Source: an uncultured Verrucomicrobiota bacterium (lineage in GTDB: Bacteria; Verrucomicrobiota; Verrucomicrobiia; Limisphaerales; UBA8199). Taken from it: a DNA stretch of 64,000 nucleotides. Both the position numbers and the translations under genes were made by a program. Below, piece by piece: positions 1-64,000 of this stretch. The stretch is from the NCBI GenBank assembly GCA_903873945.1, contig CAIQQM010000291.1:20386-84385 (forward strand), read 5' to 3'. Below the pieces are notes generated by a model. The model saw only the letters and a list, made by a program, of their open reading frames with translations. It did no database searches and was not told where the DNA came from. Numbering within the stretch: the first letter of the stretch is position 1; each line of letters begins with the position of its first letter.

Positions 1-330
1 CTGGCAAACCGACTTGCGCCGGAGCATTGCGAAGCGATGCTGTCCGGAGCGCGAAAGTTTTCGGAGCGCATACTGACAGCGGGAGCTATTTTTCTCGGTT
101 CCTGGTCGCCAACCGTGGTGGGTGATTATGTCGCCGGGCCGAGCCACACCTTGCCCACGGGCGGCGCGGGAGCGTCATTTGCGGGGCTAACAGTGGACCA
201 ATTTCAAAGACGGACGAGCCTAGTTGAATATAACCGGGCTGCGCTGAAGAAAGCATTGCCGACGGTAGAAAAGTTCGCACAGATCGAGGGATTGAGCGCA
301 CACGGAAGAAGTGCGGCCGCCCGTTTTTAG
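1..330 (+). CDS. hisD: histidinol dehydrogenase, C-terminal part (5' end outside window)
   Basis: Frame 1 is open from base 1 (LANRLAPEHCEAML...). The segment ...VGDYVAGPSHTLPTGGAGASFAGLTVDQF...SAHGRSA matches the conserved HisD C-terminus. Stop at 328-330. Confidence 0.9.
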   Translation: MANRLAPEHCEAMLSGARKFSERILTAGAIFLGSWSPTVVGDYVAGPSHTLPTGGAGASFAGLTVDQFQRRTSLVEYNRAALKKALPTVEKFAQIEGLSAHGRSAAARF

Positions 331-532
331 AAACATAGCTACGCGCGTCGATGGCCGATAGGGCCGCAGGTTCGACCAAATTCTGGAACCCCATGCAGGG
401 GTGTGTTTCGAGAGCAATGCTGTCACTGTTTGGGACAATCAGCGAGTCTGAGTCGAAGGCTTTGCGGCGTCAGTGGAAGTTTTTCTTCCTTTCAGGCGCC
501 TTTTAAGGCATCTTTTCTGCTTAGAGAGCTGC

Positions 533-1351
533 GTGTACTTGGAATACTACAGCCTGACAGAACCGCCGTTCGACATTACGCCGAACCCCCGGTTTCTGTT
601 TTACAGCGCGAAACACCGCGAGGCGTTCAATCATTTGCTTTACGGTATTCGCGAGCGCAAAGGCTTCGTACAACTCACGGGGGAAGTTGGCGCGGGCAAA
701 ACGACGCTATGCCGTGCGATACTTGAGCAACTGGATAGCAGCCACTACGCGACAGCCCTCATCCTCAATCCGGTTATGAGCCCGGGCGAGCTGAGGAAGG
801 CAATCGCCGTCGAGTTCGGCTTACCGGTCAATGGGCTGGACCACCTGGATACACTGGCTGTGATCAACGAGTTTTTGCTCCAGCAAGCCGAGCGAAACAG
901 GGACGCGGTGCTGATTATAGACGAGGCGCAGGATTTGACGGACGAGTTGCTGGAACAGGTGCGACTGCTATCGAACCTGGAGACGGACAACCGCAAGCTA
1001 CTGCAAATCGTGTTGATGGGCCAGCCGGAGTTGCGGGTCCGGCTCAACAACCCACGCCTGCGCCAACTACGCCAACGGATCACGGTTCGTTATCACCTGC
1101 TGCCGCTGAACCGGCAGGAAGTGAATCAATATGTGCAACATCGCCTGCACATCTCCGGCGGGAACGGGATTCCCCGCTTCACACGACCGGCATTGTGGCG
1201 TGTTCATCGCTACAGCAAGGGTATTCCACGATTAGTAAATGCGGTTTGCGACAAGGCATTGCTGGCGGGCTTCGTGCAACAACGCGAACAGATTGATTTC
1301 AGCATGGTCGGTCGCGCAATCCGCGAGTTGGAAGGAGACATCCACGCATGA
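533..1351 (+). CDS. ExeA/GspA/MshM-like AAA ATPase (secretion/PEP-CTERM-locus type)
   Basis: Walker A GEVGAGKT and Walker B LIIDEAQ. The N-terminus YLEYYSLTEPPF is typical of the COG3267 family. I moved the start from 473 to the in-frame GTG at 533. No C-terminal peptidoglycan-binding domain. Confidence 0.85.
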   Translation: MYLEYYSLTEPPFDITPNPRFLFYSAKHREAFNHLLYGIRERKGFVQLTGEVGAGKTTLCRAILEQLDSSHYATALILNPVMSPGELRKAIAVEFGLPVNGLDHLDTLAVINEFLLQQAERNRDAVLIIDEAQDLTDELLEQVRLLSNLETDNRKLLQIVLMGQPELRVRLNNPRLRQLRQRITVRYHLLPLNRQEVNQYVQHRLHISGGNGIPRFTRPALWRVHRYSKGIPRLVNAVCDKALLAGFVQQREQIDFSMVGRAIRELEGDIHA

Positions 1352-1995
1352 GCTTGATCAATGACGCATTGAAGCGGGCCAAGCAGGCTCAACAGCAGAC
1401 CCCGCCACCATCCGAACCGCCTCCTCATACTCCGCCGATCGAACCCGCTCAACATGTCAGGCACAACCTCGGCTTGTTGTTACCGGCGATGCTTGCGGTC
1501 ATTGCAATACTCATGCTTTTTGTCATCTGGCAGGCGGCACAGAGAAGTCGCCCGGCACAAACCAACCAGCCCAAGGGTCAAACTAAAGTTGCGGCAAGCA
1601 CAAGAACCGCTCCGTCACCGGCGTCTCCACCCGCGCCAACCTTCACGAAGATTGACAAGCCAAGCCCTCCTTCGGAAGTGGCCGATGCTGCGAACGTGGT
1701 CGCGGCGCCAAGCGCTCTGGCGACAACGAATTCTGCGGTTCCCGGAAACGAAACGGGCGCAGTTACAAACACAAGCCCAACGAACGCGCTCACCGAACCG
1801 CCGGCTCCAAAACCCGCACCGCTAAGATTGCAGGCAATTATTTTTAACCCAAAACGGCCATCGGTGATGATCGGCGGCAAAACACTGTTCATCGGCGACA
1901 GGCTGGGCGAGTTACGGATTATAGCCATCGACCGAGGAAGCGTCATACTTGCAGGCGCGGGACAGACGAACGTTCTGACTCTACCTGATCAATAA
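1348..1995 (+). CDS. Pro-rich single-pass membrane protein with GspB-like C-terminal domain
   Basis: ATGA overlap with the upstream ATPase stop (1348-1351). One TM segment (LGLLLPAMLAVIAILMLFVIW) and a Pro/Ala/Thr-rich linker. The C-terminus LRLQAIIFNPKRPSVMIGGKTLFIGDRLGELRIIAIDRGSVIL resembles the T2SS protein B domain that partners ExeA. Confidence 0.55.
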   Translation: MSLINDALKRAKQAQQQTPPPSEPPPHTPPIEPAQHVRHNLGLLLPAMLAVIAILMLFVIWQAAQRSRPAQTNQPKGQTKVAASTRTAPSPASPPAPTFTKIDKPSPPSEVADAANVVAAPSALATTNSAVPGNETGAVTNTSPTNALTEPPAPKPAPLRLQAIIFNPKRPSVMIGGKTLFIGDRLGELRIIAIDRGSVILAGAGQTNVLTLPDQ

Positions 1996-2061
1996 CCCTT
2001 CAGGTCCAGGAAACTTTTTTCGCTTGGCGGCTACCCGGGATAACCGGATGATTGTCCGCCA

Positions 2062-2772
2062 ATGAATTTTCTTCGCACAAAATTTGCAACCTCGCCCGCG
2101 ACAGCCCGAGTGGCGCCATTTGTGATTTTTCTGGCGTTGACCGGTTGCCAGGGTTGGTTCGGCGAAGCCGGACGCTACTGGTTTTATCTCGCTAAAACGG
2201 TGGCCGGAGCATGGCTAATTTGGGATATGCGACCATTCATTTTGGAAATGAGGTGGACGTTCAGTTGGGAAGCCGTCGCCATCGGCATCGCAGTCGTTGT
2301 CGTGTGGATCGGACTTGATCCGTATTATTCAAGGCTGAGCGAGCTAACTTCCAAAATCGGATTGACCAAAGCCAGAAACGCGGCGGAACAGATACCCTGG
2401 AACCCCGCGCTCGAGTTCGGCAAGGGCACCGTGCTGGCATGGTTTTTCCTTATTGTTAGATTCGTCGGCCCCTCACTTGTGGTCCCGCCGCTTGAAGAAG
2501 TGTTTTATCGTTCGTTCCTCTATCGGTACCTTGTCAGAGTGGATTTTCAATCCCTTCCTCTCCGCCAATTGCACTGGGTATCGCTGTTTGTTACAGCCTT
2601 GATTTTTGCCTCCACGCACGAGCAATGGCTGGCGGCGATTTTTTGCGGGCTGGCATATCAATGGCTCGTGCTCCGCAAGAATCGGCTCGGAGACGCGATG
2701 GCCGCGCATGCGATTACCAACTTTCTGCTGGGGATTTGGGTGGTGTGGAAAGGCGCATGGAATTTCTGGTAA
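2062..2772 (+). CDS. CPBP family intramembrane glutamic endopeptidase (CAAX protease-related)
   Basis: Polytopic membrane protein. CPBP motifs are EEVFYRSFLY (EExxxR), FASTHEQW (FxxxH) and HAITNF (HxxxN/D). Confidence 0.8.
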   Translation: MNFLRTKFATSPATARVAPFVIFLALTGCQGWFGEAGRYWFYLAKTVAGAWLIWDMRPFILEMRWTFSWEAVAIGIAVVVVWIGLDPYYSRLSELTSKIGLTKARNAAEQIPWNPALEFGKGTVLAWFFLIVRFVGPSLVVPPLEEVFYRSFLYRYLVRVDFQSLPLRQLHWVSLFVTALIFASTHEQWLAAIFCGLAYQWLVLRKNRLGDAMAAHAITNFLLGIWVVWKGAWNFW

Positions 2773-2832
2773 GAAGGACCTCGCCGCAAACCCGCCAAGC
2801 CTCACGCGAGTCGCGTTCGACATTTTCCAGTT

Positions 2833-4599
2833 TTGTGGTTTCATTGGCCCGTGCTGCCATGTTTGCTCTTCGAAGATGATGATTTGCTGGTGGTGAACAA
2901 ACCCGCCGGTCTTAACACGCACGCACCGAGTCCCTACGCCGGAGAAGGCCTCTATGATTGGTTGCGGCACCGGGAGCCGCGCTGGGCGAAACTGGCCATC
3001 ATCCATCGGCTGGACAAGGAAACGTCCGGGGTAATCGTCTTCTCCAAGACCCAGGCAAGCAACCGCTCGCTTACCGAACAATTCACAAGACGCACCGTTC
3101 GGAAGAGTTACATTTTATTGACCGACCGCCCAATTCCACAAAAGGAACTTGCGGTAAGAACCGCTCTTATTCGCACAGGAGCGAAGTACGCGAGCCGCCC
3201 GCCGGGCTCGGGTGCAGAGCTGGCCGAAACGCACTTTCGCCCCCTTCTGGCAGCCGACGCGAACAAGCTCATTGTCATACCGCCCCCCAACCTTCACTCC
3301 CATCTATCCGGCAGCTGGATCCGCGCCGGCGGCCGCAACTTAATGGAAGCCAAGCCCCTTACTGGTCGCACGCATCAGATTCGGGTTCATGCAACAGAAA
3401 ATGGCTTCCCGATTCTCGGCGATACGCTTTATGGCGGCACTCCAGCCGCGCGTATTTACCTGCACGCTGCCGAGATAATTCTGAAACATCCCGTTTCTGG
3501 AAAGGAAATGAGCTTCCGCGCTCCGGTCGAGGCGGCTTTCCTGGAGGCCCCACGAGGGTCGGGAAGCGCGACCGAATACCCTGCTTATCTCGCCTCGCGA
3601 ATGGCCCTAACTGACGAGGACTTAAGCGATGCCTATTGCCTAATTCACGGGGCGGCAGATGGCTGGCCGACCTGGCACGTGGAACGGCTCGGGAAATTCC
3701 TGCTATCACAGAGCGACCGGACCTTGAGCGCGGCCCAGCGTGAAGAACTGGCGCGGTTGATGAAAATTCTTCCGACTTGTGGTGCTTACCACAAGATTCT
3801 GACACGGCAAGCGCAACGAACGCCGCTCCCGGAAGCGTGCCCACAAGTTGTGCTAGGAGATGCGGCTCCCGAGCGATTCGTCGTACGCGAAAACGGCATG
3901 CAATTCGAATTGAGCCTGAGCGAAGGATATTCGATCGGGCTGTTTCTCGACCAGCGGGATAACCGGCGGCGACTGCTCACCGGGCACATCGCCGGAGGTT
4001 TTCCGCTGTCGGAAGAAGTCAGCCAGCCAACCAATCTGCCGGCCGAAGGGATAACGAAGCCGAAGCCCCGCCCCGTGATTGAAATCCTCAATACGTTCGC
4101 ATACACGTGCGGTTTTTCCGTGTGCGCAGCACAGGCTGGCGCCCGGACGACGAATCTCGATCTATCAAAAAAATATCTCGATTGGGGGAAGCGCAATTTT
4201 GCGCTAAATCAGATCGATGCCGCGCAGCATAATTTTATTTACGGTGACATATTCGAATGGCTGCGCCGACTGGGCAGGAAGCGGCGCATGTTCGACGCCA
4301 TCCTGCTCGACCCGCCGACGTTTTCGCAATCCAGAGAATCGGGCGTGTTCAGAGCAGAAAAGGATTATGGCAGCCTGGTAACAGCGGCCCTGCCGCTGCT
4401 GCGGAGAAATGGCGTTCTTTTTGCATCGGCTAACGCCGCCAGCTGGCGATCGGCGAACTTCCTGATCTGCCTCGATGAGGCAATCCGAAGGGCGGAACGA
4501 ACAATTCTTCAGCGCCACTACGTACCGCAGCCGCCGGATTTTCCAATTTCGCGTTCAGAACCGGCGTATTTAAAGACCGTTTGGCTACGAGTCCAATAG
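2833..4599 (+). CDS. fusion protein: RluA-family pseudouridine synthase (N) + RlmI/COG1092-like SAM-dependent RNA methyltransferase (C)
   Basis: The N-terminal half has LLVVNKPAGLNTH, the catalytic-Asp motif HRLDKETSG, and GRTHQIRVH. The C-terminal half has FLDQRDNR, NTFAYTCGFSV, and LDPPTFSQS. It is one uninterrupted 588-codon frame with a TTG start at 2833. Confidence 0.8.
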   Translation: MWFHWPVLPCLLFEDDDLLVVNKPAGLNTHAPSPYAGEGLYDWLRHREPRWAKLAIIHRLDKETSGVIVFSKTQASNRSLTEQFTRRTVRKSYILLTDRPIPQKELAVRTALIRTGAKYASRPPGSGAELAETHFRPLLAADANKLIVIPPPNLHSHLSGSWIRAGGRNLMEAKPLTGRTHQIRVHATENGFPILGDTLYGGTPAARIYLHAAEIILKHPVSGKEMSFRAPVEAAFLEAPRGSGSATEYPAYLASRMALTDEDLSDAYCLIHGAADGWPTWHVERLGKFLLSQSDRTLSAAQREELARLMKILPTCGAYHKILTRQAQRTPLPEACPQVVLGDAAPERFVVRENGMQFELSLSEGYSIGLFLDQRDNRRRLLTGHIAGGFPLSEEVSQPTNLPAEGITKPKPRPVIEILNTFAYTCGFSVCAAQAGARTTNLDLSKKYLDWGKRNFALNQIDAAQHNFIYGDIFEWLRRLGRKRRMFDAILLDPPTFSQSRESGVFRAEKDYGSLVTAALPLLRRNGVLFASANAASWRSANFLICLDEAIRRAERTILQRHYVPQPPDFPISRSEPAYLKTVWLRVQ

Positions 4600-4661
4600 G
4601 AGCCTTAGATGGCCAACCTTAAGGGATTGTCCCGTGCAGACGCAAAACGTGTCCGGGGCAC

Positions 4662-6017
4662 CTATTTCTTATCGCGTTCGAGTGAATGGGTGATGAGGCT
4701 CCCGCGAGAAGCGGGGCGCAACCGGCGTAGCATCAGAATGGCCAACGCCAGAAATGCGCCAACCAAAATGATTCCAGCGATCCAGATAGTCCTTCTGTCA
4801 AGAGGGCTTTGGGGCGGAACAACCACACCGCTCTGGATCGGCGGCACGGTCGATGAGGACGCGGCAAGATTACTGACGGCAGGAGAGAAAGGTGCGGACC
4901 CGGAACCGGAAGAGGCTTCGCTCGTCGCGGCGGACTTCCCTGGTGCTGAAAGAGGTTGGGGGGCCGGCGCCGCCACAGCAGGAGCGGTGGCACTTGGCTT
5001 AGGTTGCTCAACCACCACAGGCTCTGGTTTTAGATTGAGCGTCTTTGCAGTTTCCGCCTTTGATTCCACCAACGGAGCCATGGTTGGCAATGGTTTGATG
5101 GTCGTTTCGAGTCCTTGTTTTTCTGGCGCCGCCAGGCTTGTGTCGGCACTACCGACTCTGGATGTGGGGGCTGAATCTCCTGTCTTAGCCTTCAAAGATT
5201 CCGGCTGTACCGGGGCGATTTTTTCGGCTTCAGTTTTTCTCCCGGATAGAATAAGCGGGGCTGCCATAACTGGCTGAGGAACAGGTTGAGGTTTAAGGAG
5301 CACTATCTCCGGCTTTTTTGGAGGTGCAGCCAGCAATTCGGAGGGCAGCGGCGGAAGTTCCACGGGCCAGGAAGCCGGGTTCACCTTAAAATCCATAATC
5401 TGGCCACCTTTTGCGCGCAAAACAGTGACAAACGGCGTTCGTACCTTCTGTTGCCCCTTACGCCACAGTTTGTAAGCCTCGTTGATCTGAGCGTCAAAAG
5501 GCGTGCCATGGATTGGCTCTGCGCCGTCGGAAATGAGGAGCACGGTGATAAAATCCGATTCTTCGATCAGGCGATCCATAGTGGGCAAGACACTGTCCAA
5601 TCGACCCAGTTTTTCGTACTTCTGGTTGTTGAGAAAGGTGAGCACCAGATCGGGAACAGTCCGCCAGGCTTCGGGCGACCATTGTTGCAACGGGAAACGT
5701 CCAGCGTAAAGGTACCGGTTAAACGTCCAGAGGCCAATCGTATCGCCAGGCCGCAGTTGACCTTTCATGCCTGAACCGAGCAAATCCTGAACGGCCTGGA
5801 GAGCCGCGCCTTTCCGAGGCCGCATAGAACGCGAAGTCTCAACGATGAACAAATAACGGTTAGACAACGGAGCCGGAGTCGCGCGTGGGGCCTGGGCACA
5901 GATCCGGGAGGGCGGGGACACAATCAAAAACAGAAGCGCCGCAAACAGCGCGGCAGCGAGCCCGGAATGCAGGTCAAGAATTCGAATTCGTTTTTTCACT
6001 CGATCGCTGATACGCAT
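4662..6017 (-). CDS. membrane-anchored von Willebrand factor A (VWA) domain protein with Pro-rich spacer
   Basis: N-terminal hydrophobic segment. VWA-like core (FIVETSRSMR...ITVLLISDGAEPIHGTPFD), a long P/A/S-rich linker, and a C-terminal TM plus basic tail. The ORF-track start at 6044 is TTG. I prefer the ATG at 6017, which avoids overlap with the upstream gene. Confidence 0.7.
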   Translation of the reverse strand: MRISDRVKKRIRILDLHSGLAAALFAALLFLIVSPPSRICAQAPRATPAPLSNRYLFIVETSRSMRPRKGAALQAVQDLLGSGMKGQLRPGDTIGLWTFNRYLYAGRFPLQQWSPEAWRTVPDLVLTFLNNQKYEKLGRLDSVLPTMDRLIEESDFITVLLISDGAEPIHGTPFDAQINEAYKLWRKGQQKVRTPFVTVLRAKGGQIMDFKVNPASWPVELPPLPSELLAAPPKKPEIVLLKPQPVPQPVMAAPLILSGRKTEAEKIAPVQPESLKAKTGDSAPTSRVGSADTSLAAPEKQGLETTIKPLPTMAPLVESKAETAKTLNLKPEPVVVEQPKPSATAPAVAAPAPQPLSAPGKSAATSEASSGSGSAPFSPAVSNLAASSSTVPPIQSGVVVPPQSPLDRRTIWIAGIILVGAFLALAILMLRRLRPASRGSLITHSLERDKK

Positions 6018-6022
6018 TTCAG

Positions 6023-6493
6023 TTATCGGCGGCGCTGAAAGCAATGCCGCTCTTGCCGGTTATGATGTTTAATATCATCAGCCTGTTCCGCCAAGGTATT
6101 TTCGATGGTTTGAATGAAGTTCGAACAGGTCGATGCCAAGCCACCGAGGCTAATGACCGTGTCGCGCTCGGCGTGGTCGTCGGTGACGGCAAGAATTTCA
6201 CCGTATGAATTGAAGCGGTGCGTGGCGCGCTCGATCATCTGATCGGCTGTCTGACCGCGCCGCGAATAAAGCACTTCCATTTCAGGACTCGACAAAGCTG
6301 GGGGCGTGCCGGCCCGAGCGCCGGCACCGTCGAAAAAAACGGTGATCGGTATGTTGATCGCGTCACGGTAGAGCGCAAGCCGCTGGATTAGCTCATCGCG
6401 GGCGGCAGCAGAATGGCGCGGCCTGCCCGGCGCGAGTTCCGGCCAGTTATGCAACAGGCTGTAGCCATCAACCAAAATTCTGACCAACGCCAT
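6023..6493 (-). CDS. YacP/NYN-domain (PIN-like) putative RNase
   Basis: MALVRILVDGYSLLH...ITVFFDGAG...VLYSRRGQTADQMIE...ILAVTDDHAERD matches the YacP-like NYN architecture. The upstream 85 codons of the 241-aa ORF overlap the nfeD start region and look non-coding. Confidence 0.75.
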   Translation of the reverse strand: MALVRILVDGYSLLHNWPELAPGRPRHSAAARDELIQRLALYRDAINIPITVFFDGAGARAGTPPALSSPEMEVLYSRRGQTADQMIERATHRFNSYGEILAVTDDHAERDTVISLGGLASTCSNFIQTIENTLAEQADDIKHHNRQERHCFQRRR

Positions 6494-6647
6494 AATTGAT
6501 GTAACGATACTGCCGGGCCGCTGAATTGAAAGATTCAAACGCAAGGTGATCCCGGCAGGTGAATTGCGCCATCCAACTCGAGTCCAAGTTGAATATGAAT
6601 TGCACACGGCAGCAGTTTTGATTACTATGAAATGCAACGGGGATGTT

Positions 6648-7931
6648 ATGAAGCGAAAGGCGTTCATTGGGGTCGCGGCGCTGTGGTGCGCCACCATGGT
6701 CCCGCTCCAAGCAGCAGAGGTTGGGCTTATCAAAGTTGATGGCACCATCGGTCCGGCGACTGCCAGCTACATCGCCCGGGCCATAGAAACGGCCGAAGCC
6801 CGCAATTATTCCTGCCTGATCATTCAGCTCGACACCCCAGGCGGGCTGCTGGATTCCACAAAGGACATTGTTCAACAAATTTACGCTTCGAAAGTACCCA
6901 CAGTTTCGTACGTAGCGCCGGCGCCGGCCCGCGCGGGCAGCGCGGGTGTCTTTATCACCCTGGCGGCGAACATTGCAGCAATGGCTCCGCACACAAGAAT
7001 CGGCGCAGCCCACCCCGTAAACCTCGGCAGTGGCGGAGAGGTGGAAAAGACGGACGACGTGATGAAAAAGAAGCAAGAAAACGACACGGCAAGTTTTGCC
7101 GAATCCATTGCGGACAAGCGCAATCGCAATGCGGAATGGGCCAGGTCGGCCGTAGTCGAAAGCGCTTCGATTACAGCGGAAAAGGCGCTTGATCTCAAAG
7201 TCGTTGATTTGATTGCCAAAGACATTCCCGATTTGCTGGAACAAATCGACGGACGCACAGCGGATGGACAGGAGTTGCATACATCGAAAGCGACGGTGAT
7301 AAAAATTCCAATGACTACGCGCGAAACTTTCCTGCAATTGGTCTTGCGCCCCGAGGTAATGTTCATCCTTATGCTGATTGTGATTTACGGGATCATCGGG
7401 GAACTGAGCAGTCCCGGGGCAATCCTGCCGGGGGTCGCTGGAGCGATAGCCCTCATCCTCGTGCTCTACATGTCCGCCATTCTGCCAGTAAACATGGCCG
7501 GGTTGGCGCTGATCGCGCTGGCGCTTGTCCTGTTCATCGCGGATATTTTTGCGCCAACGCACGGGGTCCTGACCTTTGGCGGCATTCTGGCTTTTTTCCT
7601 AGGTGCTCTGATGTTTTTTAACCGCACCGATCCGGCCTTTCGTCTCTCGCTCGCCTATATCGTCCCGGCCACATTGGTGACGGCTTTGTTCTTCATGTTC
7701 GTTGTTGGGGCGGGCTTGCGCGCGCAGTTTCTGCCCGTGCGGGCCGGCCGGGAAGCCATGCTCGGCAAGACCACTGTCGCCATCACGGCCATCAGGGCGA
7801 CAGAAGGCAAAGTGTTTGTAGAAGGCGAATATTGGAACGTCTCCAGCGACACACCCATTGAACCTGGCCAAGCGGTTGAAATCGTGGAAATCCAGGGGCT
7901 CACCTTGAAAGTGAAACCCAAAATACTCTGA
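6648..7931 (+). CDS. NfeD-family membrane-bound serine protease (ClpP-class) with C-terminal OB domain
   Basis: Signal peptide MKRKAFIGVAALWCATMVPLQA. ClpP-like domain (IIQLDTPGGLLDST...AGSAGVFI), four TM segments, and a C-terminal NfeD OB domain (GKVFVEGEYWNVSSD). Directly upstream of a stomatin gene. Confidence 0.85.
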   Translation: MKRKAFIGVAALWCATMVPLQAAEVGLIKVDGTIGPATASYIARAIETAEARNYSCLIIQLDTPGGLLDSTKDIVQQIYASKVPTVSYVAPAPARAGSAGVFITLAANIAAMAPHTRIGAAHPVNLGSGGEVEKTDDVMKKKQENDTASFAESIADKRNRNAEWARSAVVESASITAEKALDLKVVDLIAKDIPDLLEQIDGRTADGQELHTSKATVIKIPMTTRETFLQLVLRPEVMFILMLIVIYGIIGELSSPGAILPGVAGAIALILVLYMSAILPVNMAGLALIALALVLFIADIFAPTHGVLTFGGILAFFLGALMFFNRTDPAFRLSLAYIVPATLVTALFFMFVVGAGLRAQFLPVRAGREAMLGKTTVAITAIRATEGKVFVEGEYWNVSSDTPIEPGQAVEIVEIQGLTLKVKPKIL

Positions 7932-7980
7932 ATCCGCCCCACTTCCCCAAATCCGTTAAACCCCAAACCAAACCCAGATT

Positions 7981-8763
7981 ATGCCTGAACAAATTAACGC
8001 ACTCGCCAAGATTATTCCCTCACTCATCGTCATCCTCGTGCTGGCTTCGGTCATCCTGCCACAAGCTGTACGCATTCTGCGCGAATATGAGCGCGGGGTT
8101 ATTTTCCGACTTGGAAAACTGCTCAGCGCCAAAGGGCCGGGAATGATCCTCCTGATTCCCGTTGTTGACCGCATGGTAAAGATGGACTTGCGCGTAGTCA
8201 CCATCGACGTCGCCAAACAGGAAATCATGACTCGCGATAACGTGCCCGCCACCGTTGATGCGGTAGTTTATTTTCGCGTCGTGGACCCGGTTGCGGCAGT
8301 GATCAAAGTGGAGAACTTCTGGAAAGCGACCTCGCTCATTGCGCAAACGACCCTCCGCAGCGTCCTGGGCCAGGCTCCGCTGGACGATCTGCTCTCACAA
8401 CGTGATGTGATCAACTTGAAGTTGCAGGAAATCATCGATCGCCAAACCGAGCCATGGGGCGTCAAAGTAACCGCGGTTGAGGTAAAGGACGTGTCGCTGC
8501 CCGACAGCATGAAACGCGCGATGGCCAAACAGGCGGAAGCTGAACGCGAGCGTCGCGCGAAAATCGTCAACGCCGAAGGCGAATTTCAGGCCGCGGAGAA
8601 GATGGTCCAGGCCGCCGCAATGATCAGCAAGGAACCCATCGCGCTCCAACTGCGCTTCCTCCAGACGATGCGTGAGATCTCCAGCGAGCACAACACCACC
8701 ACATTCCTGCCCGTTCCAATCGATCTGTTCAGCCCGTTCCTAAAAGGCCAGCAAAAATCCTAA
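7981..8763 (+). CDS. SPFH/stomatin-family (slipin) protein
   Basis: N-terminal TM, then [13 protein letters not shown]...[12 protein letters not shown]..., and a C-terminal coiled coil ([17 protein letters not shown]). Canonical partner of NfeD. Confidence 0.9.
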
Positions 8764-8893
8764 TGTCGGATCCGGAAGGCTGAGCTGCAAATCCGGCGGC
8801 GGTGAAGGGCGGAATCCGCTTTACCGCCCCGGGCCAGCCTTGGTCAACCGATTTTAGGTTCGACACCCAACGCTCGAAATTTAAGAATACGCT

Positions 8894-9130
8894 GTGCCCC
8901 TTTACGAATACGAACTCTGCGAAGGCGACTGCAAAGTCTGCGGAGGCAAGTTCACCCTGCGTCGGCCACTGTCGGCGGCACCCTTGACGAAGTGCCCGGT
9001 TTGCAAGAAGCCCGTCCGTAAAGTTTGGTCCGCCTTTAACTCGCCCAAAACACTCTCGATTTCGGACGCAAAAAAAGCCGGTTTTACCGTCCTTAAACGC
9101 GTTAACAAAGGCGAGTACGAACGCCAATAG
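8894..9130 (+). CDS. FmdB-family zinc-ribbon protein
   Basis: GTG start. MPLYEYELCEGDC..CGGKF...CPVCKK gives the CxxC...CxxC pattern with the PxYEYxC N-terminus typical of the family. Confidence 0.8.
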   Translation: MPLYEYELCEGDCKVCGGKFTLRRPLSAAPLTKCPVCKKPVRKVWSAFNSPKTLSISDAKKAGFTVLKRVNKGEYERQ

Positions 9131-9325
9131 CCAACCCGGCGGGGCTTGACTCCAGTTTGTGCGAAAAGTGAAGACTGGCTGAGGCGGAATGGAATAGAAT
9201 TGCTTTTGGGGAAGCATTTGTGGCTTCATTGCCCGCAGTTGGAACCGGTGGCGAGGTGATTTTCCTCCCGGGAGCGGGCCGCGTGTGGCATATTGGAGCA
9301 GGTTTGGGCTGTGAATCGCAAGCAA

Positions 9326-9589
9326 ATGCGGATTCTATATTCTGGCAGCGTGCAAGGCGTGGGGTTCCGCTATACTGTGAGAACGGTTGCCAATGGGTTC
9401 GAGGTCACGGGAATGGTTCGCAATCTTGCCGATGGCTGTGTAGAGCTAGTTGCCGAAGGCTCGAAAGACGAGTTGGATGCGTTCCGGCAAGGGATCAAAG
9501 AGTCGGGTCTGGAACACTTTATCGGGAAGGAAGACGTCAGCTGGGGCGAGGCCAGCAATGGGTTTCGCGGGTTCGAAATTGTGAGATAG
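9326..9589 (+). CDS. acyP: acylphosphatase
   Basis: ILYSGSVQGVGFRYTVRTVA...VTGMVRNLADGCVELVAEG is the acylphosphatase signature. I prefer the ATG at 9326 over the TTG at 9293. Confidence 0.85.
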   Translation: MRILYSGSVQGVGFRYTVRTVANGFEVTGMVRNLADGCVELVAEGSKDELDAFRQGIKESGLEHFIGKEDVSWGEASNGFRGFEIVR

Positions 9590-9596
9590 ACTTTAC

Positions 9597-10319
9597 ATGA
9601 AGTTTGCCATCATAGCCGATATTCACGCCAATCTGGAGGCGTTTCAGGCCGTATTGGAGGATATCAAGCAGCAGAAATGCACTCATTACGCGTGCCTGGG
9701 TGATATCGTCGGGTATAACGCCAATCCGAAAGAGTGCCTCGACATTGTCCGGAAGATGGGCATCCCCTGCGTAAAAGGCAACCACGACGAATACTGCTCC
9801 ACCGACGGGCCTTTGGACGGTTTCAATCCAGCCGCAGCCGAGGCCGTAAACTGGACACGCAAACAATTGACCCAGGAAGATCGTGAATGGTTGCGGGATC
9901 TGAAATATGTACGGATGGCAACCAACTTCACGATCGTTCACTCCACGCTCGATGGCCCACAACGATGGGGGTACGTGTTTGACAAACTGGCCGCAGCGGC
10001 CAGTTTCACTTATCAAAATACGGCGGTTTGTTTTTTTGGCCATACCCACGTGCCAGTAGCCTTCATTCGGGACAGCATGGTCCGGGGTGGCACCTATTCG
10101 AAGTTCAAGGTTGAGGCCGGCAAGAAATATTTTGTGAATGTTGGCGCCATAGGCCAACCACGCGATAACAACCCGAAAGCGGCGTATGTGGTTTACGACA
10201 TGAATGAAGGAACAATTGAATTGCGACGGTTGGAATATGACATCCCAATGACACAGAAGAAGATTCTGGATGCGGGGCTGCCTCCCCGCCTAGCTGAACG
10301 CCTCGCTTTCGGCAGATAG
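9597..10319 (+). CDS. metallophosphoesterase (YfcE/MJ0936-like)
   Basis: Motifs DIHAN, GDIVGYN, GNHD, GHTH in canonical order. Confidence 0.85.
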   Translation: MKFAIIADIHANLEAFQAVLEDIKQQKCTHYACLGDIVGYNANPKECLDIVRKMGIPCVKGNHDEYCSTDGPLDGFNPAAAEAVNWTRKQLTQEDREWLRDLKYVRMATNFTIVHSTLDGPQRWGYVFDKLAAAASFTYQNTAVCFFGHTHVPVAFIRDSMVRGGTYSKFKVEAGKKYFVNVGAIGQPRDNNPKAAYVVYDMNEGTIELRRLEYDIPMTQKKILDAGLPPRLAERLAFGR

Positions 10320-10385
10320 CCCCGAGCTTCAGGCTCGCGCCTTGAATTTTACGGCTCATCTTCCCTTCGTTCGCGCGACGCACTC

Positions 10386-11411
10386 TTGAAAATCCTGATT
10401 CTTAAACCCAGCTCCCTCGGCGACGTCATACAAGCCCTCCCGGTGTTGCGGATGCTTAAACGGCATCTTCCCGACAGCACGATTTATTGGTGGATTGAGT
10501 CAAAGTTGGCGCCGTTACTGGAAGGAGACCCGGATCTGGCGGGCATCGTCCGATTCGACCGCCAGCGTTGGGCCGAACCACGACAAGCGCTCGCATTCTG
10601 GCGCGGCCTGCGTTGGATGCGCTCCCAGACATTTGACTGGGTGATTGATTTGCAATGTTTGATTCGCAGCGGTTTCGTAGCCTGGCTTGCGAATGGAAAA
10701 ACGACGATCGGCCTCGACGAGCCGCGGGAAGGCGCCCGGGGAGTCTACGACATCATTGCGCAACGCCAGTCATTTCACACGCATGCGGTGGATTGGTATC
10801 TGGAAGTGCTGCGGCTCTTGAATGTGCCTGTCCGGTGGGACTTTCAGTGGCTGCCGGAACGGCCGGAGATCGCAGCAGCCGTGCGGCGGAAATGGCCGGT
10901 TGACGCAGCTAAATGGCTGGTCATCCAACCCGGTGCACGCCGGTTGAACAAGCGGTGGCCTGCGGAATACTTCGCCAGCCTTGTGAGGCAACTGGCTGCG
11001 GCACACGCGGATTTTCGCTTCGCTATTCTGGGCACTCGCAACGAACAGCCGCTGGGCGAGATCATTGCACGGGTCGATCCTCGCCGGTGCCTCGATTTGA
11101 CGGGCCAAGTATCCCTGCCGGAAATGGTCGAGTGGATCCGGTTGGGGGAGTTGGTGGTGAGCAACGACACTGGCCCGATGCACGTTGCGGCTGCGCTGGG
11201 CAAACCTGTAGTGGCTTTATTCGGCCCCACTGAGCCAAGACGCACAGGACCCTATGGCCAGATCGACCACACGTTACAGTTGGATCTCCCCTGCATTCCT
11301 TGCCTGAAACATGGCTGCGCTTCGCGAAACCCGCTGGAATGTTTGCAAGCGCTTCCAGTGACCACGGTTTTCCAAGCGGTGCAGAAACGCCTTGGCTCGC
11401 TCGCGCGGTAA
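10386..11411 (+). CDS. glycosyltransferase family 9 (LPS heptosyltransferase-like)
   Basis: TTG start. MKILILKPSSLGDVIQALPVLRMLK... and C-terminal SNDTGPMHVAAALGKPVVALFGPT are characteristic of GT9. Confidence 0.85.
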   Translation: MKILILKPSSLGDVIQALPVLRMLKRHLPDSTIYWWIESKLAPLLEGDPDLAGIVRFDRQRWAEPRQALAFWRGLRWMRSQTFDWVIDLQCLIRSGFVAWLANGKTTIGLDEPREGARGVYDIIAQRQSFHTHAVDWYLEVLRLLNVPVRWDFQWLPERPEIAAAVRRKWPVDAAKWLVIQPGARRLNKRWPAEYFASLVRQLAAAHADFRFAILGTRNEQPLGEIIARVDPRRCLDLTGQVSLPEMVEWIRLGELVVSNDTGPMHVAAALGKPVVALFGPTEPRRTGPYGQIDHTLQLDLPCIPCLKHGCASRNPLECLQALPVTTVFQAVQKRLGSLAR

Positions 11412-11483
11412 TTTCACAAAGGCGGCGCTCCATGATCGGTGTTTGCGGCTTGCTACTCCTTAATGGCCATTTAAAGTGGCTGG

Positions 11484-12392
11484 ATGAAAAAAATCGCGTT
11501 GTGGTTAAGTCTCCTGAGCGGCTTAATCTCGCCGGTTGCGGCCCAGGTTGGAGTGGAGGTCACACTCGAACAGGACCAGTTTCTTCCGGGTGAAGCTCTG
11601 CAAGTGGCGGTGCGCATCACCAGCCATGCCGGTCAGACGCTCATTCTGGGTGGAGCAGATGATTGGCTAACATTCTCGGTCGAATCGCCCGACGGAATTG
11701 TTGTACCAAAGACGAGTGATCTTCCGGCGAAGAACGAATTCCCTCTGCAGTCCTCCAAAGTAGCGACCGTCCGCGTAAATCTGGCCCCCTATTTTGCTCT
11801 AACCCAGCCCGGACGCTATGCGGTAACCGCCACAATCAAAATTAAAGGATGGGACAGCGAGGTCACAAGCCGGCCGAAGGGTTTTTATATCATCCAAGGC
11901 GCCAAGTTATGGGAGCAGGAGATTGGCATACCGAAACCCACGGGCGCATCGGCAGGCTCTCCTGAAGTCCGCAAGTATATTCTGCAACAAGCCAACTACC
12001 TCAAGAACCAACTTCGACTTTATTTGCGTCTAACCGATGCTTCCGAAGCGAAGGTTTTTCGAGTCATTCCTATCGGCCAGCTGGTTTCCTTCAGCAAGCC
12101 TGAACCACAAGTCGACAAACTCAGCAACCTGCACGTTCTTTACCAAAACGGGCCACATTCCTTCAGCTACACCGTTTGCAATCCCGACGGGGATATGCTC
12201 ATCCGCCAGACCTACGATTACGTGAGCGCGCGCCCGCGGTTGCGAGGGAATGGCGAGGGGAGCATAACGGTGGAGGGTGGCGTCCGCCGGATGATGGCCA
12301 GTGATTTCCCCGTACCCAAACCGGAAACGCCGCTAGAAGAACCGTCCAAAACCGCGGGGCCAACCAACGAATTTAAACAGGTGAAACCCTGA
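11484..12392 (+). CDS. secreted hypothetical protein
   Basis: Clear signal peptide (MKKIALWLSLLSGLISPVAAQ). Beta-rich sequence with no family recognised. Confidence 0.55.
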   Translation: MKKIALWLSLLSGLISPVAAQVGVEVTLEQDQFLPGEALQVAVRITSHAGQTLILGGADDWLTFSVESPDGIVVPKTSDLPAKNEFPLQSSKVATVRVNLAPYFALTQPGRYAVTATIKIKGWDSEVTSRPKGFYIIQGAKLWEQEIGIPKPTGASAGSPEVRKYILQQANYLKNQLRLYLRLTDASEAKVFRVIPIGQLVSFSKPEPQVDKLSNLHVLYQNGPHSFSYTVCNPDGDMLIRQTYDYVSARPRLRGNGEGSITVEGGVRRMMASDFPVPKPETPLEEPSKTAGPTNEFKQVKP

Positions 12393-12408
12393 CGAGCAAT
12401 GAGCTTGG

Positions 12409-12954
12409 TCAAACAGCCACCGCCTGGCTGCCGACTCGCAATTGCAGTATCTTTTCCACGATAGCGCCAAGGTCGGACAGCACAAAATCGCGGTGCCCGG
12501 CGCCAAGCCAGGGAGACTGGAGCAGCAGAGACGTAGAACCTGCCGCCCAGGCAGCCTCGGCATCCTGCCACTTGTCACTGATGACGAAGGAATGGTCAAG
12601 GTCCAGGTACCATTTGAACCCAGCCTCGACCAAGAGACCCGCTTTGGGTTTGCGACAAGAACAGTGGTCGGTCTCATCGTGCGGACAAACAAAAATGTCG
12701 TCGATCGGAAACACCTGGCGCAGCACCTCATGCATCCGGTCCAACTCGTGGCGAGTCTGATAACCACGAGAAAGGCCTGGCTGGTTTGTCGTAGCAATCA
12801 GCACGAAACCCACGGCTTTTAGTTTCTGCAGCAACGGAAGCGCCTCCTGATTCACCCGAAAGTCTTCCAAAGCCAGCGGTCCGATCTGATGCTGGCGCTC
12901 GACTCGAACCCGGTTCAAAATCCCGTCCCGCTCAATAAACACACCCAATTTCAT
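12409..12954 (-). CDS. HAD-IIIA GmhB-like heptose bisphosphate phosphatase homolog (nucleophile Asp replaced by Glu)
   Basis: TTNQPGLSRG, the Zn-loop CPHDETDHCSCRKPKAG, and SDKWQDAEAA align with GmhB. Motif I reads FIERDGILN instead of FLDRDGT. Confidence 0.75.
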   Translation of the reverse strand: MKLGVFIERDGILNRVRVERQHQIGPLALEDFRVNQEALPLLQKLKAVGFVLIATTNQPGLSRGYQTRHELDRMHEVLRQVFPIDDIFVCPHDETDHCSCRKPKAGLLVEAGFKWYLDLDHSFVISDKWQDAEAAWAAGSTSLLLQSPWLGAGHRDFVLSDLGAIVEKILQLRVGSQAVAV

Positions 12955-13086
12955 GCTGTTGAGACAACATTAAATCTCGCCCAGAACCACCTCATTCGCA
13001 ACCAGCCCCAATCCACAGGATCAGTGTCTAATTCAGCTTTCGACAGTCTTAAAAATGAGAGAGGCGACTGACAACAATCTTTCCGG

Positions 13087-14139
13087 CTATTGAAGTTCCT
13101 CTTGCAGGGATTGGATGCGACCTTGCATTTCTTTGAGAATTGGCGTGGCGCGGACAACGGCACTCTCTTCTGTCTCGCCGGGAAACGAACTCATTTTTAC
13201 ACGCACGGCGGCAATGATGTCTCCATTCCGATCCCGCAAGGGCCTGGTAACGGACACCGACTTCTTATCCCTGCCGTAGTAGCTGACGCCCCGGGCGATC
13301 ACGTCCTGTTCGGCCTTCCCGCCAGGCCGCCCCGTTTCTTTTTCATCTTTGCTCGCCACGAGGCGGGTTATTCCATGGTTCGTTCCAGCCATGTAAACCT
13401 GCAAGTTTAGCAGACGCGGGTACTTTTTCATCATATCGCGCACGACGGCTTGCGCCGGCAACTCTAGCGGTGTGTAAATGATTCTCGCATCGGCGAAGTA
13501 ACTAACCGAATCGGACTTGGTCCAGAAACCAATCTTGCCCTTGGAAAAAGAGGTGTCTGTAATCGTGGGAATTAATTGTTTTCCGTTCAACAGGCAGCGG
13601 ATTTCATTGCCCTTACACTCAACTGTGAGTTCGTGCCAAACTCCGCTCGGGATTTCTGCCTCAGGCCCGAGCAACGTGCCACGCTCGCCGTTGACAACCT
13701 TGTAAAAACGGAATGTGTTTCCAAGCGAACTAGCCCTCACCACATAATAATTGGTTTCATTCTGAATCCGGAACGCAAGACCCGCCATCTGTTCCACCAC
13801 GCCACGCACGGTTTTGAAGCGAGTTGTCAGTGTGAAATCGCCAAATGTATCGTCGGAAAAAATCAACAGGGGGAAGTGTTCGTCGGTTGGGTCCTGCGCC
13901 AGTTGTGCCAGCACGGCCCGCTTGGCAACTGCCGGGGCCTGGGGTGAAATCGCTGGCATCAGCGACGTTACATCATCCATCACGACCCTCCAATCGCCCG
14001 GCTTGCCTCTCCCGGTCACTGTACTTTGAAAGTCCGGCGGAGCCTGATTTTCGTGCAATTCATTGAAATCGAATTTGCGCTCCGCAGCAGCCAACGGCAG
14101 AGCCAGCACCACCAGAGCCCAAAAGAAATGTGTTCGCAT
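13087..14139 (-). CDS. secreted protein with DUF1080/LamG-like (3-keto-disaccharide hydrolase fold) domain
   Basis: Signal peptide MRTHFFWALVVLALPLAAA. FTLTTRFKTVRG...AGLAFRIQNETNYYVVRAS...WHELTVECKGNEIRCLLNGKQLI resembles DUF1080. The C-terminal ~110 aa are unassigned. Confidence 0.6.
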   Translation of the reverse strand: MRTHFFWALVVLALPLAAAERKFDFNELHENQAPPDFQSTVTGRGKPGDWRVVMDDVTSLMPAISPQAPAVAKRAVLAQLAQDPTDEHFPLLIFSDDTFGDFTLTTRFKTVRGVVEQMAGLAFRIQNETNYYVVRASSLGNTFRFYKVVNGERGTLLGPEAEIPSGVWHELTVECKGNEIRCLLNGKQLIPTITDTSFSKGKIGFWTKSDSVSYFADARIIYTPLELPAQAVVRDMMKKYPRLLNLQVYMAGTNHGITRLVASKDEKETGRPGGKAEQDVIARGVSYYGRDKKSVSVTRPLRDRNGDIIAAVRVKMSSFPGETEESAVVRATPILKEMQGRIQSLQEELQ

Positions 14140-14309
14140 TTAATGGAAAGCTAACAAAACAAAGGCCGGCTACAAGTTTTTAGGCCCGCCCGGAGACAAG
14201 TCTGTAAAGGATAAGACATCTTCAGACTACGTTTGTCCAAAAAATGAGAGGTGTCCCCATTCAAAAAAACTACATTTCTGATTGACCAGACGATGCTTTC
14301 TATGCCGAG

Positions 14310-17300
14310 ATGGTAGAACTCTTAATCGGGCGTAATCAGATGGCAAAGGCATTATTAAGGAACGGGAACGGGTCGCACTCCGCCCATGCATCAAAGTACG
14401 ACGCTCATCACACCGTGCTCTCCAAAACTTATGGGGCACTGGCGGATCTGCGCCGGGAACTGTCTGATTCGAAAGCCGATGTCGCTGAACGCGAGGAGCT
14501 GCTAAGAAATTTTAGCATCTGCACCGATTCCCAGCGAGCCTGGCTGTTGCTCGAAGACTATTTTGAAAAGCTCGCCCTTTCCCGCAAAGACTTCCCCAAC
14601 GCGGATTGGTGGCCGCATCTGCTGGCGACGCAAGGCCAAGCGCGGCTCGAAGAAGTGGCGTTTCTTTTTCTTCGGGCCAAACGCCCGCTGCCGACTGAAC
14701 TGATGGCTTATGCCAATCCCGACCGATTCGCGCAAGTGGAACAAGCGGCGCAGGAGCAACAGTTGGTGCGGCATTTGGAATCGTGGGTCTTCCCGCCCGC
14801 ACCGGCACACTTCGATTCTCCGCGTGCTTCCCTGCGCGTGGTTTGCCGGCCCCAACCAGATGACCGGGAGCCGGCGCGCCATAAGCTGGCCGTTCAGTTT
14901 CACCTGCTCCGCCCCCGCACCGGGGAGAAGGCCAAAGCGCCCGGAGAAATCATCGAGCTGACAACGCGCGCCGCTCACGAGCAGGAACTCTTCACGCCGG
15001 CGGACTGGGAATTCATTCAGTGGCTGGCCGAAACCGAACCCGCCCGCACCAATAGCGAGAAAACGCTGGTTCTGTCAGATTTGGAATTGTTGCACTGGCT
15101 GGCGCGTTGGGGACACACGCAGCGTCTTGAACTCGCTCCCGGGGATTCTCCCGCAACGCTCGCGTTTCACGGCCAAGTGGCTGAGCTGACGCCGCACCTT
15201 GAAAATGGGGACAAGGAACTTTCGTTTACCCACCAACTCACCGTGCCAGGCGGCCAAACTTATCGGTTGAACGAAGTCCGGTTCTTCAACCACCGCCCAC
15301 CACTTGTTCTCGCCGGACACACATTTTACCTGCTTCGCAATGCTCCGCCGCTGCAATTGTTGGAGCATTGGGCCACCCAGCAGGCGATCCCCGTACGCAA
15401 GCTCAGCCATCGCCTGCTCATGCACCTGCGCAGAACGCAGTCGAATCACGGGATGGATTGGGAGCAATTGTGCGTCGCACATTCGGCGGCTCCGCAGTTT
15501 GTCTTCGAACTGCTCAACGATACGGTCAGGCTACGGCTAATGGCCCGGAGCCAACGGGATCAAAGCGTCTGGTTATGGAACGGCCACGAGTGGCAGTTGA
15601 ACGAACCGGGCCGGAGCCCGGTTGGAAAGCCGCAAATTCTCGACGACCCCCGCCTTGAGCCGGCGATTTTATGGCTGCGCCAGCTCGATTGGTTTACACC
15701 GGAGCCCGGCTTGTGGGTGGGCGACGCAACCGAAGCGTTCTTGACTACGCTTGCGCGGGCATGGCCGGACCGCCCGAAGGATGCCGAGTACCTCGGCAAC
15801 CCCGGATTTCAACGGCTTTTTCTGGCACCCCGCCAATTGCGTCCGCGGCTCGTCGTCAAGGGCAGCGGCATTGATTGGCTGGCCGTCTCAGCCGAGTGGG
15901 AGCAGGAGGGGTTTAAGCTCACAACGGCGGATCTGCAACGCCTCCAAACAGCCACCGGCCGCTTTGTCAAACTGCCTGATTCCGGATGGGTTGAGCTGGA
16001 TTCAGGCGCGGTCCAGTCCGCCCATGAAGCGATGGCGGATCTGGGCGTTGATGGCCTGGTCCCGGCCACCCAGCGCATCGGCCTGGAACAAGCGGCGCAT
16101 TTGGATGAAGCAGGATTGCAACGGTTTGGCGATTCGGCTCATGCCAAGGCTCTACGGGAACGCCTCAAGGATTTCAAGGGTGTGCCTGCCACACAATTGC
16201 CAGGGAGCGTGCAGGCCGAAATGCGGCCTTACCAGAAAGACGGTTTTGATTTCCTCTGCCACCTTGCGCAAATCAGGCTCGGAGGGATTCTCGCCGACGA
16301 CATGGGGCTGGGCAAGACGCTGCAGACTCTCGCATGGCTTGCATGGCTGAAAGAGCGGAATGGAAAAGATCCCAAGCCCTCGCTCGTCATCTGCCCCGCA
16401 TCGGTGCTGCATAACTGGCGCCGGGAGGCGAACCGTTTCACGCCCCAGCTCAAAGTGCTCGTGCTCGAAAGCGGCGCCGCGCGTCATAATTTGCGCAAAC
16501 AAATTCCGCAACACGATCTGATTGTAACGAATTATGCCTTGCTGCGACGCGACCTTGAAGAACTGCAGAAGTTTTCTTTCCGCGCCGCCATACTCGACGA
16601 AGCGCAGTTCATCAAAAATCCGGGCGCGCAGGTCACGCAGGCGGTGAAGCAGTTGAAATCCGAGCATCGCCTCGCGCTCACCGGCACGCCGCTGGAGAAT
16701 CGCCTGCTCGATCTATGGAGCATTGTTGATTTCATCAAGTCCGGCTATCTCGGCACCCAGGACCAATTCTCGGAAACTTATGAGCCACGCGGCGAAGATG
16801 CGGAATCCGCCCAGCGTATCGCGCGCCGGAGGTTGTCCGCCAAGCTGCGCCCTTTGCTGCTTCGCCGTTTGAAAAAGCACGTCGCAAAAGATTTGCCAGA
16901 GCGCATCGAACAGCGCCGCGATTGCCAGCTCGACGAGGAACAGCGCAAACTTTACCTAGCCGAGCTGCGCCGGAGCCGCGAGCAAGTGATGAAGACGGTG
17001 GCCGAAAAAGGCCTGAACAAAAGCAAGATTCACGTTCTTGCCGCCCTTACACGACTGCGCCAGATTTGCTGCCATCCCAAACTGGTGGGCAACGATTCGG
17101 GGTCGGGAAAAACAGAAACGCTCTTTGAGTTGCTTGATTTGCTTGTGGCCGAAGGCCAGAAGGTTCTCGTTTTCAGCCAGTTTGTGCAGATGCTGCTATT
17201 GCTTGAAGAAGAGTGCCGCCAGCGCCAAATCAACACCCATATCCTTACCGGCCAAACCAAGAATCGGTTGGAAGTCGTCTCCGCCTTCCAGAATGATCCC

Positions 17301-17612
17301 AACGCCGCCGTTTTCCTGCTGAGCCTCCGGGCTGCGGGGACCGGGCTGAACCTGACCACCGCGAGCTATGTAGTGCTCTATGACCCGTGGTGGAACCCAG
17401 CCGTGGAAGCCCAAGCTATCGACCGCTCCCACCGCATTGGCCAGACCCAAACCGTTAACGCTTATCGCCTGATATCGCCGGGCACTGTCGAAGAGAAGAT
17501 TTGGGAATTACAGCAAAGCAAAGCCCAGACGATCGCTGATGTGCTTGGTGAGGAGGGTTTTGCCCGCAGCCTCTCCAAGACGGACCTGGAGTACTTGTTC
17601 TCGGAAGATTGA
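14310..17612 (+). CDS. SNF2-family helicase with long bacterial SNF2-associated N-terminal region
   Basis: Helicase motifs LADDMGLGKTLQ, DEAQFIKNP, LTGTPLENR, VLVFSQF and DRSHRIGQ lie in the C-terminal ~460 aa. Confidence 0.9.
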   Translation: MVELLIGRNQMAKALLRNGNGSHSAHASKYDAHHTVLSKTYGALADLRRELSDSKADVAEREELLRNFSICTDSQRAWLLLEDYFEKLALSRKDFPNADWWPHLLATQGQARLEEVAFLFLRAKRPLPTELMAYANPDRFAQVEQAAQEQQLVRHLESWVFPPAPAHFDSPRASLRVVCRPQPDDREPARHKLAVQFHLLRPRTGEKAKAPGEIIELTTRAAHEQELFTPADWEFIQWLAETEPARTNSEKTLVLSDLELLHWLARWGHTQRLELAPGDSPATLAFHGQVAELTPHLENGDKELSFTHQLTVPGGQTYRLNEVRFFNHRPPLVLAGHTFYLLRNAPPLQLLEHWATQQAIPVRKLSHRLLMHLRRTQSNHGMDWEQLCVAHSAAPQFVFELLNDTVRLRLMARSQRDQSVWLWNGHEWQLNEPGRSPVGKPQILDDPRLEPAILWLRQLDWFTPEPGLWVGDATEAFLTTLARAWPDRPKDAEYLGNPGFQRLFLAPRQLRPRLVVKGSGIDWLAVSAEWEQEGFKLTTADLQRLQTATGRFVKLPDSGWVELDSGAVQSAHEAMADLGVDGLVPATQRIGLEQAAHLDEAGLQRFGDSAHAKALRERLKDFKGVPATQLPGSVQAEMRPYQKDGFDFLCHLAQIRLGGILADDMGLGKTLQTLAWLAWLKERNGKDPKPSLVICPASVLHNWRREANRFTPQLKVLVLESGAARHNLRKQIPQHDLIVTNYALLRRDLEELQKFSFRAAILDEAQFIKNPGAQVTQAVKQLKSEHRLALTGTPLENRLLDLWSIVDFIKSGYLGTQDQFSETYEPRGEDAESAQRIARRRLSAKLRPLLLRRLKKHVAKDLPERIEQRRDCQLDEEQRKLYLAELRRSREQVMKTVAEKGLNKSKIHVLAALTRLRQICCHPKLVGNDSGSGKTETLFELLDLLVAEGQKVLVFSQFVQMLLLLEEECRQRQINTHILTGQTKNRLEVVSAFQNDPNAAVFLLSLRAAGTGLNLTTASYVVLYDPWWNPAVEAQAIDRSHRIGQTQTVNAYRLISPGTVEEKIWELQQSKAQTIADVLGEEGFARSLSKTDLEYLFSED

Positions 17613-17685
17613 CCAGCACAGCTTGGCCAGGTTTCGTTGGGTGACTTTTTCGGTTGGCATGGTCACCGCCGCTTTCTCCTTGCGG

Positions 17686-18471
17686 CTATTGGGCGAACTG
17701 CCCCAGTCCCACGAGGATGAAGAAGGATTGTTCCAACACCCAAAAAGCCAGAACCAGAAAGGCTGCACGCATAAACGGCGCCCCGGAAAGCCTTGCCAAA
17801 CCAACGGACATCACGCCGACCAGCCAGAATGAAAAGACATTGACCGTTCCCAGCATCAAAGGGCTCTTGCGGGTCGCGTCAAAGTCGCCAACCGCCAGCG
17901 CCATGCTCGGCGTGGCGAACATCCTGCCAAAATTCACCGTCAACAGCAACGTAACCACTGTGCCCAGCACACTGATCATCAGCGCCAGCCCAGCAACCTC
18001 GAGTGTTTTGAGATAAACCACTGGCGTCTTCAGTAGCGACCGACCGAGCAGCCACAATATAAATCCCCACCAGAACACGCGGACGAAGCTCACAAAAACA
18101 GCGCTGATGGAGCCAAGGATCTTGAGCATGGCTGGTCCTGTAAATTTCTCCGCCACGACCAGGATTTTGTCCACCTGTTCGCGGGTCATCTTGCCCGCCT
18201 GAACCTGCTTATCCAGCATCTTCGCTTGTTCTTCCCGGACCTGTTGTTGAATGGCGGGTTGCGAAGCAATGATCACTGCGGAAATCACACCGACCAAGGC
18301 CAACAACAGGACAGGGACGAGCCAGTTTGCGGTGACGCCAGGACTGGCTTTCACTTCATCAAACACATCAGCAGGGACCGCAAAAACATTCAGCAACCGG
18401 GCGCCAAGTGATGTTGCGGGAGGCTTTGAAGCGGTGGGCTCAGACACAGTAACTGGCGAAGGTTCTTCCAT
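17686..18471 (-). CDS. Yip1-domain polytopic membrane protein
   Basis: Five predicted TM helices after a short cytosolic N-terminus. The pattern resembles Yip1/YIF family proteins, but the family call is tentative. Confidence 0.55.
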   Translation of the reverse strand: MEEPSPVTVSEPTASKPPATSLGARLLNVFAVPADVFDEVKASPGVTANWLVPVLLLALVGVISAVIIASQPAIQQQVREEQAKMLDKQVQAGKMTREQVDKILVVAEKFTGPAMLKILGSISAVFVSFVRVFWWGFILWLLGRSLLKTPVVYLKTLEVAGLALMISVLGTVVTLLLTVNFGRMFATPSMALAVGDFDATRKSPLMLGTVNVFSFWLVGVMSVGLARLSGAPFMRAAFLVLAFWVLEQSFFILVGLGQFAQ

Positions 18472-18769
18472 AAGACGAATCAGGGTTCTGAAGCGCCGGA
18501 CCGCGCGCGTTGGGAAGATGCCGGAATCTCTCTTGCCTGTCCAGAATTGTGATTTCCGTGTGATTTTCGCATAGTGAGACTCAACCTAATAAATTTTTAG
18601 TCGAAATGAGTCGAAAGAAGTGCAACTCGCACTCAACCTTGGCAAGGATTTCTCCAATGCCGACCTTTTGGCCTGTAAGTCAAGCTACCCCCGCAGATTC
18701 CCGATCACGGTGGGGCCAACCGGCGGCAATAGCTATTTCGGCTGAGAGATATAAATCAGATGGTTGTGG

Positions 18770-19168
18770 TTAGATCTGTTTCTGAATCTTGCCGAGAATA
18801 ACATGAGACAAGGCTTCGTCGCCAAATGTGCCAACCCGGATATGGATTTCGGTCGCTTGATCTGACACTTTTTTTACTTTGATCGTGACTTTCTTACCGC
18901 TGGCATTGTGAGCCGTCAGTTGCCCTTGAAGGCTGTCCTTGGCCTGCGAGAGGACAGGGAACTCCAGTTCCTTCATGGCGGCAAGTGTGGCTCCCCATGC
19001 ATGGTCCATAGAAGCTGATACTACCGCGGTAACCTCACCATTAACATAAGCATAAGTTCCTGCGCCTCCCGCAGCTCCAGCGCCCAATAAAATTACCGGC
19101 GCAACACAACCGCTGCTAAGCACCAAAATAGATGCTGTTATCACAATTGTCACAATGTTAGTCTTCAT
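18770..19168 (-). CDS. small lipoprotein (DUF3568-like)
   Basis: Signal peptide ending in the lipobox-like VLSSGC, followed by a Gly/Ala-rich segment (GAGAAGGAGTYAYV). Confidence 0.55.
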   Translation of the reverse strand: MKTNIVTIVITASILVLSSGCVAPVILLGAGAAGGAGTYAYVNGEVTAVVSASMDHAWGATLAAMKELEFPVLSQAKDSLQGQLTAHNASGKKVTIKVKKVSDQATEIHIRVGTFGDEALSHVILGKIQKQI

Positions 19169-19413
19169 AGATATTCCTTGTCGTTCGTATGGCGGCGAAA
19201 GTCTTCACACTACCTAAGTGAATCGCATTTTGGCGCAAATTCCACAAGCAAAGTTTTGACAGCAAAGAAATGGGGGAAAAGCTGCTTGGGGCTGTCCATG
19301 TTGAACTGTCCCCACTGCGGAAGGGAGATTGCCCTCTGCGTTCCAAAGAACGAGTCCTCCACACCGCCAGTCCTGCCACCGCCCCAATCCATGCCCCAAC
19401 TATTCCAAGAGAT

Positions 19414-20241
19414 TTAGCTCGCACCCCCGGGTTCCGCCGAACCGTCAGCGCCAATAAGCTCGCGCACTTTGGCCTTGATGTCCGAGTGTTTCACCAGGGA
19501 CTCGCCAACGAGAATTGCCCGGGCGCCATACTGAGCCAGCCGCATAACATCGTTTCGGGTTTGAATGCCGCTTTCGGCAACGAGCAAAGTGTTGCGCGGG
19601 TGAGCGTGCAGACGCGCGCCCAGGCGTTCCGTAACACCCAAGTCCACCTGGAAGGTGCGCAGATTGCGATTATTGACTCCGATAAGTTCAGCTCCCGCGT
19701 TCAGCGCTCGAGCCAATTCAGCTTCGTCATGCACCTCGACCAGCACCGCCAACCCCGCGCCAGCCGCCAAGGAATGAAACTGCCGCAACCGGGCATCGCT
19801 CAAGACGGCAGCGATAAGCAGTATGGCGTCGGCGCCCCATTGGACGGCTTCAAGGATCTGCCGCTCATCAATGATAAAATCCTTCCTCAGCAACGGCAGC
19901 TTTACCGCGCACCGGATCTGTTTGAGGTGCCCGAGGGAGCCCCGGAAGAATTTTTCATCAGTCAGCACCGAAAGGCAGGTTGCGCCCGCCGCTTCATATT
20001 CCAAGGCAATGCGGACGGGGTCAAAATCGGGGCGGATTACGCCCGCCGAAGGCGAGGCTTTTTTGACCTCGGCGATAAGCGCGATCGAGCCCGCCCTGGG
20101 GTGGCGTAATGCGGCGAGAAAATCACGGGCGCCGCCCAGCGCCACCGAGGCGGCTTTCAAATCGGCAACAGAAACCTCGCGCTGGGGCAAAGACGCGAGT
20201 TCGAGCTGCTTTTGCGCGATAATTGTTTCAAGAATCGTCAC
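19414..20241 (-). CDS. trpC: indole-3-glycerol phosphate synthase
   Basis: ALIAEVKKASPSAGVIR, LSVLTDEKFF, LRKDFIIDERQI, and GVNNRNLRTFQVD are the canonical TrpC motifs. Confidence 0.9.
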   Translation of the reverse strand: MTILETIIAQKQLELASLPQREVSVADLKAASVALGGARDFLAALRHPRAGSIALIAEVKKASPSAGVIRPDFDPVRIALEYEAAGATCLSVLTDEKFFRGSLGHLKQIRCAVKLPLLRKDFIIDERQILEAVQWGADAILLIAAVLSDARLRQFHSLAAGAGLAVLVEVHDEAELARALNAGAELIGVNNRNLRTFQVDLGVTERLGARLHAHPRNTLLVAESGIQTRNDVMRLAQYGARAILVGESLVKHSDIKAKVRELIGADGSAEPGGAS

Positions 20242-20274
20242 TTGGGGTGGTGAGGAGTTGTTTGAGGGAAGGCT

Positions 20275-21421
20275 TTAATCATCCACATCTTTGACGCCTT
20301 GCATTCTCTTCGCCGGACGCCCGGCGCGCAACCAGCCATTCGCAAACTGGTCCAATTCGCCGTCCAAAACGGCTTGCACGTTGCTGGTTTCAATTCCAGT
20401 GCGAAGATCTTTTACCATGCGGTAGGGCTGGAGAACGTAACTGCGGATCTGGTTGCCCCAGGAGATGCTGCCTTTATCGCCGTAGAAGCGCTCCATCTCG
20501 GCCTTTTGTTCGTCCAAACGCTGGGCGTAGATTTTGGAGAGCAGCATTTTCATTGCGGTAGCCCGGTTCTGATGCTGAGAACGCTGGTTTTGCGAGGCGG
20601 CAATGATCCCGGTGGGGAGGTGCGTAATGCGCACGGCAGTTTCGACCTTGTTCACGTTTTGCCCACCCTTGCCGCCCGAGCGGTAGGTATCAACTTTGAG
20701 TGCAGCAGGCGGGATGACAATCTCGGAAGACGTTTCCTCGATTTCGGCGATGGCATCGACGCTGGCGAAGCTGGTGTGGCGGCGTTTGTTTGAGTCGAAT
20801 GGCGAGATGCGCACCAGGCGATGCACCCCACGCTCAGCCTTGCAATAGCCGTAGGCGAATTCGCCGGTAATAACCATGGTGGCACTCTTGATGCCGGCGG
20901 ATTCACCCGGGAGCGCGTCAGTCACATCCACCTGCCAACCGCGCGATTCGGCCCAGCGCTGGTACATCCGCAGGAGCATGTTCGCCCAGTCACAGGACTC
21001 GGTGCCGCCCGCGCCGGCGTTGATGCTCATGATGCAATTGGCACGGTCGTGAGGGCCATTGAGAAAAACTCCAAGCTCGAGCGAATCGAGTTCCTTGAAG
21101 TAACGGGAAATGTCACGTTCGAGTTCCTGCTGGATATTGAGCTGGGCCGTTTCCGGCTCCGCTTCGCCGAGCTCAACCATGACCCGGAAGTCTTCGAGTT
21201 GCTTCTCGGCCTTCAGCAGGGGTTCGATGCGGTTGCGGAGCGAATTAGCTTCGTCGATGAGCTTTTGTGCTTGCTCCCGGTTATTCCAGAAATGATCAGC
21301 CGCCATCAGGGCGTTGAGTTCGCCTAAACGTTTTTGAGCGCCGGGAACGTCAAAGAAACCTCCGCAAATGGACCAGTTTATCGGCCACGGTGGTCAGCTC
21401 GGCTGTGATATTATCAAACAT
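20275..21421 (-). CDS. prfB: peptide chain release factor 2 (two frames joined by programmed +1 frameshift)
   Basis: Frame 0 runs 21421-21353 ([23 protein letters not shown]) and ends at an in-frame TGA (21352-21350). The +1 frame runs 21351-20275 and carries SPF (RISPFDS) and GGQ ([11 protein letters not shown]). Confidence 0.9.
21349..21363 (-). promoter_or_regulatory. prfB autoregulatory +1 frameshift site (SD-like GGAGG, then CTT TGA C)
   Basis: The minus-strand sequence reads CGGAGGTTTCTTTGAC. GGAGG lies 3 nt upstream of the slippery CTT, followed by TGA in the weak context TGAC. Confidence 0.85.
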
Positions 21422-21642
21422 CGGGCGAATGTATGTCGGCCACCAGCGGGTTGCAAGTTGAAGGCATAACCATTGTTCATCGCGCGTCGAGCGCCGCAGC
21501 AGCCCTGGCAAGATTTGGGTCGCGCAGGAAGGCAGTATTTCGCAGGATTGAGGGGGCAGGAACGCGCCGCCTGCGCCGGATCAAACCGCCGCAAGCATAA
21601 TAGCAATATGAGCATGGCGCGCCCCAGCCAGCGCTCTCTTAT

Positions 21643-22398
21643 ATGGGGAACATATTCTTTCAACCAGGCGACGAACGCGCCGCAAAGGTGAAGGCTCTGT
21701 TTAGCGGCATCGCACCGCGATATGACCTAATCAACGACCTCCAAAGTTTCGGCCTGCACCGGCACTGGAAACGGCGTGTGATAGAACTAGCCCGCACGCA
21801 ACCCGGAGTTCGCGCGCTCGATGTCTGCTGCGGCACCGGCGATCTCGCGCTGGCCCTCGCGCGTCGTGGGGCAGAAGTGGCGGGGCTGGATTTCAGCGAA
21901 CAAATGCTGGCAATCGCGGAAAAACGGAAGTGCAAACGAAGAGTTTCCATGTCGGGAATTCATAGCCCGCGCTTTATCCACGGGGACGCGCAAAACATTC
22001 CCTTCGCCGACAATTCGTTCGAGATTGTGACAGTGGGATATGGGTTGCGGAACCTGGCGAATTGGGAGGCTGGGCTCAAAGAGCTACAGCGGGTCGCGAC
22101 ACCCGGCGGCAGGTTGCTGGCACTTGATTTCGGTAAGCCGGAGAATGCGCTTTGGCGGTGGCTGTACTTCAGCTATTTGAAACTGTTTGTGCCGTTGCTG
22201 GGCCGGATTTTCTGCGGCAATTTCGACGCATATGCGTATATCCTTGAATCCTTGAAACACTACCCCGAGCAAGGACGCATAGCTGTCAGGATGGGTGAAA
22301 TGGGCTTGACCAATGTGCGGATCGTCAATTTTCTCGGCGGTGTGATGGCGGTCGTTTATGGAGAAAAAGGGGAAGCGGGCAAAGGGAATAGTCCATAG
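21643..22398 (+). CDS. ubiE: demethylmenaquinone/ubiquinone C-methyltransferase
   Basis: FSGIAPRYDLINDLQSFGLHRHWKR and the SAM motif LDVCCGTGDLA give the UbiE/MenG signature. This is consistent with the futalosine-pathway enzyme elsewhere in the window. Confidence 0.85.
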   Translation: MGNIFFQPGDERAAKVKALFSGIAPRYDLINDLQSFGLHRHWKRRVIELARTQPGVRALDVCCGTGDLALALARRGAEVAGLDFSEQMLAIAEKRKCKRRVSMSGIHSPRFIHGDAQNIPFADNSFEIVTVGYGLRNLANWEAGLKELQRVATPGGRLLALDFGKPENALWRWLYFSYLKLFVPLLGRIFCGNFDAYAYILESLKHYPEQGRIAVRMGEMGLTNVRIVNFLGGVMAVVYGEKGEAGKGNSP

Positions 22399-22439
22399 TC
22401 TGTTTCACGTTTCAAAAGCCCGGCATTCCAGATCTTCCC

Positions 22440-22961
22440 TTGCTAAAGCGGAAAATTTTTGGCCAGAATGCGGGTGTGAATTTTCGAGAAAAAATCATTT
22501 CCTGGGAGAAATTGCCGGAGTGGCGGGCTGCTGTGCGCAGGCAAGGCAAACGATTGGTTGTTACGAATGGTTGCTTTGATCTTCTGCACGTTGGTCATGT
22601 GACTTACCTGGAGGCGGCACGCAACCAGGGTGACAGTTTACTGGTTGGTTTGAATGGGGACGAATCTGTGGGGGAGTTGAAAGGGCCGGACCGCCCCTTA
22701 AACGGACAAAATGACCGGGCAGCCGTGCTCGCCGCGCTGGAAAGTGTGGATGGTGTTTGCATCTTCCCCGAGCGAATGGCAACACACTTCCTGACCGCCG
22801 CGCAACCGGACGTTTACGTAAAGGGCGGAGATTACACGCTGGAGACGCTCAACCAGGAAGAACGCAGGGCCGTCGAGCAAGCAGGCGGGAAAATTGTGAT
22901 CATTCGGCTCGTGCCAGGAAAATCCACAACCGCGCTGTTGAAAAAGATCGCCCAATTATAA
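22440..22961 (+). CDS. hldC: stand-alone D-beta-D-heptose 1-phosphate adenylyltransferase (RfaE domain II type)
   Basis: VVTNGCFDLLHVGHVTYLEAAR (HxGH), LLVGLNGDESV, YVKGGDY. TTG start. Immediately upstream of a GT9 gene. Confidence 0.8.
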   Translation: MLKRKIFGQNAGVNFREKIISWEKLPEWRAAVRRQGKRLVVTNGCFDLLHVGHVTYLEAARNQGDSLLVGLNGDESVGELKGPDRPLNGQNDRAAVLAALESVDGVCIFPERMATHFLTAAQPDVYVKGGDYTLETLNQEERRAVEQAGGKIVIIRLVPGKSTTALLKKIAQL

Positions 22962-23026
22962 GCCGGCCCTCAAGGCCAAAAAATGCGACATTAAAGCTCC
23001 ACATCGCAGGGTCTGAGCCATTCGTG

Positions 23027-24115
23027 ATGAAAGTTTTGATAATTTCTTTGGCGGGCATTGGCGATACACTGTTCACAACCCCGCTCATCAGCGAACTACG
23101 CGCCAACTTTCCGAATGCTACGATTGACGCCCTTGTGCTCTGGGGCGGCGCGAAGGATGTGCTGCTGGGAAATCCAAATCTTAACGAGATCTTCCAAAAA
23201 AACCTCATCAAAGAAAACAAGGTTTCCTCCCTCAGGTTCCTACGAACTTTGCGGAAACGAAGGTACGACGTTTCCTTTAACACGCACCCGCAAAGCAGGG
23301 TTCATTATCGGATTGTGGCGCGCCTGATCAACGCCGGCCTGCGCGTGAGCCACGAGTACGACAATGCGACGCCGTTTGACCGCCTATTGGTCAACCGGGT
23401 GCTCAAGCAAGACTACGGAAAGCACGCCATCGAAAACAACCTGGGGTTTCTGGAGTTGATCGGCGCCCGGCTGCTGCTGCCGCGGCACGATTACGAGGTC
23501 TTTCTGACTGCGGTTGACCGGCAATGGGCTGGGGACTTTGTCGCCCGCCAAAACTGGTCCGGGCGGAAGCTTCTGGGCATCCATGTTGGCTCAGGCGGCA
23601 CAAAGAACCTGTCCCTCAGACGCTGGCCACTGGAGCATTATCTTGGGTTATTTGAAAAACTGCGCCGGAACCATCCGGAAGCGGCAGTGTTGCTTTTTGG
23701 CGGGCCGGAGGAACAGGGAGACCACGAACTGATTCTGGCGCAAACCAGTCGCGACCAAGTATGGGCTGCCGAAACCGGCAACCTTCGCCAGGTTGCCGCC
23801 TTGCTCAAACGCTGCGACGCGTTTCTTAGCGTCGATACCACGTTGATGCACTTGGCAACGGCGATGAAAGTCCCGAGGCAAATCGTGATTGAAACCCCAA
23901 CCTGGAACAAGCCGATCGAGCCATATAACAACCCGTTCGTTTTGGTCAAGAACCCGGCTGTTGGCGGACGAAACCTGGAATATTACCGCTACGACGGCCG
24001 TGGCATCCGGGGAACAAAGGAAGAGCTGCTTCGCTGCATGGCCTCAGTGACCATCGAAGCGGTGTACCAAGAGGTGGAGAAGGCCTTGGCCGGGAACCCT
24101 GGAAGCCGGGACTGA
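23027..24115 (+). CDS. glycosyltransferase family 9 (heptosyltransferase-like)
   Basis: MKVLIISLAGIGDTLFTTPLI... and VDTTLMHLATAMKVP. The 90 upstream codons of the 452-aa ORF overlap hldC and were discarded. Confidence 0.85.
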   Translation: MKVLIISLAGIGDTLFTTPLISELRANFPNATIDALVLWGGAKDVLLGNPNLNEIFQKNLIKENKVSSLRFLRTLRKRRYDVSFNTHPQSRVHYRIVARLINAGLRVSHEYDNATPFDRLLVNRVLKQDYGKHAIENNLGFLELIGARLLLPRHDYEVFLTAVDRQWAGDFVARQNWSGRKLLGIHVGSGGTKNLSLRRWPLEHYLGLFEKLRRNHPEAAVLLFGGPEEQGDHELILAQTSRDQVWAAETGNLRQVAALLKRCDAFLSVDTTLMHLATAMKVPRQIVIETPTWNKPIEPYNNPFVLVKNPAVGGRNLEYYRYDGRGIRGTKEELLRCMASVTIEAVYQEVEKALAGNPGSRD

Positions 24116-24150
24116 ACCGTTTGTTAACAATTCGGGATTCAACAATACAT

Positions 24151-25350
24151 ATGATTAATGACTTTATCATCGTTGGCGGAGGCATCGTTGGGCTCGCGAC
24201 CGCCTGGCGGCTGCAACAAGCCCAGCCGGGCTGTAAGTTGCTGCTGTTGGAGAAAGAACAGGACCTGGGGCTCCATCAGACGGGCCATAACAGCGGCGTG
24301 CTCCATTCCGGTCTTTACTACAAGCCCGGATCCAGCAAGGCGACGCTGGCAGTGCAAGGACTCCAGCAGATGATCGCTTTTTGCCGGGAGCATGGAATTC
24401 CGCACGATCAATGCGGAAAGATTGTCGTCGCCACGTCTCCCGAGGAACTCCCCAGGCTAGAGAATCTTTGGCAGCGGGGCAATGCCAATGGGTTGAAGGG
24501 ATTGCGCAAACTTTCAGCCGCGGAGATCAAAGAAATCGAACCCCACGCCGCCGGAATCGCGGCCATTCATGTGCCGCAGGAAGGGATCGTTGATTACCCG
24601 GCGGTCACCCGAAAGCTAGGCGAGTTGATCCGACAAGCCGGCGGAGAGGTGCGGCAAGGGGCACGCGTCACCCAACTGGCGCCGCGGGACAAGGAATGGC
24701 TGGTTCGAAGCTCGGCGGGGGATTTCAGTGCGCGTTTTGTTATCACCTGCGCCGGTTTACATGCGGACCGATTAGTTCGGGCCTCAGGTGGCCGGCCCTC
24801 GGCCAAGATCGTTCCCTTCCGTGGGGAGTATTACAAAATCCGCAATGAGCGGCAGTTCCTGGTCCGCAACCTCATTTACCCGATTCCAGACCCGAAGTTC
24901 CCCTTCCTTGGCGTGCACTTCACCCGGTTGATTCATGGGGGAATTGAAGCCGGCCCCAATGCAGTGCTGGCGTTTGCGCGCGAGGGATATCGCTGGACCC
25001 AAATCAATCTGCGCGACCTGACAGAAGCTGTCTTGTTCCCCGGTCTGTGGCGGTTTCTGGCGGCCTACCCGAGCATGTGCGGCTATGAAATCCGCCGTTC
25101 CCTATTCAAAGGCGAGTTTACGCGGTCGCTGCAAAAGTTGGTGCCGGAAATTCGAGTCGAAGACCTTGAAACCGGCGGTTCGGGCGTCCGGGCGCAGGCG
25201 ATGCTGCCGGAAGGCAAACTGGTTGAGGATTTCCATTTCGAAGAGGGTCCCGGCATCCTGCACGTGCTGAACGCCCCGTCGCCAGCAGCTACAGCCGCGC
25301 TGGCGATTGGCCAGCATATCGCTGAGAAAGTGTCTGGCAAGTTGCGCTAA
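24151..25350 (+). CDS. lhgO: FAD-dependent L-2-hydroxyglutarate oxidase/dehydrogenase-like
   Basis: The dinucleotide fold DFIIVGGGIVGLATA, plus HQTGHNSGVLHSGLYYKPGS and the C-terminal VLNAPSPAATAALAIG, are typical of LhgO/YgaF. Confidence 0.75.
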   Translation: MINDFIIVGGGIVGLATAWRLQQAQPGCKLLLLEKEQDLGLHQTGHNSGVLHSGLYYKPGSSKATLAVQGLQQMIAFCREHGIPHDQCGKIVVATSPEELPRLENLWQRGNANGLKGLRKLSAAEIKEIEPHAAGIAAIHVPQEGIVDYPAVTRKLGELIRQAGGEVRQGARVTQLAPRDKEWLVRSSAGDFSARFVITCAGLHADRLVRASGGRPSAKIVPFRGEYYKIRNERQFLVRNLIYPIPDPKFPFLGVHFTRLIHGGIEAGPNAVLAFAREGYRWTQINLRDLTEAVLFPGLWRFLAAYPSMCGYEIRRSLFKGEFTRSLQKLVPEIRVEDLETGGSGVRAQAMLPEGKLVEDFHFEEGPGILHVLNAPSPAATAALAIGQHIAEKVSGKLR

Positions 25351-25406
25351 GCTACGTAAGGCGAGGTTGTCCTATTCGGGCTTGCGGAAATCGCCGACCG
25401 AGGCTT

Positions 25407-25979
25407 CTACTTTCGGACTAGCTCCGGATGCTCCATGAAGGCGTAGCAGAGCATATGACAGATGCCCATTTGGGCATCTTCCACGCGGCCATAGTGGGTG
25501 TCGTTGATCATCAGGACACATTCGGCAATTTCGGCCATCCGACCCCGCTTGGCACCCACCAAGGCCACGGTCTGCAATCCGTGGTCTTTGGCCCAGCCCA
25601 GGGCTTTGACGCAGTTGGGGGAGTTGCCGCTCACGCTGATGCCCAGGGCGATGTCGCCCGGTTTTCCGTAGTTTTGCAACTGCCCGACAAACACCTCCTC
25701 ATACGAATAGTCATTGGCCAGAGCCGTCATCCAGCTCACATTGTCGTTCAAAGAAAGCACACGGAACCGTTTACCGACCTTATCAGAGGCACCCTTGCCG
25801 AGGTCCGTAGCAAAGTGAGAAGCATTGGCAGCGCTGCCGCCGTTGCCAAAAACGAAAATCTGGCTGCCCGCGTGAAGAGCGGCGCGCAGTTTCTCAATAA
25901 GTTCGGCCACCGCTTCCACGGGAATCGAGTCATGAGCGGCTTTTTGAGTTCGGATGTAGTCAGAGATCCAGTGCTTCAT
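25407..25979 (-). CDS. gmhA: SIS-domain sedoheptulose-7-phosphate isomerase-like protein
   Basis: IFVFGNGGSAANASHFATDL and ISVSGNSPN match GmhA-type SIS domains. Last gene of the long minus-strand glycan operon. Confidence 0.8.
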   Translation of the reverse strand: MKHWISDYIRTQKAAHDSIPVEAVAELIEKLRAALHAGSQIFVFGNGGSAANASHFATDLGKGASDKVGKRFRVLSLNDNVSWMTALANDYSYEEVFVGQLQNYGKPGDIALGISVSGNSPNCVKALGWAKDHGLQTVALVGAKRGRMAEIAECVLMINDTHYGRVEDAQMGICHMLCYAFMEHPELVRK

Positions 25980-26072
25980 GTAACGGAAGATGGCCCGATC
26001 TACCGGATTTGTCAGGCAATTTCCTTCCCGGCGGTCATTTAACCCCAGCGCAGCAGAGTTTCTCGGAACTGC

Positions 26073-27026
26073 CTACTGATTGTAAAGGAGGCGGAGGGCC
26101 AACTGAGCCAGGGGCCGGGGCAGGAGCTTTTTCGCCACTAATTCCCCGCTGCGGCGACAACACCGCGAGACCAGGAGCGGGGTTAAGAACTGCCGATATT
26201 CGCGCCGACTCATGATGAGACGAAGCACAGGGACACCGAACAACCCGAGTACGGCGCTGTCACGGATGCGAGGGGCGATGTCCGAACAAGCGGGCGAAGA
26301 AAGCTTGTCGAGCAGGTGGGTCAGCACCTGAAAGTGCTCTCCAGTCTTGCGCCCTCGATTGTAGAAGGATGTGGAATAGAGATAAAAATCCGACAATGGT
26401 TCCGGAATGTAGCAGACGCCGTAGCGCAAAGCGGGGACAAAAGCGGCAAACCAGTCGGCATGCCAGCGGAGTTCAGGATGAAAGCGGCCCGCTTCGAGCA
26501 AGGGTTGCCGCTTAAAAACCGCGCTGGCGGTGACAATTAATAGCTTGCCCCGCCGACCTAACCGGACCAATTCCTGCGGGGAAAGGTAGCAGGGTTTCTC
26601 GGCCATGCCCGCGGCCATAAACCACCTCAAGCCGGAGGCCGCATCGTGCCATTCGCTCACCGAACAACTCATCGCCGCCTGAGGATACCGAGCCAGCAAA
26701 GTGAGCGATTTTTCAAACAAACCCGGCTGCACCTCGTCATCTGCCGAGCCAATATATACGTAATCACCACAAGACAATTCCAAGCCCTTGTTAAGATTGG
26801 GCATGACGCCAAGGTTTTTCTCGTTTTGGATAAGCCGGACGAGCGGGTTCTGCGCGGCAATCCGCTTGATGATTTCCACACTGTCGTCGGTTGAAGCATC
26901 ATCCAAAACTAACACTTCTATTGGCCGCAGCGATTGTTTGATAATGGCGGAAAGGGAGGTGTCGAGGTATTTGCCGTGATTGTAGTTGGGGACTACAACC
27001 GAAAGCGCCGGGAGTGAAGAAGACAT
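26073..27026 (-). CDS. glycosyltransferase family 2
   Basis: LSVVVPNYNHGKYL...VLVLDDASTDDS...GSADDEV gives the GT-A DxD architecture. Confidence 0.85.
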   Translation of the reverse strand: MSSSLPALSVVVPNYNHGKYLDTSLSAIIKQSLRPIEVLVLDDASTDDSVEIIKRIAAQNPLVRLIQNEKNLGVMPNLNKGLELSCGDYVYIGSADDEVQPGLFEKSLTLLARYPQAAMSCSVSEWHDAASGLRWFMAAGMAEKPCYLSPQELVRLGRRGKLLIVTASAVFKRQPLLEAGRFHPELRWHADWFAAFVPALRYGVCYIPEPLSDFYLYSTSFYNRGRKTGEHFQVLTHLLDKLSSPACSDIAPRIRDSAVLGLFGVPVLRLIMSRREYRQFLTPLLVSRCCRRSGELVAKKLLPRPLAQLALRLLYNQ

Positions 27027-27084
27027 GTAAGGCTCGCGAACTTAGGTTTCGGGTTAGTGCAGCAAATGAGAGCAGGGGAGAGCC

Positions 27085-28209
27085 TCACACAAACGCCAAA
27101 TGCTCCGGCTCCTTTCCCTGAGGGCGTTGGAGTTCGAGTTTTTCTTTGACCAAATTGTCGAGGGTTTCATTGACACGGTGCTGCAGGCAGAGACTGCCGC
27201 ACATTTTCTGCGCATTAAACTCGGGGCTGGCCAGATAATTTATCACTTCCCAGTACCGGTCACTCTGCCAGATGTCCTTGAAACTTTGCTCGCAGATGTT
27301 CCCGATATGGAACTTCTTGTATTTTTCGTTGAACAACATGCCGCAGGGAGCCACCAGGCCCGAGCCGGAAATCTGTAGCAAAAATGGCGCGCCATAGCAG
27401 CGCTGGTAAGAGCGCGTGCCCTGGGCCTGGATTTTGCTCCACTTGACGGTGCATTGGTAGCTGGAATCGGAATAGGACTCCGCTTCGTGCAAGAGATCGC
27501 TGAGCCGCGAATAGCCGCGGTAATCCACGCCTAGGTCGCCGTTTTCGTTATCGCTGCAATGTTTGATCGCGAGGTAATCGACCCGGAGCTCTTTGCCCAG
27601 CCGCGCCAGGGGGATAATCTGATCGGCGTACTGCGGCATGAGCACCATTTGGAGACCGATCGTGACGCCGAGACGGTCGCGCCGCTTGATCTCGGTCATG
27701 TGCCGGATGTTTTCGATCACCCGATGGAAATATTCCTCCTTCACACCCATGATTTCGGCATAACGCTTGGGTTCGCCAGCGGAAATATTGACGCGCAGAT
27801 AGGTCAAGTGAGGAAGCACTTCCTCCGATTTGCTGCGCGTCAAGACATAAGCGTTGGTGCCACAGGCTATCGAGAGCCCCAGGGCGGATCCCTGCTGGCA
27901 CGACTGCACAAACACAGGCGAAATGGTGCTTTCGCCATCAGAGACAAAGCTGACACCCTTGACGCCGATTTCGGCACAGTCATTCAGAAAGCGGGAGATG
28001 ACCTGTTTATCGATGAAGCTCCGGTCATTCTCCTGGAGCATGGCATAACAATAATGGCATCCGAAATTGCAAGCCCGGGTCAGGGCCATGTCGATGGTAA
28101 TCGGAGCGATGCGCTCGCCGCGCTCCCAGGCGCGCACCCGGTCCTCGTGCCAGGCAATCTTGGTGCCGTCGAGGATCAGCTTCTCCACATGTTCAGTCAT
28201 TCCACTCAT
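27085..28209 (-). CDS. radical SAM enzyme with C-terminal SPASM/twitch-like Cys-rich domain
   Basis: CX3CX2C in ALTRACNFGCHYCYA. C-terminal cysteines lie in QRCYGAP, VAPCGMLF, GNICEQSFKDIW and KMCGSLC. The ATG at 28209 shares its A with the upstream TGA (TGATG). Confidence 0.85.
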   Translation of the reverse strand: MSGMTEHVEKLILDGTKIAWHEDRVRAWERGERIAPITIDMALTRACNFGCHYCYAMLQENDRSFIDKQVISRFLNDCAEIGVKGVSFVSDGESTISPVFVQSCQQGSALGLSIACGTNAYVLTRSKSEEVLPHLTYLRVNISAGEPKRYAEIMGVKEEYFHRVIENIRHMTEIKRRDRLGVTIGLQMVLMPQYADQIIPLARLGKELRVDYLAIKHCSDNENGDLGVDYRGYSRLSDLLHEAESYSDSSYQCTVKWSKIQAQGTRSYQRCYGAPFLLQISGSGLVAPCGMLFNEKYKKFHIGNICEQSFKDIWQSDRYWEVINYLASPEFNAQKMCGSLCLQHRVNETLDNLVKEKLELQRPQGKEPEHLAFV

Positions 28210-29291
28210 CAATTTACTTTCTCGATCTGGCGTCGAAGCTTGCTGAGGTCTTTCTTTTCCTCGCAGAACACTTCGAGCCGGGGATCGCAATGTTCCCGCA
28301 CGAGTCTTTCCAGCGCCAGCGCCAGGCTGCGCTTGGCGGAGATCGGGAGCTGGTCGCCGAACCGAACGGTGACGGCATAGGCATGGTTGCAGTCAACCAC
28401 CTGCACCTCGCCATTCTTGAGCCCAAGCACCGCGCCATGAGCGGCCAAAGCCGCGGTGACGCGCGCTTCCCGTTGGGCGGGGGACAAAGCGGCCCAGGCG
28501 GCGCGGGGGCCCGGGTCGAAAAAGTTTGCCGCCGGGCGGTAGCCAGTGGAAGTCAGATAATCGTTGAAGAGCCGGTTCGCCAACGAGGAGGGAAGCCGAA
28601 ATAGCGGGTCAGCGTTCTGGGGAAGCACGATCCCCGCGATGGGATGGCGCTGGCGCGGGTCACGCAGCGAGAATTCCAGGCGGATGATCGCATGATCTCT
28701 GGCCTCAAGCACGGGCAACCCAACCAGAATCTCACAGAAGGCGTCGAGCGCCGCCAGCATGGGGCCGCGGGCAGTCCCGTCAAAGACAGCGTCGGTGATC
28801 ACATGAGCATCGGTTTGCACCGCCCACGCCAGGGTGCAATGCTCCTCAGTGGCGCGGAGAGGAATTTGATTCTCCCGCACACGCAACTCGCGCTTAAAGC
28901 GCAGATTGGCGAAGCGCGCCCGGAGACGTTGCTGGTAAATGGGCCGCACCGAACGGAACGAGGCGGTTTCCTGCAGGTGAGCGATGGTGAAAACCACCGC
29001 GCCCGGTTCCGCCCGACAACCAACCTCACCCAGGCTGGCCAGTTTCTCCTTGAGCAAGGCAGCGGCTTGGTGCTCGATGATTTTGTTGGCTACCCGCACC
29101 GAGATGGAATCGCTGCCACAAAGCTGGGCGGCTTCGACCAGGTTGCTGAGACTCCGCACCGGGTCGTCATCCGGAACCCAGGTATCCAGCATTTCTTCAG
29201 CCGGCCGGAAGCCCCGGAGGGTGACGTCGAGATTCGTGTTGTACGCCTCAACGAGCTTGTCGTAATCGAAAATCTTTTCGGTTGTCGTCAT
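28209..29291 (-). CDS. hypothetical protein (360 aa), no family recognised; translationally coupled to the radical SAM gene
   Basis: Uninterrupted ORF embedded in the operon, 18 nt after the preceding gene, with its stop overlapping the next start. No motif I can assign. Confidence 0.6.
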   Translation of the reverse strand: MTTTEKIFDYDKLVEAYNTNLDVTLRGFRPAEEMLDTWVPDDDPVRSLSNLVEAAQLCGSDSISVRVANKIIEHQAAALLKEKLASLGEVGCRAEPGAVVFTIAHLQETASFRSVRPIYQQRLRARFANLRFKRELRVRENQIPLRATEEHCTLAWAVQTDAHVITDAVFDGTARGPMLAALDAFCEILVGLPVLEARDHAIIRLEFSLRDPRQRHPIAGIVLPQNADPLFRLPSSLANRLFNDYLTSTGYRPAANFFDPGPRAAWAALSPAQREARVTAALAAHGAVLGLKNGEVQVVDCNHAYAVTVRFGDQLPISAKRSLALALERLVREHCDPRLEVFCEEKKDLSKLRRQIEKVN

Positions 29292-29309
29292 TCGGTTCCA
29301 GCAATTTAG

Positions 29310-30419
29310 CTATTTGGACCCATTATAGTAACAATGGACAGAGTGAATAGTGAAGTCAAGCTCCTCCCGCGTCAGGTGCTGGTGGGCGGGGAGGGTAATA
29401 ATGCTGCGGCAGTCGGCTTCGGCCTTCGGGAAGGTCCCCGGTTTATACCCCAAATAGGCGGCGGCGGGTTGGAGGTGGATGGGTTTGGGATAATGCACCT
29501 TGGCTTCGATGCCGCGCTGCTGCAGGAAGGCCAGGAGGCCGTCGCGGTCCTTGGCGCGCACCATGTACAGGTGATAGACATGCTTGACGCCGGGGCGCCG
29601 GAGGGGGGGCTTGACGAACTCCGGAATGTCGGCCCAGGCGGCGTCGTAATAGGCTGCGTTCTTGATCCGGGTTTGGGTGATGAAATCCAGTTGTGGCAGG
29701 AGACGGTTGGCCACGACGGCTTGCAGGGTGTCCAGGCGGCAGTTGATGCCGAAAAACTCGATTTCGTCGCGGTTGACGAGTCCATGATTGCGATAGAGCC
29801 TGAGTTTGCGGGCCAGTTCCGCCGAGCGGGTGGTGACCACGCCTCCGTCAGCCCAAACATTCAAGTTCTTGAGCGGATGCAAGCTGTAGGCGGCAGCCTC
29901 ACCCCAGGAACCCATGGGGCGGCCGTTGAATTCGCCGCCAATCGACTGGCAGGAATCCTCGAAAATCATGAGGCCGCGTTTGTCGGCGATGGCCTTGATC
30001 CGGTCGAGGTCGGGGATATTGCCACTGAAGGTTACCGTGACGATGGCTTTGGTCCGGGGCGTAATGGCCGCTTCGATCTTCTCGGGATCAATCATGAGAC
30101 CGTCTTCACTGTCCACGAGCACGGGACGCGCGCCGGTGGCGACGATGGCGCCGACGGTGGCGTAGAAGGTCATGGTGGTGGTGATCACTTCATCGCCCGG
30201 ACCGATGCCGGAGAGTTTCATCGGCAGGATCAACGCATCCGTTCCGGTGCCTACGCCGATGGCGTGCGGCATGCCGGCGCGTTTGGCAAAACGCTCTTCG
30301 AACTCCGTCAGCGGCTTGCCCAAAGTGAAATCTCCGCTTTTCACCAGCGCCCGGATATCGTGCAGATAATCTTCGACGTCAGCGAATTGGCGGTCCAGAT
30401 AGGAGAAAGGGACTTTCAT
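29310..30419 (-). CDS. DegT/DnrJ/EryC1/StrS-family PLP-dependent sugar aminotransferase
   Basis: MKVPFSYLDRQF... with the PLP-lysine motif YSLHPLKNLNVWADGG. I used the start at 30419 (M21 of the ORF-track translation). Confidence 0.9.
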   Translation of the reverse strand: MKVPFSYLDRQFADVEDYLHDIRALVKSGDFTLGKPLTEFEERFAKRAGMPHAIGVGTGTDALILPMKLSGIGPGDEVITTTMTFYATVGAIVATGARPVLVDSEDGLMIDPEKIEAAITPRTKAIVTVTFSGNIPDLDRIKAIADKRGLMIFEDSCQSIGGEFNGRPMGSWGEAAAYSLHPLKNLNVWADGGVVTTRSAELARKLRLYRNHGLVNRDEIEFFGINCRLDTLQAVVANRLLPQLDFITQTRIKNAAYYDAAWADIPEFVKPPLRRPGVKHVYHLYMVRAKDRDGLLAFLQQRGIEAKVHYPKPIHLQPAAAYLGYKPGTFPKAEADCRSIITLPAHQHLTREELDFTIHSVHCYYNGSK

Positions 30420-30432
30420 GGGATAATGGGAT

Positions 30433-31545
30433 TTAGTTCGTTTTATAAAAATCGAGGATGGCCTGAGCAACTGCGTCAATTTGCTGGCCGCTGAGTTCGG
30501 AATAGATGGGGAGGCTGAGAATTCGCCCAGCCAGACGTTCGCAAACCGGGAAGTCTCCTTCGCGGTGGCCCAACCGCCGGCCGACGGTCATCAAATGGAT
30601 GGGGACGGGGTAATGGATGGCTGTTCCGATGCCTTGCGTTTGCAGGTACTGGACCAACTCATCCCGCTTGTCGGCCTGCACTACGAACGTGTGATAGACA
30701 CAGAATTCGCCGGGGCCATCGACGGGGCATTGCAGGCGCCGGCAGGCAGCCAAACGCAGACGATAGCGTTCGGCATTGGCCCGGCGGGAGGCGGTGATAG
30801 CCTCCAGGTGCCGAAGCTTGACCCGGAGTATGGCGGCCTGGATGGAATCAAGACGGGACACCATGCTGAATTCAAGACAATCATTCCGACTGGGCTGGCC
30901 ATGGTTGCGCAGCAGCCGCGCGCGCTGCCAAACCGATTCGTCATCGGTAACCAGCATTCCGCCATCGCCGCAGGCGTTCAGATTCTTCAACGGGTGGAGG
31001 CTGAAGCAGCCGATCCGGCTGAGTGAGCCCACCGGCTTTCCGTGCAAAGCCGCACCAACCGCCTGGGCCGCATCTTCGATCAGTTCCACCCCGCGCTCTT
31101 GCGCGAGGGCTGACAACTCTTTCATCGCCGCAGGTTTGCCGGTCAGATGCACTGGAATAATGGCCCTGGTGCGCGGAGTAATGGCGCGGGCCACGGCTTC
31201 CGGGTCCAAATTCAAATCATCCCGCACATCGGCAAACTTCGGCACGGCTCCGGCCAGGGCAATGCAACTGGCGCTGGCGAGATAAGAATTGGGAGCCGTA
31301 ATCACTTCATCGCCCGGCCCGATGCCGAGGCACCGAAGCGCGAGGATCAAAGCGTCGGTTCCTGAATTGAGCCCCACGGCGTAGCGGGCGCCGCAAAAAA
31401 CGGCAAACTCCTGCTCAAAGCGCTCGGTTTCCTCGCCCAGAATAAACTGGCCCGAATCGAGCACCCCCGCGACAGCCTGGAGCATCTGCTCGCGCTGGGG
31501 GTGTTGCCGGTGGGACAGGTTTACGTAAGGAATGGATGTGCTCAT
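30433..31545 (-). CDS. DegT/DnrJ/EryC1/StrS-family PLP-dependent sugar aminotransferase (second paralog)
   Basis: IPYVNLSHRQ... with the PLP-lysine motif FSLHPLKNLNACGDGG. I used the start at 31545 (M28 of the ORF-track translation). Confidence 0.9.
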   Translation of the reverse strand: MSTSIPYVNLSHRQHPQREQMLQAVAGVLDSGQFILGEETERFEQEFAVFCGARYAVGLNSGTDALILALRCLGIGPGDEVITAPNSYLASASCIALAGAVPKFADVRDDLNLDPEAVARAITPRTRAIIPVHLTGKPAAMKELSALAQERGVELIEDAAQAVGAALHGKPVGSLSRIGCFSLHPLKNLNACGDGGMLVTDDESVWQRARLLRNHGQPSRNDCLEFSMVSRLDSIQAAILRVKLRHLEAITASRRANAERYRLRLAACRRLQCPVDGPGEFCVYHTFVVQADKRDELVQYLQTQGIGTAIHYPVPIHLMTVGRRLGHREGDFPVCERLAGRILSLPIYSELSGQQIDAVAQAILDFYKTN

Positions 31546-31558
31546 TGCAAACCAGGAT

Positions 31559-32635
31559 TTAGAAAGGACCAGGAAACTCAAGGTATGGGACATCCACAGG
31601 ACAGGGCCGCTTGGGAAACTTATCAACCAAACTGGCTCCGCGCCCGACGATCCGCGCGGCCGCCAGAAATAAGTCGGGGGCGGCCGGATAATAAACCGCC
31701 GCCAGCGCGGAAGAGCTGGGGGAGGCGCAATCCGGGTAAGTCACGCGCACGGGTGGAGCATTCAATTTCAACCCCGCCTCGCCAACCCGGGCGACGATCT
31801 CCGCCGCAAATCCGCACTGACGGGTATCGTCATCCGCCACCACCAATCCCCGGGTCTTTTTCACAGAGTTGGCAATCGTCTCGAAGTCCAGCGGATTCAA
31901 GCATCGCACGTCCACAACCTCCATTTCCACCCCCGCGTGGGCGGAGGCAAAATCCGCAGCCCGCAAGGCTTCAATCACCATGTGGGAACTGGCCACTACC
32001 GTCACATCCGAACCGCTCCTCGCGACCAGACACTCGCCCAAAGGAGTGCGGTGATAACCCTCCGGCACAGGTCCGCGCATATTGTGCAGCCAACGATGCT
32101 CCAGAAAAATCACAGGGTTGTCGTCCTCCACGCTGGCGACCAGCAGGCCTTTGGCATCCGCCGGCGAGGCCGGGGCAACCACTTTTAGACCGGGTATATG
32201 CGCAAACCAAGAGCTTAGACTCTGGGCGTGCTGGGGCCCCTGCCCCCAGCCCCGGCCGATGATCATTCGGATCACAATCGGGATCGTGCCGCCGCGGCCG
32301 TCAAACATGTAATACCATTTGGCCGCCTGGTTGACGATTTGTTCAAGGCTCAAGAGCGCAAAATCGACGCGTTGATGGGTAAGGATGGGGCGCATTCCGC
32401 CCAAGGCCGCGCCAATGACCAGACCGGTCAGAGCGTTTTCGGACAACGGCACATCCAGAGCCCGATCGGCGCCGAACTCGGCCGCCAGCTCGGCGGTGGT
32501 TCCGAAAATCCCTTTCGGGTCGGGCACTCCCAGGCCAATCACAAAAGCACGCGGGTCGCGGGCCAGGCAGAGAGCGGTGCCTTCGCGGATGGCCTCGGCG
32601 AAGGTCAGCTCTCGTGTTGGGGATTTGTCGCTCAT
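31559..32635 (-). CDS. ThDP-dependent 2-oxoacid dehydrogenase E1 component, beta-subunit-like (transketolase Pyr/C domains)
   Basis: TFAEAIREGTALCLARDPRAFVIGLGV..., DVPLSENALTGLVIGAALGGMRPI, FLEHRWLH. The start overlaps the E1alpha stop (ATGA at 32632-32635). Confidence 0.85.
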   Translation of the reverse strand: MSDKSPTRELTFAEAIREGTALCLARDPRAFVIGLGVPDPKGIFGTTAELAAEFGADRALDVPLSENALTGLVIGAALGGMRPILTHQRVDFALLSLEQIVNQAAKWYYMFDGRGGTIPIVIRMIIGRGWGQGPQHAQSLSSWFAHIPGLKVVAPASPADAKGLLVASVEDDNPVIFLEHRWLHNMRGPVPEGYHRTPLGECLVARSGSDVTVVASSHMVIEALRAADFASAHAGVEMEVVDVRCLNPLDFETIANSVKKTRGLVVADDDTRQCGFAAEIVARVGEAGLKLNAPPVRVTYPDCASPSSSALAAVYYPAAPDLFLAAARIVGRGASLVDKFPKRPCPVDVPYLEFPGPF

Positions 32636-33660
32636 GGCGCAAACACTCCCCTCTGCAAGGTCGCCGCGTCCGGCATGGGACTGGAGCGGACATTTTCAAT
32701 GACCGCATCGATTTCCCGGATATATCGTTTTTCGGCCGCTGTCATTTCCGGGTCGAGTGCCGGGCTCAATGCCAGCAAGCGCGTTCGCGCGACAGCTAAG
32801 GGGCAACGCTCCGCCCAATGCTTGATCTGTTCCGCCTCGCGGTAGCCTAGGTGGTCATCCTGTCCGGGGCCGCAGTGTTCGTAATAGCGCCAGGTGGAAA
32901 ACTCGACCACACACGGCCGGCCCGGGTCTTGGCGCATGGCGGAAAGCGCCTGGCCGGTCAGAGCGAAGACTTCTTCAACATCGTTGCCATGCCCTGAGAA
33001 ATAGAGGCTCCCGTGGCTTCGCACGTAACTTCCAAATTCAAAATCCGGGGCGCGCCGCAAACTGAGGGGCGTGTAAACCGAGAAGCCATTGTTTTCGCAG
33101 ATGAAAAGCATCGGCACGCGCAACACGCACGCAAGGTTGAGCGTTTCGGTGAAAACCCCCTCTTCGGTTGCGCCTTCGCCGAAAAATGCGGTGGTCAGCT
33201 CATCGCCACCTCTCCGTTTGTCGGCTAACGCCAGCCCCAAGGCGATGGGCATAGTGCTGCCCACGATCGGCACCGCGCCCCAAAAACCGGCTTCCCGGTC
33301 GATCAGATGCATCGAGCCGCCGCGGCCGCCGCAGCAGCCGGCTTCCCGGCCATAGAGTTCGGCGAGCATGGCGCGGATATTGCCGCCTTTGGCCAGATAG
33401 TGGCCGTGAGACCGGTGCGCGCTCATCACTTTGTCCTGCTTGCGCAAATGAGCGCAAACTCCGACCGCCACAGCTTCCTGGCCGATGCTCAGGTGGACCG
33501 GACAGCGCATCTCTTTCTCACCGTAACGCTCCGCGATGCGCCGCTCGATAACGCGGATGCGCAGCATCTCCAGATACAGGCGCCAGAGCCGATCGCATAT
33601 TTGGCTTGAGGTTTCCGCCCGGGGCGGCTGGCTCAGAGGCACCGGTGAGTTGGCCATCAT
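32632..33660 (-). CDS. ThDP-dependent 2-oxoacid dehydrogenase E1 component, alpha-subunit-like
   Basis: LSIGQEAVAVGV, HRSHGHYLAKG, GGRGGSMH. The ThDP motif reads FFGEGATEEG...ENNGFSV, so GDG is GEG here. Confidence 0.85.
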   Translation of the reverse strand: MMANSPVPLSQPPRAETSSQICDRLWRLYLEMLRIRVIERRIAERYGEKEMRCPVHLSIGQEAVAVGVCAHLRKQDKVMSAHRSHGHYLAKGGNIRAMLAELYGREAGCCGGRGGSMHLIDREAGFWGAVPIVGSTMPIALGLALADKRRGGDELTTAFFGEGATEEGVFTETLNLACVLRVPMLFICENNGFSVYTPLSLRRAPDFEFGSYVRSHGSLYFSGHGNDVEEVFALTGQALSAMRQDPGRPCVVEFSTWRYYEHCGPGQDDHLGYREAEQIKHWAERCPLAVARTRLLALSPALDPEMTAAEKRYIREIDAVIENVRSSPMPDAATLQRGVFAP

Positions 33661-33676
33661 TGTGCGGAGTTGAGCC

Positions 33677-34696
33677 TTATCGAATGCGGAGTTCCTGCAT
33701 CCGCTTGATATTCGAAAAGAGCGTATTGGTCATCGGGTTGGGTATTTTCCCGGCTCGGTAGGCGACGGCAATGCTGCTGATGGCATCCTCGATGGTGAAC
33801 TTTGGCTCGAACCCGAGCACGTTCTTGATCTTCTCAGAGTTGACATGGTAGGAGCGATTGTCGTTCGTCGGCGTGTACTCCAATTCGATGACCGGATCAT
33901 CGAGCACTTTGACCACCATTTTCGCAATGTCTTCGATCGAGCGATTCTGGAAGCCGACATTGAAGGCCTCGCGGTCAATTTTGGCGCCGGGTGCTTGCAG
34001 GAATAGATGATAGGCCCGCACCATATCGTCGATGTGGAGGTTGGGGCGGAGCTGTTTGCCGCCAAAGATGCGGATCTTACGGTTCACGAGCGCGTTGATC
34101 GTGAGAATATTAACGCTGAGGTCAAGCCGCAGGCGCGGTGCGTAGCCGCAGATAGTCGCCGGACGCACGATGACGCGTTCCATGCCATTGGCATTGGAGT
34201 GGGCCAACAGATCCCGCTCGCAATCCAGCTTGAAACGCGAGTAATCCGTCAACGGCTCAGGCGCAGCATCCTCGCGGACATTCGGGTCCTCCTTAACTCC
34301 GTAAATGCTGGAAGAGCTGGCGTAGACGAACCGCTTGACGCCCTGGTCGATGGAACTCTGCAGCAACCCGGCAAACGCGTCGTAGTTGATCGATTTGCCA
34401 AGCGAAGGATCGAGTTCGAAACTCGGGTCGTTGGAAATGCATGCCAGGTGGATAACGGCGTCGATGCCCTTGAGCGCCGCTTTCAGGCGTGTACTGTTGC
34501 GGATGTCCAACTCGATCCGTTCAAGCTGTGGATTCCGGTTGGCGTCGCCATAGACGTCGCGGCCGTACCAAAACAGATCGACGACTTTGACCTCGTAGCC
34601 TTGCTTGAGTAGAGAGGGCACGAGGGCGCTGCCGACGTAGCCGCCACCCCCAGTGACCAGGACTGATTTGAATTCATGAGGATGCTGCTTGTTCAT
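33677..34696 (-). CDS. NAD-dependent sugar epimerase/dehydratase (extended SDR)
   Basis: VLVTGGGGYVGSAL (GxxGxxG), the ASSSSIYG serine, and the YSRFK (YxxxK) catalytic dyad. Confidence 0.9.
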   Translation of the reverse strand: MNKQHPHEFKSVLVTGGGGYVGSALVPSLLKQGYEVKVVDLFWYGRDVYGDANRNPQLERIELDIRNSTRLKAALKGIDAVIHLACISNDPSFELDPSLGKSINYDAFAGLLQSSIDQGVKRFVYASSSSIYGVKEDPNVREDAAPEPLTDYSRFKLDCERDLLAHSNANGMERVIVRPATICGYAPRLRLDLSVNILTINALVNRKIRIFGGKQLRPNLHIDDMVRAYHLFLQAPGAKIDREAFNVGFQNRSIEDIAKMVVKVLDDPVIELEYTPTNDNRSYHVNSEKIKNVLGFEPKFTIEDAISSIAVAYRAGKIPNPMTNTLFSNIKRMQELRIR

Positions 34697-34703
34697 AAAA
34701 ACG

Positions 34704-36233
34704 TTACTTCATCAAAGACGTGATATGCCGGAACAGGCTTGTCGGCTCGATGAAGCTGCGGTGGCCCATAATAGTGCAGGCTTCCGCTCCGACGACGTTC
34801 GCGATAAAACCGAGCACCTGGGGCGGCACGCTCAAGGCCGCGCAAGGGGCTGTAAGGCCCAGCACGGCATCTCCCGCGCCGACGCGGTCCACGACGCGGA
34901 TGGCAAACGCGGGCACGTGGAAAGTGCCTTGTTCACGGTCATGAACCAAGCAACCGGAGGCGCCGCGCGTCACGAGGAAGTTTTTCGTTGAGATTTTACG
35001 GGCGATACCTTCAGCCAGGCCCCGCAGGTCGCCGCTGGCTTTGCGGGCGTCGAGGCGGACTTCGGGATCCCCGATAGAGACAAAATCGGCGCGCGGGTAT
35101 TTTGAGATGGTGTTGAAGCCTTTGTTGCCGGCATTGGCCTGAGTGTTGACGGCCAGGAATTTGGATTTCTTGCAGACTAATTCCACGCCCCGGTCAGTCA
35201 TCAAGCCGTGGCCATAATCGGCGACCACCACCAGGTCAAATTGTGGGGCCAGCCGTTCCAGCGCGGAGCAGAACTCCGCCTCCGCCTCGGCTGGCATGGC
35301 GTCATTGCGCATCACATAGACCTCAAAGAGCTTGGCTGAGAGATATTCCTCGAGAAACCGGCGTTTGATGATCGTCGGCGCACCCGCCACCCGGACGAAT
35401 TGAGGCGTGATGTTCTTATTCAGTTTGGAGAGGATGAAATCCTCGCACGAATTGATCTGCCCAACCGAACTGAGAAGGGTGACATTGTCGCAAAAGTTCG
35501 AGATGTGATTGGCAATGGCCGGCGCGCCGCCGGCGTATTGCTCGGTTCGATTATGCAGGGCGGCCAGCACCGGTTCCTTGCCGGATTTGCCCATCACCGA
35601 GCAAAACTGGTATTCGTCGATAATGGTTTCCCCCACAATGAGCACCTTAAGTTTGCGAATGGCCTGAAGGTAGCCGACGATCTCTTCCGGAGTGTGGCGC
35701 ATGCGGAACTGCTCGAGGAACGCCTTGGTTTCCGTGGAAAAAACGTCCGTAAACCGGTTAATGAGGGCCGACGCGCTAAAGGTTTCCTCATCGGTGAGCA
35801 CGAGTTGCCCGCCAGTCGCTTTGACGGCATTCTCCTCTTTGTCGATGGCATCGGTATGGTCGCGTTTTCCCGCCTCGCGCACGATGCCTTTCACATAGAA
35901 CGAAGGCCGGAGCCGTTCTATGGTTTCCACCGCCGTAGGCCATTCATTGATGGCGACAAAATCGACACAGGCAAGGGAAGCCAGGGCTTCCGCACGCAAA
36001 CGTTCGGGAAAGGCGGGGCGATGGGGTCCTTTGTTGACGAACCGGTCGGGGGTAATCGTCACGACGAGCAAATCGCCTAACTTGCGGGCCGCTTCAAGAT
36101 GCTTGATGTGTCCGATATGCAACAGGTCAAAAACTCCGTGGCAGTGCACGGCCCTCTTCCCTTCGGCTCGAAGTACTGCCAGGGTTTTGGCCAGGTCCTC
36201 GATCGGTCTTATCTTGCGCTCGGTCGTGTCCAT
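34704..36233 (-). CDS. bifunctional sugar-phosphate nucleotidyltransferase (N) / PfkB-family sugar kinase (C), HldE-like with reversed domain order
   Basis: The N-terminal domain has HCHGVFDLLHIGHIKHLEAARK (HxGH) and FYVKG. The C-terminal domain has VNTQANAGN and VDRVGAGDAVLG (PfkB signature). I chose the ATG at 36233 (MDTTERK); the 116 upstream codons look non-coding. Confidence 0.8.
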   Translation of the reverse strand: MDTTERKIRPIEDLAKTLAVLRAEGKRAVHCHGVFDLLHIGHIKHLEAARKLGDLLVVTITPDRFVNKGPHRPAFPERLRAEALASLACVDFVAINEWPTAVETIERLRPSFYVKGIVREAGKRDHTDAIDKEENAVKATGGQLVLTDEETFSASALINRFTDVFSTETKAFLEQFRMRHTPEEIVGYLQAIRKLKVLIVGETIIDEYQFCSVMGKSGKEPVLAALHNRTEQYAGGAPAIANHISNFCDNVTLLSSVGQINSCEDFILSKLNKNITPQFVRVAGAPTIIKRRFLEEYLSAKLFEVYVMRNDAMPAEAEAEFCSALERLAPQFDLVVVADYGHGLMTDRGVELVCKKSKFLAVNTQANAGNKGFNTISKYPRADFVSIGDPEVRLDARKASGDLRGLAEGIARKISTKNFLVTRGASGCLVHDREQGTFHVPAFAIRVVDRVGAGDAVLGLTAPCAALSVPPQVLGFIANVVGAEACTIMGHRSFIEPTSLFRHITSLMK

Positions 36234-36515
36234 CTCGTGTTCCGGTCTAAAGAATTTAAAGATTACTTTGGCAGAGGAAAGCACTTTCTTCCCTCGCATT
36301 CCGAAATTGGGCCTATGAGACCTTGCCGTCGAGACTGAGGCGATCAAATGGACCAGCCCACTCGCTGCTGCTCTCCTGCGCCTCCAAGTGCAGAATAGCT
36401 GCTGCCAGTGCGCAGCCGTGAAACACAGGCTCAGGTTTTCCCCAGGAGCCTGCAGAATAGTTTTCCAACAGGCGTTTTCTTGAACCGGAGGGACTTTCAG
36501 TGTAACTAAGGCCCC

Positions 36516-37784
36516 ATGTCGCAGCCAGTTGATTTCCCACCAGTGCCCCCGGCGAGAAAACATGCCTCCTTTTTCCGCCAAAGTGGCTGGCTAATGATTT
36601 CAGGAATCGGCGGGGGCGTTCTGATGTGGGCGGTCCATTTTCTGTCCAAGGCCATTCCAGCCGGCGAATACGGTCTTTTTGGAGCCCTGATGGCCGTGGG
36701 GATGTGCATCCCAGCCATGCCGCTGCAAATGATCCTCGCGCAACAGACGGCCAAAGCCATCGCCTGTCACCGGGAGGGCGAGCTCTCAGGCATGATCCGC
36801 TTGCTTTGGCGTTGGACCTTCGTTCTCTGGTTCGTTGGTGCCGTCGTCGTGCTGATATTTCAAGAGAGCATTCTGAAGGGATGGGAAGCCTCGAGCCCTG
36901 CGGGACTCTGGTTAATGCTCCCCGTCCTGCTGCTTTCGATTTGGGGGCCGATGTTTGGAGGGATTCTCCAAGGACAACAGAACTTTCTTTGGCTTGGCTG
37001 GTCTGGAATTTTCAACGCTTTTTTCCGGTTGTCGGTTGCCGCATTTGCGGTGCTGGCCTTGGGTGGACGGGCCGCGGGCATGGTGACAGGCGTCCTCGTT
37101 GGCGCGGGGATCTCCCAGGCGATCGCATTCTGGCAGACGCGCTCCCTTTGGCTGCTTCCGCCCCTGCCTTTCGACTGGCGCGGCTTGCTCCGCCAGGTCA
37201 TCCCATTGGTCCTCGCCTGCGCCGCTTTCCAATTCCTGTTCACCGCTGATACAATGTTTGTGAAGACGTATTTCAGCCCGGATGAAGTCGGGTTCTATGT
37301 GGGCGCCGGAACTTTGTCGCGCGCGCTCATGTGGCTGGTTGGCCCTCTGGCAACAGTGATGTTCCCGCGAATCGTCCACCACTCGGCCAAAGCTGAAAAA
37401 ACCGACTTGATGGGGCTCGTGCTTTTGGGAACGGCCATTATGGCAGTGGCCGGGGCGATCTGTCTTTCGGTGCTGGGTCCGTGGATAATCAAACTCGTTT
37501 ACAAGCAAAGCTACGTGGCGGTCGCCTCTGCCGTGCTGCCTTGGTATGCCGCGGCGATGGTTCCGCTCGCGCTCGCTAATGTGCTGCTCAATAATCTGAT
37601 GGCTCGGAGCTTGTTTCGGGCAGTGCCGGCGCTGTGTCTGTTGGCTGTGGCCTACGGTTTGGCGCTCACCCACTTTCACCACAGTCTGGTGAGCGTGCTC
37701 AAGACGTGTGGCGTGTTCAATCTCCTACTCCTGGCCGTCTGCGCCTCGTTTACCTGGGTGAAGCCGTCTGTAAGATGTTCTTGA
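36516..37784 (+). CDS. polysaccharide/oligosaccharide flippase (Wzx/MOP superfamily)-like membrane protein
   Basis: About 12 predicted TM helices at 422 aa. Transcribed divergently from the sugar operon and followed by a GT2. The family call rests on topology and context. Confidence 0.65.
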   Translation: MSQPVDFPPVPPARKHASFFRQSGWLMISGIGGGVLMWAVHFLSKAIPAGEYGLFGALMAVGMCIPAMPLQMILAQQTAKAIACHREGELSGMIRLLWRWTFVLWFVGAVVVLIFQESILKGWEASSPAGLWLMLPVLLLSIWGPMFGGILQGQQNFLWLGWSGIFNAFFRLSVAAFAVLALGGRAAGMVTGVLVGAGISQAIAFWQTRSLWLLPPLPFDWRGLLRQVIPLVLACAAFQFLFTADTMFVKTYFSPDEVGFYVGAGTLSRALMWLVGPLATVMFPRIVHHSAKAEKTDLMGLVLLGTAIMAVAGAICLSVLGPWIIKLVYKQSYVAVASAVLPWYAAAMVPLALANVLLNNLMARSLFRAVPALCLLAVAYGLALTHFHHSLVSVLKTCGVFNLLLLAVCASFTWVKPSVRCS

Positions 37785-37833
37785 GTTACGTTTCCGACTT
37801 TCTTAGCGTGCCGCCAATGAACTTCCTTTTGGC

Positions 37834-38925
37834 ATGATGCCGGAGACCGTGAGACAACCCCTCCTCCTCACCCCACCGACCTCCGTTCAGCCGCCACCAC
37901 TGGCAAGCATTATAGTCCTCAACTATAATGGCGCAGCCTGGCTCGAGCGCTGTCTGGCGTCCCTTCACGCGCAAACCATATTCAGCCAGATTGAAATCAT
38001 TGTCGCCGATAACGCTTCTCCGGACCATTCCGACCGCTTGGCGGCGGAATTGATGCGCGACTGGCCGAACGGTCGCGTCATCCAGAATGGCTGCAACCCC
38101 GGCTTTGGCGGGGGAAGCAACCTGGCCGTCAAGCAGACAACGGGACGCTACCTGTTTTTCCTGAACCCGGATGTTTGGTTGGAGCCTGATTGTCTCGAGC
38201 GGCTCTGCCAGGAGTCGGAGCGGGCAAGAGTCGGCGCAGCCAGTAATCTGGTCCTGGATTACGAAACCAACGATGTGCAAGCCCGCGGCGCTGTGGGCTT
38301 TGACCTCTTTGGCTTCATGGTCGGGCCGAAGGCTGGGCAAGTCCCGGAACGCCTGTTTGCCTCCCAGGGTTTTTTCTTCCTGCGGCGCGACTTCTTCGAA
38401 AGGATCGGCGGCTACGACGAGACCTTCTTCCTTTACTGCGAAGAATTCGATCTTTCCTGGCGGATCCAGACTGCAGGAGAAGAAATCGTCCATGTCCCCT
38501 CCAGCCGCATGCACCATCGCGGGGCGGCCGGCGAGAATCCAAAAGGCGGGACCAAACTAGTGGAGCTCCGCACGAGCGATTCCAAACGCTTTTATGCCAA
38601 CCGCAATCACTTGCTCACGATCCTGAAAAATGCCCAGCACGTCTTGTTGCTTTTGCTGCTGCCGGCTTTGGCCTTGATCCTGGCGGAGGGGTTGGTCGGC
38701 GCGCTCCTGCTGCGGCGCTGGTCTTTCTTATCACGCAGTTGCCTGGACGCCCTGGTGGGTTGCTGGCGTCTGCGCGGGCACGTGAGAGCCGAACGCCGCC
38801 GCATTCGCGCGTTCCGACGCTGCGGTGATTTCTATCTGCTGCGGTTCCTATCCTGTCGCTTCAGTCGCTGGCATGAATTCAAGAAAGTGCTCAAGCTGGG
38901 CCTGCCCAAGGTGGATCAGCGGTAA
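37834..38925 (+). CDS. glycosyltransferase family 2 (rhamnosyltransferase-like) with C-terminal membrane segment
   Basis: ASIIVLNYNGAAWLERCL...IIVADNASPDHS...FLNPDVW...CEEFDLSWR. Confidence 0.85.
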   Translation: MMPETVRQPLLLTPPTSVQPPPLASIIVLNYNGAAWLERCLASLHAQTIFSQIEIIVADNASPDHSDRLAAELMRDWPNGRVIQNGCNPGFGGGSNLAVKQTTGRYLFFLNPDVWLEPDCLERLCQESERARVGAASNLVLDYETNDVQARGAVGFDLFGFMVGPKAGQVPERLFASQGFFFLRRDFFERIGGYDETFFLYCEEFDLSWRIQTAGEEIVHVPSSRMHHRGAAGENPKGGTKLVELRTSDSKRFYANRNHLLTILKNAQHVLLLLLLPALALILAEGLVGALLLRRWSFLSRSCLDALVGCWRLRGHVRAERRRIRAFRRCGDFYLLRFLSCRFSRWHEFKKVLKLGLPKVDQR

Positions 38926-38931
38926 ACGGTT

Positions 38932-39359
38932 ATGAAAGTTCTTATCACCGGCGGCAAAGGTCTGTTGGCCTACGCGCTCCAGCAACTGCCGCCAGGGTCG
39001 ATGGACCTCACCTTGTGGGACATTGAAGAGTTCGACCTGACTCGGCCCGCTGACATGCGACGGCAATTGGATGCGCTCCAACCCAAGGTGGTCATCAACA
39101 CGGCCGCCTACAACCCAGTGGACCGCTGCGAGCAGGAGCGCGAGCTTTCCTGGTGCTCCAGAGCCCGGTGCCAGTACAACCGGTCCTGACGGCACACTTC
39201 AGTCCGACGATGGCTCGCCCGGCTTACTCCGTCTTAAGCAATGAGAAAGCCGCGTCCCAGCTGAGCAGTCATTTGGGATCCTGGCGCGCCGGGTTGGCCA
39301 AAATGTTTCAGGATTGGAAACACGCCCCGCCGGCCGAAACGGTTCCAGGCCGCGCTTGA
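38932..39359 (+). pseudogene. rmlD: dTDP-4-dehydrorhamnose reductase (RmlD) remnant with large internal deletion and frame change
   Basis: The first frame encodes MKVLITGGKGLLAY...VVINTAAYNPVDRCEQERELSW, an RmlD N-terminus, and then stops at 39189. A different frame from about 39153 encodes ...LTAHFSPTMARPAYSVLSNEKAA..., an RmlD C-terminus. The total is 428 nt against roughly 0.9 kb for typical intact rmlD genes (from memory). Confidence 0.75.
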
Positions 39360-39492
39360 CCTTTCCGGGGCGTTGCGATTCAATTTTCCCTATCTTTGAC
39401 TTCCTGTGGCGAGCGGCAGACAGGGTCGGAGCACGCGCTTAGCAGTCCGTGACGCTCCCCCGCCGCAAGGGAGACGCGGGTTACGTATTCTT

Positions 39493-40740
39493 ATGATTCG
39501 AGAAGTCACTCATTGCCGCACCTGCGGCTCCGAAAATCTGGCTTTGGTCCTGGACCTGGGGAAAACACCTCTGGCCAACGACTTTCTTCCACCCGAAGAA
39601 GTGTCTGATTACAAAACCTTCCTGCCATTGCGGCTGTGCGTTTGCCGTAACTGCTCGCTTGCACAATTGGCGGATACCGTCAGCCCCGATGTGCTTTATT
39701 CCCACTACGCCTACGTCACGTCAACTTCCCGCACAATGGAAGTGCACCTCAGCGCCCAGCGGGAGCATCTGCTGATGGTGGGCGGCTTCGCGCGACCGCC
39801 GCGGGTGCTGGAGATTGCGAGCAACACAGGTATCTACTTGAAGAAGTTCCAGCACGCCGGTTGCGAAGTGCTGGGCATCGAACCGGCCGAAAACATTGGC
39901 CGCCTGGCGATCTGGGAAGGGGTGCCGACACGCCTGGAGTTCTTCAACGGGGCAACGGCCAAAGTGCTGCGCCAGGAGTGGGGCCAAGCCGACCTCATCC
40001 TGGGCCGTCACGTTTTTGCACACATCAACGACCTGCCCGACCTCATCGCGGGCCTTGAAGCGGTGTCCCACCCGGGCACAGTGGTTGCATTCGAGGTGCC
40101 TTACCTAGTAGACTTTTTCAAGGGCTGCGAGTTCGACACGATCTATCACGAGCACCTCTCCTACATTTCGGCCCGGGCGATTGAAGCGCTAGTGGCCAAC
40201 ACTCCGTTCTTCCTCCAGCGCATCGACCGCTATCCCATCCACGGAGGCTGCATACTCTTTCACCTCCGGCACCGGGAATCCAAGGTTCATGTGCATGAGA
40301 GTGTGGCCCAAGCACTGGCAATCGAAAGCCAAATGCGCCTTGACGACCCGGCCTTCTGGCAGCCGTTCGTCAAGCGAGTACGCAAGGTCCAGGAGGATTT
40401 GCCTGCGCTGGTCCGGCGATTGAAGGCCCAAGGCAAACGGATCATCGGTTACGGGGCTTCCGCCAAAGGCAACACGCTCCTCAATACCTGCGGACTCACG
40501 GCCCGGGACCTGGACTACATCATCGACAACACCCCCTTCAAACAGAACAAAGTGGCACCGGGTTCGTGGATTCCCGTCCGCCCCCCGGAAGGACTGATGC
40601 ACGACCGCCCAGACTACGCCTTGATCCTGGCATGGAATTTTGGCCCCGAGATCATCCAGCGCGAGAAAGCTTATCAGGAAGCCGGCGGTCGGTTTATCCT
40701 GCCATTGCCCGAACCTAGAGTGGTTGATTATGCCCGCTAG
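39493..40740 (+). CDS. NDP-hexose C-methyltransferase (TylCIII/NovU-like; Zn-finger + class I SAM MTase + C-methyltransferase C-domain)
   Basis: CRTCGSENLALVLDLGKTPLANDF (N-terminal Zn-binding domain), VLEIASNTG (SAM motif), and C-terminal GYGASAKGNTLLN...PDYALILAWNF. ATG at 39493. Confidence 0.85.
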   Translation: MIREVTHCRTCGSENLALVLDLGKTPLANDFLPPEEVSDYKTFLPLRLCVCRNCSLAQLADTVSPDVLYSHYAYVTSTSRTMEVHLSAQREHLLMVGGFARPPRVLEIASNTGIYLKKFQHAGCEVLGIEPAENIGRLAIWEGVPTRLEFFNGATAKVLRQEWGQADLILGRHVFAHINDLPDLIAGLEAVSHPGTVVAFEVPYLVDFFKGCEFDTIYHEHLSYISARAIEALVANTPFFLQRIDRYPIHGGCILFHLRHRESKVHVHESVAQALAIESQMRLDDPAFWQPFVKRVRKVQEDLPALVRRLKAQGKRIIGYGASAKGNTLLNTCGLTARDLDYIIDNTPFKQNKVAPGSWIPVRPPEGLMHDRPDYALILAWNFGPEIIQREKAYQEAGGRFILPLPEPRVVDYAR

Positions 40741-41229
40741 CAATAAGGCGTGGGTGCCTGGCCCAACCGGCTTCAGGGAACCAGCCGACAGGCCCTGGAA
40801 GCCGCAGGCTATTTTATTTCGGACCGCTTGGTCCTCCAGGAGGGCCATCTGGCGCAGTACAGGAAGCAGCCGGAAGCTTTCCCACGAGAGCCAGCCCGGC
40901 GGCTGCCGTATTGATAAATTGGAGGCGGGCTTCTCGTCGCGCGACTACGGCCACACTGAGCGGTAGAAACCCGCCGGTGCGTTGGTGGAGGCCCACTCGA
41001 TGTACTCGCAGACGCCATACTCGTCCGCAGTCTGTGTGGCCACGTCCTGCCAGTCGGGCGTGAACAGGGACTCAGTGTTTTGGGGTTGGCACGCTTATAG
41101 TCCTTTGAGGGGATTTCTCGACACAGGTTGATTAAAGCCAGTAACCGGGAAACCGTCAATTAGGGAAGCACATAGGCCAAGCGGACAATCTTAAGACGGA
41201 CTTTACATTTCTTGTCCGGAGTTGAGCAA

Positions 41230-42144
41230 TTACTTTGGAAAATCGGGGTGTCGTCCAAGCCGACCGCGGAGGCCGTCCCAGAGGCCCCGGAAGGCGCAGG
41301 ACAATTTGTGGCCTCTTTGATGCTCAAGGATGGCTATCCGGCACAGTTCAAGAAGCATCCGCGACCAATCCCACAAGACCCAAGCCGGAAACGAGGCCAG
41401 GTATCGGAGGTGCAGCACCGTCCGGTTCCGAATGTTGTAATAGTAACGCCAGGCTGAGTGGATCCGGAACGAAATGCTCAAGCCAAGAAACCTGCGCACT
41501 TGTTTGTCTCCCAGTTCGTGGCGCAGAACCACCTGCGGGGCACAAAGAATGCGGAAGCCCCGTTTCCGCAAACGCAAACAGAAATCCGTGTCCACATAGT
41601 CGATGAACAGAGGCTCGTCATAGAAACCGATTCTCGAAAAAATGTCCGCCCGGATCAGACAGCCCGAGTTTGAAGCTCCCTTGACGAATGTAAAATCACG
41701 CCTTGCCACATTTTGGGCGCCGCCGTCCGGATCGCAATGGGGCACCCATTGGCCGGGAACAATCATCCCAACTTTTTCAGGCTCGGGGCAAATCGCGTAG
41801 GCACGTAATAGATCCTCGAAATAGCGCGCAGTTACCGCGCTGTCCTGATCGAACGTGGCCACCCATTGGCACCCGGCGTCCAAGGCGCGGCGAATCCCAA
41901 TGTTCAAGGCTGCCGCGATCCCCAGGTTCTCCTCGTTCCTCACGAGATGCACCCCAGTCAGATGTCCGACTTGTTCGACGATCTCCAGCGATGTCCCCGC
42001 CGACCCGTTATCCACCACGATGATTTGCCCCACCTGACTGCAAAGACTCCGGAGGTTGTTCAACAGAGCGGCGTCCGGTTCGAACGTGACCACGACCGCT
42101 GTGCAAACTGCGGGGGAAATGGCTTGGTTGGTGGGCGGTTGCAT
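41230..42144 (-). CDS. glycosyltransferase family 2 (rhamnosyltransferase-like)
   Basis: CTAVVVTFEPD...IIVVDNGSAGTS...ATFDQDS...DYVDTDFCLR. I chose the ATG at 42144. Confidence 0.85.
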   Translation of the reverse strand: MQPPTNQAISPAVCTAVVVTFEPDAALLNNLRSLCSQVGQIIVVDNGSAGTSLEIVEQVGHLTGVHLVRNEENLGIAAALNIGIRRALDAGCQWVATFDQDSAVTARYFEDLLRAYAICPEPEKVGMIVPGQWVPHCDPDGGAQNVARRDFTFVKGASNSGCLIRADIFSRIGFYDEPLFIDYVDTDFCLRLRKRGFRILCAPQVVLRHELGDKQVRRFLGLSISFRIHSAWRYYYNIRNRTVLHLRYLASFPAWVLWDWSRMLLELCRIAILEHQRGHKLSCAFRGLWDGLRGRLGRHPDFPK

Positions 42145-42245
42145 TGGCTTCGTTATTCGCCAGCCAGATATAAGCAATGCTCGGAAACGAGTCGAACTTT
42201 CTCTTGAGAGAGTCATTTCTCGCAGATAGTCTCTCCCCGTTTTTA

Positions 42246-44951
42246 ATGATTATGCCACCAAGCAGCCCATCCCTATCCGACGCTAAGAACAGGAAATTAT
42301 ATCTCGCCACCCTCGGCCTGCTCGCTTTGGTGCTGGGCCTGCTCTTTGCGCGGAGTTTTGGGTCCGGCTGGGTGCTGTTTTCCAACGACGGACCGCTGGG
42401 CGGCATGGTGGCAGCTCAGAACCGCATGCCGGGCACCCTTACCGGGTTCTGGTCCGATACCAATTCCATTGGTGTGAGTGGCGGAATGCAGCCCCCCAGC
42501 ATTAGCAATCTGCTCCTGTTGTTGCTGGGGCCTGTCGGCTTTGCCAAGTTCATCGCGCCGTGCACTCTGTTCCTGCTGGGGCTTTGCGCCGCTTTCGCTT
42601 TTCGACGTTCGAATTTTGCTCCGCTGGCCTGCGTTCTGAGTGGGCTGGCCGCAGCCTTGAACATGGATTTTCTTGGGGCCGCCGCCTGGGGTGTCTGTGC
42701 ACAGGTGGTTTGTTTCAGCATGAACTTCGTGGCTGTGGGATTGCTTATCAGCAAGGAGCCGCGAGGGAAATGGGTGCGTACAGCGCTCGCCGGCCTGGCT
42801 ATCGGGATGGGCGTTATGGAAGGAGCGGATATCGGCGCTCTTTTCAGCATGCTGGTGGCGGCATTCGTGCTTTACAACGCCTGGGCCGGGACGGAGGGAA
42901 CTCCTGGCAAACGTTTTAGGATTGGCATCGGGCAGGTTGTAGTCGTGGCCGCATGCGCCATGTTCATCGCCATCAGCACGGTGACCACGTTAATCTCAAC
43001 CAACATCAAAGGGGTAGCCGGCACCCAGCAGGATTCCCAGACAAAGGCGCAGCGCTGGGACTTCGCCACACAATGGAGCCTGCCAAAGCGGGAGGCGCTG
43101 AATCTCATCATCCCCGGCCTTTTCGGCTATAGGATGGATACGCCATTGCAGTTGCCTGAGTTCATGCAGGAAACGTATAAGGGCGGCAATTACTGGGGGG
43201 CAGTCGGCCGCGACCCTGCGTGGGATCGTTACTTCGCAAGCGGCAGGCAAGGTGCGCAGCCTTCGGGTTTCATGCGCTTCTCCGGTGGTGGTAATTACGC
43301 CGGCATCCTGGTTGTGCTCATCGCGCTGTGGGCGGGCGCTCAATCGCTTCGCCGCCATGGCTCAATCTTTTCGGAAACCGCCCGGAGGCACATCTGGTTC
43401 TGGCTCGGCGTGGTGGTCATTTCATTGTTGTTCGCTTTCGGACGCTTTGCCCCGTTCTATCAGTTTCTCTACGCCCTCCCCTATTTCTCAACAATTCGCA
43501 ATCCGGGCAAGTTCACCCATCTGTTGACCTTCGCCTTGTTAATGCTTTTCGCCTACGGCGTTGACGGCTTATGGCGCGGTTATTTGCAAACGACTGGCCG
43601 CAGCACTTCAAATTTGAAAGCCCGCCTCAAGGGTTGGGGATCCGGCCTTTCTGGATTCGACCAGCGCTGGATTCTTGGGTGCACCGCAGGTCTGGGCGCA
43701 AGCCTGCTCGGCTGGCTGTTTTATGCGGCCTCGCGTCAATCCTTCGAGCAATACTTGCAGACAGTTCAGTTTGACGAAAGCATGGCTCATGCGATAGCGG
43801 GTTTCAGCATCACCCAGGTCGGATGGTTCATTCTCTTTTTTGCGCTCTCGGCCAGCCTGTTGACCCTGGTTCTGAAGGGCACATTCGCCGGCAGGCGAGC
43901 GAAGTGGGGAGGCGTCCTCCTCGGCCTGCTCCTAGTGGTGGACCTCAGCCACGCCAATCTGCCTTTACTCATTTATTGGGATTACAAAGACAAATATGAA
44001 ACGGACGCGCCAAATCCCGTCATCGAGATTTTGCGCCAGAAACCTTATGAGCATCGCGTGGCGATGTTGCCTTTCCGGGCGCCGCCTCAATTCAGCCTTT
44101 TCGACCAGCTTTACCGGATCGAGTGGGCGCAGCACCATTTCTATTACTACAACATCCAATCGCTTGACATTGTCCAAATGCCGCGGATGCCGCAGGATTT
44201 GATGGCCTATGAGTCAGTCCTGTTCTTTGACGGAACCACCAACCGCCTGCACCTCATAACACGCCGCTGGCAACTGACGAATACGCGCTATCTCCTCGGG
44301 GCTGCAGGTTTCCTGGATGTCCTCAATCAACAAATCGATCCCGTCCAGCACCGGTTCCGCATCGCTGCCGCGTTCGACATCGTCCCCAAGGCTGGCTCGA
44401 GAAACGCGACGCAGTTGACGGACCTGACCGCGGCGCTCAAGCCGGACGGCCAGTATGCATTGTTCGAATTTACCGGTGCTTTGCCCCGCGTAAAGCTCTT
44501 CGCCAACTGGCTCGTCAGCACCAATGATGACACAACGCTTAAAAAGCTCGCCAGCCCTTCTTTTGATCCCGCAGAAACCGTCCTGGTCGCCGAACCGCTG
44601 CCGCCAGCCAGCGGAACCAGCAAAACCGCCGGAACTGTGGACTTTACCAGTTACAGTCCCAAAAAAATCGTCCTGCACGCCCAGGCTGCCGTCTCTTCCG
44701 TACTCCTGCTAAATGATAAATTTGATCCCAACTGGCAGGTCACGGTGGATGGCAAACCCGTTAAACTGCTTCGCTGCAACTACATCATGCGAGGCGTTTA
44801 TTTGGAACCCGGCTCGCACACCATCGAGTTCGCATTTCGACCTTCACTCAGGGCGCTTCGCATCACTCTCGCGGCCATCGCACTCGGGCTGCTGCTTATT
44901 GGCGTCCTCGCCTTTCGCCTCGGGAAGGGCAAACCTGTCCCAGCACCCTGA
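42246..44951 (+). CDS. large polytopic membrane protein, YfhO/GT-C-like putative glycan-processing enzyme
   Basis: About 900 aa with more than 10 N-terminal TM helices, a large soluble extracytoplasmic region and a final C-terminal TM. This architecture resembles YfhO-type GT-C proteins. The start (42177, 42246 or 42252) is uncertain. Confidence 0.55.
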   Translation: MIMPPSSPSLSDAKNRKLYLATLGLLALVLGLLFARSFGSGWVLFSNDGPLGGMVAAQNRMPGTLTGFWSDTNSIGVSGGMQPPSISNLLLLLLGPVGFAKFIAPCTLFLLGLCAAFAFRRSNFAPLACVLSGLAAALNMDFLGAAAWGVCAQVVCFSMNFVAVGLLISKEPRGKWVRTALAGLAIGMGVMEGADIGALFSMLVAAFVLYNAWAGTEGTPGKRFRIGIGQVVVVAACAMFIAISTVTTLISTNIKGVAGTQQDSQTKAQRWDFATQWSLPKREALNLIIPGLFGYRMDTPLQLPEFMQETYKGGNYWGAVGRDPAWDRYFASGRQGAQPSGFMRFSGGGNYAGILVVLIALWAGAQSLRRHGSIFSETARRHIWFWLGVVVISLLFAFGRFAPFYQFLYALPYFSTIRNPGKFTHLLTFALLMLFAYGVDGLWRGYLQTTGRSTSNLKARLKGWGSGLSGFDQRWILGCTAGLGASLLGWLFYAASRQSFEQYLQTVQFDESMAHAIAGFSITQVGWFILFFALSASLLTLVLKGTFAGRRAKWGGVLLGLLLVVDLSHANLPLLIYWDYKDKYETDAPNPVIEILRQKPYEHRVAMLPFRAPPQFSLFDQLYRIEWAQHHFYYYNIQSLDIVQMPRMPQDLMAYESVLFFDGTTNRLHLITRRWQLTNTRYLLGAAGFLDVLNQQIDPVQHRFRIAAAFDIVPKAGSRNATQLTDLTAALKPDGQYALFEFTGALPRVKLFANWLVSTNDDTTLKKLASPSFDPAETVLVAEPLPPASGTSKTAGTVDFTSYSPKKIVLHAQAAVSSVLLLNDKFDPNWQVTVDGKPVKLLRCNYIMRGVYLEPGSHTIEFAFRPSLRALRITLAAIALGLLLIGVLAFRLGKGKPVPAP

Positions 44952-45085
44952 ACCAAGAGTGGAAGTGAGGTTTTCCTCGCGTCCGCTAGAACCGGACAAA
45001 CAGTGGGCTGGAATTCCCGTGCGTCAGCCATCGGCCTTTGAGCGAGGCGCACCAATTGGTGCCGTGGTTGAACCCTTGGAACGGT

Positions 45086-46057
45086 TCAACTATAAACGTT
45101 CTTGGGGTGTCGCGGACGGCGTAAAATTCCAAAAACGAGCAAGTCTCGCACTTCGACAAGGAACTGCCCGAGGAACCAGGCAACCGGTCCGCTGAACCGT
45201 TTGGCCACACGGACAATTTCGCTCGAATAATCCAGGTTGCCTTGCTGCCTAAAGCGTTTGGCTTTGATGCCGGAACGCACCGCCAAAAGGCCCTTCAGTT
45301 TGAACTGCCGCCACAGGCCGGATTTACTTTTACGAAGCGCCTCGTTTATCTGCATCGTGCGCCATTCATCCGTGATCAATGAATCGATGTTCGGCGCCCG
45401 GGATGAAGTGGCGTTTGCCCCATGCCAGCGGTACTTCGCCAGAGACCGACGCACATGGACAAGTTTGCGGCAGTAGCTGCCATATTCGGCCCAGTACACC
45501 ATATCCGCCAGGATAGGCATATCCATGCGGAAGCGACAGGGAGCCAGCCGGCTGCCGGTCTTGAGCAACGTAGCGCAGTAGGCTTGGTTCCCGATTTCAG
45601 CCTTGCGGCGGAGGAATTTATCCAGCGAAAGCACTTCCACCTTGCCGTCCGCTTTACCGGAGACACTCAAAGACTTGTTGTTTTCATCGATGCGTTCGTC
45701 CAGGCACCAAGCCATTCCGCGGCCGTCACAATCTTCGAGCACACAGACCATCTGCCGGTAAAACTCCGGATCGATCAGGTCATCCTGGTGAAGGATTTGC
45801 AGGTAGTCCGTTTCCGCGGCAAACTCTAAAGCGCGATTGCAATTTCCGTGGAGACCCAGGTTTTGGGGGTTGCTAACGTACTCAACTTTGAGCGCACGAA
45901 AGTCCCGCACAATTCCCGGAGTGCTGTCAGTGGAACCATCATCCAGCACGATCACCCGATCCGGCAGCAACGCCTGACGAGCCACAGATTCAAGGGTCTG
46001 CGCGATGAACTCCTCCCCGTTCCACACAGGAATCACAGTAATGATTTTGGACTTCAT
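45086..46057 (-). CDS. glycosyltransferase family 2
   Basis: ITVIPVWNGEEFIAQTLESV...VIVLDDGSTDST...LHQDDL. Confidence 0.85.
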   Translation of the reverse strand: MKSKIITVIPVWNGEEFIAQTLESVARQALLPDRVIVLDDGSTDSTPGIVRDFRALKVEYVSNPQNLGLHGNCNRALEFAAETDYLQILHQDDLIDPEFYRQMVCVLEDCDGRGMAWCLDERIDENNKSLSVSGKADGKVEVLSLDKFLRRKAEIGNQAYCATLLKTGSRLAPCRFRMDMPILADMVYWAEYGSYCRKLVHVRRSLAKYRWHGANATSSRAPNIDSLITDEWRTMQINEALRKSKSGLWRQFKLKGLLAVRSGIKAKRFRQQGNLDYSSEIVRVAKRFSGPVAWFLGQFLVEVRDLLVFGILRRPRHPKNVYS

Positions 46058-46072
46058 GAAGCCAAGTGTTTA

Positions 46073-46834
46073 CTAAAGCCCGGTGGGATGGTCGAGGAAG
46101 GCCCAGGGCACCTTGAACCGGCGGGAGAGATGGGCCGCCAGAGCCTTAACCCCGAATGTCTCGGTAGCGTAATGGCCGCCATAAAGGACATTAACGCCCA
46201 ACTCCTCGGCCAGCGCATAAGTCCAATGCGGCCCTTCGCCGGTAATGAACGTATCCACACCTTCGTCCGCCGCTTTTTTCAACTCGCCGCCCGCGCCGCC
46301 AGTCACGACGCCAATGCGCCGACAGGTTTGCGGACCGCCAGGCAGAACCACCGGTTTCACGCCCGTAGCGCGCTGGAGACGTCGAGCAAGGTCAGTGCGG
46401 GAAATTTTCACCTGAGACTGGAACCCGATGAACTGGCCATGGTCAAAAAAGAACGGGCGGAGCTGTTTCAGGCCAAGCGCAGCACAAAGTTGGGCGTTAT
46501 TGCCAACCTTCGGGTGCGCGTCCAACGGGAGGTGGGAGCTGTAAACCGCGAGATTATTTTCGAACAGACAGCGCAGCAATTCGTGGCGCTTCCCGGTCCA
46601 GGGATGCGACGGCCCCCAAAAGAGGCCGTGGTGCACGAGCAACAAATCCGCTCCAGCCGCCGCTGCGAGCTTGACGGTTGCCAGGCTGGCATCAACCGCC
46701 GCAGCAAGCCGGGTCACCGTGCCCCAATTTTCAACCTGGAGGCCATTGGCGGCGCCGTCGTAGTCCTGCAGCTCTTTTACGCGCAGCAACCCGTCGCAGT
46801 AACGAACAATCTTCGGCAGGGAACCTTTTGACAT
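46073..46834 (-). CDS. Nif3-family dinuclear-metal-centre protein (GTP cyclohydrolase 1 type 2 homolog)
   Basis: GLQVEN...ADLLLVHHGLFW...HLPLDAHP...GGHYATE are Nif3/YbgI signatures. It lies 15 nt upstream of the GT2 gene. Confidence 0.8.
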   Translation of the reverse strand: MSKGSLPKIVRYCDGLLRVKELQDYDGAANGLQVENWGTVTRLAAAVDASLATVKLAAAAGADLLLVHHGLFWGPSHPWTGKRHELLRCLFENNLAVYSSHLPLDAHPKVGNNAQLCAALGLKQLRPFFFDHGQFIGFQSQVKISRTDLARRLQRATGVKPVVLPGGPQTCRRIGVVTGGAGGELKKAADEGVDTFITGEGPHWTYALAEELGVNVLYGGHYATETFGVKALAAHLSRRFKVPWAFLDHPTGL

Positions 46835-46947
46835 GCGCTGATGGAACCAAAACCAAGCGCCGCTGCAAAGGCGGAAAGATTTTTCATTCTGCCTATTGAA
46901 TTCCACACGCAGCGTTCTATAGTGCGCATCGATTTGAAGTAATCGAA

Positions 46948-48933
46948 ATGACTAACGCAACCGAAGGCACCGAGCCCTGGAGCATCCAGGATGCCCGCAA
47001 TTTGTATAACATCCACCGCTGGGGGGCGGAATACTTCGACATCAATGAGGCAGGGCACGTCGTCGCAAAGCCGTTGCGGGAAAACGGGGCGTCGGTGGAT
47101 CTGACCGATGTGATCGAGGAGGCCAAGGCCCGCGGGCTGAAATTTCCGGTATTAATTCGTTTTCAGGACATCCTCCGCAACCGAGTGGAGTCGCTCAACC
47201 TTGCGTTTCGCAACGCCATTTCTGAATTTAACTACCAGGGCGGGTATCGCGGGGTTTTCCCCATTAAAGTCAACCAGCTTCGCGAAGTGGTTGAAGAAAT
47301 CCTCGATGCGGGCAAGCCCTACGATTTCGGCCTCGAAGTGGGCAGCAAGCCCGAACTGTTTGCCGGCCTGGCGATGCAGAACCAGATCGGGAGCCTGATC
47401 GTTTGCAACGGTTACAAGGACGCCAGCTTTATTCGCATGGCCCTGCTCGGCACCAAACTGAACAAGAAGGTCATTATGGTGGTCGAGAAGCTGGAAGAGC
47501 TCCGCCAAATCATTGCGATCTCCAAGCAACTCGGGGTCGAACCGCTGATCGGCATCCGCGCGCGGCTATTGAGCCGGGGCGCCGGCAAGTGGGCCGAAAG
47601 CGCCGGTGAAAACGCCAAGTTCGGGCTAAGCACGGCGGAGCTGCTCGCGGCCACAGAAATGCTGAAGGCCGAGAACCTCGCCCATTGCTTCAAGCTCCTT
47701 CATTTTCATATCGGCTCGCAGGTGCCAGATATTCTCATCGTCAAAAAGGCAGTTCAGGAGGCCTCGCGGTTTTACGCAAAACTTTACAAAATGGGATTCC
47801 AGATCGAATTCCTCGATGTGGGCGGGGGGCTGGGGGTGGATTACGACGGCAGCCGGTCCGCGTTTGACAGCTCGACCAATTACACCTTGCAGGAATATGC
47901 CAATGACATCATTTATTACATCGCCGATGTCTGTAATGCGGAGAAGGTTCCCCACCCGACTGTCATCAGCGAAAGCGGCCGCGCGCTCGTGGCGCATCAT
48001 AGCGTACTGATCGTGGAAGTGTTCGGGGCGCTCGAAAAAGCGCGGGGCGCCGAGTGTTCTCAATACGACGAGAACGAGCCCCCACTGGTCAGGGAACTGC
48101 TGGATATCCGGAAAAACCTTCCGAAGTTGAACAAGCTGGAAGCCTACCATGATGCGCTCGAGCGCAAGGAAGATGCCCAGCACATGTTCACGCTCGGGAT
48201 GATGGATCTTCCGGAAAAGGCCAAGATCGAGAACCTCTATTGGGAAATCAGCCGGGCGGTCGTGGACAGTTTCAAGGGCCAGGCTTACATTCCTGAAGAA
48301 ATTCGCCAGCTGGAAGACATCCTCGGGGACCAGTATCTCTGCAATTTCTCCGTGTTCCAGTCGCTGCTCGATCATTGGGCGCTGGGCCAGTTGTTTCCCA
48401 TCATGCCGGTAGGCCGCCTCAACGAGCGACCCACACGCGAAGCTACGCTGGTCGATATCACCTGCGACTCAGACGGCCAGGTTAACAAGTTCGTCGACTT
48501 GCGCGACGTGCGCGACACGCTACCGCTGCACCAGCTCAACACCAACGGCAACGGCCAGTTCGAGCCTTACTATCTGGGCTTTTTCCTAATGGGCGCCTAT
48601 CAGGACATCATGGGCGACCTGCACAATCTTTTCGGGCGCGTAAATGAAGTCCACGTCTTTCTGGAACCGGACGAGCCGGCCGGTTATTACGTCGAAGAAA
48701 TCATTGAGGGCAGCACGATTGTGCAGTGCCTAGCTTCCGTGCAGTACGACGAAAACGAATTAAAGCGACAGATGAAGGCACAAATTGACGAAGCCATCAA
48801 ATCGGACCGGATGAAGCCTTCCGAAGCGATGCGTCTCCTCGATGATTACGAACGCGGGTTGAAAGAATACACCTACCTGAGCTTTGGGAAAACAGAAGGA
48901 AGAATGGAACCGGGCGCTGCCGGCACAGCATGA
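46948..48933 (+). CDS. speA: biosynthetic arginine decarboxylase
   Basis: WSIQDARNLYNIHRWGAEYFDINEAGHV..., FPIKVNQ (PLP Lys), HFHIGSQ, and GGGLGVDYDG are canonical SpeA features. Length is 661 aa. Confidence 0.9.
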   Translation: MTNATEGTEPWSIQDARNLYNIHRWGAEYFDINEAGHVVAKPLRENGASVDLTDVIEEAKARGLKFPVLIRFQDILRNRVESLNLAFRNAISEFNYQGGYRGVFPIKVNQLREVVEEILDAGKPYDFGLEVGSKPELFAGLAMQNQIGSLIVCNGYKDASFIRMALLGTKLNKKVIMVVEKLEELRQIIAISKQLGVEPLIGIRARLLSRGAGKWAESAGENAKFGLSTAELLAATEMLKAENLAHCFKLLHFHIGSQVPDILIVKKAVQEASRFYAKLYKMGFQIEFLDVGGGLGVDYDGSRSAFDSSTNYTLQEYANDIIYYIADVCNAEKVPHPTVISESGRALVAHHSVLIVEVFGALEKARGAECSQYDENEPPLVRELLDIRKNLPKLNKLEAYHDALERKEDAQHMFTLGMMDLPEKAKIENLYWEISRAVVDSFKGQAYIPEEIRQLEDILGDQYLCNFSVFQSLLDHWALGQLFPIMPVGRLNERPTREATLVDITCDSDGQVNKFVDLRDVRDTLPLHQLNTNGNGQFEPYYLGFFLMGAYQDIMGDLHNLFGRVNEVHVFLEPDEPAGYYVEEIIEGSTIVQCLASVQYDENELKRQMKAQIDEAIKSDRMKPSEAMRLLDDYERGLKEYTYLSFGKTEGRMEPGAAGTA

Positions 48934-48975
48934 GCGCGTGTCCGCGGCTGGTTCTCCGCATTTCATCTTTTTACC

Positions 48976-49659
48976 ATGCCTGAATCGGTTCCCAGCACCG
49001 AACTCCTGCACTCGCTTGGCCGGCTTGTGCGCGGGCTGTCTGCTTTGTTCTGGGGATTGCCCATAACACTGGTCGTATGTTTTCATACAGCCAAAGCCGG
49101 GCCGTTGAACTCGTTTGGCATCGTGCTGCCCCTAGTTCCCGCCGGGGTACTGGTTTACGCTCTCTGGCAACTTGGCGATTTCCAGAAACAAGAACGGGTC
49201 TGGCGCAATGCACTCGACCGCGCCAGGCTTCTGGCTCTGATCGACTTTAGCTTGTGCCCGTTTCTTTATTGGTGGAACAAAATTCCCGACAACGGCTTTT
49301 TTGCGACCATGGTGGTTTTGCTGATGTTCTCGGCTCTATTGTTTCTCGGCAGCTTGAATTTGGTTTTACAGCGGCTTGGCGCCATGCTGCCGGATGAAGC
49401 ATTGCGGCTGGAAACCAAACAGTTCACTGCTCTGAATCTCAATTTGCTGTTTGTGACCTTCGTCCTGGCGGCGCTTTATTTTGGACTCCGCAAGGTTCAA
49501 GTATTGCCGCTTTGGCTAAACGTGGTCATGGAATTCATAGAGCGGGGCAATATTTGGTTTTTGGTCGTGTTAGTCCTACTGCCTCTGGCCATGACCATGG
49601 CACTCTTGTGGAAAACCAAGGAAGTGATCCTCGACAATGTTTTTGGAGCCAAGCGGTAA
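48976..49659 (+). CDS. hypothetical polytopic membrane protein
   Basis: About six hydrophobic helices. No family recognised. Confidence 0.5.
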   Translation: MPESVPSTELLHSLGRLVRGLSALFWGLPITLVVCFHTAKAGPLNSFGIVLPLVPAGVLVYALWQLGDFQKQERVWRNALDRARLLALIDFSLCPFLYWWNKIPDNGFFATMVVLLMFSALLFLGSLNLVLQRLGAMLPDEALRLETKQFTALNLNLLFVTFVLAALYFGLRKVQVLPLWLNVVMEFIERGNIWFLVVLVLLPLAMTMALLWKTKEVILDNVFGAKR

Positions 49660-49749
49660 TTGACCGCACTCCGTTCGTCGTGGCGGCACACGTATCTCGA
49701 GGGGGATCTGCGCGTTACCTGGCGTTACATGCTGGCAGACTCTTCAATT

Positions 49750-50916
49750 TCAATTCACCAACCGATACCAGTTGTCCCGCTGATGCGGCTCGTAACCAAG
49801 TTCCGAGATCAGCCGCCGCATATCGCCGACCGCCATGCGAAAGGACGTTCCGGCCTGCGACACCACATTCTCCTCAATCATGATGCTGCCGAGATCGTTC
49901 GCGCCGTAATTCAATGCCACCTGGCCGATTTCCTGCCCTTGCGTCACCCAGGAGCTTTGAACGCTTGGGAAGTTATCCAGGTAAATACGGGAGAGAGCTT
50001 GCGTGCGCAGATATTCGTGCGCGCCCACCGTCGGCGCGCGCAATTTTGTGTGCTCAGCCTGGAACGTCCAACAAATAAACGCAGTAAAGCCCGCCGGGTG
50101 CACCGCCACCTCACTCCCAGGGGAATAGCCGGCCTGGGAACAGGGAACACGCCCGCTAGCGCCGGACCTGCTCTTGTCCTGCTGCGCGCGCACACGCTCG
50201 AGATGCTCTATCCTGTCTTCCACTGTCTCGACGTGACCAAACATCATAGTTGCCGACGAGCTCAGCCCCAGCCGATGCGCCACGTCCATGACCTCCAGCC
50301 AATCGTCGGTCATCGCCTTAAGGGGAGATATCCGCCGACGCACGCGGTCCACCAGAATCTCTCCGCCGCCGCCCGGGATTGATCCAAGCCCCGCTTGCAT
50401 AAACTTCAAGATGATTTCTTCCAACGGGAGCTGAAAGACCTCGCGGAAATGCACGAATTCACTGGGGCTGAAGGCGTGAAGGTTGACCTGGTGGAATTTG
50501 CCTTTGATATGCGATAACAGATCCAAATACCACTGCAGCGTCAACTTTGGATGGTGCCCGCCCTGCAGTAAAATCTGCGTGCCGCCCAATTCAATCGTCT
50601 CCTCGATTTTTCTATCTATCTCGTCGAAGGTAATGACATACGCATCGGCGTCTCTTTCGGTGCGGTAGAAAGCGCAGAACTTGCAATAGACGTTGCAGAT
50701 GTTTGTGTAGTTGATGTTGCGGTCGACAATGTAGGTAACGATCCGGTTGCCGCGACCGCCGTATGCCGACTTCCGGGCAAGTTGGCGCCGCCGGTCCGCC
50801 AAGGCGCCGAGTTCTTCGATGGGCAGATGATAAAGCCGCAGGGCTTCGGCTTGAGCGATGCGCCCGCCGTCCCAAACTTTTTGCATCAACTCGTCCAGTG
50901 ACGCGTCGCAGATCAC
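49750..50916 (-). CDS. futalosine-pathway radical SAM enzyme (MqnC/MqnE family; MqnC-like)
   Basis: IVDRNINYTNICNVYCKFCAFYR (CX3CX2C), LLQGGHHP, FTAFICWTFQ. The MqnC versus MqnE assignment is not resolved. GTG start at 50916, or alternatively the ATG at 50886. Confidence 0.8.
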   Translation of the reverse strand: MICDASLDELMQKVWDGGRIAQAEALRLYHLPIEELGALADRRRQLARKSAYGGRGNRIVTYIVDRNINYTNICNVYCKFCAFYRTERDADAYVITFDEIDRKIEETIELGGTQILLQGGHHPKLTLQWYLDLLSHIKGKFHQVNLHAFSPSEFVHFREVFQLPLEEIILKFMQAGLGSIPGGGGEILVDRVRRRISPLKAMTDDWLEVMDVAHRLGLSSSATMMFGHVETVEDRIEHLERVRAQQDKSRSGASGRVPCSQAGYSPGSEVAVHPAGFTAFICWTFQAEHTKLRAPTVGAHEYLRTQALSRIYLDNFPSVQSSWVTQGQEIGQVALNYGANDLGSIMIEENVVSQAGTSFRMAVGDMRRLISELGYEPHQRDNWYRLVN

Positions 50917-50952
50917 CTTTTGAACGTAGCGGAGATCGGGGGCTGAGACAAA

Positions 50953-51675
50953 CTAAGTAAACATTGCGGATTTTTGAAACGGCACGACCTGCGGCGCCTG
51001 ACGCAAATGCGTCAGGGCATACAACATCAGGTAGGCGATGAACAGGAAGGCGGCGAACAGCACTGGAAAGGCCAGCGAGGTGGGCTGGGACACGGGGTTA
51101 GAAACCCAATGGCCAACACCACGATACAGCGCCACCGGCTTAAAAAAGATGTCCCAACTGTTGAAACGCAAAAAGCGGCCCAAATAGATCCCGACCCCAC
51201 ACAACGCCGCGACGACAGCGATGAAGCCCCAACTCGCCGCGCGACCGAACATGCGCGTAACAACCGTTTGCATCAGGTACAGCGACACGAAACCCAACAC
51301 AAACCCTGTAAACGCGCACAGGAGAACTAACACCATATCCACCCAAAAATGGGCGTAGAAGGAGGCCGTAAGGTGGATTACGTCTGTAAAGATATAGGGG
51401 GCGTTTGGGAAAAAGAGCAGCCATGCGCCCGCCAGACAATAAAAACGCCAATTCCGACTCGCCCGGTTCTGGAAATTATCGCTGGCCAGCAGCGCAAAGA
51501 TCAGCGGCAACCAAGCAAGGGTCAGGTTCCAGATGAGAAAGCCGTAATGGATATTGCCAGTGTAGATGATGCGCCCCAAGGCCAGAGCCATGCAAACGGC
51601 GGATGAAAGCATTAAAGCGAGCATCGGCATGGCGATCTCGCGCTTAAAAGCGAGTTTGAGCAATTGCATAAGCAC
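50953..51675 (-). CDS. DUF1361-like polytopic membrane protein
   Basis: Six or seven TM helices with FLIWNLTLAWLPLIFA and FFPNAPYIFTDVIHL, which resemble DUF1361. Confidence 0.55.
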   Translation of the reverse strand: MLMQLLKLAFKREIAMPMLALMLSSAVCMALALGRIIYTGNIHYGFLIWNLTLAWLPLIFALLASDNFQNRASRNWRFYCLAGAWLLFFPNAPYIFTDVIHLTASFYAHFWVDMVLVLLCAFTGFVLGFVSLYLMQTVVTRMFGRAASWGFIAVVAALCGVGIYLGRFLRFNSWDIFFKPVALYRGVGHWVSNPVSQPTSLAFPVLFAAFLFIAYLMLYALTHLRQAPQVVPFQKSAMFT

Positions 51676-51713
51676 TGTTCTTTAGACCTGTTTTATCCGC
51701 GCCTTGCTCAATC

Positions 51714-51739
51714 AATAATTGATTTGGTTTAGAATTATT
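51714..51739. promoter_or_regulatory. AT-rich inverted repeat (AATAATT-N12-AATTATT), candidate Fur-family operator
   Basis: A perfect 7-bp inverted repeat read directly from the sequence, 46 nt upstream of the fur-family start codon in the divergent intergenic region. Confidence 0.3.
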
Positions 51740-51784
51740 CCAAATATTGACGTCGGCACCAACTGCGGTTAGCTTCCCGGTGTC

Positions 51785-52219
51785 ATGCGTTCGGCCCAAA
51801 AACAGAAATTAAGCGACAGTCTGAGCCATCAACTGGCAACGTGCGGTTTTCGTTTTACTCCGCAGCGCCAGCACGTTTATTCTGTGCTGCTGGGAAAACT
51901 CGATCATCCGACGGCTGAGGAAGTTTTTATCCGGGCCAAGCGGGAACTGCCGGACATCTCCATGGCGACGGTCTATAATTGCCTGGATGCGCTGGTGAAA
52001 TGCGGATTGGCGCGGCAAGTCAGCCTGGCCCGCGGCGCGACGCGTTTCTGCCCGAACATGAAGAATCACTGTCATTTTTATTGCGACACTTGTGAGAGTG
52101 TTTTTGATGTCAACCTGCCCGCCGAGCCGGGGATCGCGCTCCCGGAGGGATTTAAGGCTGCGCACTATGACATCGCCATTCACGGGCGCTGCCCGGCCTG
52201 CGCTAACGGAGGGAAATAG
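51785..52219 (+). CDS. Fur-family metalloregulator
   Basis: FRFTPQRQHVYSVLL...HPTAEEVF...ISMATVYNCLDALVKCGL (winged helix), plus the two CxxC pairs (CDTC, CPAC) of the structural Zn site. Confidence 0.85.
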   Translation: MRSAQKQKLSDSLSHQLATCGFRFTPQRQHVYSVLLGKLDHPTAEEVFIRAKRELPDISMATVYNCLDALVKCGLARQVSLARGATRFCPNMKNHCHFYCDTCESVFDVNLPAEPGIALPEGFKAAHYDIAIHGRCPACANGGK

Positions 52220-52276
52220 CCGGGAAATCACCCGGCCGCTGAATGGATATTTCAGTTTAAACTTTGAACAAACGGG

Positions 52277-53725
52277 ATGAGCACTGCGACCGAGACAATT
52301 GAGAGTTTGGTCCGAAAGGAATACAAATATGGCTTCTACACGGACGTCGAGACGGACTCCGCGCCGCCGGGACTGAGCGAGGATATTGTCCGCCTGATTT
52401 CGGCGAAGAAAAACGAGCCGGCGTTCATGCTGGAATGGCGGCTTAAGGCCTACAGGCACTGGCTGACCCTAGAGGAGCCAAAGTGGCCACATGTTCACTA
52501 CCCACCCATTGATTATCAAAATGCCGTCTATTATTCGGCGCCGAAAAAGAAGGGCGCGGGACCGAAAAGCCTCGATGAGGTGGATCCCAAGCTGCTGGAG
52601 ACCTACGAAAAACTCGGCATTCCCCTGCAGGAGCGCGCGCGCCTGGCCGGTGTGGCGGTAGATGCGGTGTTCGACAGTGTTTCTGTGGGCACCACATTCA
52701 AGGAAAAACTGGCTGAACGCGGAATTATCTTCTGCTCCTTCACGGACGCAGTCCACGACCATCCGGACCTAGTCAAAAAGCATCTTGGTTTGGTTGTGCC
52801 CTACACGGACAACTTTTTTGCGGCGCTCAACTCAGCCGTGTTTAGCGATGGCTCGTTCTGTTTCATCCCGAAAGGCGTGCGGTGTCCGATGGAGCTATCC
52901 ACTTACTTCCGCATCAACGCCGCCAACACCGGCCAGTTCGAACGCACGCTCATCATCGCCGAGGAAGGCGCTTCGGTCAGCTACCTCGAGGGCTGCACCG
53001 CCCCGATGCGCGACGAACATCAGTTGCACGCCGCCGTGGTTGAATTGATTGCGCTAGACCATGCGCAGATCAAGTACTCGACAGTGCAGAATTGGTACCC
53101 GGGCGATGAGCAGGGCCGAGGTGGAATTTATAATTTCGTCACCAAACGCGGTTTGTGCAAAGGCAGGAACTCCAAGATCTCGTGGACGCAGGTAGAAACC
53201 GGTTCCGCCATCACCTGGAAGTACCCGAGCTGTATTTTGCTCGGAGACAATTCCATCGGTGAGTTCTACTCAGTCGCCGTGACGAACAATTACCAGCAGG
53301 CGGACACCGGCACCAAGATGGTCCATATCGGCAAGAACACCCGCAGCACGATTGTGTCCAAAGGCATCGCCGCCGGTCATGGTCAAAACAGCTATCGCGG
53401 CCTGGTCAAGGTCCAGAAAACCGCCACAAATGCGCGTAATTTTTCCCAATGCGATTCTCTATTGCTCGGCGACCAATGCGGCGCCCATACTTTTCCTTAC
53501 ATCGAGGTGAAGAACACCTCGTCCCGCGTGGAACACGAGGCTTCGACCTCGAAAATCGGCGAGGATCAAATTTTTTACTGCAACCAGCGCGGGCTTTCCA
53601 CACAGGACGCCGTCAATATGATCGTCAACGGTTTTTGCAAGGAAGTCTTTCGTGAATTGCCGATGGAATTCGCGGTTGAAGCGCAAAAATTACTCGGGGT
53701 GAGCCTGGAAGGCAGCGTCGGCTGA
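52277..53725 (+). CDS. sufB: Fe-S cluster assembly scaffold SufB
   Basis: 482 aa with KEYKYGF near the N-terminus, then ...[23 protein letters not shown]...QNWYPG...[16 protein letters not shown]... as in canonical SufB. Confidence 0.9.
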
Positions 53726-53776
53726 ACGCTCGCCACCCACACCCAAACGCTGTGTGCCCAAATAACGACTTGAAAA

Positions 53777-54547
53777 ATGAAACATCCTCTTCTGGAAATC
53801 AGAGACCTGAACGCCGGCGTTGAGAACAAGCAGATCCTTAAAGGCATCAACCTGACGATAAAGGTTGGCGAAGTCCACGCGATCATGGGACCTAACGGCA
53901 GCGGCAAGAGCACCCTCGCCGCGATTCTGGCCGGCCGCGAAGGTTACAAGGTCACCGCCGGCCGAGTCCTTTACGATGGCAAGGATTTGCTCGAACTTGA
54001 TCCCGAGGAGCGCGCCCGCGAGGGGCTCTTCCTCGCTTTCCAATATCCGGTCGAAATCCCGGGCGTAAACAGCACGTATTTTTTGAAGTCCGCCCTGAAC
54101 GAAGTGCGCAAACACAAAGGCCAGCCCGAGCTTGATGCGATCGAGTTTCTGGAATTGGTCAAGAAGAGAATGAAAGTGCTCGAGTTGAATGACGACCTTT
54201 TGCGCCGCTCAGTCAACGAGGGTTTTTCCGGCGGGGAGAAAAAGCGCAATGAGATCTTCCAAATGGCGGTGCTCGAGCCCAGGCTCGCCATCCTCGATGA
54301 AACGGATTCCGGGCTCGATATTGACGCGCTCCGGATCGTCTCGACCGGCGTCAACCGGTTGCGCCGCGCGGACAACGCGCAACTGGTAATCACCCATTAC
54401 CAGCGGCTGCTTAATTACATCGTTCCGGATTTCGTCCACGTCCTTGTGGATGGCCGGATCGTCCGCACCGGCGGCAAGCAACTTGCCCTCGACTTGGAGG
54501 AAAAGGGCTACGATTGGCTCAGCAAAGAAGAAGCGGAGCCTGCATAA
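53777..54547 (+). CDS. sufC: Fe-S cluster assembly ATPase SufC
   Basis: Walker A GPNGSGKST, ABC signature FSGGEKKRNE, Walker B LAILDETDSGLD. Confidence 0.9.
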   Translation: MKHPLLEIRDLNAGVENKQILKGINLTIKVGEVHAIMGPNGSGKSTLAAILAGREGYKVTAGRVLYDGKDLLELDPEERAREGLFLAFQYPVEIPGVNSTYFLKSALNEVRKHKGQPELDAIEFLELVKKRMKVLELNDDLLRRSVNEGFSGGEKKRNEIFQMAVLEPRLAILDETDSGLDIDALRIVSTGVNRLRRADNAQLVITHYQRLLNYIVPDFVHVLVDGRIVRTGGKQLALDLEEKGYDWLSKEEAEPA

Positions 54548-54650
54548 GCCCGTTCGCTGAAGCCGCTCCGGAAGTAAATCGCTTTCAGTTACCGGGATCA
54601 GAGCGCGGGCAGCTTGCTTTGAGCACTTGCGCTGGTTAGTTTGGCGTTGA

Positions 54651-55775
54651 ATGCGGCTGCTCGACCGTTACCTTTTGCGCGAATTGCTAGTCCCGCTTGG
54701 CTACTGCCTTTGCGGCTTTTTGATTTTTTGGATTTTCTCTGACCTCTTCAACGAGTTAGGCGAGTTTCAGAGGAAAAAACTCCTGATCAGCGACGTTGGT
54801 GAATATTACCTGATTACAACACCGGGATTTCTCGTCGTCGTGCTTCCCATCGCGCTCTTGCTGGCTCTGCTTTACACCCTGACCACCCACGCGCGCCACC
54901 ACGAAATCACCGCGATCCGGGCGGCGGGCGTCAGTCTCTGGCGGTTGAGCGCTCCCTACTTTGCTTGCGGGCTTGTCGCCAGCTCGCTTTTGTTCATTGT
55001 CAACGAATTCTGGGTGCCGGATAGCGCAGAGGCCGCGGAACAGGTCAAAAGTCGCCACCAACCACGCGCGCCTGACGCGCCCGGACGAAATCAGGTCCGT
55101 GAGCTGGCTTTCAAGAACGAAGCGGCCGGGCGCATGTGGCGCATTGGAACGTATAACTTCGAAACCGGGGAGATGACCAACCCGGAAGTGTTCTGGACGG
55201 AGGCGGACGGCTCGCCGCGCTGGCTCAGGGCCTCCCATGCTCTCCGAAGAGCTGGCGCCTGGACGTTCTACAACGTCCGGGAATGGAAGGAACCGCCGGG
55301 AACAAGTTCGCTTTTGGCGCCTTGGCTGCAAACGAACCTACTGGTAATCCCGGAGTTTTCCGAAACACCCGAGCAAATCAAAAGCGAGATCAAAATCAGC
55401 AACAGCATCACCCTGCGAGGCGCGAAAAAGGCTGATATTCCGCTCGTTGAAATACTGAACTACCTGCGCTTGCATCCAAGGCCGTCATCCTCGAACGCGT
55501 CCTGGCTGCATACGAAATTCCAGGGCCGGCTGGCAGCGCCCTGGACCTGTCTCGTGGTCGTACTGATTGCAATCCCCTTCGGAGCGGCTTCCGGCCGGCG
55601 CAATGTCTTCGTGGGCGTGGCGAGCAGTATTTTGATTTGTTTCATCTATTTTATCCTGCAGCAACTCGGCCTTGCTCTCGGAACCGGCGGTTACGTGCCG
55701 CCCTGGCTGGCGGCGTGGTTTCCCAACCTGTCGTTCGGGATAGCGGGACTCTGGATGACGGCACGGGTCAGATAA
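54651..55775 (+). CDS. LptF/LptG-family LPS export permease
   Basis: MRLLDRYLLRELLVPLGYCLCGFLIFW... is the YjgP/YjgQ N-terminus. Topology is three TM segments, a periplasmic beta-jellyroll region, then three TM segments. Confidence 0.8.
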   Translation: MRLLDRYLLRELLVPLGYCLCGFLIFWIFSDLFNELGEFQRKKLLISDVGEYYLITTPGFLVVVLPIALLLALLYTLTTHARHHEITAIRAAGVSLWRLSAPYFACGLVASSLLFIVNEFWVPDSAEAAEQVKSRHQPRAPDAPGRNQVRELAFKNEAAGRMWRIGTYNFETGEMTNPEVFWTEADGSPRWLRASHALRRAGAWTFYNVREWKEPPGTSSLLAPWLQTNLLVIPEFSETPEQIKSEIKISNSITLRGAKKADIPLVEILNYLRLHPRPSSSNASWLHTKFQGRLAAPWTCLVVVLIAIPFGAASGRRNVFVGVASSILICFIYFILQQLGLALGTGGYVPPWLAAWFPNLSFGIAGLWMTARVR

Positions 55776-55964
55776 GTTCTGAAACTGCCTCTGAATGCGG
55801 CCGAGGCAATGCCTGATGGCGGCGCGCCGACCATCACCTCACGCCCCATCCGAATGCTGCCTGAATTTCTAATGCAGCTTGTCATCCAACAGGCTGAAGG
55901 GGTAGTTTTGTGCCCGTTGTAGACACACAAGAGAATTCGTAAACATTGCCGCCAGCTTTCGACC

Positions 55965-57245
55965 ATGACACGCAAGCACACTTCGTCCAAGCCAGCTATT
56001 TCAGTCATGGTATTGGGTGTTGGCGCGTTCGCCCATAGCACCGCGCAGATTCTCAAAGACGCCGGGGTGAGCGTCGCGACCTACCTCACGCGAAATTACG
56101 GTCATTATCCGCCTTCCCTGGCCGGACCGGTCTACAGCCAGGAACAATTTCCATCTCCTTGTCCGCTGCTCAAGGAGAAGGCTGTGGATCTCGTGGTCCC
56201 CATGTCCATCGACTGGGCACAAGCCCCCTGGAAAGACGAATTGCTCAGCCTGGGGATCCCAATCTTTTGCCCCACCCATGAAGGCATGAGGATCGAGCGG
56301 GAACGGGATTTTGCCCGCCAGCTTTGTCAGCGGTTCAAGATTCCATTTCCACAGTCTCACGTGGCGCGCAACCGTTTGGAAGCCGAGGAAATTCTGGGGA
56401 AATACCCCCGGGCCTTTGTCATCAAGAACCCCTTGTGCTCGCCGACCAGCCCGGTGCATACGGTGTTGTGTGAATCACTGGCGGACACCCGCTCATGGCT
56501 CAAGCATGTCAATTACGCGGAGGGCGTTTTTTTGCAGGAATACCTCGGCCCGCGCGAGGCCGGACACATCGCCCTAGTCAGCGGCGGGGAAATTTGCTCG
56601 CTCGTGACCAACCAGGAATACAAACGCGCTTTCGCCGGCAACATGGGGATTGTCGCCGGCGCTCCGCTCGGCGGCCTCGTCGAGTGGGATCCGGCGGACA
56701 AATACGGGCTCGCGCGAGAATTGATCCATCCCCTACTGCCCTGGTTCCGCGAGGTGAAATATCACGGCCCGATCCAAGTGACCGCCGTGCAGCGAAACGG
56801 GAAATGGCATGTCATTGAGTACAATATCCGAATTGGCGTCACTTCCGGAGCGATGCTTTTACGCATGCTCGCCAACCCGATTGAAACGCTGCTCCAAACC
56901 GGGCGAGACGAGAAACTCGCTCCCCGATTCGTAAAGAACCTTAATTTCGGGTGTTCGGTCACTTTGGCCGGGTATGCCTATCCCCACGTCCAGGTTCGCG
57001 GACCTCAATTGCCGGTGGAGGTCGGGGGATCTTTCAGTTGCGACGTCTGGTGGAACGAGGTCGCGCGCGACGGAAATGACTCGCTCGTGTCCACCGGCCA
57101 TCGTATCGCCGATGTAATCGCATTTGGCTCCGTACTGGACGAAGCTATTGCCAAAGCCTACGCGAACATCCGCAAAATCCGCAGCCTCGGCAGCTATTAT
57201 CGTGAAGATATTGGCCGGAGCCTCTGGCCGCCCGGAAACCCTTGA
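55965..57245 (+). CDS. divergent PurD-like (phosphoribosylamine-glycine ligase fold) ATP-grasp ligase
   Basis: Co-linear with PurD N/A/C domains: ERERDFARQLCQRFKIPFP, FVIK, LQEYLGPREAGHIALVSGG, IEYNIRIG, GHRIADVIAFGSVLDEAIAKAYANIRKI. The Gly-rich PurD loops are altered: GVGAFAHS for GSGGREHA, and AGNMGIVAGAPLGG for GDxGPNTGGMG. Confidence 0.7.
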   Translation: MTRKHTSSKPAISVMVLGVGAFAHSTAQILKDAGVSVATYLTRNYGHYPPSLAGPVYSQEQFPSPCPLLKEKAVDLVVPMSIDWAQAPWKDELLSLGIPIFCPTHEGMRIERERDFARQLCQRFKIPFPQSHVARNRLEAEEILGKYPRAFVIKNPLCSPTSPVHTVLCESLADTRSWLKHVNYAEGVFLQEYLGPREAGHIALVSGGEICSLVTNQEYKRAFAGNMGIVAGAPLGGLVEWDPADKYGLARELIHPLLPWFREVKYHGPIQVTAVQRNGKWHVIEYNIRIGVTSGAMLLRMLANPIETLLQTGRDEKLAPRFVKNLNFGCSVTLAGYAYPHVQVRGPQLPVEVGGSFSCDVWWNEVARDGNDSLVSTGHRIADVIAFGSVLDEAIAKAYANIRKIRSLGSYYREDIGRSLWPPGNP

Positions 57246-57281
57246 AATAATTTAACCCCATCCGCCTAAACGAGCTCTGAA

Positions 57282-58529
57282 ATGAATACTTTGTTCCCCG
57301 ATATTATTGATTCAACAAGCTCCCCTTCCGACGCTTTGCCCTCGGTTAACCGGCCGGCAGCACCGGCTTCAACACCTGAGAACTTTCTTTCCTTGAATTA
57401 TCCCCTGCGGCCCGCCTGGGTTGAAATCGACCTGAACAAACTCAAACGGAACTTTGAGCTCATTCATCGGGACAAGCCGAAAGGCTTGCAAGTTGTTTCC
57501 GTGGTAAAGGATGAAGGGTATGGCCATGGCGCATTGGCCGTGGCCAGGACCGCTTTGGCTTGTGGCGCCAGCTTTCTTGCAATAAGCACCGTCGAAGAGG
57601 CCATGGCTTTGCGGGACCGGGGCATCCCCACACGCTTGCTGTTGCTTGGCGACCGCCAGGAGGCAGAGTTCCCCTGGTGCCTCGCCCACGATCTGACCTG
57701 TTGTGTCAGTGAGCCGCAATCAATCGCAAAACTCGGCCAACTGGCCGCCCGCGCCGGCAAACGGATCCCGGTCCATCTCAAGATTAACACGGGCATGAAC
57801 CGCTACGGCGTGCGTTGGGATGAGGTCGCCTCTCTCGTTGATCTGATCGCTTCGACCAAATCACTCTTCCTCGAGGGCGCGCTAAGCCACTTTGCGCAAT
57901 CCGACGAGACGGACAAGACTTTCGCTTTACTGCAACTGGCTCATTTTAACGAAGCGCTCGACATCATTTCTGAGCGGGGTTGCTCGCTGAAACTCAGGCA
58001 CTTGTGCAACAGCGGCGGTTTTCTCGATCTCCCCCAAGCCCATTTCGACATGGTTCGGCTCGGCATCCTGCCACTGGGCGTCTTTCCTTCTTCGGTTTGC
58101 CGCCGCATCCCGGGCATAGAACCTGTCATGTCGGTTAAAGCTCGCATTGCCGCCATTCAAAACCTCCAACCCGGCGATACCGTCGGCTACGGAATGCGCT
58201 TTAAGGCCGAATCTCCGCGACGTATCGCGGTTTTGCCGATTGGTTACGGGGACAGCTTCCCGCGCGTCCGCAACCAGGGTTGCGCGCTCATCCACGGCCG
58301 CCGGGCTCCCCTGGTTGGCGGTGTTGCCATGGACGCGATCACCGTGGACATCACCGACATTCCCACCGCCCAATTGTGGGACGAGGCCGTCATTATGGGC
58401 CGGCAAGGCGCAGAGGAAATTACCGTGCACGAGGTTGCGCGGCTGAAGAACTCGGTTTCGTACGATATCCTCGTCGGTTGGCGCACCCGGTTGCCTCGCC
58501 TCTACGTCGGCCAGGATGTTCTCCCATGA
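57282..58529 (+). CDS. alr: alanine racemase
   Basis: RPAWVEIDL, VVKDEGYGHGA (PLP Lys), and YGDSFPR/HGRRAPLVGGVAMD. There is an ~40-aa N-terminal extension. An in-frame TTG at 57393 (MNYPLRPAW...) is an alternative start. Confidence 0.9.
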   Translation: MNTLFPDIIDSTSSPSDALPSVNRPAAPASTPENFLSLNYPLRPAWVEIDLNKLKRNFELIHRDKPKGLQVVSVVKDEGYGHGALAVARTALACGASFLAISTVEEAMALRDRGIPTRLLLLGDRQEAEFPWCLAHDLTCCVSEPQSIAKLGQLAARAGKRIPVHLKINTGMNRYGVRWDEVASLVDLIASTKSLFLEGALSHFAQSDETDKTFALLQLAHFNEALDIISERGCSLKLRHLCNSGGFLDLPQAHFDMVRLGILPLGVFPSSVCRRIPGIEPVMSVKARIAAIQNLQPGDTVGYGMRFKAESPRRIAVLPIGYGDSFPRVRNQGCALIHGRRAPLVGGVAMDAITVDITDIPTAQLWDEAVIMGRQGAEEITVHEVARLKNSVSYDILVGWRTRLPRLYVGQDVLP

Positions 58530-59329
58530 AACTGCTTTTCTCCGAAACCAAAGCTGATTATGGACATTATATTTTCCCCTATGCTATCTGGGCGTTTCCC
58601 GAGGCGGGGGAAAAACCGGGTGATCTCTTCAATCAAGGATTCCTCCCCTCATCCCGTGATCTTGACCGGTTTTATCTTTGCCGCCAGGTGCGGGTTTCCC
58701 TGAAACGGCATCGCCTCTCTTCGGAAAACCGGCGCATCTTGCGCAAGGGCGCCGGGATTACCGCCACGCTGGTTCCGCGCGCGGAATTCGATTTTACTCC
58801 ACAACGCCGCGAGTTTTATAAGACCTACGCGGACATCAAATTCGGTAAGGACGTCATGTCCTATGAGCGGCTCGATGCGTTGTTCGGGGGGAAAATCACG
58901 TCGCATTTGCTCATGTTCACCGACACCCGTTCCGGCGCCGAGGTGGGCACAGTCACGCTCTACCTCGAGCCCAACTCGCTGGCCTATTATTATTACGCCT
59001 TTTACGACCTTAACTACTACAGCCGAAATCTCGGCATGTTCATGATGACTTCAGCGATCTCGTTCTTCGCCGAGCGCAAGTTCAACTTTCTTTATCTCGG
59101 CTCCTGCTACCTGAAGAACGCCCTCTACAAAACCCAATTCGTTGGCGCCGAGTTTTTCAATGGCGTATGCTGGTCCGCGAATCTTGAAGAATTGAAGTAC
59201 CTCATCCGCCGGGATCGGCACGAACTGCGCCAGCATTTGCTCGAGACCGACGAGTACCGGGAGGCTTTTTACGACGGCGATCTCGCGCCGCTCGTTTCCA
59301 GCAGCGCCTTTCGCGTGCATATCAAGTGA
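58526..59329 (+). CDS. Bpt/ATE-like aminoacyl-tRNA-protein transferase homolog
   Basis: ATGA overlap with the alr stop. NQGFLPSSRDLDRFYLCRQVRVSLKRHRLSSENRRILRKG parallels GFRRSG...C..C...R.....F..S.S.RR. LAYYYYAFYD...SRNLGMFMMTSAISFFAERKFNFLYLGSCY...LYKTQF parallels the ATE_C core. Confidence 0.65.
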   Translation: MKLLFSETKADYGHYIFPYAIWAFPEAGEKPGDLFNQGFLPSSRDLDRFYLCRQVRVSLKRHRLSSENRRILRKGAGITATLVPRAEFDFTPQRREFYKTYADIKFGKDVMSYERLDALFGGKITSHLLMFTDTRSGAEVGTVTLYLEPNSLAYYYYAFYDLNYYSRNLGMFMMTSAISFFAERKFNFLYLGSCYLKNALYKTQFVGAEFFNGVCWSANLEELKYLIRRDRHELRQHLLETDEYREAFYDGDLAPLVSSSAFRVHIK

Positions 59330-59339
59330 GCTTCGGCCA

Positions 59340-60476
59340 TCAACACTTCTGCAGCGTCCCGTCTCTCTGAAGCCGCATCTTCTGCCCGCGCCATTCGATG
59401 TGATTGCCACCGAATGCCGCCACCCAAATAGCCGTTTGCAGCAGGTCCTTGATCGGCACGAGCCATGAGTAAAGATAGTGGTTTCGCGCTCCGGTCAACT
59501 TTTGCTGCAAGTGCGCCGCGGTGGCCATGCGCAGCCCCAGGCAACCCAGACAGAATACCAGCACAAGTCCCGAGGGATTTACAGCAAGCCAGAGCACCGG
59601 CCAAAGGGTAGCGTTGCTCAAAATGCTGAAAAAATACGGCGCCGGCTGGCAGACCCGGATCGTACGCGCCCACCGGAGCTGATGGGTCCACACCGCAGAC
59701 CAGTCCATAGGCTCCGACCAGCATTCCACAACCACCGGCGACAGAGCGATTCGCTGCCCGCCGCGCACAATTCGGTTCCCCAACTGGTAATCGTCAGCCA
59801 GACAATTCATCAGCGCCGCGAAACCGCCAATCTTCTCAAGCTGCTCACGCCGCACCGCCATCACCGCGCCCAGGGCAAAATCCATCGGCTTAAGGCTATT
59901 AGCCTGCAACACCTGGCTCCAAAAATCCGCGTTGATGGCCACCGCTTCCCACTGCATCGCCAGAGTGGTGGGGTTGGCCAGCCGATAGAAGCAATTCACC
60001 AGACCTGTTTCCTGGTTGCGCAGCGGCGCGACCACATTCGCCAGGAAATCCGGCGTCACCCGGACATCCGCATCGCTGACGATCAGGATGTCATGCCTTG
60101 CCGCCCGGGCCAGCTCCACCAGTTTCGAAACCTTGGAATTCGCGCCCGGCGGAGGCCCGCACACAATTAATTCCGCGTCAATTCCCGGATTTTCCCGAAG
60201 AAGGTTGCGGACGGTTTCGCAAACCGGGTCTGCCGCCGAAGCGACACCGAAAAGAATCTGCAGCGGCCCGGGGTAGTTCTGGGCGAACCAGCTTCTCAAG
60301 CACGCTTCGGCATGAGCATCATGTCCCTTCAGCGGCTTGAGCAACGTGACCGCCGGCGCGAATGAATGCGTGCCCGCGCGCTCATGCAAAGGAAAGCGCC
60401 GCGCGACAAACCATTGCCACAGCATCAGGACCAGGCTCAAGACCGCCAAAAAACCGAGGATTGCACTCAAGAACAC
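59340..60476 (-). CDS. glycosyltransferase family 21-like (ceramide glucosyltransferase / HpnI-like)
   Basis: N-terminal TM, then VTLLKPLKGHD...LQILFGVASAADP...NSKVSKL...ILIVSDADVRV...QLRWARTIR, and C-terminal TMs. GTG start at 60476 with AAGGA 8-12 nt upstream. The rest of the 644-aa ORF was rejected. Confidence 0.7.
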   Translation of the reverse strand: MFLSAILGFLAVLSLVLMLWQWFVARRFPLHERAGTHSFAPAVTLLKPLKGHDAHAEACLRSWFAQNYPGPLQILFGVASAADPVCETVRNLLRENPGIDAELIVCGPPPGANSKVSKLVELARAARHDILIVSDADVRVTPDFLANVVAPLRNQETGLVNCFYRLANPTTLAMQWEAVAINADFWSQVLQANSLKPMDFALGAVMAVRREQLEKIGGFAALMNCLADDYQLGNRIVRGGQRIALSPVVVECWSEPMDWSAVWTHQLRWARTIRVCQPAPYFFSILSNATLWPVLWLAVNPSGLVLVFCLGCLGLRMATAAHLQQKLTGARNHYLYSWLVPIKDLLQTAIWVAAFGGNHIEWRGQKMRLQRDGTLQKC

Positions 60477-60587
60477 GTCCGGTTCCTTAACAGAGAGCGC
60501 CTCCGCCGCAAGCGGATTCTGCGGGCCAATTTTCCCGGAGCGGATTTTGCTCGCCGCTGGTTCCGCCGGTTGTATAGGTTCCTTTCG

Positions 60588-61937
60588 ATGCTCAATTACA
60601 TTTGGCTTGGGCTGATTTTGCTGGCCGTCATCATCGGCGGCTGCACCGACAATCTCAAGGCGGTGGCCGACCAGAGCTTCGAGATGGCGAAGTTTGCCGT
60701 GCTGAATACGGCCTTTCCGCTCATCGGCATCATGACGCTCTGGCTGGGAGTGATGCGGCTGGCCGAGTGCTCCGGGATGGTGACTTTGCTGGCGCGCGCA
60801 TTGCGGCCGCTCCTGCGCCGCCTCTTTCCGGATGTCCCCGCCGAACACCCGGCCATGGGCTCCATGCTGATGAATGTCGCGGCCAATATGCTCGGGCTTG
60901 GCAACGCCGCCACCCCGCTCGGGCTTCGCGCCATGAAAGATCTTGAATCCCTCAATCCGCGGCCCGGCACGGCCACTAACGCGATGTGCACCTTCCTTGC
61001 CATCAACACCAGTTCGGTGCAACTCATCCCCGTCACCGCCATCGCCATCCTCGTCGCAAACCGGTCCGCGAATCCCACCGCCATCGTCGGCACCGCGCTG
61101 GTTGCGACAGTCTGCGCCGCTGTCTCGGGCGTCACCATGGCGAAACTCCTTTCGCGCCTGCCCGTGTTCCGGCTGCCGCCAAAACCCCTCGCGACGCCTG
61201 CTCCCCAGGACGGAAACCCCCTGGCAACCGGGCCGGAAACCTCCTTTCCTTTGAAAAACGCCGCCGGCCTCCAACCGCTAAAGTGGTGGGGCGCCGCCTC
61301 GCTTGGCGTTCTTGGTTTGTTTTTCTTCTGGTTCTTCCTGCGATCGGCATTTCCTGCAATTCTCGGAATCGAAATGCCGCAAGAGGCCACCGGGCAAAAC
61401 GCCTTCGTGCGAATCGTGGCTGCCATTTCGAAGCTCCTCATCCCTTTGCTCCTCGCCATTGTCCCGCTCTACGCGGCGCTACGGCGGGTGAGTGTTTATG
61501 AAGAGTTCGTGGAAGGCGCCAAGGAAGGATTCAACGTCGCAATTCGCATCATCCCGTACCTGGTCGCCATTCTTGTGGCAATCGGAATGTTCCGCGCCGC
61601 CGGAGGCATCGACTGGCTGAGCCACGTACTCGCCCCCGTGCTGGCGGCGGTTGGCTTCCCGCCCGAGTTGCTGCCGCTGGCGCTGATGCGGCCGCTAAGC
61701 GGCAGCGGTTCGCTGGGTCTGTTCGCCGAGTTGGTCAAACAATGTGGCCCCGACAGCCTTATCAGCCGGATGGCTGGCACGCTTTACGGCAGCACCGAGA
61801 CCACTTTCTATGTCCTCGCCGTCTACTTCGGGGCGGTGGGCATTAAGAAAACCCGTTATGCCGTTTTGGCCGGCTTGACAGCGGATTTGGTCGGCATCGC
61901 CGCCTCAGTGATGGTTTGCCGGCTGGTCTTCGGGTAA
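60588..61937 (+). CDS. fused SpmA/SpmB-like nucleoside-recognition (Gate) domain membrane protein
   Basis: MLNYIWLGLILLAVIIGG... and NVAANMLGLGNAATPLGLRAM are SpmA-like. A Pro-rich linker follows, then a second Gate-like half (...LMRPLSGSGSLGLFAEL...). ATG at 60588. Confidence 0.7.
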   Translation: MLNYIWLGLILLAVIIGGCTDNLKAVADQSFEMAKFAVLNTAFPLIGIMTLWLGVMRLAECSGMVTLLARALRPLLRRLFPDVPAEHPAMGSMLMNVAANMLGLGNAATPLGLRAMKDLESLNPRPGTATNAMCTFLAINTSSVQLIPVTAIAILVANRSANPTAIVGTALVATVCAAVSGVTMAKLLSRLPVFRLPPKPLATPAPQDGNPLATGPETSFPLKNAAGLQPLKWWGAASLGVLGLFFFWFFLRSAFPAILGIEMPQEATGQNAFVRIVAAISKLLIPLLLAIVPLYAALRRVSVYEEFVEGAKEGFNVAIRIIPYLVAILVAIGMFRAAGGIDWLSHVLAPVLAAVGFPPELLPLALMRPLSGSGSLGLFAELVKQCGPDSLISRMAGTLYGSTETTFYVLAVYFGAVGIKKTRYAVLAGLTADLVGIAASVMVCRLVFG

Positions 61938-61964
61938 GGGAGGCCCGCTATTGAGAGGAATCTG

Positions 61965-62189
61965 CTAGCGGCCTGCCAACTGGCGGCTCTTGCGCCATTT
62001 TGAACGATGTCGGATGATCCAATCGGTCAATGCCCGCTCAAATCCAATGTCATGCCCTGCCTTTTCCGATTCAATCCATTTGTGCTTCAGGATCTCTTCT
62101 CGTTCGGCTTGAAATTCCCGATAAAGCGAGGAGTTCTTTAGCAAATCGTTCGCCACGACCGGCGCTTTTGTTTCTTCAGACATAATCAC
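61965..62189 (-). CDS. small conserved-looking hypothetical protein (74 aa)
   Basis: ORF with the motif KHKWIESEKAGHDIGFERALTDW. I believe this recurs in small bacterial proteins of unknown function, but I cannot name the family. Confidence 0.45.
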   Translation of the reverse strand: MIMSEETKAPVVANDLLKNSSLYREFQAEREEILKHKWIESEKAGHDIGFERALTDWIIRHRSKWRKSRQLAGR

Positions 62190-62356
62190 GAATTCAAATT
62201 GCTAAGGGCCGCAATCTATAAGGGAATCCTGGAAAAATACAATCCTCTTTTGCGTTTTCCTCGTGGGTGGATTTTTCGTGTTTGAAGCTCGATTTTCCAT
62301 TCCCATCTTCTGCCATCGCCAAAAATTTAGCACAAAAAAGGCCCGCGCGCCAGCAA

Positions 62357-63409
62357 CTAGCGGAAGCGCTCGCGCAATACCTCGGCTATCCTGATGAATG
62401 ATTGCCCCGCCGCAGTTTGGGCAGCCGACACCACTATGGGAACGCCCCGATCTCCCGCTTCCCTGATTTCAACAAAAATGGGCACCTCCCCGAGAAATAG
62501 GACCTTTTGGCGCCCAGCCTCTTCCCGCCCACCGCCGTGGCCGAAAATTTCCACGCGCTCGCCGGATGGGCTCGTGTAAAAACTCATGTTTTCCACAATG
62601 CCGAGTATCGGGACGTTGACCTTCCGGAACATGGCGATACCCTTACGCACGACGCCGAGCGACGCCTCCTGCGGAGTCGTCACGATGACGCCGCCATCCA
62701 GCGGAACCGTTTGGCAGAGGGATAGCTGGGCATCGCCCGTGCCCGGCGGCAGGTCCACCAGCAAAACATCCAACTCGCCCCATTCCACCGCGGTGACGAA
62801 TTGCTGGATGGTTTTCATAATCATCGGGCCGCGCCAGATGACCGGCTGGTCGCCTTCGAGCAAGAAACCCATGCTCATCAACTTCACGCCGTGCTTCGAC
62901 GGCGGAATCATCTTATCCTTGCCGCTGATCGCGGGCTTCTCGTTCACACCCATCATCAACGGAACGGTCGGCCCGTAAATGTCGCAATCCAACAGGCCCA
63001 CCTTCGCCCCGAGAAGCTGCAGTCCGCAGGCCAGGTTGACGGAAACGGTAGACTTGCCGACGCCCCCTTTTCCGCTGGCAACCGCAACGACCCAGCGGAT
63101 TCCTGGAATCGCGGTCTGATTCGACCAGGGACTTTGCGGAGAGCTTGCTGGCGGCGTGGCCTGTTGATTCACCTCCACATAAACCGCATTCACCTTCGGC
63201 AACGCCTTCAGCACCTTTTCGCTTTCGGATTTGATCTGCGCCGCAGCCTCGGGATTATGGGATGTCAACTGCAATGACACGCTGATCGCGCCATCTTTCA
63301 CGATGATTTGCTTGACCAAGCCAAAGGAAACGACGTCGCGGCTGTAGCCGGGATATTTTACCGCTTTCAACGCGTTCCTGACATCATCTTCAGTGAGCAT
63401 GTTCTCCAT
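62357..63409 (-). CDS. apbC: Mrp/NBP35/ApbC-family Fe-S cluster carrier ATPase with N-terminal DUF59/MIP18 domain
   Basis: The N-terminus LTEDDVRNALKAVKYPGYSRDVVSFGLV is DUF59-like. Deviant Walker A VASGKGGVGKSTVSVNLA, plus DLPPGTGD and VENMSFY. Confidence 0.9.
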   Translation of the reverse strand: MENMLTEDDVRNALKAVKYPGYSRDVVSFGLVKQIIVKDGAISVSLQLTSHNPEAAAQIKSESEKVLKALPKVNAVYVEVNQQATPPASSPQSPWSNQTAIPGIRWVVAVASGKGGVGKSTVSVNLACGLQLLGAKVGLLDCDIYGPTVPLMMGVNEKPAISGKDKMIPPSKHGVKLMSMGFLLEGDQPVIWRGPMIMKTIQQFVTAVEWGELDVLLVDLPPGTGDAQLSLCQTVPLDGGVIVTTPQEASLGVVRKGIAMFRKVNVPILGIVENMSFYTSPSGERVEIFGHGGGREEAGRQKVLFLGEVPIFVEIREAGDRGVPIVVSAAQTAAGQSFIRIAEVLRERFR

Positions 63410-63573
63410 AATCAGTCTTCATTCCCCGGTGTCAATCTCAGGCCGATTCTCCCCGCCGCCGTGGATACCTAACCAGCGCCGTAGACGTGACATCTTCGGC
63501 TCATGGCCAACACTTTCCGCGGCTTGACTTTCAACCCGGTTCAAGTCGATCGGAAAATGAACTTCCGGCAGAA

Positions 63574-64000
63574 CTATCTGGTGGAAATTTTCCGTTCGAT
63601 TTCCCGAACCAGGAGCATGTTTTGGCCGTTCTGCGGTTCGAGCTGTTGCAATCTTATGGCGCAGCGGAGCGCTGTTTGAAAATCTTCGGTCTTCCACGCC
63701 AGCCTGATGCAGCCGCGGAGAGCGTTAGCGTTGGCAGGCTCGAGGCGAAGCGCGGCGTCGAACACTTCGCGGGCCTCCATGTTCTGGTTGTTTTCCGCGA
63801 GCACAGTTCCGAGATTGACCTGGTATTGCGCGGACCCGGGGTTCCGATGCACCGCCCATGCAAGGAGTTCTATCGCTTCGGGAAACTGGCCCATCGCAGC
63901 GCGGGTTAATCCCAGTGCTGAGGCAACAACCTCGTTGGTTGGGAATAAACGATGCGCCTCAGTAAGGGTTTGGAGGGCGGGAGCAGCGTCATCATAGGAA
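63574..64000 (-). CDS. TPR-repeat protein, C-terminal part (5' end outside window)
   Basis: The frame stays open to base 64000. It shows a repeated TPR-like A/L/Y/N pattern (AIELLAWAVHRNPGSAQYQVNLGTVLAENNQNMEAREVFDAALRLEPANANAL). Confidence 0.7.
   Translation of the reverse strand, partial: SYDDAAPALQTLTEAHRLFPTNEVVASALGLTRAAMGQFPEAIELLAWAVHRNPGSAQYQVNLGTVLAENNQNMEAREVFDAALRLEPANANALRGCIRLAWKTEDFQTALRCAIRLQQLEPQNGQNMLLVREIERKISTR

What the first reader, a model, noticed from the sequence alone, without database searches (positions are those of the whole stretch)
25407..36233. Ten-gene tightly coupled operon for an unassigned nucleotide-sugar: heptose-type activation + ThDP E1 pair + two aminotransferases + radical SAM/SPASM
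Ten co-directional genes run from 36233 down to 25407. The gaps between them are 7, 16, -4, 13, 13, 18, -1, 58 and 93 nt. In order they are:
- a nucleotidyltransferase-PfkB kinase fusion
- an extended SDR
- E1alpha
- E1beta
- DegT aminotransferase
- DegT aminotransferase
- a 360-aa unknown protein
- a radical SAM/SPASM enzyme
- a GT2
- a GmhA-like SIS isomerase
Each family is familiar, but I cannot map the set onto any characterised route. I compared it with ADP-/GDP-heptose and its known capsule modifications, bacillosamine, legionaminic/pseudaminic acids, desosamine-type deoxyamino sugars, and yersiniose. The content predicts a nucleotide-activated higher sugar that is oxidised (SDR), C-branched or chain-extended (ThDP E1), aminated once or twice, and further rearranged by radical chemistry. 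The adjacent GT2 would then transfer it, and the divergently transcribed Wzx-like flippase (36516) would export it. This is my best candidate for a previously undescribed system in the window.
Basis: inference. Interest (0 to 1): 0.8.

Follow-up and report, generated by a model that had tools for sequence, protein, structure and literature searches.

The report
Conserved unassigned heptose-type amino-sugar operon
This is a real ten-gene operon for an unidentified activated sugar of the cell surface; the same gene set recurs in about ten bacterial phyla and part of it lies in the virulence-linked O-antigen locus of the Q-fever agent Coxiella burnetii, yet nobody knows what sugar it makes.

Summary
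Ten minus-strand genes occupy 25407-36233 with exactly the stated spacings and domain contents.

No protein reaches an NCBIfam equivalog cut-off, and I found no characterised pathway that matches.

New findings:
- The cassette is co-conserved, with shuffled gene order, in loci labelled Verrucomicrobiota, Eremiobacterota, Acidobacteriota, Chloroflexota, Omnitrophota, Bdellovibrionota, SAR324, Alpha- and Gammaproteobacteria. One carrier is cultured: an Azospirillum oryzae plasmid.
- The tightest module is E1alpha-E1beta, the unknown protein and the radical SAM enzyme.
- The radical SAM enzyme is 68-91% identical across phyla. Its best sequence and fold match is DesII, which acts on an NDP-amino-sugar.
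- The 360-aa unknown contains a degenerate IscU-like domain. Its family has about 1000 clusters at 50% identity and no Pfam model.
The Coxiella burnetii phase-I LPS locus has the reversed HldE-like CBU0678 (essential for O-antigen, function unknown), an E1 pair and two DegT genes. PDB 3UWC is about 60% identical to one window aminotransferase.
- An L-2-hydroxyglutarate oxidase gene flanks the operon. That fits a Cj1427-type, alpha-ketoglutarate-recycling NDP-heptose C4-dehydrogenase role for the SDR.

The product is still unknown. I rate it a new variant of a known kind, interest about 0.68.

The parts
34704..36233 (-). Bifunctional nucleotidyltransferase (N-terminal) / PfkB sugar kinase (C-terminal), 509 aa. 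It is HldE-like but with the domain order reversed.
   Evidence: Pfam finds CTP_transf_like at residues 32-116 and PfkB at 196-493. NCBIfam gives rfaE_dom_II 98.7 bits (cut-off 181.5), rfaE_dom_I 113.7 (cut-off 345) and HldE 153.6 (cut-off 521). The HxGH motif is at residue 39 and the GAGD aspartate at residue 455. That is the same residue number as the predicted active-site D455 of Coxiella CBU0678, which also has reversed domains (PMC5843353). Homologues are 41-81% identical in 14 related loci.
33677..34696 (-). Extended SDR, 339 aa. It is an epimerase/oxidoreductase type and is proposed to be the NDP-heptose C4 (keto-forming) dehydrogenase.
   Evidence: Pfam Epimerase E 2e-41; no NCBIfam equivalog is reached. 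It has YSRFK (YxxxK) at residue 152, and SSSSIYG in place of the TDE/TSE motif of 4,6-dehydratases. The best PDB match is 6VO6, 'putative sugar-nucleotide epimerase/dehydratase' (E 3.8e-33, aligned over 309 residues, roughly one third identical by eye). Homologues are 45-80% identical in related loci.
32632..33660 (-). ThDP-dependent E1 alpha-type subunit, 342 aa.
   Evidence: Pfam E1_dh E 1.8e-51. The PDH E1alpha equivalog scores 249.6 bits, below its 393.85 cut-off. The ThDP motif is GEG-x25-NN at residue 161. No E2 or E3 gene lies in the operon. In locus L001 this subunit is fused to E1beta as a 707-aa protein.
31559..32635 (-). E1 beta-type subunit, 358 aa. Its gene overlaps the E1alpha gene by 4 nt.
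   Evidence: Pfam Transket_pyr plus Transketolase_C. The PDH E1beta family scores 265.6 bits, below its 321 cut-off. Homologues are 45-80% identical in related loci, including Coxiella L024 at 45-46%.
30433..31545 (-). DegT-family sugar aminotransferase 1, 370 aa.
   Evidence: Pfam DegT E 2e-109. The PLP lysine is retained (SLHPLK, residue 182). The best PDB matches are DesV 2OGA (E 2.7e-87), QdtB and WbpE, all of which I recall as C3-aminotransferases. It is 41-44% identical to the first DegT of the Coxiella-type loci.
29310..30419 (-). DegT-family sugar aminotransferase 2, 369 aa.
   Evidence: Pfam DegT E 6e-99. The PLP lysine is retained (residue 179). PDB 3UWC matches at E 2.4e-139 over 365 residues. 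3UWC corresponds to the Coxiella burnetii DegT protein P0194 (99% identity). tblastn identity to the Coxiella locus is 57-58%.
28209..29291 (-). 360-aa protein of an unnamed family. It has a central degenerate IscU/SufU-like domain flanked by N- and C-terminal alpha/beta parts, and is the partner of the radical SAM enzyme.
   Evidence: It has no Pfam, NCBIfam or PDB sequence hit. The AF2 model has pLDDT 83. The best Foldseek matches are IscU/SufU (E 4e-5, TM on target 0.64-0.71 over about 135 residues). hhalign aligns IscU Cys37 and Cys63 with non-conserved T148 and R174. Invariant residues include C186, H200, E206 and R210. A profile search finds 1033 clusters at 50% identity. The stop codon overlaps the radical SAM start by 1 nt here and by 4 nt in L001 and L002.
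27085..28209 (-). Radical SAM enzyme with a C-terminal SPASM/Twitch-like domain, 374 aa. It is the most conserved protein of the cassette.
   Evidence: Pfam Radical_SAM plus SPASM. It is 68-91% identical across phyla, with mean column identity 80%. Invariant cysteines are C47/C51/C54 plus C218, C271, C289, C337 and C341. The best PDB sequence hit is DesII (E 6e-5). The best fold hit is DesII 8HZV/8HZY (E 1e-13, TM on query 0.60-0.68); BlsE, viperin and BtrN also match. No NCBIfam equivalog is reached; the top hit is 80.7 bits against a cut-off of 380.
26073..27026 (-). Family-2 glycosyltransferase, 317 aa. It is probably the dedicated transferase for the product.
   Evidence: Pfam Glycos_transf_2 E 1.6e-26. 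It is co-conserved next to the cassette at 38-61% identity in L001, L005-L008, L013 and L014.
25407..25979 (-). GmhA-like SIS sugar-phosphate isomerase, 190 aa.
   Evidence: Pfam SIS_2. The gmhA equivalog scores 118.5 bits, below its 209.45 cut-off. Homologues are 31-46% identical inside the cassette in L010, L011, L013, L016, L018, L019, L021 and L023. SIS genes were also called in L005 and in the P0143 locus.
24121..25350 (+). L-2-hydroxyglutarate oxidase. It is a possible accessory that would recycle L-2-hydroxyglutarate to alpha-ketoglutarate for the SDR and aminotransferase steps. It lies convergent to the operon's last gene.
   Evidence: The NCBIfam equivalog NF008726 scores 543.9 bits against a cut-off of 299. 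A 60%-identical gene lies directly upstream of, and co-directional with, the reversed-HldE gene in Verrucomicrobiia locus L008. A 40%-identical gene lies near the DegT pair in Coxiella-like locus L026.
36516..37784 (+). Wzx/MurJ-like multi-span flippase, divergent from the operon with a 282-nt spacer.
   Evidence: Pfam Polysacc_synt 40.5 bits and MurJ 29.4 bits.
37834..38925 (+). GT2 glycosyltransferase (locus context).
   Evidence: Pfam Glycos_transf_2 E 4.7e-26.
39406..40740 (+). NDP-sugar C-methyltransferase type protein (locus context; it may belong to a second sugar pathway).
   Evidence: Pfam Methyltransf_13 plus Methyltransf_14. It is 41% identical to a gene in L007, 37% in L012, and 29% to the Coxiella C-methyltransferase in L024.
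41230..42216 (-). GT2 glycosyltransferase (locus context).
   Evidence: Pfam Glycos_transf_2.
42177..44951 (+). Large YfhO-like membrane protein (locus context).
   Evidence: Pfam YfhO 30.6 bits. A YfhO gene also sits next to the E1 / unknown protein / radical SAM module in SAR324 locus L022.
45086..46057 (-). GT2 glycosyltransferase (locus context).
   Evidence: Pfam Glycos_transf_2. It is 58% identical to a gene in L007.
12409..12954 (-). GmhB-like HAD-IIIA phosphatase. It is a candidate to supply, in trans, the 7-phosphatase step that the operon lacks.
   Evidence: The NCBIfam histidinol-ppas domain scores 105 bits (cut-off 84). The heptose 1,7-bisphosphate 7-phosphatase equivalog scores 98.6 bits, below its 178 cut-off. 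tblastn with my recalled E. coli GmhB sequence gives 30% identity.

Best explanation
The ten genes form a self-contained, horizontally mobile cassette. I propose that it makes a nucleotide-activated, heptose-derived, keto-, amino- and C2-modified sugar and hands it to a dedicated GT2 for a surface glycan (O-antigen/LPS-like), with export through the neighbouring Wzx/YfhO machinery.

Proposed route. Only the domain content, the conservation and the homologies are shown; every chemical step is inferred.
1. The GmhA-like isomerase converts sedoheptulose-7-P to a heptose-7-P.
2. The PfkB half of the reversed HldE-like protein phosphorylates O1. A GmhB-like phosphatase encoded elsewhere (for example 12409-12954) removes the 7-phosphate. 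The N-terminal nucleotidyltransferase half then makes the NDP-heptose.
3. The extended SDR lacks the acid/base pair of 4,6-dehydratases and most resembles PDB 6VO6, which I believe is the C. jejuni GDP-heptose C4-dehydrogenase Cj1427. It would oxidise the sugar to a keto-sugar and re-oxidise its bound NADH with alpha-ketoglutarate. The adjacent L-2-hydroxyglutarate oxidase would return the L-2-hydroxyglutarate to alpha-ketoglutarate.
4. One DegT aminotransferase aminates the ketone.
5. The radical SAM enzyme works with its IscU-fold partner. It would perform a DesII-like radical step (deamination, dehydration or dehydrogenation) that relocates or creates a carbonyl.
6. The E2-less E1alpha/beta pair would decarboxylate pyruvate (or another 2-oxo acid) and add the acyl-anion equivalent to a sugar carbonyl. 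The result is a two-carbon branch or a chain extension.
7. The second DegT aminates the remaining ketone.

The order of steps 4-7 is not fixed by the data.

The invariant heart of the system is E1alpha/beta, the IscU-like protein and the radical SAM enzyme. The aminotransferases are optional decorations, absent in some lineages.
For: - Domain content and spacing are confirmed.
- No equivalog cut-off is reached for ADP-heptose, PDH, PseC/ArnB/DesI or any named radical SAM family, so none of the proteins is a housekeeping copy.
- The window separately encodes a canonical stand-alone RfaE-II adenylyltransferase (181.0 bits against a 181.5 cut-off), a GT9 heptosyltransferase and a GmhB-like phosphatase.
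- The gene set is co-conserved despite rearranged order. This holds in loci labelled Verrucomicrobiota, Eremiobacterota, Bryobacteraceae, Chloroflexota, Omnitrophota, Bdellovibrionota, SAR324, Rhodospirillales, Xanthobacteraceae and Gammaproteobacteria, and on an Azospirillum oryzae plasmid.
- E1alpha and E1beta are fused in L001, and no E2 or E3 lies in any cassette.
- The minimal module in SAR324 is E1alpha, E1beta, the unknown protein, the radical SAM enzyme and a NUDIX gene, next to YfhO.
- The radical SAM enzyme's best sequence and fold matches are DesII. BlsE, viperin and BtrN, which I recall as acting on sugars or nucleotides, also score.
- A 39%-identical paralogue in Solidesulfovibrio sits in another glycan cluster with a transketolase-C (E1beta-like) gene, methyltransferases and a protein annotated as MptE-like.
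- Aminotransferase 1 is closest to DesV, QdtB and WbpE. Both aminotransferases keep the PLP lysine, so they are transaminases rather than dehydratases.
- The SDR's best solved relative is 6VO6. Cj1427 uses alpha-ketoglutarate and yields L-2-hydroxyglutarate (PMC10680097). An L-2-hydroxyglutarate oxidase equivalog adjoins the operon here, in L008 and in L026.
- A glycan destination is supported by the co-conserved GT2, by the flanking Wzx, GT2 and YfhO genes, and by Coxiella genetics. Truncating the reversed-HldE homologue CBU0678 abolishes phase-I O-antigen, and complementation restores it (PMC5843353).
- The Coxiella locus also has the DegT pair (57-58% and 41-42% identity) and an E1 pair (39-46%).
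Against: - No product is known, and none of the steps has been tested biochemically in any organism.
- The operon encodes no 7-phosphatase, so the nature of the activated species is uncertain (NDP-heptose, NDP-heptose-7-P or another sugar).
- The SIS and kinase/nucleotidyltransferase scores are far below the heptose equivalog cut-offs, so the substrate may not be sedoheptulose-7-P at all.
- The similarity of the radical SAM enzyme to DesII is weak: 14-15% identity, phmmer E 6e-5, and TIGR04426 at 31 bits against a cut-off of 450. Peptide-modifying SPASM enzymes (PqqE, SuiB, SkfB, anSME) score almost as well.
- Variants exist without aminotransferases (L009, L012, L021, L022) and without E1 (L017, L020). 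A single linear pathway therefore cannot describe all family members.
- In the Eremiobacterota loci no glycosyltransferase lies within the 10 kb examined upstream.
- The identification of 6VO6 as Cj1427 rests on my memory of the annotation string and was not verified.
- The link to L-2-hydroxyglutarate oxidase is adjacency only.
- Coxiella-type loci (L024-L026) lack the IscU-like and radical SAM genes within the 21 kb seen.
Confidence: 0.6

Rival explanations
1. The cassette makes a known rare sugar by a route that has simply not been assigned. One candidate is an unidentified constituent of the Coxiella phase-I O-antigen. Another is a bradyrhizose-type carbocycle-fused or branched higher sugar: the E1 pair would add a C2 unit to a 4-keto-heptose, and the radical SAM enzyme would close or rearrange the carbon skeleton.
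For: Coxiella carries homologues of five of the ten genes in the region deleted in avirulent phase-II strains, and the role of CBU0678 is unknown. Bradyrhizose biosynthetic genes are unknown, but a Tn5 hit lies in an 11-gene sugar-modification cluster that includes an SDR (PMC4743980). Photosynthetic Bradyrhizobium strains specifically carry a 'sugar kinase/cytidylyltransferase' (BRADO5164), a phosphoheptose isomerase (BRADO5167) and a dTDP-glucose-dehydratase-like gene (BRADO5168) side by side (PMC3899966). A Xanthobacteraceae MAG (L020) has the unknown protein, the radical SAM enzyme, the kinase/nucleotidyltransferase and an SDR.
Against: From my knowledge, bradyrhizose has ten carbons and no amino groups, whereas this cassette has two transaminases and a C2 donor. 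L020 lacks E1 genes within 10 kb. I could not read the Bradyrhizobium or the remaining Coxiella (CBU0679-0687) genes with these tools. Virenose is currently assigned to the gmd/fcl/C-methyltransferase genes, not to this gene set (PMC13252051).
Confidence: 0.15
2. The radical SAM/SPASM enzyme and the 360-aa protein form a protein- or peptide-modification pair. The 360-aa protein would be a substrate, or a scaffold like an RRE (RiPP recognition element). The pair would merely be co-located with sugar genes.
For: SPASM enzymes typically modify peptides or proteins. PqqE, SuiB, SkfB and anSME are among the top fold matches. The 360-aa protein has a strongly conserved C-terminal tail (…CDPRLEVFCEEKKDLSKLRR) and is translationally coupled to the radical SAM gene.
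Against: No precursor peptide, protease or RiPP transporter is conserved nearby. The pair is always embedded among NDP-sugar genes across about ten phyla. Only five C-terminal cysteines are invariant rather than the seven I expect of a full SPASM domain. The best matches are to DesII, which acts on an NDP-sugar. A distant paralogue also lies in a glycan cluster.
Confidence: 0.08
3. The cassette makes a diffusible secondary metabolite, such as an aminoglycoside- or heptosamine-nucleoside-like compound, rather than a cell-envelope glycan.
For: From my knowledge, heptose activation combined with aminotransferases and radical SAM chemistry recalls septacidin, hygromycin B and aminoglycoside pathways. 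In the Eremiobacterota loci the ten genes sit next to housekeeping genes, with no glycosyltransferase in the 10 kb read.
Against: A GT2 is co-conserved in eight loci. Flippase, ABC-transporter, YfhO, GT4 and O-antigen-type genes flank most copies. Coxiella genetics ties the homologous kinase/nucleotidyltransferase to LPS. No resistance, regulatory or aglycone genes are conserved.
Confidence: 0.07
4. The set is a chance juxtaposition of ordinary ADP-heptose genes, a pyruvate or acetoin dehydrogenase E1 and unrelated enzymes.
For: Each family is common, and the E1 subunits' best named hits are PDH E1. One Coxiella paper treated the E1 homologues as fatty-acid-related pyruvate dehydrogenases (PMC5423948).
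Against: All scores fall below the equivalog cut-offs. There is no E2 or E3. Separate canonical heptose genes are present in the window. The gene set travels together across about ten phyla with gene order reshuffled.
Confidence: 0.02

Closest known systems
Coxiella burnetii phase-I LPS / O-antigen region (cbu0674-cbu0698, deleted in Nine Mile phase II)
   Same: It has a reversed-domain HldE-like kinase/nucleotidyltransferase (CBU0678) whose predicted active-site Asp is at residue 455, exactly as in the window protein. SDR genes lie next to it, and a phosphoheptose isomerase (CBU0674) is nearby. It has an E1alpha/E1beta pair at 39-46% identity and two adjacent DegT genes at 41-42% and 57-58% identity, one of them solved as PDB 3UWC. 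It also has a sugar C-methyltransferase and GT2 genes. The cluster was acquired horizontally.
   Different: Gene order differs, and the genes are spread over about 20 kb and mixed with the gmd/fcl genes currently assigned to virenose, sulfation genes and an ABC transporter. No IscU-like or radical SAM gene lies in the 21 kb I could read; CBU0679-0687 could not be examined. The biochemical function is unknown there too, so this relative does not explain the cassette.
Desosamine branch DesI / DesII / DesV (Streptomyces venezuelae)
   Same: The pattern is two DegT aminotransferases bracketing a radical SAM enzyme that acts on an NDP-amino-sugar. DesII is the best sequence and fold match of the radical SAM enzyme, and DesV is the best match of aminotransferase 1.
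   Different: The DesII equivalog scores 31 bits against a cut-off of 450. From my knowledge, DesII has no auxiliary-cluster domain and no IscU-like partner. The desosamine substrate is a dTDP-4,6-dideoxyhexose made by a 4,6-dehydratase, and the window SDR lacks the dehydratase residues. The desosamine pathway has no ThDP enzyme and no heptose-type activation.
Campylobacter jejuni GDP-heptose modification pathways (Cj1427 C4-dehydrogenase and partners)
   Same: A heptose nucleotide is oxidised at C4 by an SDR that recycles NADH with alpha-ketoglutarate to give L-2-hydroxyglutarate (PMC10680097). The window SDR's best solved relative is 6VO6, which I believe is Cj1427, and an L-2-hydroxyglutarate oxidase gene adjoins the operon.
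   Different: From my knowledge, C. jejuni activates the heptose with a GHMP kinase and a GDP-transferase and follows with cupin epimerases and C4-reductases. It has no E1 pair and no radical SAM enzyme; the only DegT-like enzyme is a C3-dehydratase in one serotype.
ThDP-dependent two-carbon branching of NDP-keto-sugars (YerE in yersiniose; AviB1/AviB2 E1-type pair in avilamycin eurekanate) - from my own knowledge, not tested here
   Same: A ThDP enzyme without E2/E3 partners is embedded among NDP-sugar genes. The AviB1/B2 precedent is specifically an E1alpha/E1beta pair that installs an acetyl branch.
   Different: I had no sequences for comparison. Those pathways use hexoses activated by RmlA-type enzymes, and they have no radical SAM enzyme or IscU-like protein.
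Canonical ADP-L-glycero-D-manno-heptose pathway (GmhA, HldE, GmhB, HldD)
   Same: The same three families provide isomerisation, anomeric phosphorylation and nucleotidyl transfer.
   Different: The domain order is reversed. All scores are far below the equivalog cut-offs. The operon has no GmhB or HldD. The window carries separate canonical heptose genes.

Membership tests
ADP-heptose pathway (GmhA/HldE/GmhB/HldD) | The isomerase reaches the GmhA equivalog score. | tested here: not met
   TIGR00441 scores 118.5 bits against a cut-off of 209.45.
ADP-heptose pathway (GmhA/HldE/GmhB/HldD) | HldE architecture (kinase N-terminal, adenylyltransferase C-terminal) and the HldE equivalog score. | tested here: not met
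   The order is reversed: CTP_transf_like at residues 32-116 and PfkB at 196-493. NF008454 scores 153.6 bits against a cut-off of 521.
ADP-heptose pathway (GmhA/HldE/GmhB/HldD) | A GmhB 7-phosphatase is available. | tested here: inconclusive
   None lies in the operon or in most related cassettes. A GmhB-like HAD protein at 12409-12954 scores 98.6 bits, below its 178 cut-off.
2-oxo-acid dehydrogenase complex E1 | The E1alpha and E1beta subunits reach the PDH equivalog or subfamily scores. | tested here: not met
   They score 249.6 bits (cut-off 393.85) and 265.6 bits (cut-off 321).
2-oxo-acid dehydrogenase complex E1 | Partner E2 (lipoyl acyltransferase) and E3 genes are present. | tested here: not met
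   No E2 or E3 lies in the window operon or in any cassette. SAR324 locus L022 has an unrelated fused E1 plus E2 about 8-10 kb away.
2-oxo-acid dehydrogenase complex E1 | A ThDP-binding motif is present. | tested here: met
   GEG-x25-NN at residue 161 of E1alpha. E1beta keeps the sequence …DVPLSEN…, which I recall corresponds to the cofactor-activating Glu motif.
Desosamine-type DesI/DesII/DesV relay | The radical SAM enzyme is a DesII equivalog. | tested here: not met
   TIGR04426 scores 31.4 bits against a cut-off of 450. DesII is nevertheless the top PDB hit by sequence (E 6e-5) and by fold (E 1e-13, TM on query up to 0.68).
Desosamine-type DesI/DesII/DesV relay | Two lysine-containing DegT transaminases are present. 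| tested here: met
   SLHPLK is present in both. DesV is the best PDB match of aminotransferase 1.
Desosamine-type DesI/DesII/DesV relay | An NDP-hexose 4,6-dehydratase supplies the 4-keto-6-deoxy substrate. | tested here: not met
   The SDR has SSSSIYG instead of the TDE/TSE dehydratase motif. The dTDP-glucose dehydratase equivalog scores 83 bits against a cut-off of 365.
SPASM peptide/protein maturases | A full seven-cysteine SPASM motif (two auxiliary clusters) and a precursor peptide or RRE (RiPP recognition element) partner. | tested here: not met
   Only five C-terminal cysteines are invariant: C218, C271, C289, C337 and C341. No precursor, RRE, protease or transporter is conserved.
IscU/SufU Fe-S scaffold | An IscU fold. 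| tested here: met
   Foldseek gives probability 1.0 and TM on target 0.64-0.71 to IscU structures over about 135 residues.
IscU/SufU Fe-S scaffold | The three cluster-ligating cysteines (IscU C37, C63, C106) are present. | tested here: not met
   hhalign puts C37 and C63 opposite the non-conserved T148 and R174. The only invariant Cys is C186. The alignment is weak (probability 17.6%) and did not reach C106.
Coxiella burnetii phase-I O-antigen gene set | A reversed-domain HldE-like protein with the kinase Asp at residue 455. | tested here: met
   The GAGD Asp is at residue 455 of the window protein. D455 of CBU0678 and its reversed domains are described in PMC5843353. No direct sequence alignment was possible.
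Coxiella burnetii phase-I O-antigen gene set | An adjacent DegT pair and an E1alpha/beta pair are present. | tested here: met
   In L024, aminotransferase 1 matches at 41-42%, aminotransferase 2 at 57-58%, E1alpha at 39-40% and E1beta at 45-46%.
Coxiella burnetii phase-I O-antigen gene set | The IscU-like protein and the radical SAM enzyme are present. | tested here: inconclusive
   They are absent from the 21 kb of L024 and from L025/L026. CBU0679-0687 lie outside the DNA I could fetch.

The most novel reading that the evidence does not exclude
The E2-less E1 pair, the ligand-less IscU-fold protein and the hyper-conserved radical SAM enzyme, fed by a reversed HldE, would define a widespread and so far undescribed type of nucleotide-sugar chemistry. 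In this reading, ThDP carboligation is coupled to a radical rearrangement on a heptose. The product would be a C-branched, chain-extended or carbocycle-fused (amino-)nonose-class sugar that has not yet been recognised in glycan analyses. The same logic would underlie the unexplained half of the Coxiella burnetii virulence O-antigen locus, and possibly bradyrhizose-type sugars.
Probability: 0.3. Interest if true: 0.85.

Novelty: new variant of a known kind. Interest (0 to 1): 0.68.

Why it matters
Three reasons.

1. Two large protein families have no assigned function and no curated model, and they always travel with NDP-sugar genes. One is the radical SAM enzyme, 68-91% identical across phyla. 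The other is the IscU-fold partner, with about 1000 clusters at 50% identity. Solving one cassette would annotate many genes across environmental and host-associated bacteria.

2. [quoted passage not shown] The role of CBU0678 and of the E1 and DegT genes in the phase-variation region has stayed open since the deleted region was described in 2002 (Hoover et al., cited) and was still called unclear in June 2026 (PMC13252051). This cassette, and the cultured soil isolate Azospirillum oryzae KACC 14407 that carries it complete on a plasmid, offer a way to work out that chemistry without using Coxiella itself.

3. If the E1 pair really performs carboligation on a heptose nucleotide, and the radical SAM enzyme rearranges it, the product would extend the known repertoire of bacterial higher-carbon sugars. 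It would also supply new enzymes for glycan engineering.

Tried and rejected
- NCBIfam and Pfam on all ten proteins gave no equivalog. I therefore rejected ordinary ADP-heptose, PDH, PseC/ArnB/WecE/DesI, and the named radical SAM families (W-cofactor maturase, NirJ, PqqE, SkfB, MoaA, viperin, DesII) as identities.
- PDB sequence searches gave nothing for the 360-aa protein and only weak DesII, SkfB and PqqE hits for the radical SAM enzyme.
- Literature searches combining radical SAM, heptose, thiamine, aminotransferase, higher-carbon sugar, DegT, E1, PfkB and O-antigen returned no paper describing such a pathway.
- Searches for the PDB codes 3UWC and 6VO6/6VO8 found nothing useful. The Cj1427 structure paper (PMC7509852) is not held, so the identity of 6VO6 remains unverified.
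- I tried to read the rest of the Coxiella region (CBU0679-0687) through papers and got no annotations. Only CBU0686 is described, as a 2-oxoacid-dehydrogenase paralogue.
- I pursued the bradyrhizose idea as far as the literature allowed. The gene contents of the candidate cluster are not published in text form, so it remains speculation.
- The listing of cluster members on ten NCBI-sourced radical SAM homologues gave no organism names.
- The promoter/terminator scan was uninformative.
- A canonical Fe-S scaffold role for the 360-aa protein seems unlikely, because the IscU ligand positions are not conserved.
- The peptide-maturase reading was considered and down-weighted (see rival explanations).

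Full report
**Observation.**
Recomputed spacings are 7, 16, -4, 13, 13, 18, -1, 58 and 93 nt.

Pfam confirms each assignment:
- cytidylyltransferase-like domain followed by PfkB kinase (509 aa)
- extended SDR
- E1_dh
- Transket_pyr plus Transketolase_C
- two DegT aminotransferases
- a 360-aa protein with no family
- Radical_SAM plus SPASM
- GT2
- SIS_2

A consensus promoter/terminator scan shows nothing above background inside the block. Co-transcription is therefore inferred from spacing and synteny only.

**Setting.**
On the right flank lie a Wzx/MurJ-like flippase, three more GT2 genes, a TylC3-type sugar C-methyltransferase and a YfhO-like membrane protein. On the left flank lie an L-2-hydroxyglutarate oxidase equivalog, a GT9 heptosyltransferase and a stand-alone RfaE-domain-II adenylyltransferase. 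A GmhB-like phosphatase lies 12 kb away. The organism therefore appears to have a canonical ADP-heptose/core route that is separate from the operon.

**None of the ten proteins is a known enzyme.**
Against NCBIfam, every best hit is far below its curated cut-off:

| Family | Score (bits) | Cut-off (bits) |
|---|---|---|
| GmhA | 118.5 | 209 |
| HldE | 153.6 | 521 |
| PDH E1alpha | 249.6 | 394 |
| PDH E1beta | 265.6 | 321 |
| PseC (two aminotransferases) | 249.6 and 219.4 | 423.5 |
| DesII | 31 | 450 |
| Best radical SAM family | 81 | 380 |

**Co-conservation.**
The 360-aa protein has only 73 word-detectable relatives. A profile of those relatives finds 1033 clusters at 50% identity in 1.84 billion representatives, nearly all full-length.

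I fetched loci around relatives of this protein and of the radical SAM enzyme. I then mapped the window proteins onto them. The same set, in varying order, appears in loci labelled:
- Verrucomicrobiota (L001, L006-L008)
- Eremiobacterota (L010, L011)
- Bryobacteraceae (L013, L014)
- Chloroflexota (L016)
- Gammaproteobacteria (L019)
- Rhodospirillales (L018, and the P0143 locus)
- a JGI contig (L021)
- the 318-kb plasmid of the cultured Azospirillum oryzae KACC 14407 (L023)

On that plasmid PGAP gives only generic names.

Identities across these loci are 68-91% for the radical SAM enzyme, 41-81% for the kinase/nucleotidyltransferase, about 45-80% for the SDR, E1 and aminotransferases, and only 26-37% for the 360-aa protein outside Verrucomicrobiota.

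The variants are informative:
- SAR324 (L022) has only E1alpha, E1beta, the 360-aa protein, the radical SAM enzyme and a NUDIX gene, next to YfhO.
- L009 and L012 lack aminotransferases.
- L017 and L020 lack E1.
- L001 fuses E1alpha to E1beta.

The invariant heart is thus the E1 pair, the 360-aa protein and the radical SAM enzyme. The aminotransferases are optional. A GT2 orthologous to 26073-27026 accompanies the cassette in eight loci.

**The 360-aa protein.**
The AF2 model is confident (pLDDT 83). Foldseek against the PDB returns only IscU/SufU scaffolds, covering a central stretch of about 135 residues. Profile alignment to E. coli IscU is weak (probability 17.6%). It places the ligand cysteines C37 and C63 opposite non-conserved T148 and R174. 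The family's only invariant cysteine is C186. It therefore has an IscU fold without the canonical Fe-S site. Its stop codon overlaps the radical SAM start codon by 1-4 nt here and in L001 and L002. This suggests a complex with the radical SAM enzyme, but that is an inference.

**The radical SAM enzyme.**
Mean column identity across phyla is 80%. Besides CX3CX2C (C47/51/54), five cysteines are invariant (C218, C271, C289, C337, C341). That number fits one auxiliary cluster rather than the two of a full SPASM domain; this too is an inference. Its best PDB match is DesII, both by sequence (E 6e-5) and by fold on a pLDDT-77 model (E 1e-13, TM 0.60-0.68). As I recall, DesII is the TDP-4-amino-4,6-dideoxyglucose deaminase. 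Other enzymes that I recall as acting on sugars or nucleotides (BlsE, viperin, BtrN) also match. Peptide maturases (PqqE, SuiB, SkfB, anSME) are not far behind. A 39%-identical paralogue on a Solidesulfovibrio plasmid sits in another glycan cluster, with an E1beta-like gene, methyltransferases and a gene annotated as MptE-like. This again points to sugar substrates.

**The aminotransferases and the SDR.**
Both DegT proteins keep the PLP lysine. They are closest to DesV, QdtB and WbpE, which I recall as C3-aminotransferases.

The SDR has a YxxxK motif but lacks the acidic pair of 4,6-dehydratases. Its best solved relative is 6VO6. I believe 6VO6 is C. jejuni Cj1427, the GDP-heptose C4-dehydrogenase. 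I could not verify this identification.

Cj1427 re-oxidises its bound NADH with alpha-ketoglutarate and yields L-2-hydroxyglutarate (PMC10680097). An L-2-hydroxyglutarate oxidase equivalog abuts the operon in the window. A similar gene lies immediately upstream and co-directional in L008, and another lies near the DegT pair in the Coxiella-like L026. This supports an alpha-ketoglutarate / L-2-hydroxyglutarate / glutamate cycle serving the oxidation and transamination steps. The support is adjacency only.

**The Coxiella connection.**
Aminotransferase 2 matches PDB 3UWC at E 2e-139. That chain is a Coxiella burnetii DegT protein (P0194). In the Coxiella chromosome it sits in this order:
- a second DegT
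- a GT2
- an E1alpha/E1beta pair
- the C-methyltransferase
- a further GT2
- gmd and fcl

This is the O-antigen region deleted in avirulent phase-II strains.

The literature describes CBU0678, a few genes away, as an HldE homologue with an 'unconventional, reversed domain arrangement' and a predicted active-site D455. Truncating it abolishes phase-I LPS, and complementation restores it. 'The function of CBU0678 is unknown' (PMC5843353). Its role was still called unclear in June 2026 (PMC13252051).

The window protein has its GAGD aspartate at residue 455 as well. [quoted passage not shown] That fits the Azospirillum-type cassette.

The profile of the 360-aa protein finds nothing in the Coxiella-type loci I could read. 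CBU0679-0687 were out of reach.

**Mechanism.**
The best-supported reading has eight steps:
1. GmhA-like isomerisation.
2. Anomeric phosphorylation and nucleotidyl transfer by the reversed HldE, with a phosphatase supplied in trans.
3. SDR oxidation to a keto-sugar.
4. Transamination.
5. A DesII-like radical step by the radical SAM enzyme and its IscU-fold partner.
6. ThDP-dependent addition of a two-carbon unit by the E2-less E1 pair.
7. A second transamination.
8. Transfer by the co-conserved GT2 into a Wzx/YfhO-exported glycan.

What is shown: domain content, conservation, gene coupling and homologies. What is inferred: every chemical step and their order.

I give about 0.6 to the general statement (a dedicated NDP-sugar cassette for a surface glycan, with a heptose-type entry). 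I give perhaps 0.2-0.3 to the specific order of steps. The rivals are an unassigned route to a known rare sugar, a protein/peptide maturase pair, a secondary metabolite, and a chance cluster. They are listed with their tests.

**Novelty.**
The kind of system, an NDP-sugar modification operon in an O-antigen-type locus, is known. So are ThDP branching and radical SAM sugar chemistry taken separately. What is new:
- their obligatory combination with an IscU-fold partner and a reversed HldE
- the breadth of distribution
- the complete absence of functional annotation

Hence my rating: new variant of a known kind.

It matters because it would annotate two large orphan families. It would also make a long-open question about the Coxiella virulence O-antigen testable in a cultured soil bacterium.

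Noticed in passing
window 24121-25350 (+); L008 1628-2785; L026 3827-5068: An L-2-hydroxyglutarate oxidase equivalog (543.9 bits against a cut-off of 299) is adjacent to the sugar operon. It recurs next to the cassette in another Verrucomicrobiia genome and near the DegT pair of a Coxiella-like genome. This may mark alpha-ketoglutarate-recycling SDR dehydrogenases of the Cj1427/WbpB type.
   Followed up: partly
window 22440-22961 (+) and 22757-24115 (+): A stand-alone RfaE-domain-II heptose-1-P adenylyltransferase (181.0 bits against a cut-off of 181.5) is followed by a GT9 heptosyltransferase. The maximal ORFs overlap by about 200 nt, so the GT9 start is probably further downstream. No separate RfaE-domain-I kinase was seen in the parts of the window I annotated (about 12-49 kb).
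   Followed up: partly
window 12409-12954 (-): A GmhB-like HAD-IIIA phosphatase lies about 12 kb from the operon. It is the only candidate found for the missing heptose 7-phosphatase step.
   Followed up: partly
window 39406-40740 (+): A TylC3-type NDP-sugar C-methyltransferase (Methyltransf_13/14) has no NCBIfam hit. Homologues lie near the cassette in L007 (41%) and L012 (37%), and in the Coxiella locus (29%), where that gene is assigned to virenose C-methylation.
   Followed up: partly
L022 11128-11535; L023 17133-17708; P0143 locus: A small NUDIX hydrolase gene lies directly downstream of the radical SAM gene in SAR324, Azospirillum and a Rhodospirillaceae contig, but not in the window. 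It might cleave the nucleotide from the modified sugar.
   Followed up: no
L021 1-427, 14264-15817, 18922-20920: The JGI contig that carries the cassette also has a second E1alpha/beta pair. That pair is clustered with a DegT, two SDRs, a GHMP kinase and B12-binding radical SAM enzymes. It looks like a second ThDP plus radical SAM sugar cluster of a different type.
   Followed up: no
L024 3248-7415: The Coxiella O-antigen locus next to the DegT pair encodes an inositol-monophosphatase-family protein, a fused ATP-sulfurylase/APS kinase and a sulfotransferase-like protein. This suggests a sulfated glycan component.
   Followed up: no
L016 9926-11039; L018 9980-11084; L020 9962-11019: In three MAG loci the gene for the 360-aa protein is split into two ORFs. 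This could be a frameshift, an assembly error or a pseudogene.
   Followed up: no
L006 (record title 'uncultured Bifidobacteriaceae bacterium'): The contig carries a cassette 73-89% identical to the window and to Verrucomicrobiota MAGs. The taxonomic label is probably a binning error.
   Followed up: no
window 46948-48933 (+), 46073-46906 (-), 14310-17612 (+): Housekeeping neighbours that bound the glycan locus: a biosynthetic arginine decarboxylase, a NIF3/DUF34 protein and an 1100-aa SNF2-family helicase.
   Followed up: no

Follow-up and report, generated by a model that had tools for sequence, protein, structure and literature searches.

A radical SAM enzyme and a co-encoded protein of degenerate IscU fold in a bacterial sugar cassette: a candidate two-component enzyme

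Why should a radical SAM enzyme of a sugar locus be encoded together with a 360-aa protein of no recognisable family? To our knowledge, sugar-modifying radical SAM enzymes (DesII, BtrN, AprD4, NeoN and HygY) are few, and we know of none that needs a dedicated non-redox partner. Each of them has been a source of new radical chemistry. The gene pair studied here lies in a stretch of 64,000 nucleotides from an uncultured Verrucomicrobiota bacterium, hereafter the window, and we refer to the 360-aa protein as X. We established directly the gene anatomy, the fold assignments, the cysteine pattern, the strict co-occurrence of the two genes and the composition of their cassette, and considered which role of X accounts for them best.

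The gene pair and the class of the radical SAM protein

The stop codon of X (TGA, 28211-28209) and the start codon of the radical SAM gene (ATG, 28209-28207) have base 28209 in common, and the minus-strand junction reads ...GTA AAT TGA TG AGT GGA ATG.... This start was favoured by the N-terminal consensus of the homologues, MSGMxxHxE; a longer, TTG-initiated frame from 28290 was unsupported by their N-termini. A sequence-only reading of the window had recognised the shared base, as well as the two DegT genes directly upstream of X, and had concluded that the overlap implies stoichiometric co-production. Stop/start overlaps of 1 or 4 nt are common in operons, and an ATGA or TGATG overlap was found in nine other loci and in only about half of the adjacent pairs; therefore, the overlap alone is no proof of stoichiometric co-production, and that conclusion was an over-reading. 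The ten-gene array of the window contains only two overlapping junctions, that of X with the radical SAM gene and that of E1 alpha with E1 beta (4 nt). The latter two are known from pyruvate dehydrogenase as a heteromer-forming pair.

Table 1. Features of the gene pair and of its cassette, with coordinates in the window.
Feature	Position	Strand	Basis
Gene X, 360 aa	28209..29291	minus	ORF; no Pfam/NCBIfam match; unannotated family, three domains and conserved tail
X N-terminal alpha/beta domain, aa 1-112	28956..29291	minus	AF2 secondary structure, conservation
X central IscU/SufU-like domain, aa about 116-250	28542..28946	minus	Foldseek, profile matches, NifU_N
X C-terminal alpha-beta-beta-alpha-beta domain, aa about 260-345	28257..28514	minus	AF2 model, conservation
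X C-terminal tail, aa 346-360	28212..28256	minus	Low AF2 confidence, conservation
TGATG stop/start overlap of X and radical SAM gene	28207..28211	minus	Sequence; shared base 28209
Radical SAM/twitch-domain enzyme, 374 aa	27085..28209	minus	Pfam Radical_SAM and SPASM; orthologues; AF2 model; DesII top Foldseek matches
CX3CX2C motif (C47, C51, C54) for SAM-binding [4Fe-4S]	28048..28071	minus	Invariant among orthologues
Invariant non-cluster Cys218 (KHCSD, end of strand beta-6)	27556..27558	minus	Orthologue alignments, AF2 model
Twitch-like auxiliary-cluster domain, aa 271-341, C271-X12-G-X4-C289 ... C337-X3-C341	27187..27399	minus	Invariant Cys, BtrN alignment
DegT_b sugar aminotransferase	29310..30419	minus	Pfam DegT 332 bits; E 2e-139 to PDB 3UWC
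DegT_a sugar aminotransferase	30433..31548	minus	Pfam DegT 367 bits
E1 beta-like thiamine-diphosphate enzyme subunit	31559..32635	minus	Transket_pyr, Transketolase_C
E1 alpha-like thiamine-diphosphate enzyme subunit	32632..33660	minus	E1_dh 175 bits
SDR epimerase/oxidase-type enzyme	33677..34696	minus	Pfam Epimerase; motifs SSSSIYG ... YSRFK
Reversed-domain HldE-like enzyme	34704..36230	minus	Pfam; rfaE domain I and II models, both below cut-off
GT2 glycosyltransferase, downstream of radical SAM gene	26073..27026	minus	Same position in three other loci
GmhA-like SIS sedoheptulose-7-phosphate isomerase paralogue	25407..25979	minus	SIS_2

The radical SAM protein belongs to its superfamily by the invariant cysteines of CNFGCHYC and by the Pfam model Radical_SAM (PF04055; 47.6 bits, cut-off 29.5), and its AF2 model (pLDDT 80.6, pTM 0.84) is a partial TIM barrel that matches radical SAM structures. 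Seven cysteines follow residue 200, in line with the earlier count of at least five, and those at 218, 271, 289, 337 and 341 are conserved. A full SPASM domain with two auxiliary clusters is defined by seven cysteines (CX9-15GX4C ... CX2CX5CX3C ... C), a twitch domain by a beta-hairpin with CXnGX4C and downstream cysteines that together give four ligands to one [4Fe-4S]. After CX12GX4C, the protein has only C337-X3-C341; since CX2CX5CX3C is absent, the C-terminal domain looks twitch-like, with one predicted auxiliary cluster. Its four invariant cysteines and the alignment of residues 271-341 with BtrN 167-234, cysteine to cysteine, agree with this assignment. The Pfam SPASM score (35 bits, cut-off 21.5) exceeds its cut-off because twitch and SPASM have their first half in common. 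In the segment previously highlighted as typical of SPASM/twitch domains, GNICEQSFKDIW, the cysteine (Cys306) is kept in only 39% of orthologues and aligns with Gly in GNIGEQHISDIW of BtrN; a full SPASM domain was not found.

DesII supplied the top six Foldseek matches (E 1e-14, TM 0.62-0.67 on the query) and the best single-sequence match in the PDB, the latter over core residues 34-203 only. SkfB and SuiB were close seconds to DesII, and in the profile search SkfB, a RiPP maturase, ranked above DesII in first place, which speaks against a two-component sugar enzyme. A robust grouping with RiPP maturases, which would have cut the connection to sugars, was not observed, as DesII was nearest by fold and by single sequence; the profile search qualifies this result. 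Named families fitted poorly: DesII itself (TIGR04426; 31.4 bits, cut-off 450; the auxiliary cysteine set is present and the six-helix N-terminal domain missing), W-cofactor maturase (TIGR04317; 80.7, cut-off 380), SkfB (35.5, cut-off 300), PqqE (35.1, cut-off 381) and GeoRSP maturase (50.1, cut-off 400). A prokaryotic viperin was likewise rejected (PADLOC pVip 48 bits, over core 39-191 only; NCBIfam viperin 40 bits, cut-off 180).

These matches raise the question of whether X is a protein substrate, one residue of which, for example in the C-terminal tail or C186, is modified by the radical SAM protein in the manner of anSME or RiPP maturases. The W-cofactor maturase, SkfB and PqqE are among the best NCBIfam and profile-PDB matches, SuiB and SkfB stand high in the fold search, and the C-terminal tail of X is invariant and flexible. 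However, the maturase scores all lie 4-15 times under their cut-offs, the top structural neighbour is DesII, Pfam and NCBIfam searches detected no RRE/PqqD-like domain, and C186 is missing in 7% of X family members. The cassettes of the pair contain no conserved precursor gene, and their context consists entirely of sugar-nucleotide enzymes and glycosyltransferases. We therefore consider a substrate role of X highly improbable.

Cys218 is needed for neither cluster; in the model it lies at the barrel mouth. It is kept, together with the other seven conserved cysteines, even in a 39%-identical paralogue from Solidesulfovibrio. In NeoN and HygY, which are twitch-domain sugar epimerases, such a cysteine is the hydrogen-atom donor, and its mutation turns HygY into a dehydrogenase. 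The radical SAM protein could accordingly be an epimerase of this type, in which Cys218, once hydrogen has been abstracted, returns hydrogen to the opposite face and so inverts a single stereocentre of the sugar, with X still a possible partner, and the invariance of Cys218 points to epimerase rather than dehydrogenase or deaminase chemistry. EpeE, a peptide epimerase with a C223A mutant entry in the PDB, is also among the Foldseek matches; however, DesII and BlsE outrank it, and the two aminotransferases need keto substrates in a window with only one clearly oxidising SDR. On balance, an epimerase seems unlikely.

Protein X: fold and conserved residues

X matched no Pfam or NCBIfam model, as had been anticipated, and belongs to a large family of 1034 clusters at 50% identity (E<=1e-3); 73 close relatives were found. 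Its AF2 model has a mean pLDDT of 84. In a Foldseek search, the central domain matched IscU (2Z7E/3LVL) and SufU (5XT5) with E 9e-5 to 7e-4 and probability 1.00; with TM 0.64-0.70 on the target, the match is remote. Profile matches to SufU/IscU were weaker (E 0.06-2, best 0.056), and Pfam NifU_N gave weak matches in 16 of 31 family members and 12 bits, against a cut-off of 22, in the X of the window. The three Cys and the His/Asp that serve as ligands in IscU/SufU are absent. X of the window contains seven cysteines; across 153 diverse members, C186 forms the sole conserved Cys column (93%), and it is located in a helix and not at the ancestral cluster site. Judged by its sequence, X is a degenerate IscU-fold protein rather than an Fe-S scaffold, since only one Cys column is conserved and the ligand positions of SufU/IscU align with variable non-Cys residues. 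The sequence-only reading had seen a NifU-type echo without the ligand cysteines and distrusted it; the ligand loss was borne out, but the distrust was not, as the resemblance is real at fold level. This remote fold, with its ligands absent, was the only likeness to a characterised family, and it assigns no independent function to X.

The IscU/SufU fold allows the reading that X is a NifU-like maturation or repair factor, which supplies the radical SAM enzyme with an Fe-S cluster or rebuilds it there, for instance an auxiliary cluster consumed or damaged in turnover, or possibly a cluster at the interface. Some members are named "NifU-like protein involved in Fe-S cluster formation" by JGI, and X is always co-encoded with an enzyme of two predicted clusters. 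In contrast, the cluster ligands are lost and the remaining cysteine is off the cluster site, an ordinary SUF system is present elsewhere in the window (52277-54547), and the Solidesulfovibrio paralogue, with the same eight conserved cysteines, has no X nearby. We regard this role as improbable. Because that paralogue has no X within 9 kb, X is, as far as gene neighbourhoods indicate, pathway-specific.

Conservation extends to all parts of X. The N-terminal domain carries an invariant R26 (100% of the 153 members) in an LRGF loop and the motif W38-V39-P40; in three loci and a Rhodospirillaceae contig, it stands alone as a gene of about 100 aa. The central domain keeps C186, E196, H200, R210, G220 and F231, and the C-terminal domain, for which sequence searches of the PDB detected no homologue, keeps W266 and E328. 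In the tail, D348 (100%) and R353/R354 (R353 97%) are invariant, although the AF2 confidence is below 50. That is, the most conserved residues, R26, D348 and R353, fall in segments that AF2 left unplaced in the monomer (23-30 and 348-360). Conserved segments of this kind are typical of ordering on a partner, and the modelling suggests that those around R26 and D348/R353 are likely docking elements of X.

Co-occurrence of the pair and the sugar cassette

X and the radical SAM gene occurred together in every locus that allowed a judgement; X led to 23 of these and the enzyme to 6. A radical SAM orthologue was present at 22 of the 22 X loci with enough flank and at one further locus, and X lay beside the orthologue in all six look-ups begun from the enzyme. 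More than ten phyla are represented, with loci from Verrucomicrobiota, Eremiobacterota, Planctomycetia, Omnitrophota, Acidobacteriota, Bdellovibrionota, Chloroflexota, SAR324 and Alpha- and Gammaproteobacteria. Both genes are missing from two related Coxiella-type cassettes, L025 and L030, which contain a reversed HldE, SDRs, E1 alpha/beta and two DegTs; this joint absence suggests that the two genes are acquired and lost together. It is this strict co-conservation, not the overlap, that places the linkage far beyond chance. In four loci and the Rhodospirillaceae contig, the two genes are apart or on opposite strands, and the overlap is restricted to about half of the adjacent pairs; therefore, tight coupling is not required.

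Radical SAM orthologues are 67-91% identical across phyla, and X evolves three to four times faster: where the enzyme retains 67-75% identity, X falls to 25-38%. An obligate subunit of a partner this constrained would not usually diverge so far. Most conserved residues of X are polar (R, C, E, H, N, D) and would equally fit an independent enzyme.

Of all neighbours, the E1 alpha/beta genes accompany the pair most constantly, ahead of the aminotransferases; three loci have the order E1a-E1b-(methyltransferase)-X-radical SAM, with no DegT gene beside the pair. The other constant neighbours are the GmhA-like isomerase, the reversed HldE, SDRs and two DegTs, and the ten-gene cassette often includes a Nudix gene as well. 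Both DegTs of the window are DegT/DnrJ/EryC1 proteins (PF01041) with the PLP lysine (motif SLHPLKNLN), not the His of ColD-type dehydratases. Both have 3-aminotransferases as their nearest structures. The closest structure to DegT_b is the Coxiella burnetii aminotransferase 3UWC (58% identical), and the closest PDB entries to DegT_a are the 3-aminotransferases DesV (2OGA), QdtB and WbpE. The E1 beta-like subunit scored 266 bits with the PDH E1-beta model, under the cut-off of 321, and the SDR lacks the Asp-Glu pair of 4,6-dehydratases. Canonical ADP-heptose enzymes were rejected: the GmhA-like isomerase, whose gene lies within the cassette in six other loci, scored 118 bits with gmhA models (cut-off 209), and the HldE-like enzyme scored 153 (cut-off 521), with an N-terminal nucleotidyltransferase and a C-terminal PfkB kinase, the reverse of the canonical order. 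These genes are paralogues, so that a heptose is a possible identity for the sugar. A flippase, GT2 genes, a C-methyltransferase and YfhO mark the locus of the window as a glycan locus.

The cassette bears on one more role of X, that of an independent enzyme of the same pathway (e.g., an isomerase, epimerase or dehydratase), with C186, E196 and H200 as catalytic residues and a step adjacent to the radical SAM reaction. Consecutive steps, rather than complex formation, would then account for the co-occurrence of the two genes. Residues of polar or catalytic type predominate at the conserved positions of X (R26, C186, E196, H200, R210, N256, E328, D348, R353), X diverges much faster than the enzyme, the genes can be kilobases apart or on opposite strands, and the cassette has no recognisable ketoisomerase. 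However, no enzyme family or cofactor site was detectable in X by sequence, profile or Foldseek searches, its only recognisable domain is a scaffold fold, and several of its invariant residues are in stretches for which the monomer prediction indicates disorder. We know of no catalytic member of the IscU scaffold fold. Moreover, X was never seen without a radical SAM orthologue, and the Coxiella-type cassettes lack both. An independent enzyme is thus a less probable account, to which we would give somewhat more than one chance in five.

The two-component reading and its relation to known systems

As the best explanation, with a probability of roughly 45%, we infer that X and the radical SAM protein are a two-component, pathway-specific enzyme, in which X is the accessory subunit and an intermediate derived from an NDP-heptose is the substrate; the physical complex, the substrate, the reaction type and the role of X all belong to this proposal. 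The product of the cassette would be an unusual amino sugar, derived from an NDP-activated heptose and destined for a surface glycan. The radical SAM subunit would use SAM on the C47/C51/C54 cluster to form a 5'-deoxyadenosyl radical, which would attack the NDP-sugar intermediate at a carbinol carbon, take up its hydrogen and leave an alpha-hydroxyalkyl radical. A ketone could then form in the manner of BtrN, with an electron passing to the single twitch-type cluster (C271/C289/C337/C341), or in the manner of DesII, with expulsion of a vicinal amine, and would be a substrate for the neighbouring DegT aminotransferase, the E1-like thiamine enzyme or both. X would be an IscU-fold protein recruited to dock on the enzyme through its unstructured LRGF loop (R26) and its D348...R353/R354 tail, and would help to bind or present the particular substrate. 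More speculatively, the ligand-stripped IscU fold may be an obligatory substrate-presenting radical SAM subunit, in a cassette that would make a higher-carbon diamino sugar, with which bacteria of more than ten phyla would decorate LPS, exopolysaccharide or flagellin. A nine-carbon sugar from a heptose and a two-carbon unit of pyruvate is one possibility for the product.

If true, a ligand-less IscU-fold subunit would represent a previously undescribed kind of radical SAM partner. The radical SAM enzyme is under extraordinary constraint from Verrucomicrobiota to Proteobacteria, yet the fast-evolving X is always co-encoded. Solving the pair would give a function to a large family of "hypothetical proteins" (at least 1034 clusters), reveal the role of an IscU fold after cluster loss and probably uncover a new, widespread bacterial sugar. 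The pair is directly testable in a cultured carrier, Azospirillum oryzae KACC 14407 (plasmid NZ_CP054615.1).

The sequence-only reading had named DesI/DesII and BtrN as sugar precedents, and both held up: DesII is the nearest solved structure, by fold and single-sequence search, and the auxiliary domain aligns with that of BtrN. DesII is the TDP-4-amino-4,6-dideoxy-D-glucose deaminase of the desosamine pathway (PDB 8HZV/8HZY), with one [4Fe-4S] cluster, a six-helix N-terminal domain, a C-terminal beta-hairpin plus helices and no partner protein (PMC11434129). It resembles the enzyme of the window in its C-terminal architecture; as proposed here, it acts on a nucleotide sugar, and it works between two DegT-family aminotransferases, DesI and DesV, the latter being closest to DegT_a. 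Unlike DesII, the enzyme of the window has four invariant auxiliary cysteines and Cys218, its N-terminus is short, and X is obligatorily encoded with it. In BtrN (PDB 4M7S/4M7T), the auxiliary-cluster cysteines align with C271, C289 and C337, and GNIGEQHISDIW aligns with GNICEQSFKDIW; the two enzymes resemble each other only in the auxiliary domain (E 0.03), and BtrN has 250 aa, no partner protein and an aminocyclitol rather than a nucleotide-sugar substrate. BtrN is the 2-deoxy-scyllo-inosamine dehydrogenase of butirosin, which converts a carbinol to a ketone that is then aminated by a DegT-family aminotransferase. NeoN and HygY, compared from descriptions only, have a twitch domain and an essential non-cluster cysteine, whose part Cys218 could play. 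They act on aminoglycoside pseudo-oligosaccharides and have no dedicated partner.

X resembles IscU, SufU and the NifU N-terminal domain in the fold of residues about 116-250. In contrast to them, it has lost all cluster and zinc ligands, shows no conserved LPPVK-type motif, has two further domains and a conserved tail, and is encoded in sugar cassettes, not in isc, suf or nif operons. PqqE and PqqD are a precedent for an accessory protein that is encoded beside a SPASM/twitch radical SAM enzyme and that binds and presents its substrate. PqqD and RRE domains are winged-helix peptide binders, whereas X has 360 aa, an IscU fold and a context pointing to a sugar nucleotide, not a peptide. AviB1/AviB2 of avilamycin are E1-like enzymes that attach two-carbon branches, and, by description only, they share with the cassette an E1-like alpha and beta without E2 in a deoxysugar cluster. 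X is not known from such branch-attaching pathways, whose radical SAM protein, AviX12, acts separately as an epimerase.

Finally, a simpler variant of the cassette sits in the phase I LPS region of Coxiella burnetii, with neither X nor a radical SAM orthologue within 10 kb of its DegT pair. The DegT/E1 region there has E1 alpha/beta, two DegTs (one being 3UWC) and a TylC3-type C-methyltransferase, and the O-antigen region (CBU0674-0678) has a GmhA paralogue, SDRs and a reversed-domain HldE (PMC5843353, PMC13552124). The latter, CBU0678, has the same domain arrangement as the HldE-like enzyme of the window, is essential for phase I LPS, the full-length form associated with virulence (PMC5843353). 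The reversed-domain HldE, E1-like and DegT genes thus link the cassette to a pathogen.

The X/radical SAM junction and the surrounding gene array

The sequence-only reading described a radical SAM enzyme gene joined to a 360-aa gene of no recognisable family (X), directly after two sugar aminotransferase genes. We found X as a 360-codon minus-strand open reading frame (ORF), running from 29291 to 28209 and ending ...GTA AAT TGA. The radical SAM gene, next on the minus strand, opens ATG AGT GGA ATG ACT. The TGA (28211-28209) and the ATG (28209-28207) have base 28209 in common. Translation of the radical SAM gene truly begins at the ATG at 28209, because both close and distant homologues start MSGMxxHxE and are 371-376 aa long; a longer, TTG-initiated ORF from 28290 was therefore unsupported. 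The radical SAM protein contains CNFGCHYC and matched the Pfam Radical_SAM and SPASM models above cut-offs. X contains seven Cys and, as a single sequence, matched nothing in Pfam, NCBIfam, PADLOC or PDB, and Pfam identified the two genes directly upstream as DegT aminotransferases. With junction, motif, domains, unmatched X and both DegTs all found as stated, the description was correct. The accompanying claim that the TGATG overlap implies stoichiometric co-production was rejected, since no more than about half of the pairs that are adjacent overlap (by 1 or 4 nt). In most loci the radical SAM gene comes directly after X.

The pair belongs to a same-strand ten-gene array (25407-36230), in which only E1 alpha/E1 beta, the subunits of a thiamine-diphosphate enzyme (4 nt), and X/radical SAM (1 nt) overlap. 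The surroundings form a glycan locus with a flippase, more GT2 genes, a TylC3-type sugar C-methyltransferase (Methyltransf_13/14 domains) and a YfhO-like protein. Just beyond the SIS gene, where the cassette ends downstream, come RfaE-domain-II-like, GT9 and DAO-family genes in the opposite orientation; therefore, the host appears to have core-heptose genes separate from the cassette paralogues. The GmhA and HldE paralogues of the cassette scored below equivalog cut-offs. Elsewhere, the window holds a second, unrelated radical SAM gene and a release-factor-2-like ORF, starting MAADHFWNN..., that looks N-terminally short, perhaps because of the programmed +1 frameshift that is usual in prfB.

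Positions of the features discussed (window numbering, or that of a homologous locus, L, from another genome or metagenome)
Feature	Position	Strand	Remark
Reversed HldE-like kinase/nucleotidyltransferase	34704-36230	-	array gene 1; nucleotidyltransferase N-terminal, PfkB kinase C-terminal
SDR		-	array gene 2
E1 alpha		-	array gene 3
E1 beta		-	array gene 4
DegT_a	30433-31548	-	array gene 5
DegT_b	29310-30419	-	array gene 6
X	28209-29291	-	array gene 7
Radical SAM	27085-28209	-	array gene 8
GT2		-	array gene 9
GmhA-like SIS	25407-25979	-	array gene 10
Stand-alone RfaE-domain-II-like cytidylyl/adenylyltransferase	22440-22961	+
GT9 heptosyltransferase	23027-24115	+
FAD-dependent DAO-family oxidoreductase	24121-25350	+
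TylC3-type C-methyltransferase	39406-40740	+
Radical SAM, CofH/MqnC-like	49750-50916	-
SufB/D and SufC	52277-54547	+
Release-factor-2-like ORF	20275-21306	-
X N-terminal alpha/beta domain	residues 1-112		AF2 model
X central domain	residues about 116-250		AF2 model
X C-terminal alpha-beta-beta-alpha-beta domain	residues about 260-345, then tail		AF2 model
Split X genes	L018 9977-11042; L022 9992-11087; L024 9998-11022		also JGI Rhodospirillaceae contig
Small MutT-like Nudix gene directly after radical SAM	L005 11128-11535; L029 5824-6348; L031 15133-15708		also Rhodospirillaceae contig
Homologue of TylC3-type C-methyltransferase	L025 15953-17191		Coxiella
Cassette, Magnetovibrionaceae	L027 11137-21122
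Complete cassette, Azospirillum	L031 3353-15708		plasmid NZ_CP054615.1
Radical SAM paralogue	L032 9001-10098		Solidesulfovibrio plasmid
47-codon ORF just after radical SAM	L003 12778-12921		Acidobacteriota-like contig

Fold and conserved residues of X

The IscU fold of X was brought out only by the family profile and an AF2 model. X had 73 close relatives. An exhaustive profile search placed 1034 clusters at 50% identity in the family, 469 of them with E<=1e-30, and almost all are 350-470 aa long. The Azospirillum member is a 'hypothetical protein' in RefSeq, and some members are labelled 'NifU-like' at JGI. The AF2 model (mean pLDDT 84) has three domains, the central one resembling IscU/SufU in Foldseek (2Z7E, 3LVL and 5XT5; E 9e-5 to 7e-4; TM 0.64-0.70 on target). 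The family profile matched SufU/IscU chains weakly (E 0.06-2), and sub-threshold NifU_N matches occurred in 16 of 31 members. The sequence-only reading had noticed a faint echo of NifU and distrusted it; in view of these Foldseek, profile and NifU_N matches, the echo is real at the fold level.

Across 153 diverse members, only about 20 positions were at least 90% conserved, including R26, W38, V39, C186, E196, H200, R210, G220, F231, N256, W266, E328, D348 and R353. C186 (93%) is the sole Cys among these columns, and the ligand Cys positions of SufU align with variable non-Cys residues in X; X was therefore rejected as a true Fe-S scaffold. The L25-R26-G27-F28 loop and the D348...R353-R354 tail are among the most conserved elements, and both fall in low-confidence segments of the model (pLDDT below 50 at 23-30 and 348-360). 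We read this as a sign that loop and tail would take on structure once a partner or ligand is bound. Two adjacent genes of ~100 and ~240 aa replace the single X gene in several Alphaproteobacteria and one Chloroflexota genome, the break falling at the first domain boundary, exactly between the N-terminal and IscU-like domains.

The radical SAM protein and its pairing with X

Radical SAM orthologues are 67-91% identical across phyla, and a set of 18 that spans more than ten phyla has 148 of 374 positions invariant. Conserved Cys comprise C47/C51/C54 of the SAM cluster, C218 in the motif KHCSD, C271 and C289 (CX12GX4C), and C337 and C341. The C-terminal Cys had been read as typical of SPASM/twitch domains, of which the twitch part stood: residues 271-341 align Cys-to-Cys with the BtrN twitch domain, GNICEQSFKDIW lying opposite BtrN's GNIGEQHISDIW. 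The SPASM part did not, as the full motif CX2CX5CX3C is absent from the protein. C306, within the previously highlighted GNICEQSFKDIW segment, is conserved in only 39% of orthologues. With this conservation and Gly in BtrN, the GNICEQ Cys was rejected as a cluster ligand. The missing motif and the BtrN alignment imply that the protein most likely carries one auxiliary [4Fe-4S] cluster; it is by definition a radical SAM protein with a twitch rather than a full SPASM domain. The invariant Cys218 could serve an epimerisation of the NeoN/HygY type, which is unlikely and would be compatible with X as a partner.

All curated family models scored far below their cut-offs (best, W-cofactor maturase, 80.7 bits vs 380; DesII, 31 vs 450). 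DesII was the best PDB match by single-sequence search (E 6e-5) and came second to SkfB in the profile search. With the AF2 model (pLDDT 80.6, pTM 0.84), the top six Foldseek matches were DesII chains (E 1e-14, TM 0.62-0.67 on query), followed by SuiB, SkfB, PqqE, MoaA, anSME and BlsE. A viperin-like antiviral enzyme was rejected: the match is confined to the radical SAM core and falls far short of the cut-offs, and the gene sits in a glycan locus.

Loci were reached from X (19 genome loci, further metagenome loci and L029) and, in separate look-ups that included Azospirillum, from the radical SAM orthologue. Both genes were present in every locus with enough flank (22/22, plus L026-L029 and L031, HMM-confirmed), indicating that the pair is co-conserved. 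These loci come from Verrucomicrobiota, which hold the X closest to that of the window (70-73%), Eremiobacterota, Planctomycetia, Omnitrophota, Bryobacteraceae, Bacteriovoracales and Bdellovibrionota, Chloroflexota, SAR324, Rhodospirillales, Xanthobacteraceae and one gammaproteobacterium. The cassette of L006 (CAYIOH010000041.1), labelled an uncultured Bifidobacteriaceae MAG, is 73-89% identical to those of the window and Verrucomicrobiota MAGs; the label is probably a binning error. The 47-codon ORF of L003 recurred in a second sample and was not seen elsewhere.

X could also be an independent enzyme of an adjacent pathway step. Its mostly polar conserved residues and its fast evolution would fit this: at equal divergence, identity is 67-75% for the radical SAM protein versus only 25-38% for X (73.5% and 30% for Azospirillum). 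The two genes are also occasionally unlinked, the radical SAM gene lying kilobases from X or on the other strand in L014, L019-L021 and the Rhodospirillaceae contig, where X is split and the strand is opposite. We consider this reading somewhat unlikely.

A 39%-identical radical SAM paralogue on plasmid pDCAR1 of Solidesulfovibrio carbinolicus keeps all eight conserved Cys, and no X lies within 9 kb of it; therefore, what X is tied to is the window-type orthologue with its pathway, rather than this fold or its clusters generally. Both this paralogue and the single conserved Cys of X speak against X as an Fe-S maturation factor, which is quite improbable. The window also contains SufB/D and SufC genes; thus, the general Fe-S assembly system of the genome is encoded apart from X. 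It is highly improbable that X is itself a protein substrate of the radical SAM enzyme. The paralogue is surrounded by methyltransferases, other radical SAM genes and a MptE/Maf-like gene, an island of the flagellin-glycosylation type.

The cassette, its carriers and a possible chemistry

The recurrent companions of the pair are a GmhA-like SIS, a reversed HldE, one or two SDRs, E1 alpha and beta and two DegTs. No immediate neighbour is more constant than the E1 genes; in L005, L026 and L029 the order is E1a-E1b-(methyltransferase)-X-radical SAM with no DegT beside. The window lacks the small MutT-like Nudix gene that, in several lineages, comes right after radical SAM; this gene may, e.g., hydrolyse or re-activate an NDP-sugar. 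The PLP lysine is present in both DegTs, which come nearest to the 3-aminotransferases DesV, QdtB and WbpE. Motifs read from the translation gave the SDR an epimerase/oxidase-type signature (SSSxxYG...YxxxK) and no Asp-Glu pair of 4,6-dehydratases. Assignment as a 4,6-dehydratase was thus unsupported, and so was a simple desosamine-like route via a 4-keto-6-deoxy sugar.

A complete cassette (L031) was found in the cultured soil bacterium Azospirillum oryzae KACC 14407, comprising three SDRs, PfkB/HldE-like, SIS, E1 alpha, E1 beta, two DegTs, X (WP_149200355.1), radical SAM (WP_211101130.1) and NUDIX genes. On this 318-kb plasmid, GT4 genes follow the cassette, with a lasso-peptide-like gene set and phage tail fibre genes farther downstream. 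In Magnetovibrionaceae (L027), the cassette adjoins FlaF, TPR-GT41 proteins and a Maf_flag10/MptE-like gene, which suggests that the sugar is used there in flagellin glycosylation rather than LPS.

DegT_b is 58% identical to PDB 3UWC of Coxiella burnetii. The HldE of that species, CBU0678, has the same reversed domains, and phase I LPS requires it (PMC5843353; PMC13552124). The C. burnetii locus L025 and its relative L030, both linked to the cassette by DegT_b, have E1 alpha/beta, two DegTs and a TylC3-like C-methyltransferase; L030 additionally shows a reversed HldE and SDRs. Neither X nor the radical SAM gene occurs in 21 kb of either cassette, nor, as reached via 3UWC, within 10 kb of the Coxiella DegT pair. 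Therefore, the pair appears to behave as one gain/loss unit. In its place stand several ORFs, 389-470 aa long, that matched neither Pfam nor NCBIfam, and in L030 a GFO_IDH_MocA oxidoreductase; these are possible stand-ins for the radical SAM step. In L025, the homologue of the window C-methyltransferase adjoins E1 beta.

We observed a SAM-cluster motif, a four-Cys twitch site, affinities to DesII and BtrN, a sugar-nucleotide context and strict pairing with X. Tentatively, with a probability of about 45%, we propose that X and the radical SAM protein together make up one two-component enzyme, whose substrate would be an intermediate derived from an NDP-heptose. The 5'-deoxyadenosyl radical would take a carbinol hydrogen from the substrate, and the substrate radical would become a ketone in one of two ways, either passing an electron to the auxiliary cluster (BtrN-type) or shedding a vicinal amine (DesII-type). 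The keto substrate could then feed a DegT and/or the E1-like carboligase. X, with an IscU fold devoid of a cluster site, would dock via its invariant loop and tail and provide substrate binding, standing in for the function that DesII would obtain from its own N-terminal domain. We conjecture that a heptose plus a C2 unit from pyruvate would yield a nine-carbon diamino sugar.

We found no paper on X, this radical SAM orthologue or the cassette product, and nothing relevant on radical SAM with heptose and thiamine, NifU-like with DegT, or Coxiella with radical SAM. What we rate as new here is an unannotated family of partners to a twitch radical SAM sugar enzyme, together with a cassette that is uncharacterised and very widespread. 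The system gains interest from its extreme conservation and its spread over many phyla, from a scaffold fold put to another use, from the Coxiella LPS link and from a culturable test organism. To our knowledge, no sugar-modifying radical SAM enzyme has a dedicated non-redox partner of this kind. Peptide-modifying radical SAM enzymes have accessory proteins (PqqD/RRE), whose fold differs from that of X. X has its fold in common with IscU/SufU but lacks their defining ligands. The radical SAM protein belongs to neither the DesII nor the BtrN family, as it scores below curated cut-offs and has another domain composition; we infer that it works in their manner. In its published structure (PMC11434129), DesII has a single cluster; its N-terminal domain consists of six helices, and a beta-hairpin and two helices lie at the C-terminus. 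Compared with DesII, the enzyme described here is without the six-helix domain and has gained auxiliary-cluster ligands.

Follow-up and report, generated by a model that had tools for sequence, protein, structure and literature searches.

Within the window analysed here, which is the whole stretch of 64,000 nucleotides from an uncultured Verrucomicrobiota bacterium, a pair of genes for E1alpha- and E1beta-like ThDP subunits lies in a sugar operon, and this raises the question of whether the pair belongs to a dehydrogenase complex or acts independently of E2 on a nucleotide-activated sugar. Pfam analyses placed the two proteins in the E1alpha/E1beta ThDP superfamily by an E1_dh domain in alpha and by Transket_pyr and Transketolase_C domains in beta (Table 1), and neither subunit showed a match to TPP_enzyme_N, TPP_enzyme_M or TPP_enzyme_C, the domains of YerE-like single-chain enzymes. 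E1alpha obtained 249.6 bits against the NCBIfam model PDH_E1_alph_y (TIGR03182), missing the cut-off of 393.85. Similarly, E1beta obtained 265.6 bits against an NCBIfam E1beta subfamily model (NF006667) and missed the cut-off of 321. A first-pass annotation, made from the sequence, had described an ATGA overlap of the two genes, which is borne out by the letters and the open reading frames: the plus strand reads TCAT at positions 32632-32635, the complement of a coding-strand ATGA in which the alpha stop codon and the beta start codon overlap. Judged from this overlap, beta is translationally coupled to alpha inside the sugar operon.

Table 1. Positions in the window of the E1alpha/E1beta genes, their motifs and the neighbouring cassette genes.
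Feature	Position	Strand	Basis or remark
GmhA-like SIS isomerase	25407..25979	-	Pfam SIS_2; NCBIfam gmhA 118.5 bits, below cut-off of 209
GT2 glycosyltransferase	26073..27026	-	Pfam Glycos_transf_2 1.6e-26
Radical SAM/SPASM enzyme	27085..28209	-	Pfam Radical_SAM + SPASM
360-aa protein without family match	28209..29291	-	No Pfam or NCBIfam match
DegT-family aminotransferase 2	29310..30419	-	Pfam DegT_DnrJ_EryC1 6.7e-99
DegT-family aminotransferase 1	30433..31545	-	Pfam DegT_DnrJ_EryC1 2.4e-109
E1beta-like subunit, 358 aa (P0002)	31559..32635	-	Pfam Transket_pyr 3.3e-26 + Transketolase_C 8.2e-30
Subfamily-specific E1beta C-terminal tail, residues 331-358, ending D-x-P...F-x-GPF	31562..31645	-	Homologue counts
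GRGWGQG loop (residues 127-133), then His136, equivalent of the catalytic beta-His	32219..32257	-	Homologue counts
E1alpha-like ThDP subunit, 342 aa (P0001)	32632..33660	-	Pfam E1_dh 1.8e-51
Loop YYEHCGP with His262, equivalent of the catalytic alpha-His	32866..32886	-	Alignment to human PDH E1alpha and clade alignment
ThDP-Mg motif GEGATEEG...CENN, residues 161-191	33088..33180	-	Glu162 (GAA, 33175-33177) where Asp is usual
Extended SDR immediately preceding E1alpha, candidate keto-sugar-forming enzyme	33677..34696	-	Pfam Epimerase 2.2e-41
Nucleotidyltransferase-PfkB kinase fusion, HldE-like, reversed domain order	34704..36233	-	Pfam CTP_transf_like + PfkB

The first-pass annotation had also found no lipoyl-acyltransferase or dihydrolipoamide dehydrogenase in the 64 kb, and this absence extends to the whole contig. 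When the whole assembly was searched with the HMMs 2-oxoacid_dh, Biotin_lipoyl and Pyr_redox_dim, matches were confined to contigs C34, C268, C18, C202, C83 and C2, with no E2 or E3 on the contig of the window (C291), and when the 64-kb window was searched by tblastn with the E2 and E3 proteins of this genome, nothing was returned. Elsewhere the genome carries two complete conventional systems, each with its own E1, namely AceE (1329 bits)-E2-Lpd on C34 and E1alpha(GDG)-E1beta-E2 on C268, and both E2s adjoin an E1 other than the window pair. The window E1alpha is only 27% identical to the E2-linked E1alpha of the same genome, which has GDG in its motif. With regard to membership in a PDH, BCKDH or acetoin complex, the pair has no adjacent cognate E2, stays below the NCBIfam cut-offs and does not have the native beta C terminus.

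Phylogenetic analysis of E1alpha yielded a clade with 99/99 support that contains all 15 E1alpha from sugar contexts, and all seven E2-linked E1alpha fell outside it. At 13 loci from different phyla, E1alpha of this clade never adjoin an E2 and are nearly always found in nucleotide-sugar clusters; no E2 was detected within the flanks of the sugar-context relatives. One clade member, on the Streptomyces plasmid pSGRIFU1, is located beside condensation-domain, ACP and KS genes and has no sugar genes next to it, which indicates that the clade is defined by E2 independence and not by sugar substrates. A search among genome contigs for AviB1/B2- or KbDH-like sequences retrieved distant relatives only, and the Streptomyces plasmids pSGRIFU1, pSALBX2 and BHT-5-2 p1 had matches whose surroundings were either unannotated or unrelated to sugars.

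Alignment to conventional E1 proteins, as the first-pass annotation had proposed, revealed that both catalytic histidines are kept: His262 of alpha aligns with the His of YHGHS in the human enzyme and His136 of beta with the His of ELHSDS in the Geobacillus enzyme. Loss of the histidines related to lipoamide acylation had been considered as a sign of E2 independence and was ruled out, since both are retained, and lipoyl chemistry therefore stays compatible with the sequence. Clade E1alpha share the signatures CPVHLS, ATEEG and REHCGP, the last within the alpha-His loop, which has the clade consensus YRWREHCGP and a three-residue insertion when compared to E2-linked E1alpha. An AF2 model of the beta monomer, computed without alpha, had a pLDDT of 86.9 and its core matched 1W85_B with a TM of 0.93; the beta fold is the same as that of DXS and of split transketolase.

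E1beta departs from complex-bound relatives at its active-site loop and at its C terminus. The GRGWGQG loop was present in 118 of 120 homologues and invariant in alignment A1, whereas the Gly-rich loop of E2-linked E1beta does not have the Trp-Gly-Gln signature. The C-terminal tail starts where canonical E1beta stops and has a length of 27-40 residues, about 27 in the window E1beta, and its terminal GPF was found in 119 of the 120 E1beta homologues. A comparable extension was found in all 13 E1beta of the E2-less clade, 12 of which end in GPF or GPY while the one from locus L011 diverges, and in none (0/7) of the E2-linked E1beta. The tail was also absent from 25 Actinomycetota E1beta, which served as negative controls and came from a sample of 401 Actinomycetota genomes that contained only canonical E1beta without the tail. 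In the monomer model, the tail was placed with good confidence up to residue 350, and Foldseek found no solved counterpart for it (aligned columns 326-336 of 358). The PSBD of E2 is known to bind the E1beta C terminus (PMC11754459). As judged from the alignments, this C terminus, the E2-docking region in normal complexes, is remodelled by a conserved tail.

The Asp of the GDG motif is the classical Mg ligand of ThDP enzymes. In the window E1alpha the first-pass annotation had read FFGEGATEEG...ENNG, with Glu replacing this Asp, and that reading holds (Glu162, codon GAA). When compared at the level of sequence only to the pattern G-D-G-x(24-27)-N-N, the motif fits in length and retains NN, with Asp changed to Glu162. 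Conservation of GEG in orthologs, a point raised in the same annotation, was found in part: Glu is the majority residue among the 120 closest homologues (101/120), but it is polymorphic with Asp (19/120). Inside the clade, GEG alternates with GDG and GDA, also among close relatives, and deeper branches mostly have Asp; outside the clade, 31 of 33 E1alpha have Asp and two have Glu. GEG had been considered as a functional marker and was ruled out, because GDG and GDA alternate with it within the clade and Glu also occurs, at low frequency, in ordinary E1alpha (2/33); GEG is thus no indicator of function. A literature search on GEG versus GDG found nothing. Glu162 would take the role of the usual Asp in binding the ThDP-associated Mg2+, as a tolerated variant that is frequent in the clade.

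The operon neighbours of the pair encode an HldE-like fusion, an SDR, two DegT aminotransferases, a radical SAM/SPASM enzyme, a GT2, a GmhA-like SIS isomerase, a flippase, further GT2s and a GT9. The best PDB relative of the SDR was 6VO6/6VO8, with a modest 118 bits, and we take 6VO6 to be Cj1427, the heptose C4-dehydrogenase of Campylobacter. The chemistry of Cj1427 is the formation of GDP-4-keto-heptose (PMC10680097). In most related loci, E1alpha is immediately preceded by an ortholog of the SDR. The nucleotidyltransferase-PfkB fusion stayed under the cut-offs of the NCBIfam models for rfaE domains I and II, and it accompanies the E1 pair in 10 of the 13 sugar-context loci compared. A core consisting of the SIS, nucleotidyltransferase-PfkB, SDR and E1alpha/beta genes occurs in 10 loci, usually with the SDR abutting E1alpha, and SDR-E1alpha-E1beta synteny is conserved across phyla within heptose-type sugar cassettes. 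The full cassette recurs at E1alpha identities of 72%, 56%, 52% and 46% in loci L020, L021 and L023 and on a plasmid of Azospirillum oryzae, respectively; the L023 contig stops after the two DegT genes. In A. oryzae KACC 14407, the orthologues of the pair are WP_149200359 and WP_149200358. The radical SAM/SPASM enzyme is very highly conserved among related cassettes (72-81% identity in L020, L021 and L025), the 360-aa protein is conserved in the same three loci, and DegT aminotransferase 2 shows 55-80% identity across related cassettes. By Pfam and NCBIfam, the cassette has neither a phosphatase (GmhB) nor an obvious N-acyltransferase, which leaves the pathway drawn below incomplete. A structure for the O-antigen of A. 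oryzae was not found in the literature.

About 120 antibiotic clusters of actinomycetes are known to contain sugar-branching E1alpha/beta pairs, and to our knowledge only one such enzyme has been tested in vitro. Among these alphaKADH2 pairs are AviB1/AviB2 (avilamycin), Pau11/Pau12 (paulomycin), the aldgamycin pair and KbDH-alpha/beta (kibdelomycin). Such pairs are regarded in the literature as pyruvate-dependent C2-branching enzymes of keto-sugars (PMC4753412, PMC12247030), as the first-pass annotation had rightly noted for AviB1/AviB2, and AviB1/B2 and Pau11/12 are genetic precedents (PMC4753412). For KbDH-alpha/beta, carboligation of pyruvate with a ketone was observed in vitro, and the branch ketone is later transaminated (PMC12247030). 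The window pair resembles them in gene context, in being a two-gene E1alpha/E1beta unit without E2/E3 inside a nucleotide-sugar tailoring cluster, in having a candidate keto-sugar-forming enzyme (the SDR) alongside, and in being followed by ketone-modifying enzymes (an aminotransferase, as in kibdelomycin). However, their clusters are secondary-metabolite clusters for dTDP-6-deoxyhexoses, whereas the window holds a cell-surface glycan cassette with GmhA-like and reversed HldE-like genes; also, a radical SAM/SPASM enzyme and a protein without family match are linked to the window pair, and the window alpha has Glu for Asp in the Mg motif. With the E1 of complexes acting on pyruvate, branched-chain 2-oxoacids or acetoin (PDB 1NI4, 1W85, 1DTW), the window pair shares the fold, the domain order, the ThDP-binding architecture and both catalytic histidines, but it differs from them in having no cognate E2, in carrying the GPF tail, GRGWGQG, CPVHLS, ATEEG and REHCGP, and in missing the NCBIfam cut-offs.

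Branching of a surface sugar is also known from other ThDP enzymes. YerE-type (acetolactate-synthase-like) ThDP flavoenzymes branch CDP-4-keto-3,6-dideoxyglucose on the way to yersiniose and erwiniose. The proposed reaction type, in which an acyl anion derived from pyruvate or another 2-oxoacid is added to a nucleotide keto-sugar for the surface glycan of a Gram-negative bacterium, would be common to both; in contrast, the YerE-type enzyme is of unrelated architecture and carries its TPP_enzyme_N/M/C domains on one chain. Both kinds of enzyme, E1alpha/beta and YerE-type, are encoded side by side in one related locus (L024). With respect to Cj1427, again on the assumption that it is 6VO6, a 4-keto-heptose formed without dehydration would suit as acceptor. 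However, the similarity of the SDR to it amounts to only about 118 bits, and the nucleotide is here probably set by an HldE-type and not by a GDP-forming transferase.

We therefore propose, with a probability of roughly 60%, that the pair is an E2-independent carboligase of the alphaKADH2 type that would add a pyruvate-derived C2 unit to an NDP-4-keto-heptose; it would function as an alpha2beta2 ThDP enzyme on a nucleotide-activated sugar, outside any dehydrogenase complex. The donor, the acceptor, the regiochemistry and every later step are drawn as we infer them. The GmhA-like isomerase and the reversed HldE-like kinase/nucleotidyltransferase would make an NDP-heptose-type sugar, of which the upstream SDR would oxidise a ring hydroxyl, most likely that at C4, to a ketone. 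E1alpha/beta would then decarboxylate pyruvate to hydroxyethylidene-ThDP and attach this C2 unit at the carbonyl of the sugar, so that a tertiary alcohol with an acetyl branch and a C9 skeleton would result. In the form of the cassette found in the window, the two DegT enzymes and the radical SAM/SPASM enzyme would rework this product; as in kibdelomycin, the ketone of the branch might, for example, be aminated. The GT2 would finally move the finished sugar onto a surface glycan. The C2 branching of a sugar suggested in the first-pass annotation is thus supported by the E2-less clade, the synteny and the remodelling of beta; as for the acceptor, it is probably a heptose-type nucleotide sugar and not a 6-deoxyhexose. 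A much more speculative extension, which we consider rather improbable, is that the cassette makes heptose-based C9 higher-carbon diamino sugars of a class so far undescribed, in which the E1 pair would place an acetyl group at C4, the radical SAM/SPASM enzyme and its 360-aa partner would close a carbocycle (from the new carbonyl carbon to C7, caryose-like) or otherwise rearrange the branch, and the two transaminases would add amino groups. In that case, the GPF-ended tail of E1beta would be what freed a once complex-bound dehydrogenase to act on its own as a sugar carboligase.

Other readings of the pair have to be weighed against the proposed pyruvate-dependent branching. It might perform ThDP chemistry on the cassette sugar other than pyruvate-dependent C2 branching at a ring ketone, such as a DXS-like extension at a side-chain aldehyde to a linear 9-deoxy-nonose, the use of another 2-oxo acid as donor, or a transketolase-like or acetoin-type C-C cleavage. 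We regard this as unlikely, although beta shares its fold with DXS and split transketolase, the C4 regiochemistry of the SDR is a prediction from similarity to 6VO6, and E1 genes are paired with a split transketolase in locus L041 and with an ALS-type ThDP enzyme in L024, which points to varied ThDP chemistry in such clusters. For the characterised alphaKADH2 sugar enzymes, pyruvate is the sole donor and ketones are the targets (PMC12247030), the closest similarity of the SDR next to E1alpha is to a ring C4 dehydrogenase, and by Pfam and NCBIfam the cassette holds no aldolase and no gene for formation of a 2-oxo acid.

That the pair is a conventional E1 borrowing a distant E2/E3, for acetyl-CoA (for instance for N-acetylation of an amino sugar) or for acetoin degradation, its place in the glycan operon being incidental or a matter of supply, seems highly improbable to us. 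The genome does encode E2 and E3, both catalytic histidines are kept, and the cassette has two aminotransferases yet no recognisable N-acetyltransferase; on the other hand, every E2 has an adjacent E1 of its own, relatives linked to E2 are all outside a clade that never adjoins E2 in 13 loci across phyla, the beta C terminus at the normal E2-docking site is extended by the conserved tail, the NCBIfam equivalog cut-offs were missed, and the pair is tightly coupled in translation within a sugar operon. Least credible of all is a dead scaffold or pseudoenzyme in which Glu for Asp abolishes Mg-ThDP binding. The classical ligand is indeed present in nearly all E1alpha outside the clade (31/33), but the change is conservative and keeps the carboxylate, two of these 33 ordinary E1alpha themselves have Glu, Glu predominates in close homologues (101/120) and alternates with Asp among close relatives, and the remaining cofactor-binding and catalytic residues are all conserved.

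An E2-independent carboligase of this kind is an enzyme type known from antibiotic pathways, but for the widespread heptose-type pathway and for the sugar it makes we know of no description. The cassette has a patchy distribution over several phyla of bacteria, and a cultured Azospirillum carries it on a plasmid. For the family, the GPF tail and GRGWGQG in beta, together with CPVHLS, ATEEG and REHCGP in alpha, are markers that separate E2-independent carboligases from true dehydrogenase E1 components, with which automatic annotation currently confuses them. Also, the natural alternation of Asp and Glu at the Mg ligand lends itself to testing how strictly the GDG rule applies in ThDP enzymes. 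The kind of enzyme known from antibiotic clusters is now seen as a constant component of a heptose-type cassette for surface glycans.

Analysis of the glycan operon confirmed the two open reading frames that the first-pass annotation had proposed as an E1alpha/E1beta pair, and both contained the expected Pfam domains. On the plus strand, nucleotides 32632-32635 read TCAT, which corresponds to the claimed ATGA overlap on the coding strand, and this shared ATGA indicates that E1alpha and E1beta are translationally coupled. The reported GEG was equally real: the alpha motif reads FFGEGATEEG...CENNG, and Glu162 (codon GAA, 33175-33177) occupies the position of the usual Asp of GDG. The catalytic histidine is retained in both subunits (His262 in alpha and His136 in beta), and each subunit scored below the NCBIfam curated PDH E1 cut-offs. 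According to Pfam and NCBIfam searches, the pair is part of a cassette of ten genes that all run on the minus strand, and genes for a flippase, a GT9, a sugar C-methyltransferase and more GT2s are close by.

Genes of the cassette around the E1alpha/E1beta pair, with positions in the window
Gene	Product	Position	Strand	Remarks
1	Nucleotidyltransferase-PfkB kinase (NT-PfkB) fusion		-	HldE-like, domain order reversed
2	Extended SDR		-	
3	E1alpha	32632-33660	-	342 aa; Pfam E1_dh 1.8e-51
4	E1beta	31559-32635	-	358 aa; Pfam Transket_pyr + Transketolase_C
5	DegT aminotransferase		-	
6	DegT aminotransferase		-	
7	360-aa protein		-	Without family match
8	Radical SAM/SPASM enzyme	27085-28209	-	
9	GT2		-	
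10	GmhA-like SIS isomerase		-	

An absence of E2 and E3 from the 64 kb had been claimed as well, and it held: when the complete assembly was searched with HMMs of the E2 catalytic, lipoyl and E3 dimerisation domains, matches came up on other contigs only and none on the contig of the window (C291), and the E2 and E3 proteins of this genome gave no tblastn match within the window. The assembly harbors two complete conventional systems, one on contig C34 with AceE (1329 bits, above cut-off) followed by E2 and Lpd, and one on contig C268 with an E1alpha carrying the canonical GDG followed by E1beta and E2. Therefore, each E2 of this genome already adjoins an E1. The alpha subunits of the glycan operon and of C268 share only 27% identity.

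In a maximum-likelihood tree, 15 of 15 sugar-context sequences fell into one clade (support 99/99), which also takes in one Streptomyces plasmid pair, and all seven E2-linked sequences were placed outside. E1 pairs adjoined by an E2 gene were seen only among relatives of at most 42% identity (loci L014, L015, L016, L018, L043 and L044). One of these, L043 (G117:C14, minus strand, about 8100-11900), has E1alpha and E1beta joined into one open frame of 1105 aa, and a lipoyl-domain match lies immediately downstream of it. The closest E1alpha homologues (n = 120) originated from metagenomes and MAGs, and every context examined among these was a sugar cluster without E2. One clade member has a non-sugar context, namely L026 on Streptomyces griseofuscus plasmid pSGRIFU1 (record 137096-139142), whose beta subunit ends in ...GFAGPY. 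Since this pair adjoins genes for a condensation-domain protein, ACP, PPTase, thioesterase and KS, the E2-less clade may also serve non-sugar acyloin chemistry.

Clade members share distinct sequence marks. Their E1beta carries a C-terminal tail of 27-40 residues ending in D-x-P...F-x-GPF. A comparable extension was present in 13/13 clade loci compared, with a GPF or GPY end in 12 (L011 diverges), and a terminal GPF was found in 119/120 database homologues; neither the E2-linked proteins (0/7) nor the Actinomycetota controls (0/25) have the tail. Just ahead of the catalytic His, clade E1beta proteins possess a GRGWGQG loop (118/120 homologues; invariant in our E1beta alignment) that is lacking in E2-linked E1beta. 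An AF2 model of the window's beta subunit (pLDDT 86.9) showed a standard E1beta core (TM 0.93 to 1W85_B) and a tail with pLDDT of 81-96 up to residue 350, for which no counterpart exists in any solved E1beta. This tail begins where the Geobacillus E1beta ends, and the E2 subunit-binding domain is known to dock on the E1beta C terminus (PMC11754459). Signatures of clade E1alpha are M(R/K)CPVHLS, HRSHxHYL, G(E/D)(G/A)ATEEG, CENNxxSVY and, with a 3-residue insertion, YRWREHCGP. At 33157-33180 of the window (alpha residues 161-168), the clade form G(E/D)(G/A)ATEEG contrasts with GDGAxNQG in E2-linked E1alpha; its acidic residue ahead of the final Gly is reminiscent of transketolases with their GDGxxxEG form.

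Conservation of GEG in orthologs, a check suggested by the first-pass annotation, proved to be incomplete. At the Mg-ligand position, 101 of the 120 closest homologues have Glu (GEG 89, GEA 12), 19 have Asp and one has Gly; the motif is missing from one fragment. Asp is found in most of the deeper clade members (L011, L012, L013, L025, L026, L039, L040 and L042), and the Asp form L022 nests among Glu forms, which indicates that the residue switched more than once. Of 33 control E1alpha proteins from outside the clade, 31 have Asp and two have Glu; Glu is therefore tolerated at this position and is enriched within the clade. GEG was consequently rejected as a functional marker, because Glu occurs in 2/33 proteins outside the clade and Glu and Asp alternate within it, and Glu was likewise rejected as evidence of inactivation, being a tolerated variant carried by 101/120 homologues. 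Two Actinomycetota loci (L062 in G446 and L066 in G552) show GEG in an otherwise ordinary E1alpha whose beta subunit is without the GPF tail, so that Glu at this position extends beyond the sugar clade.

The same cassette was found in L020 (72% E1alpha identity), L021 (56%) and L023 (52%; the contig stops after two DegT genes). L022 (Nitrospirota, 51%) has heptose-type genes and both a radical SAM and a B12-radical SAM enzyme, with no DegT, and L024 (50%) represents a different sugar cluster. There (10001-15435), an ALS-type (YerE-like) ThDP enzyme is encoded three genes downstream of the clade pair, with an adh_short reductase between, and thus two ThDP carboligase types occur in one pathway. 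A tblastn matrix of 23 loci revealed a recurrent core of SIS, NT-PfkB, SDR and E1alpha/beta, with the SDR directly upstream of E1alpha in most cases; only some of the loci also have the two DegT genes, the radical SAM enzyme and the 360-aa protein. In the compact genome (1.8 Mb) of L041 (1025-14714), the same start has been extended differently: after the core come genes for a methyltransferase, a Zn-ADH and a second 4,6-dehydratase-like SDR, then for a sugar C-methyltransferase, a ketoreductase, an FkbM methyltransferase and a Transketolase_N protein (split-transketolase-type). In the phylum of the window the gene has a patchy distribution, with matches in 8/201 genomes (E <= 1e-60). The whole cassette also resides on a 318-kb plasmid (NZ_CP054615.1, record 207512-219867) of the cultured alphaproteobacterium Azospirillum oryzae KACC 14407 (L025), where two extra SDRs, NT-PfkB, SIS, SDR, E1alpha, E1beta, two DegT, a hypothetical protein, a radical SAM enzyme and a NUDIX protein are encoded, bordered by GT4 genes. 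Conservation of the radical SAM/SPASM enzyme is far above that of its neighbours: the window and Azospirillum enzymes share 72% identity, as against only 46% for E1alpha, and identity to those of L020 and L021 is 74-81%.

The solved structure most closely related to the SDR abutting E1alpha is PDB 6VO6/6VO8, which we take to be Cj1427, an enzyme oxidising GDP-heptose at C4 without dehydration. The chemistry of GDP-heptose C4-oxidation has been described (PMC10680097). Named in the first-pass annotation for AviB1/B2, pyruvate-dependent C2-branching is indeed how the literature treats E2-less E1alpha/beta pairs of sugar clusters, for example AviB1/B2, Pau11/12 and the aldgamycin pair (PMC4753412, PMC12247030). 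KbDH-alpha/beta couples pyruvate to ketones in vitro, pyranone mimics of sugars among them, and the branch ketone of kibdelomycin is transaminated afterwards (PMC12247030). The likeness of our pair to AviB1/B2, Pau11/12 and KbDH is that of an E2-less E1 pair in a sugar cluster, a grouping based on context and not on a tree. Anatomy, clade membership and synteny are direct observations; donor, acceptor, position of attack and later steps we infer, and the most economical reading would be an acetyl branch on an NDP-4-keto-heptose-type sugar. An NDP-heptose-type sugar would be oxidised to a 4-keto sugar, the E1 pair would add an acetyl branch to give a C9 skeleton, DegT and radical SAM enzymes would add amino groups and perform further reworking, and the GT2 would transfer the product. 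The observation made in the first-pass annotation is thus real and its interpretation is supported. This kind of enzyme is already known; in the literature within our reach there is no description of the heptose-linked cassette, of its product or of the subfamily marks. Azospirillum oryzae KACC 14407 offers a tractable organism for knock-outs and glycan chemistry.
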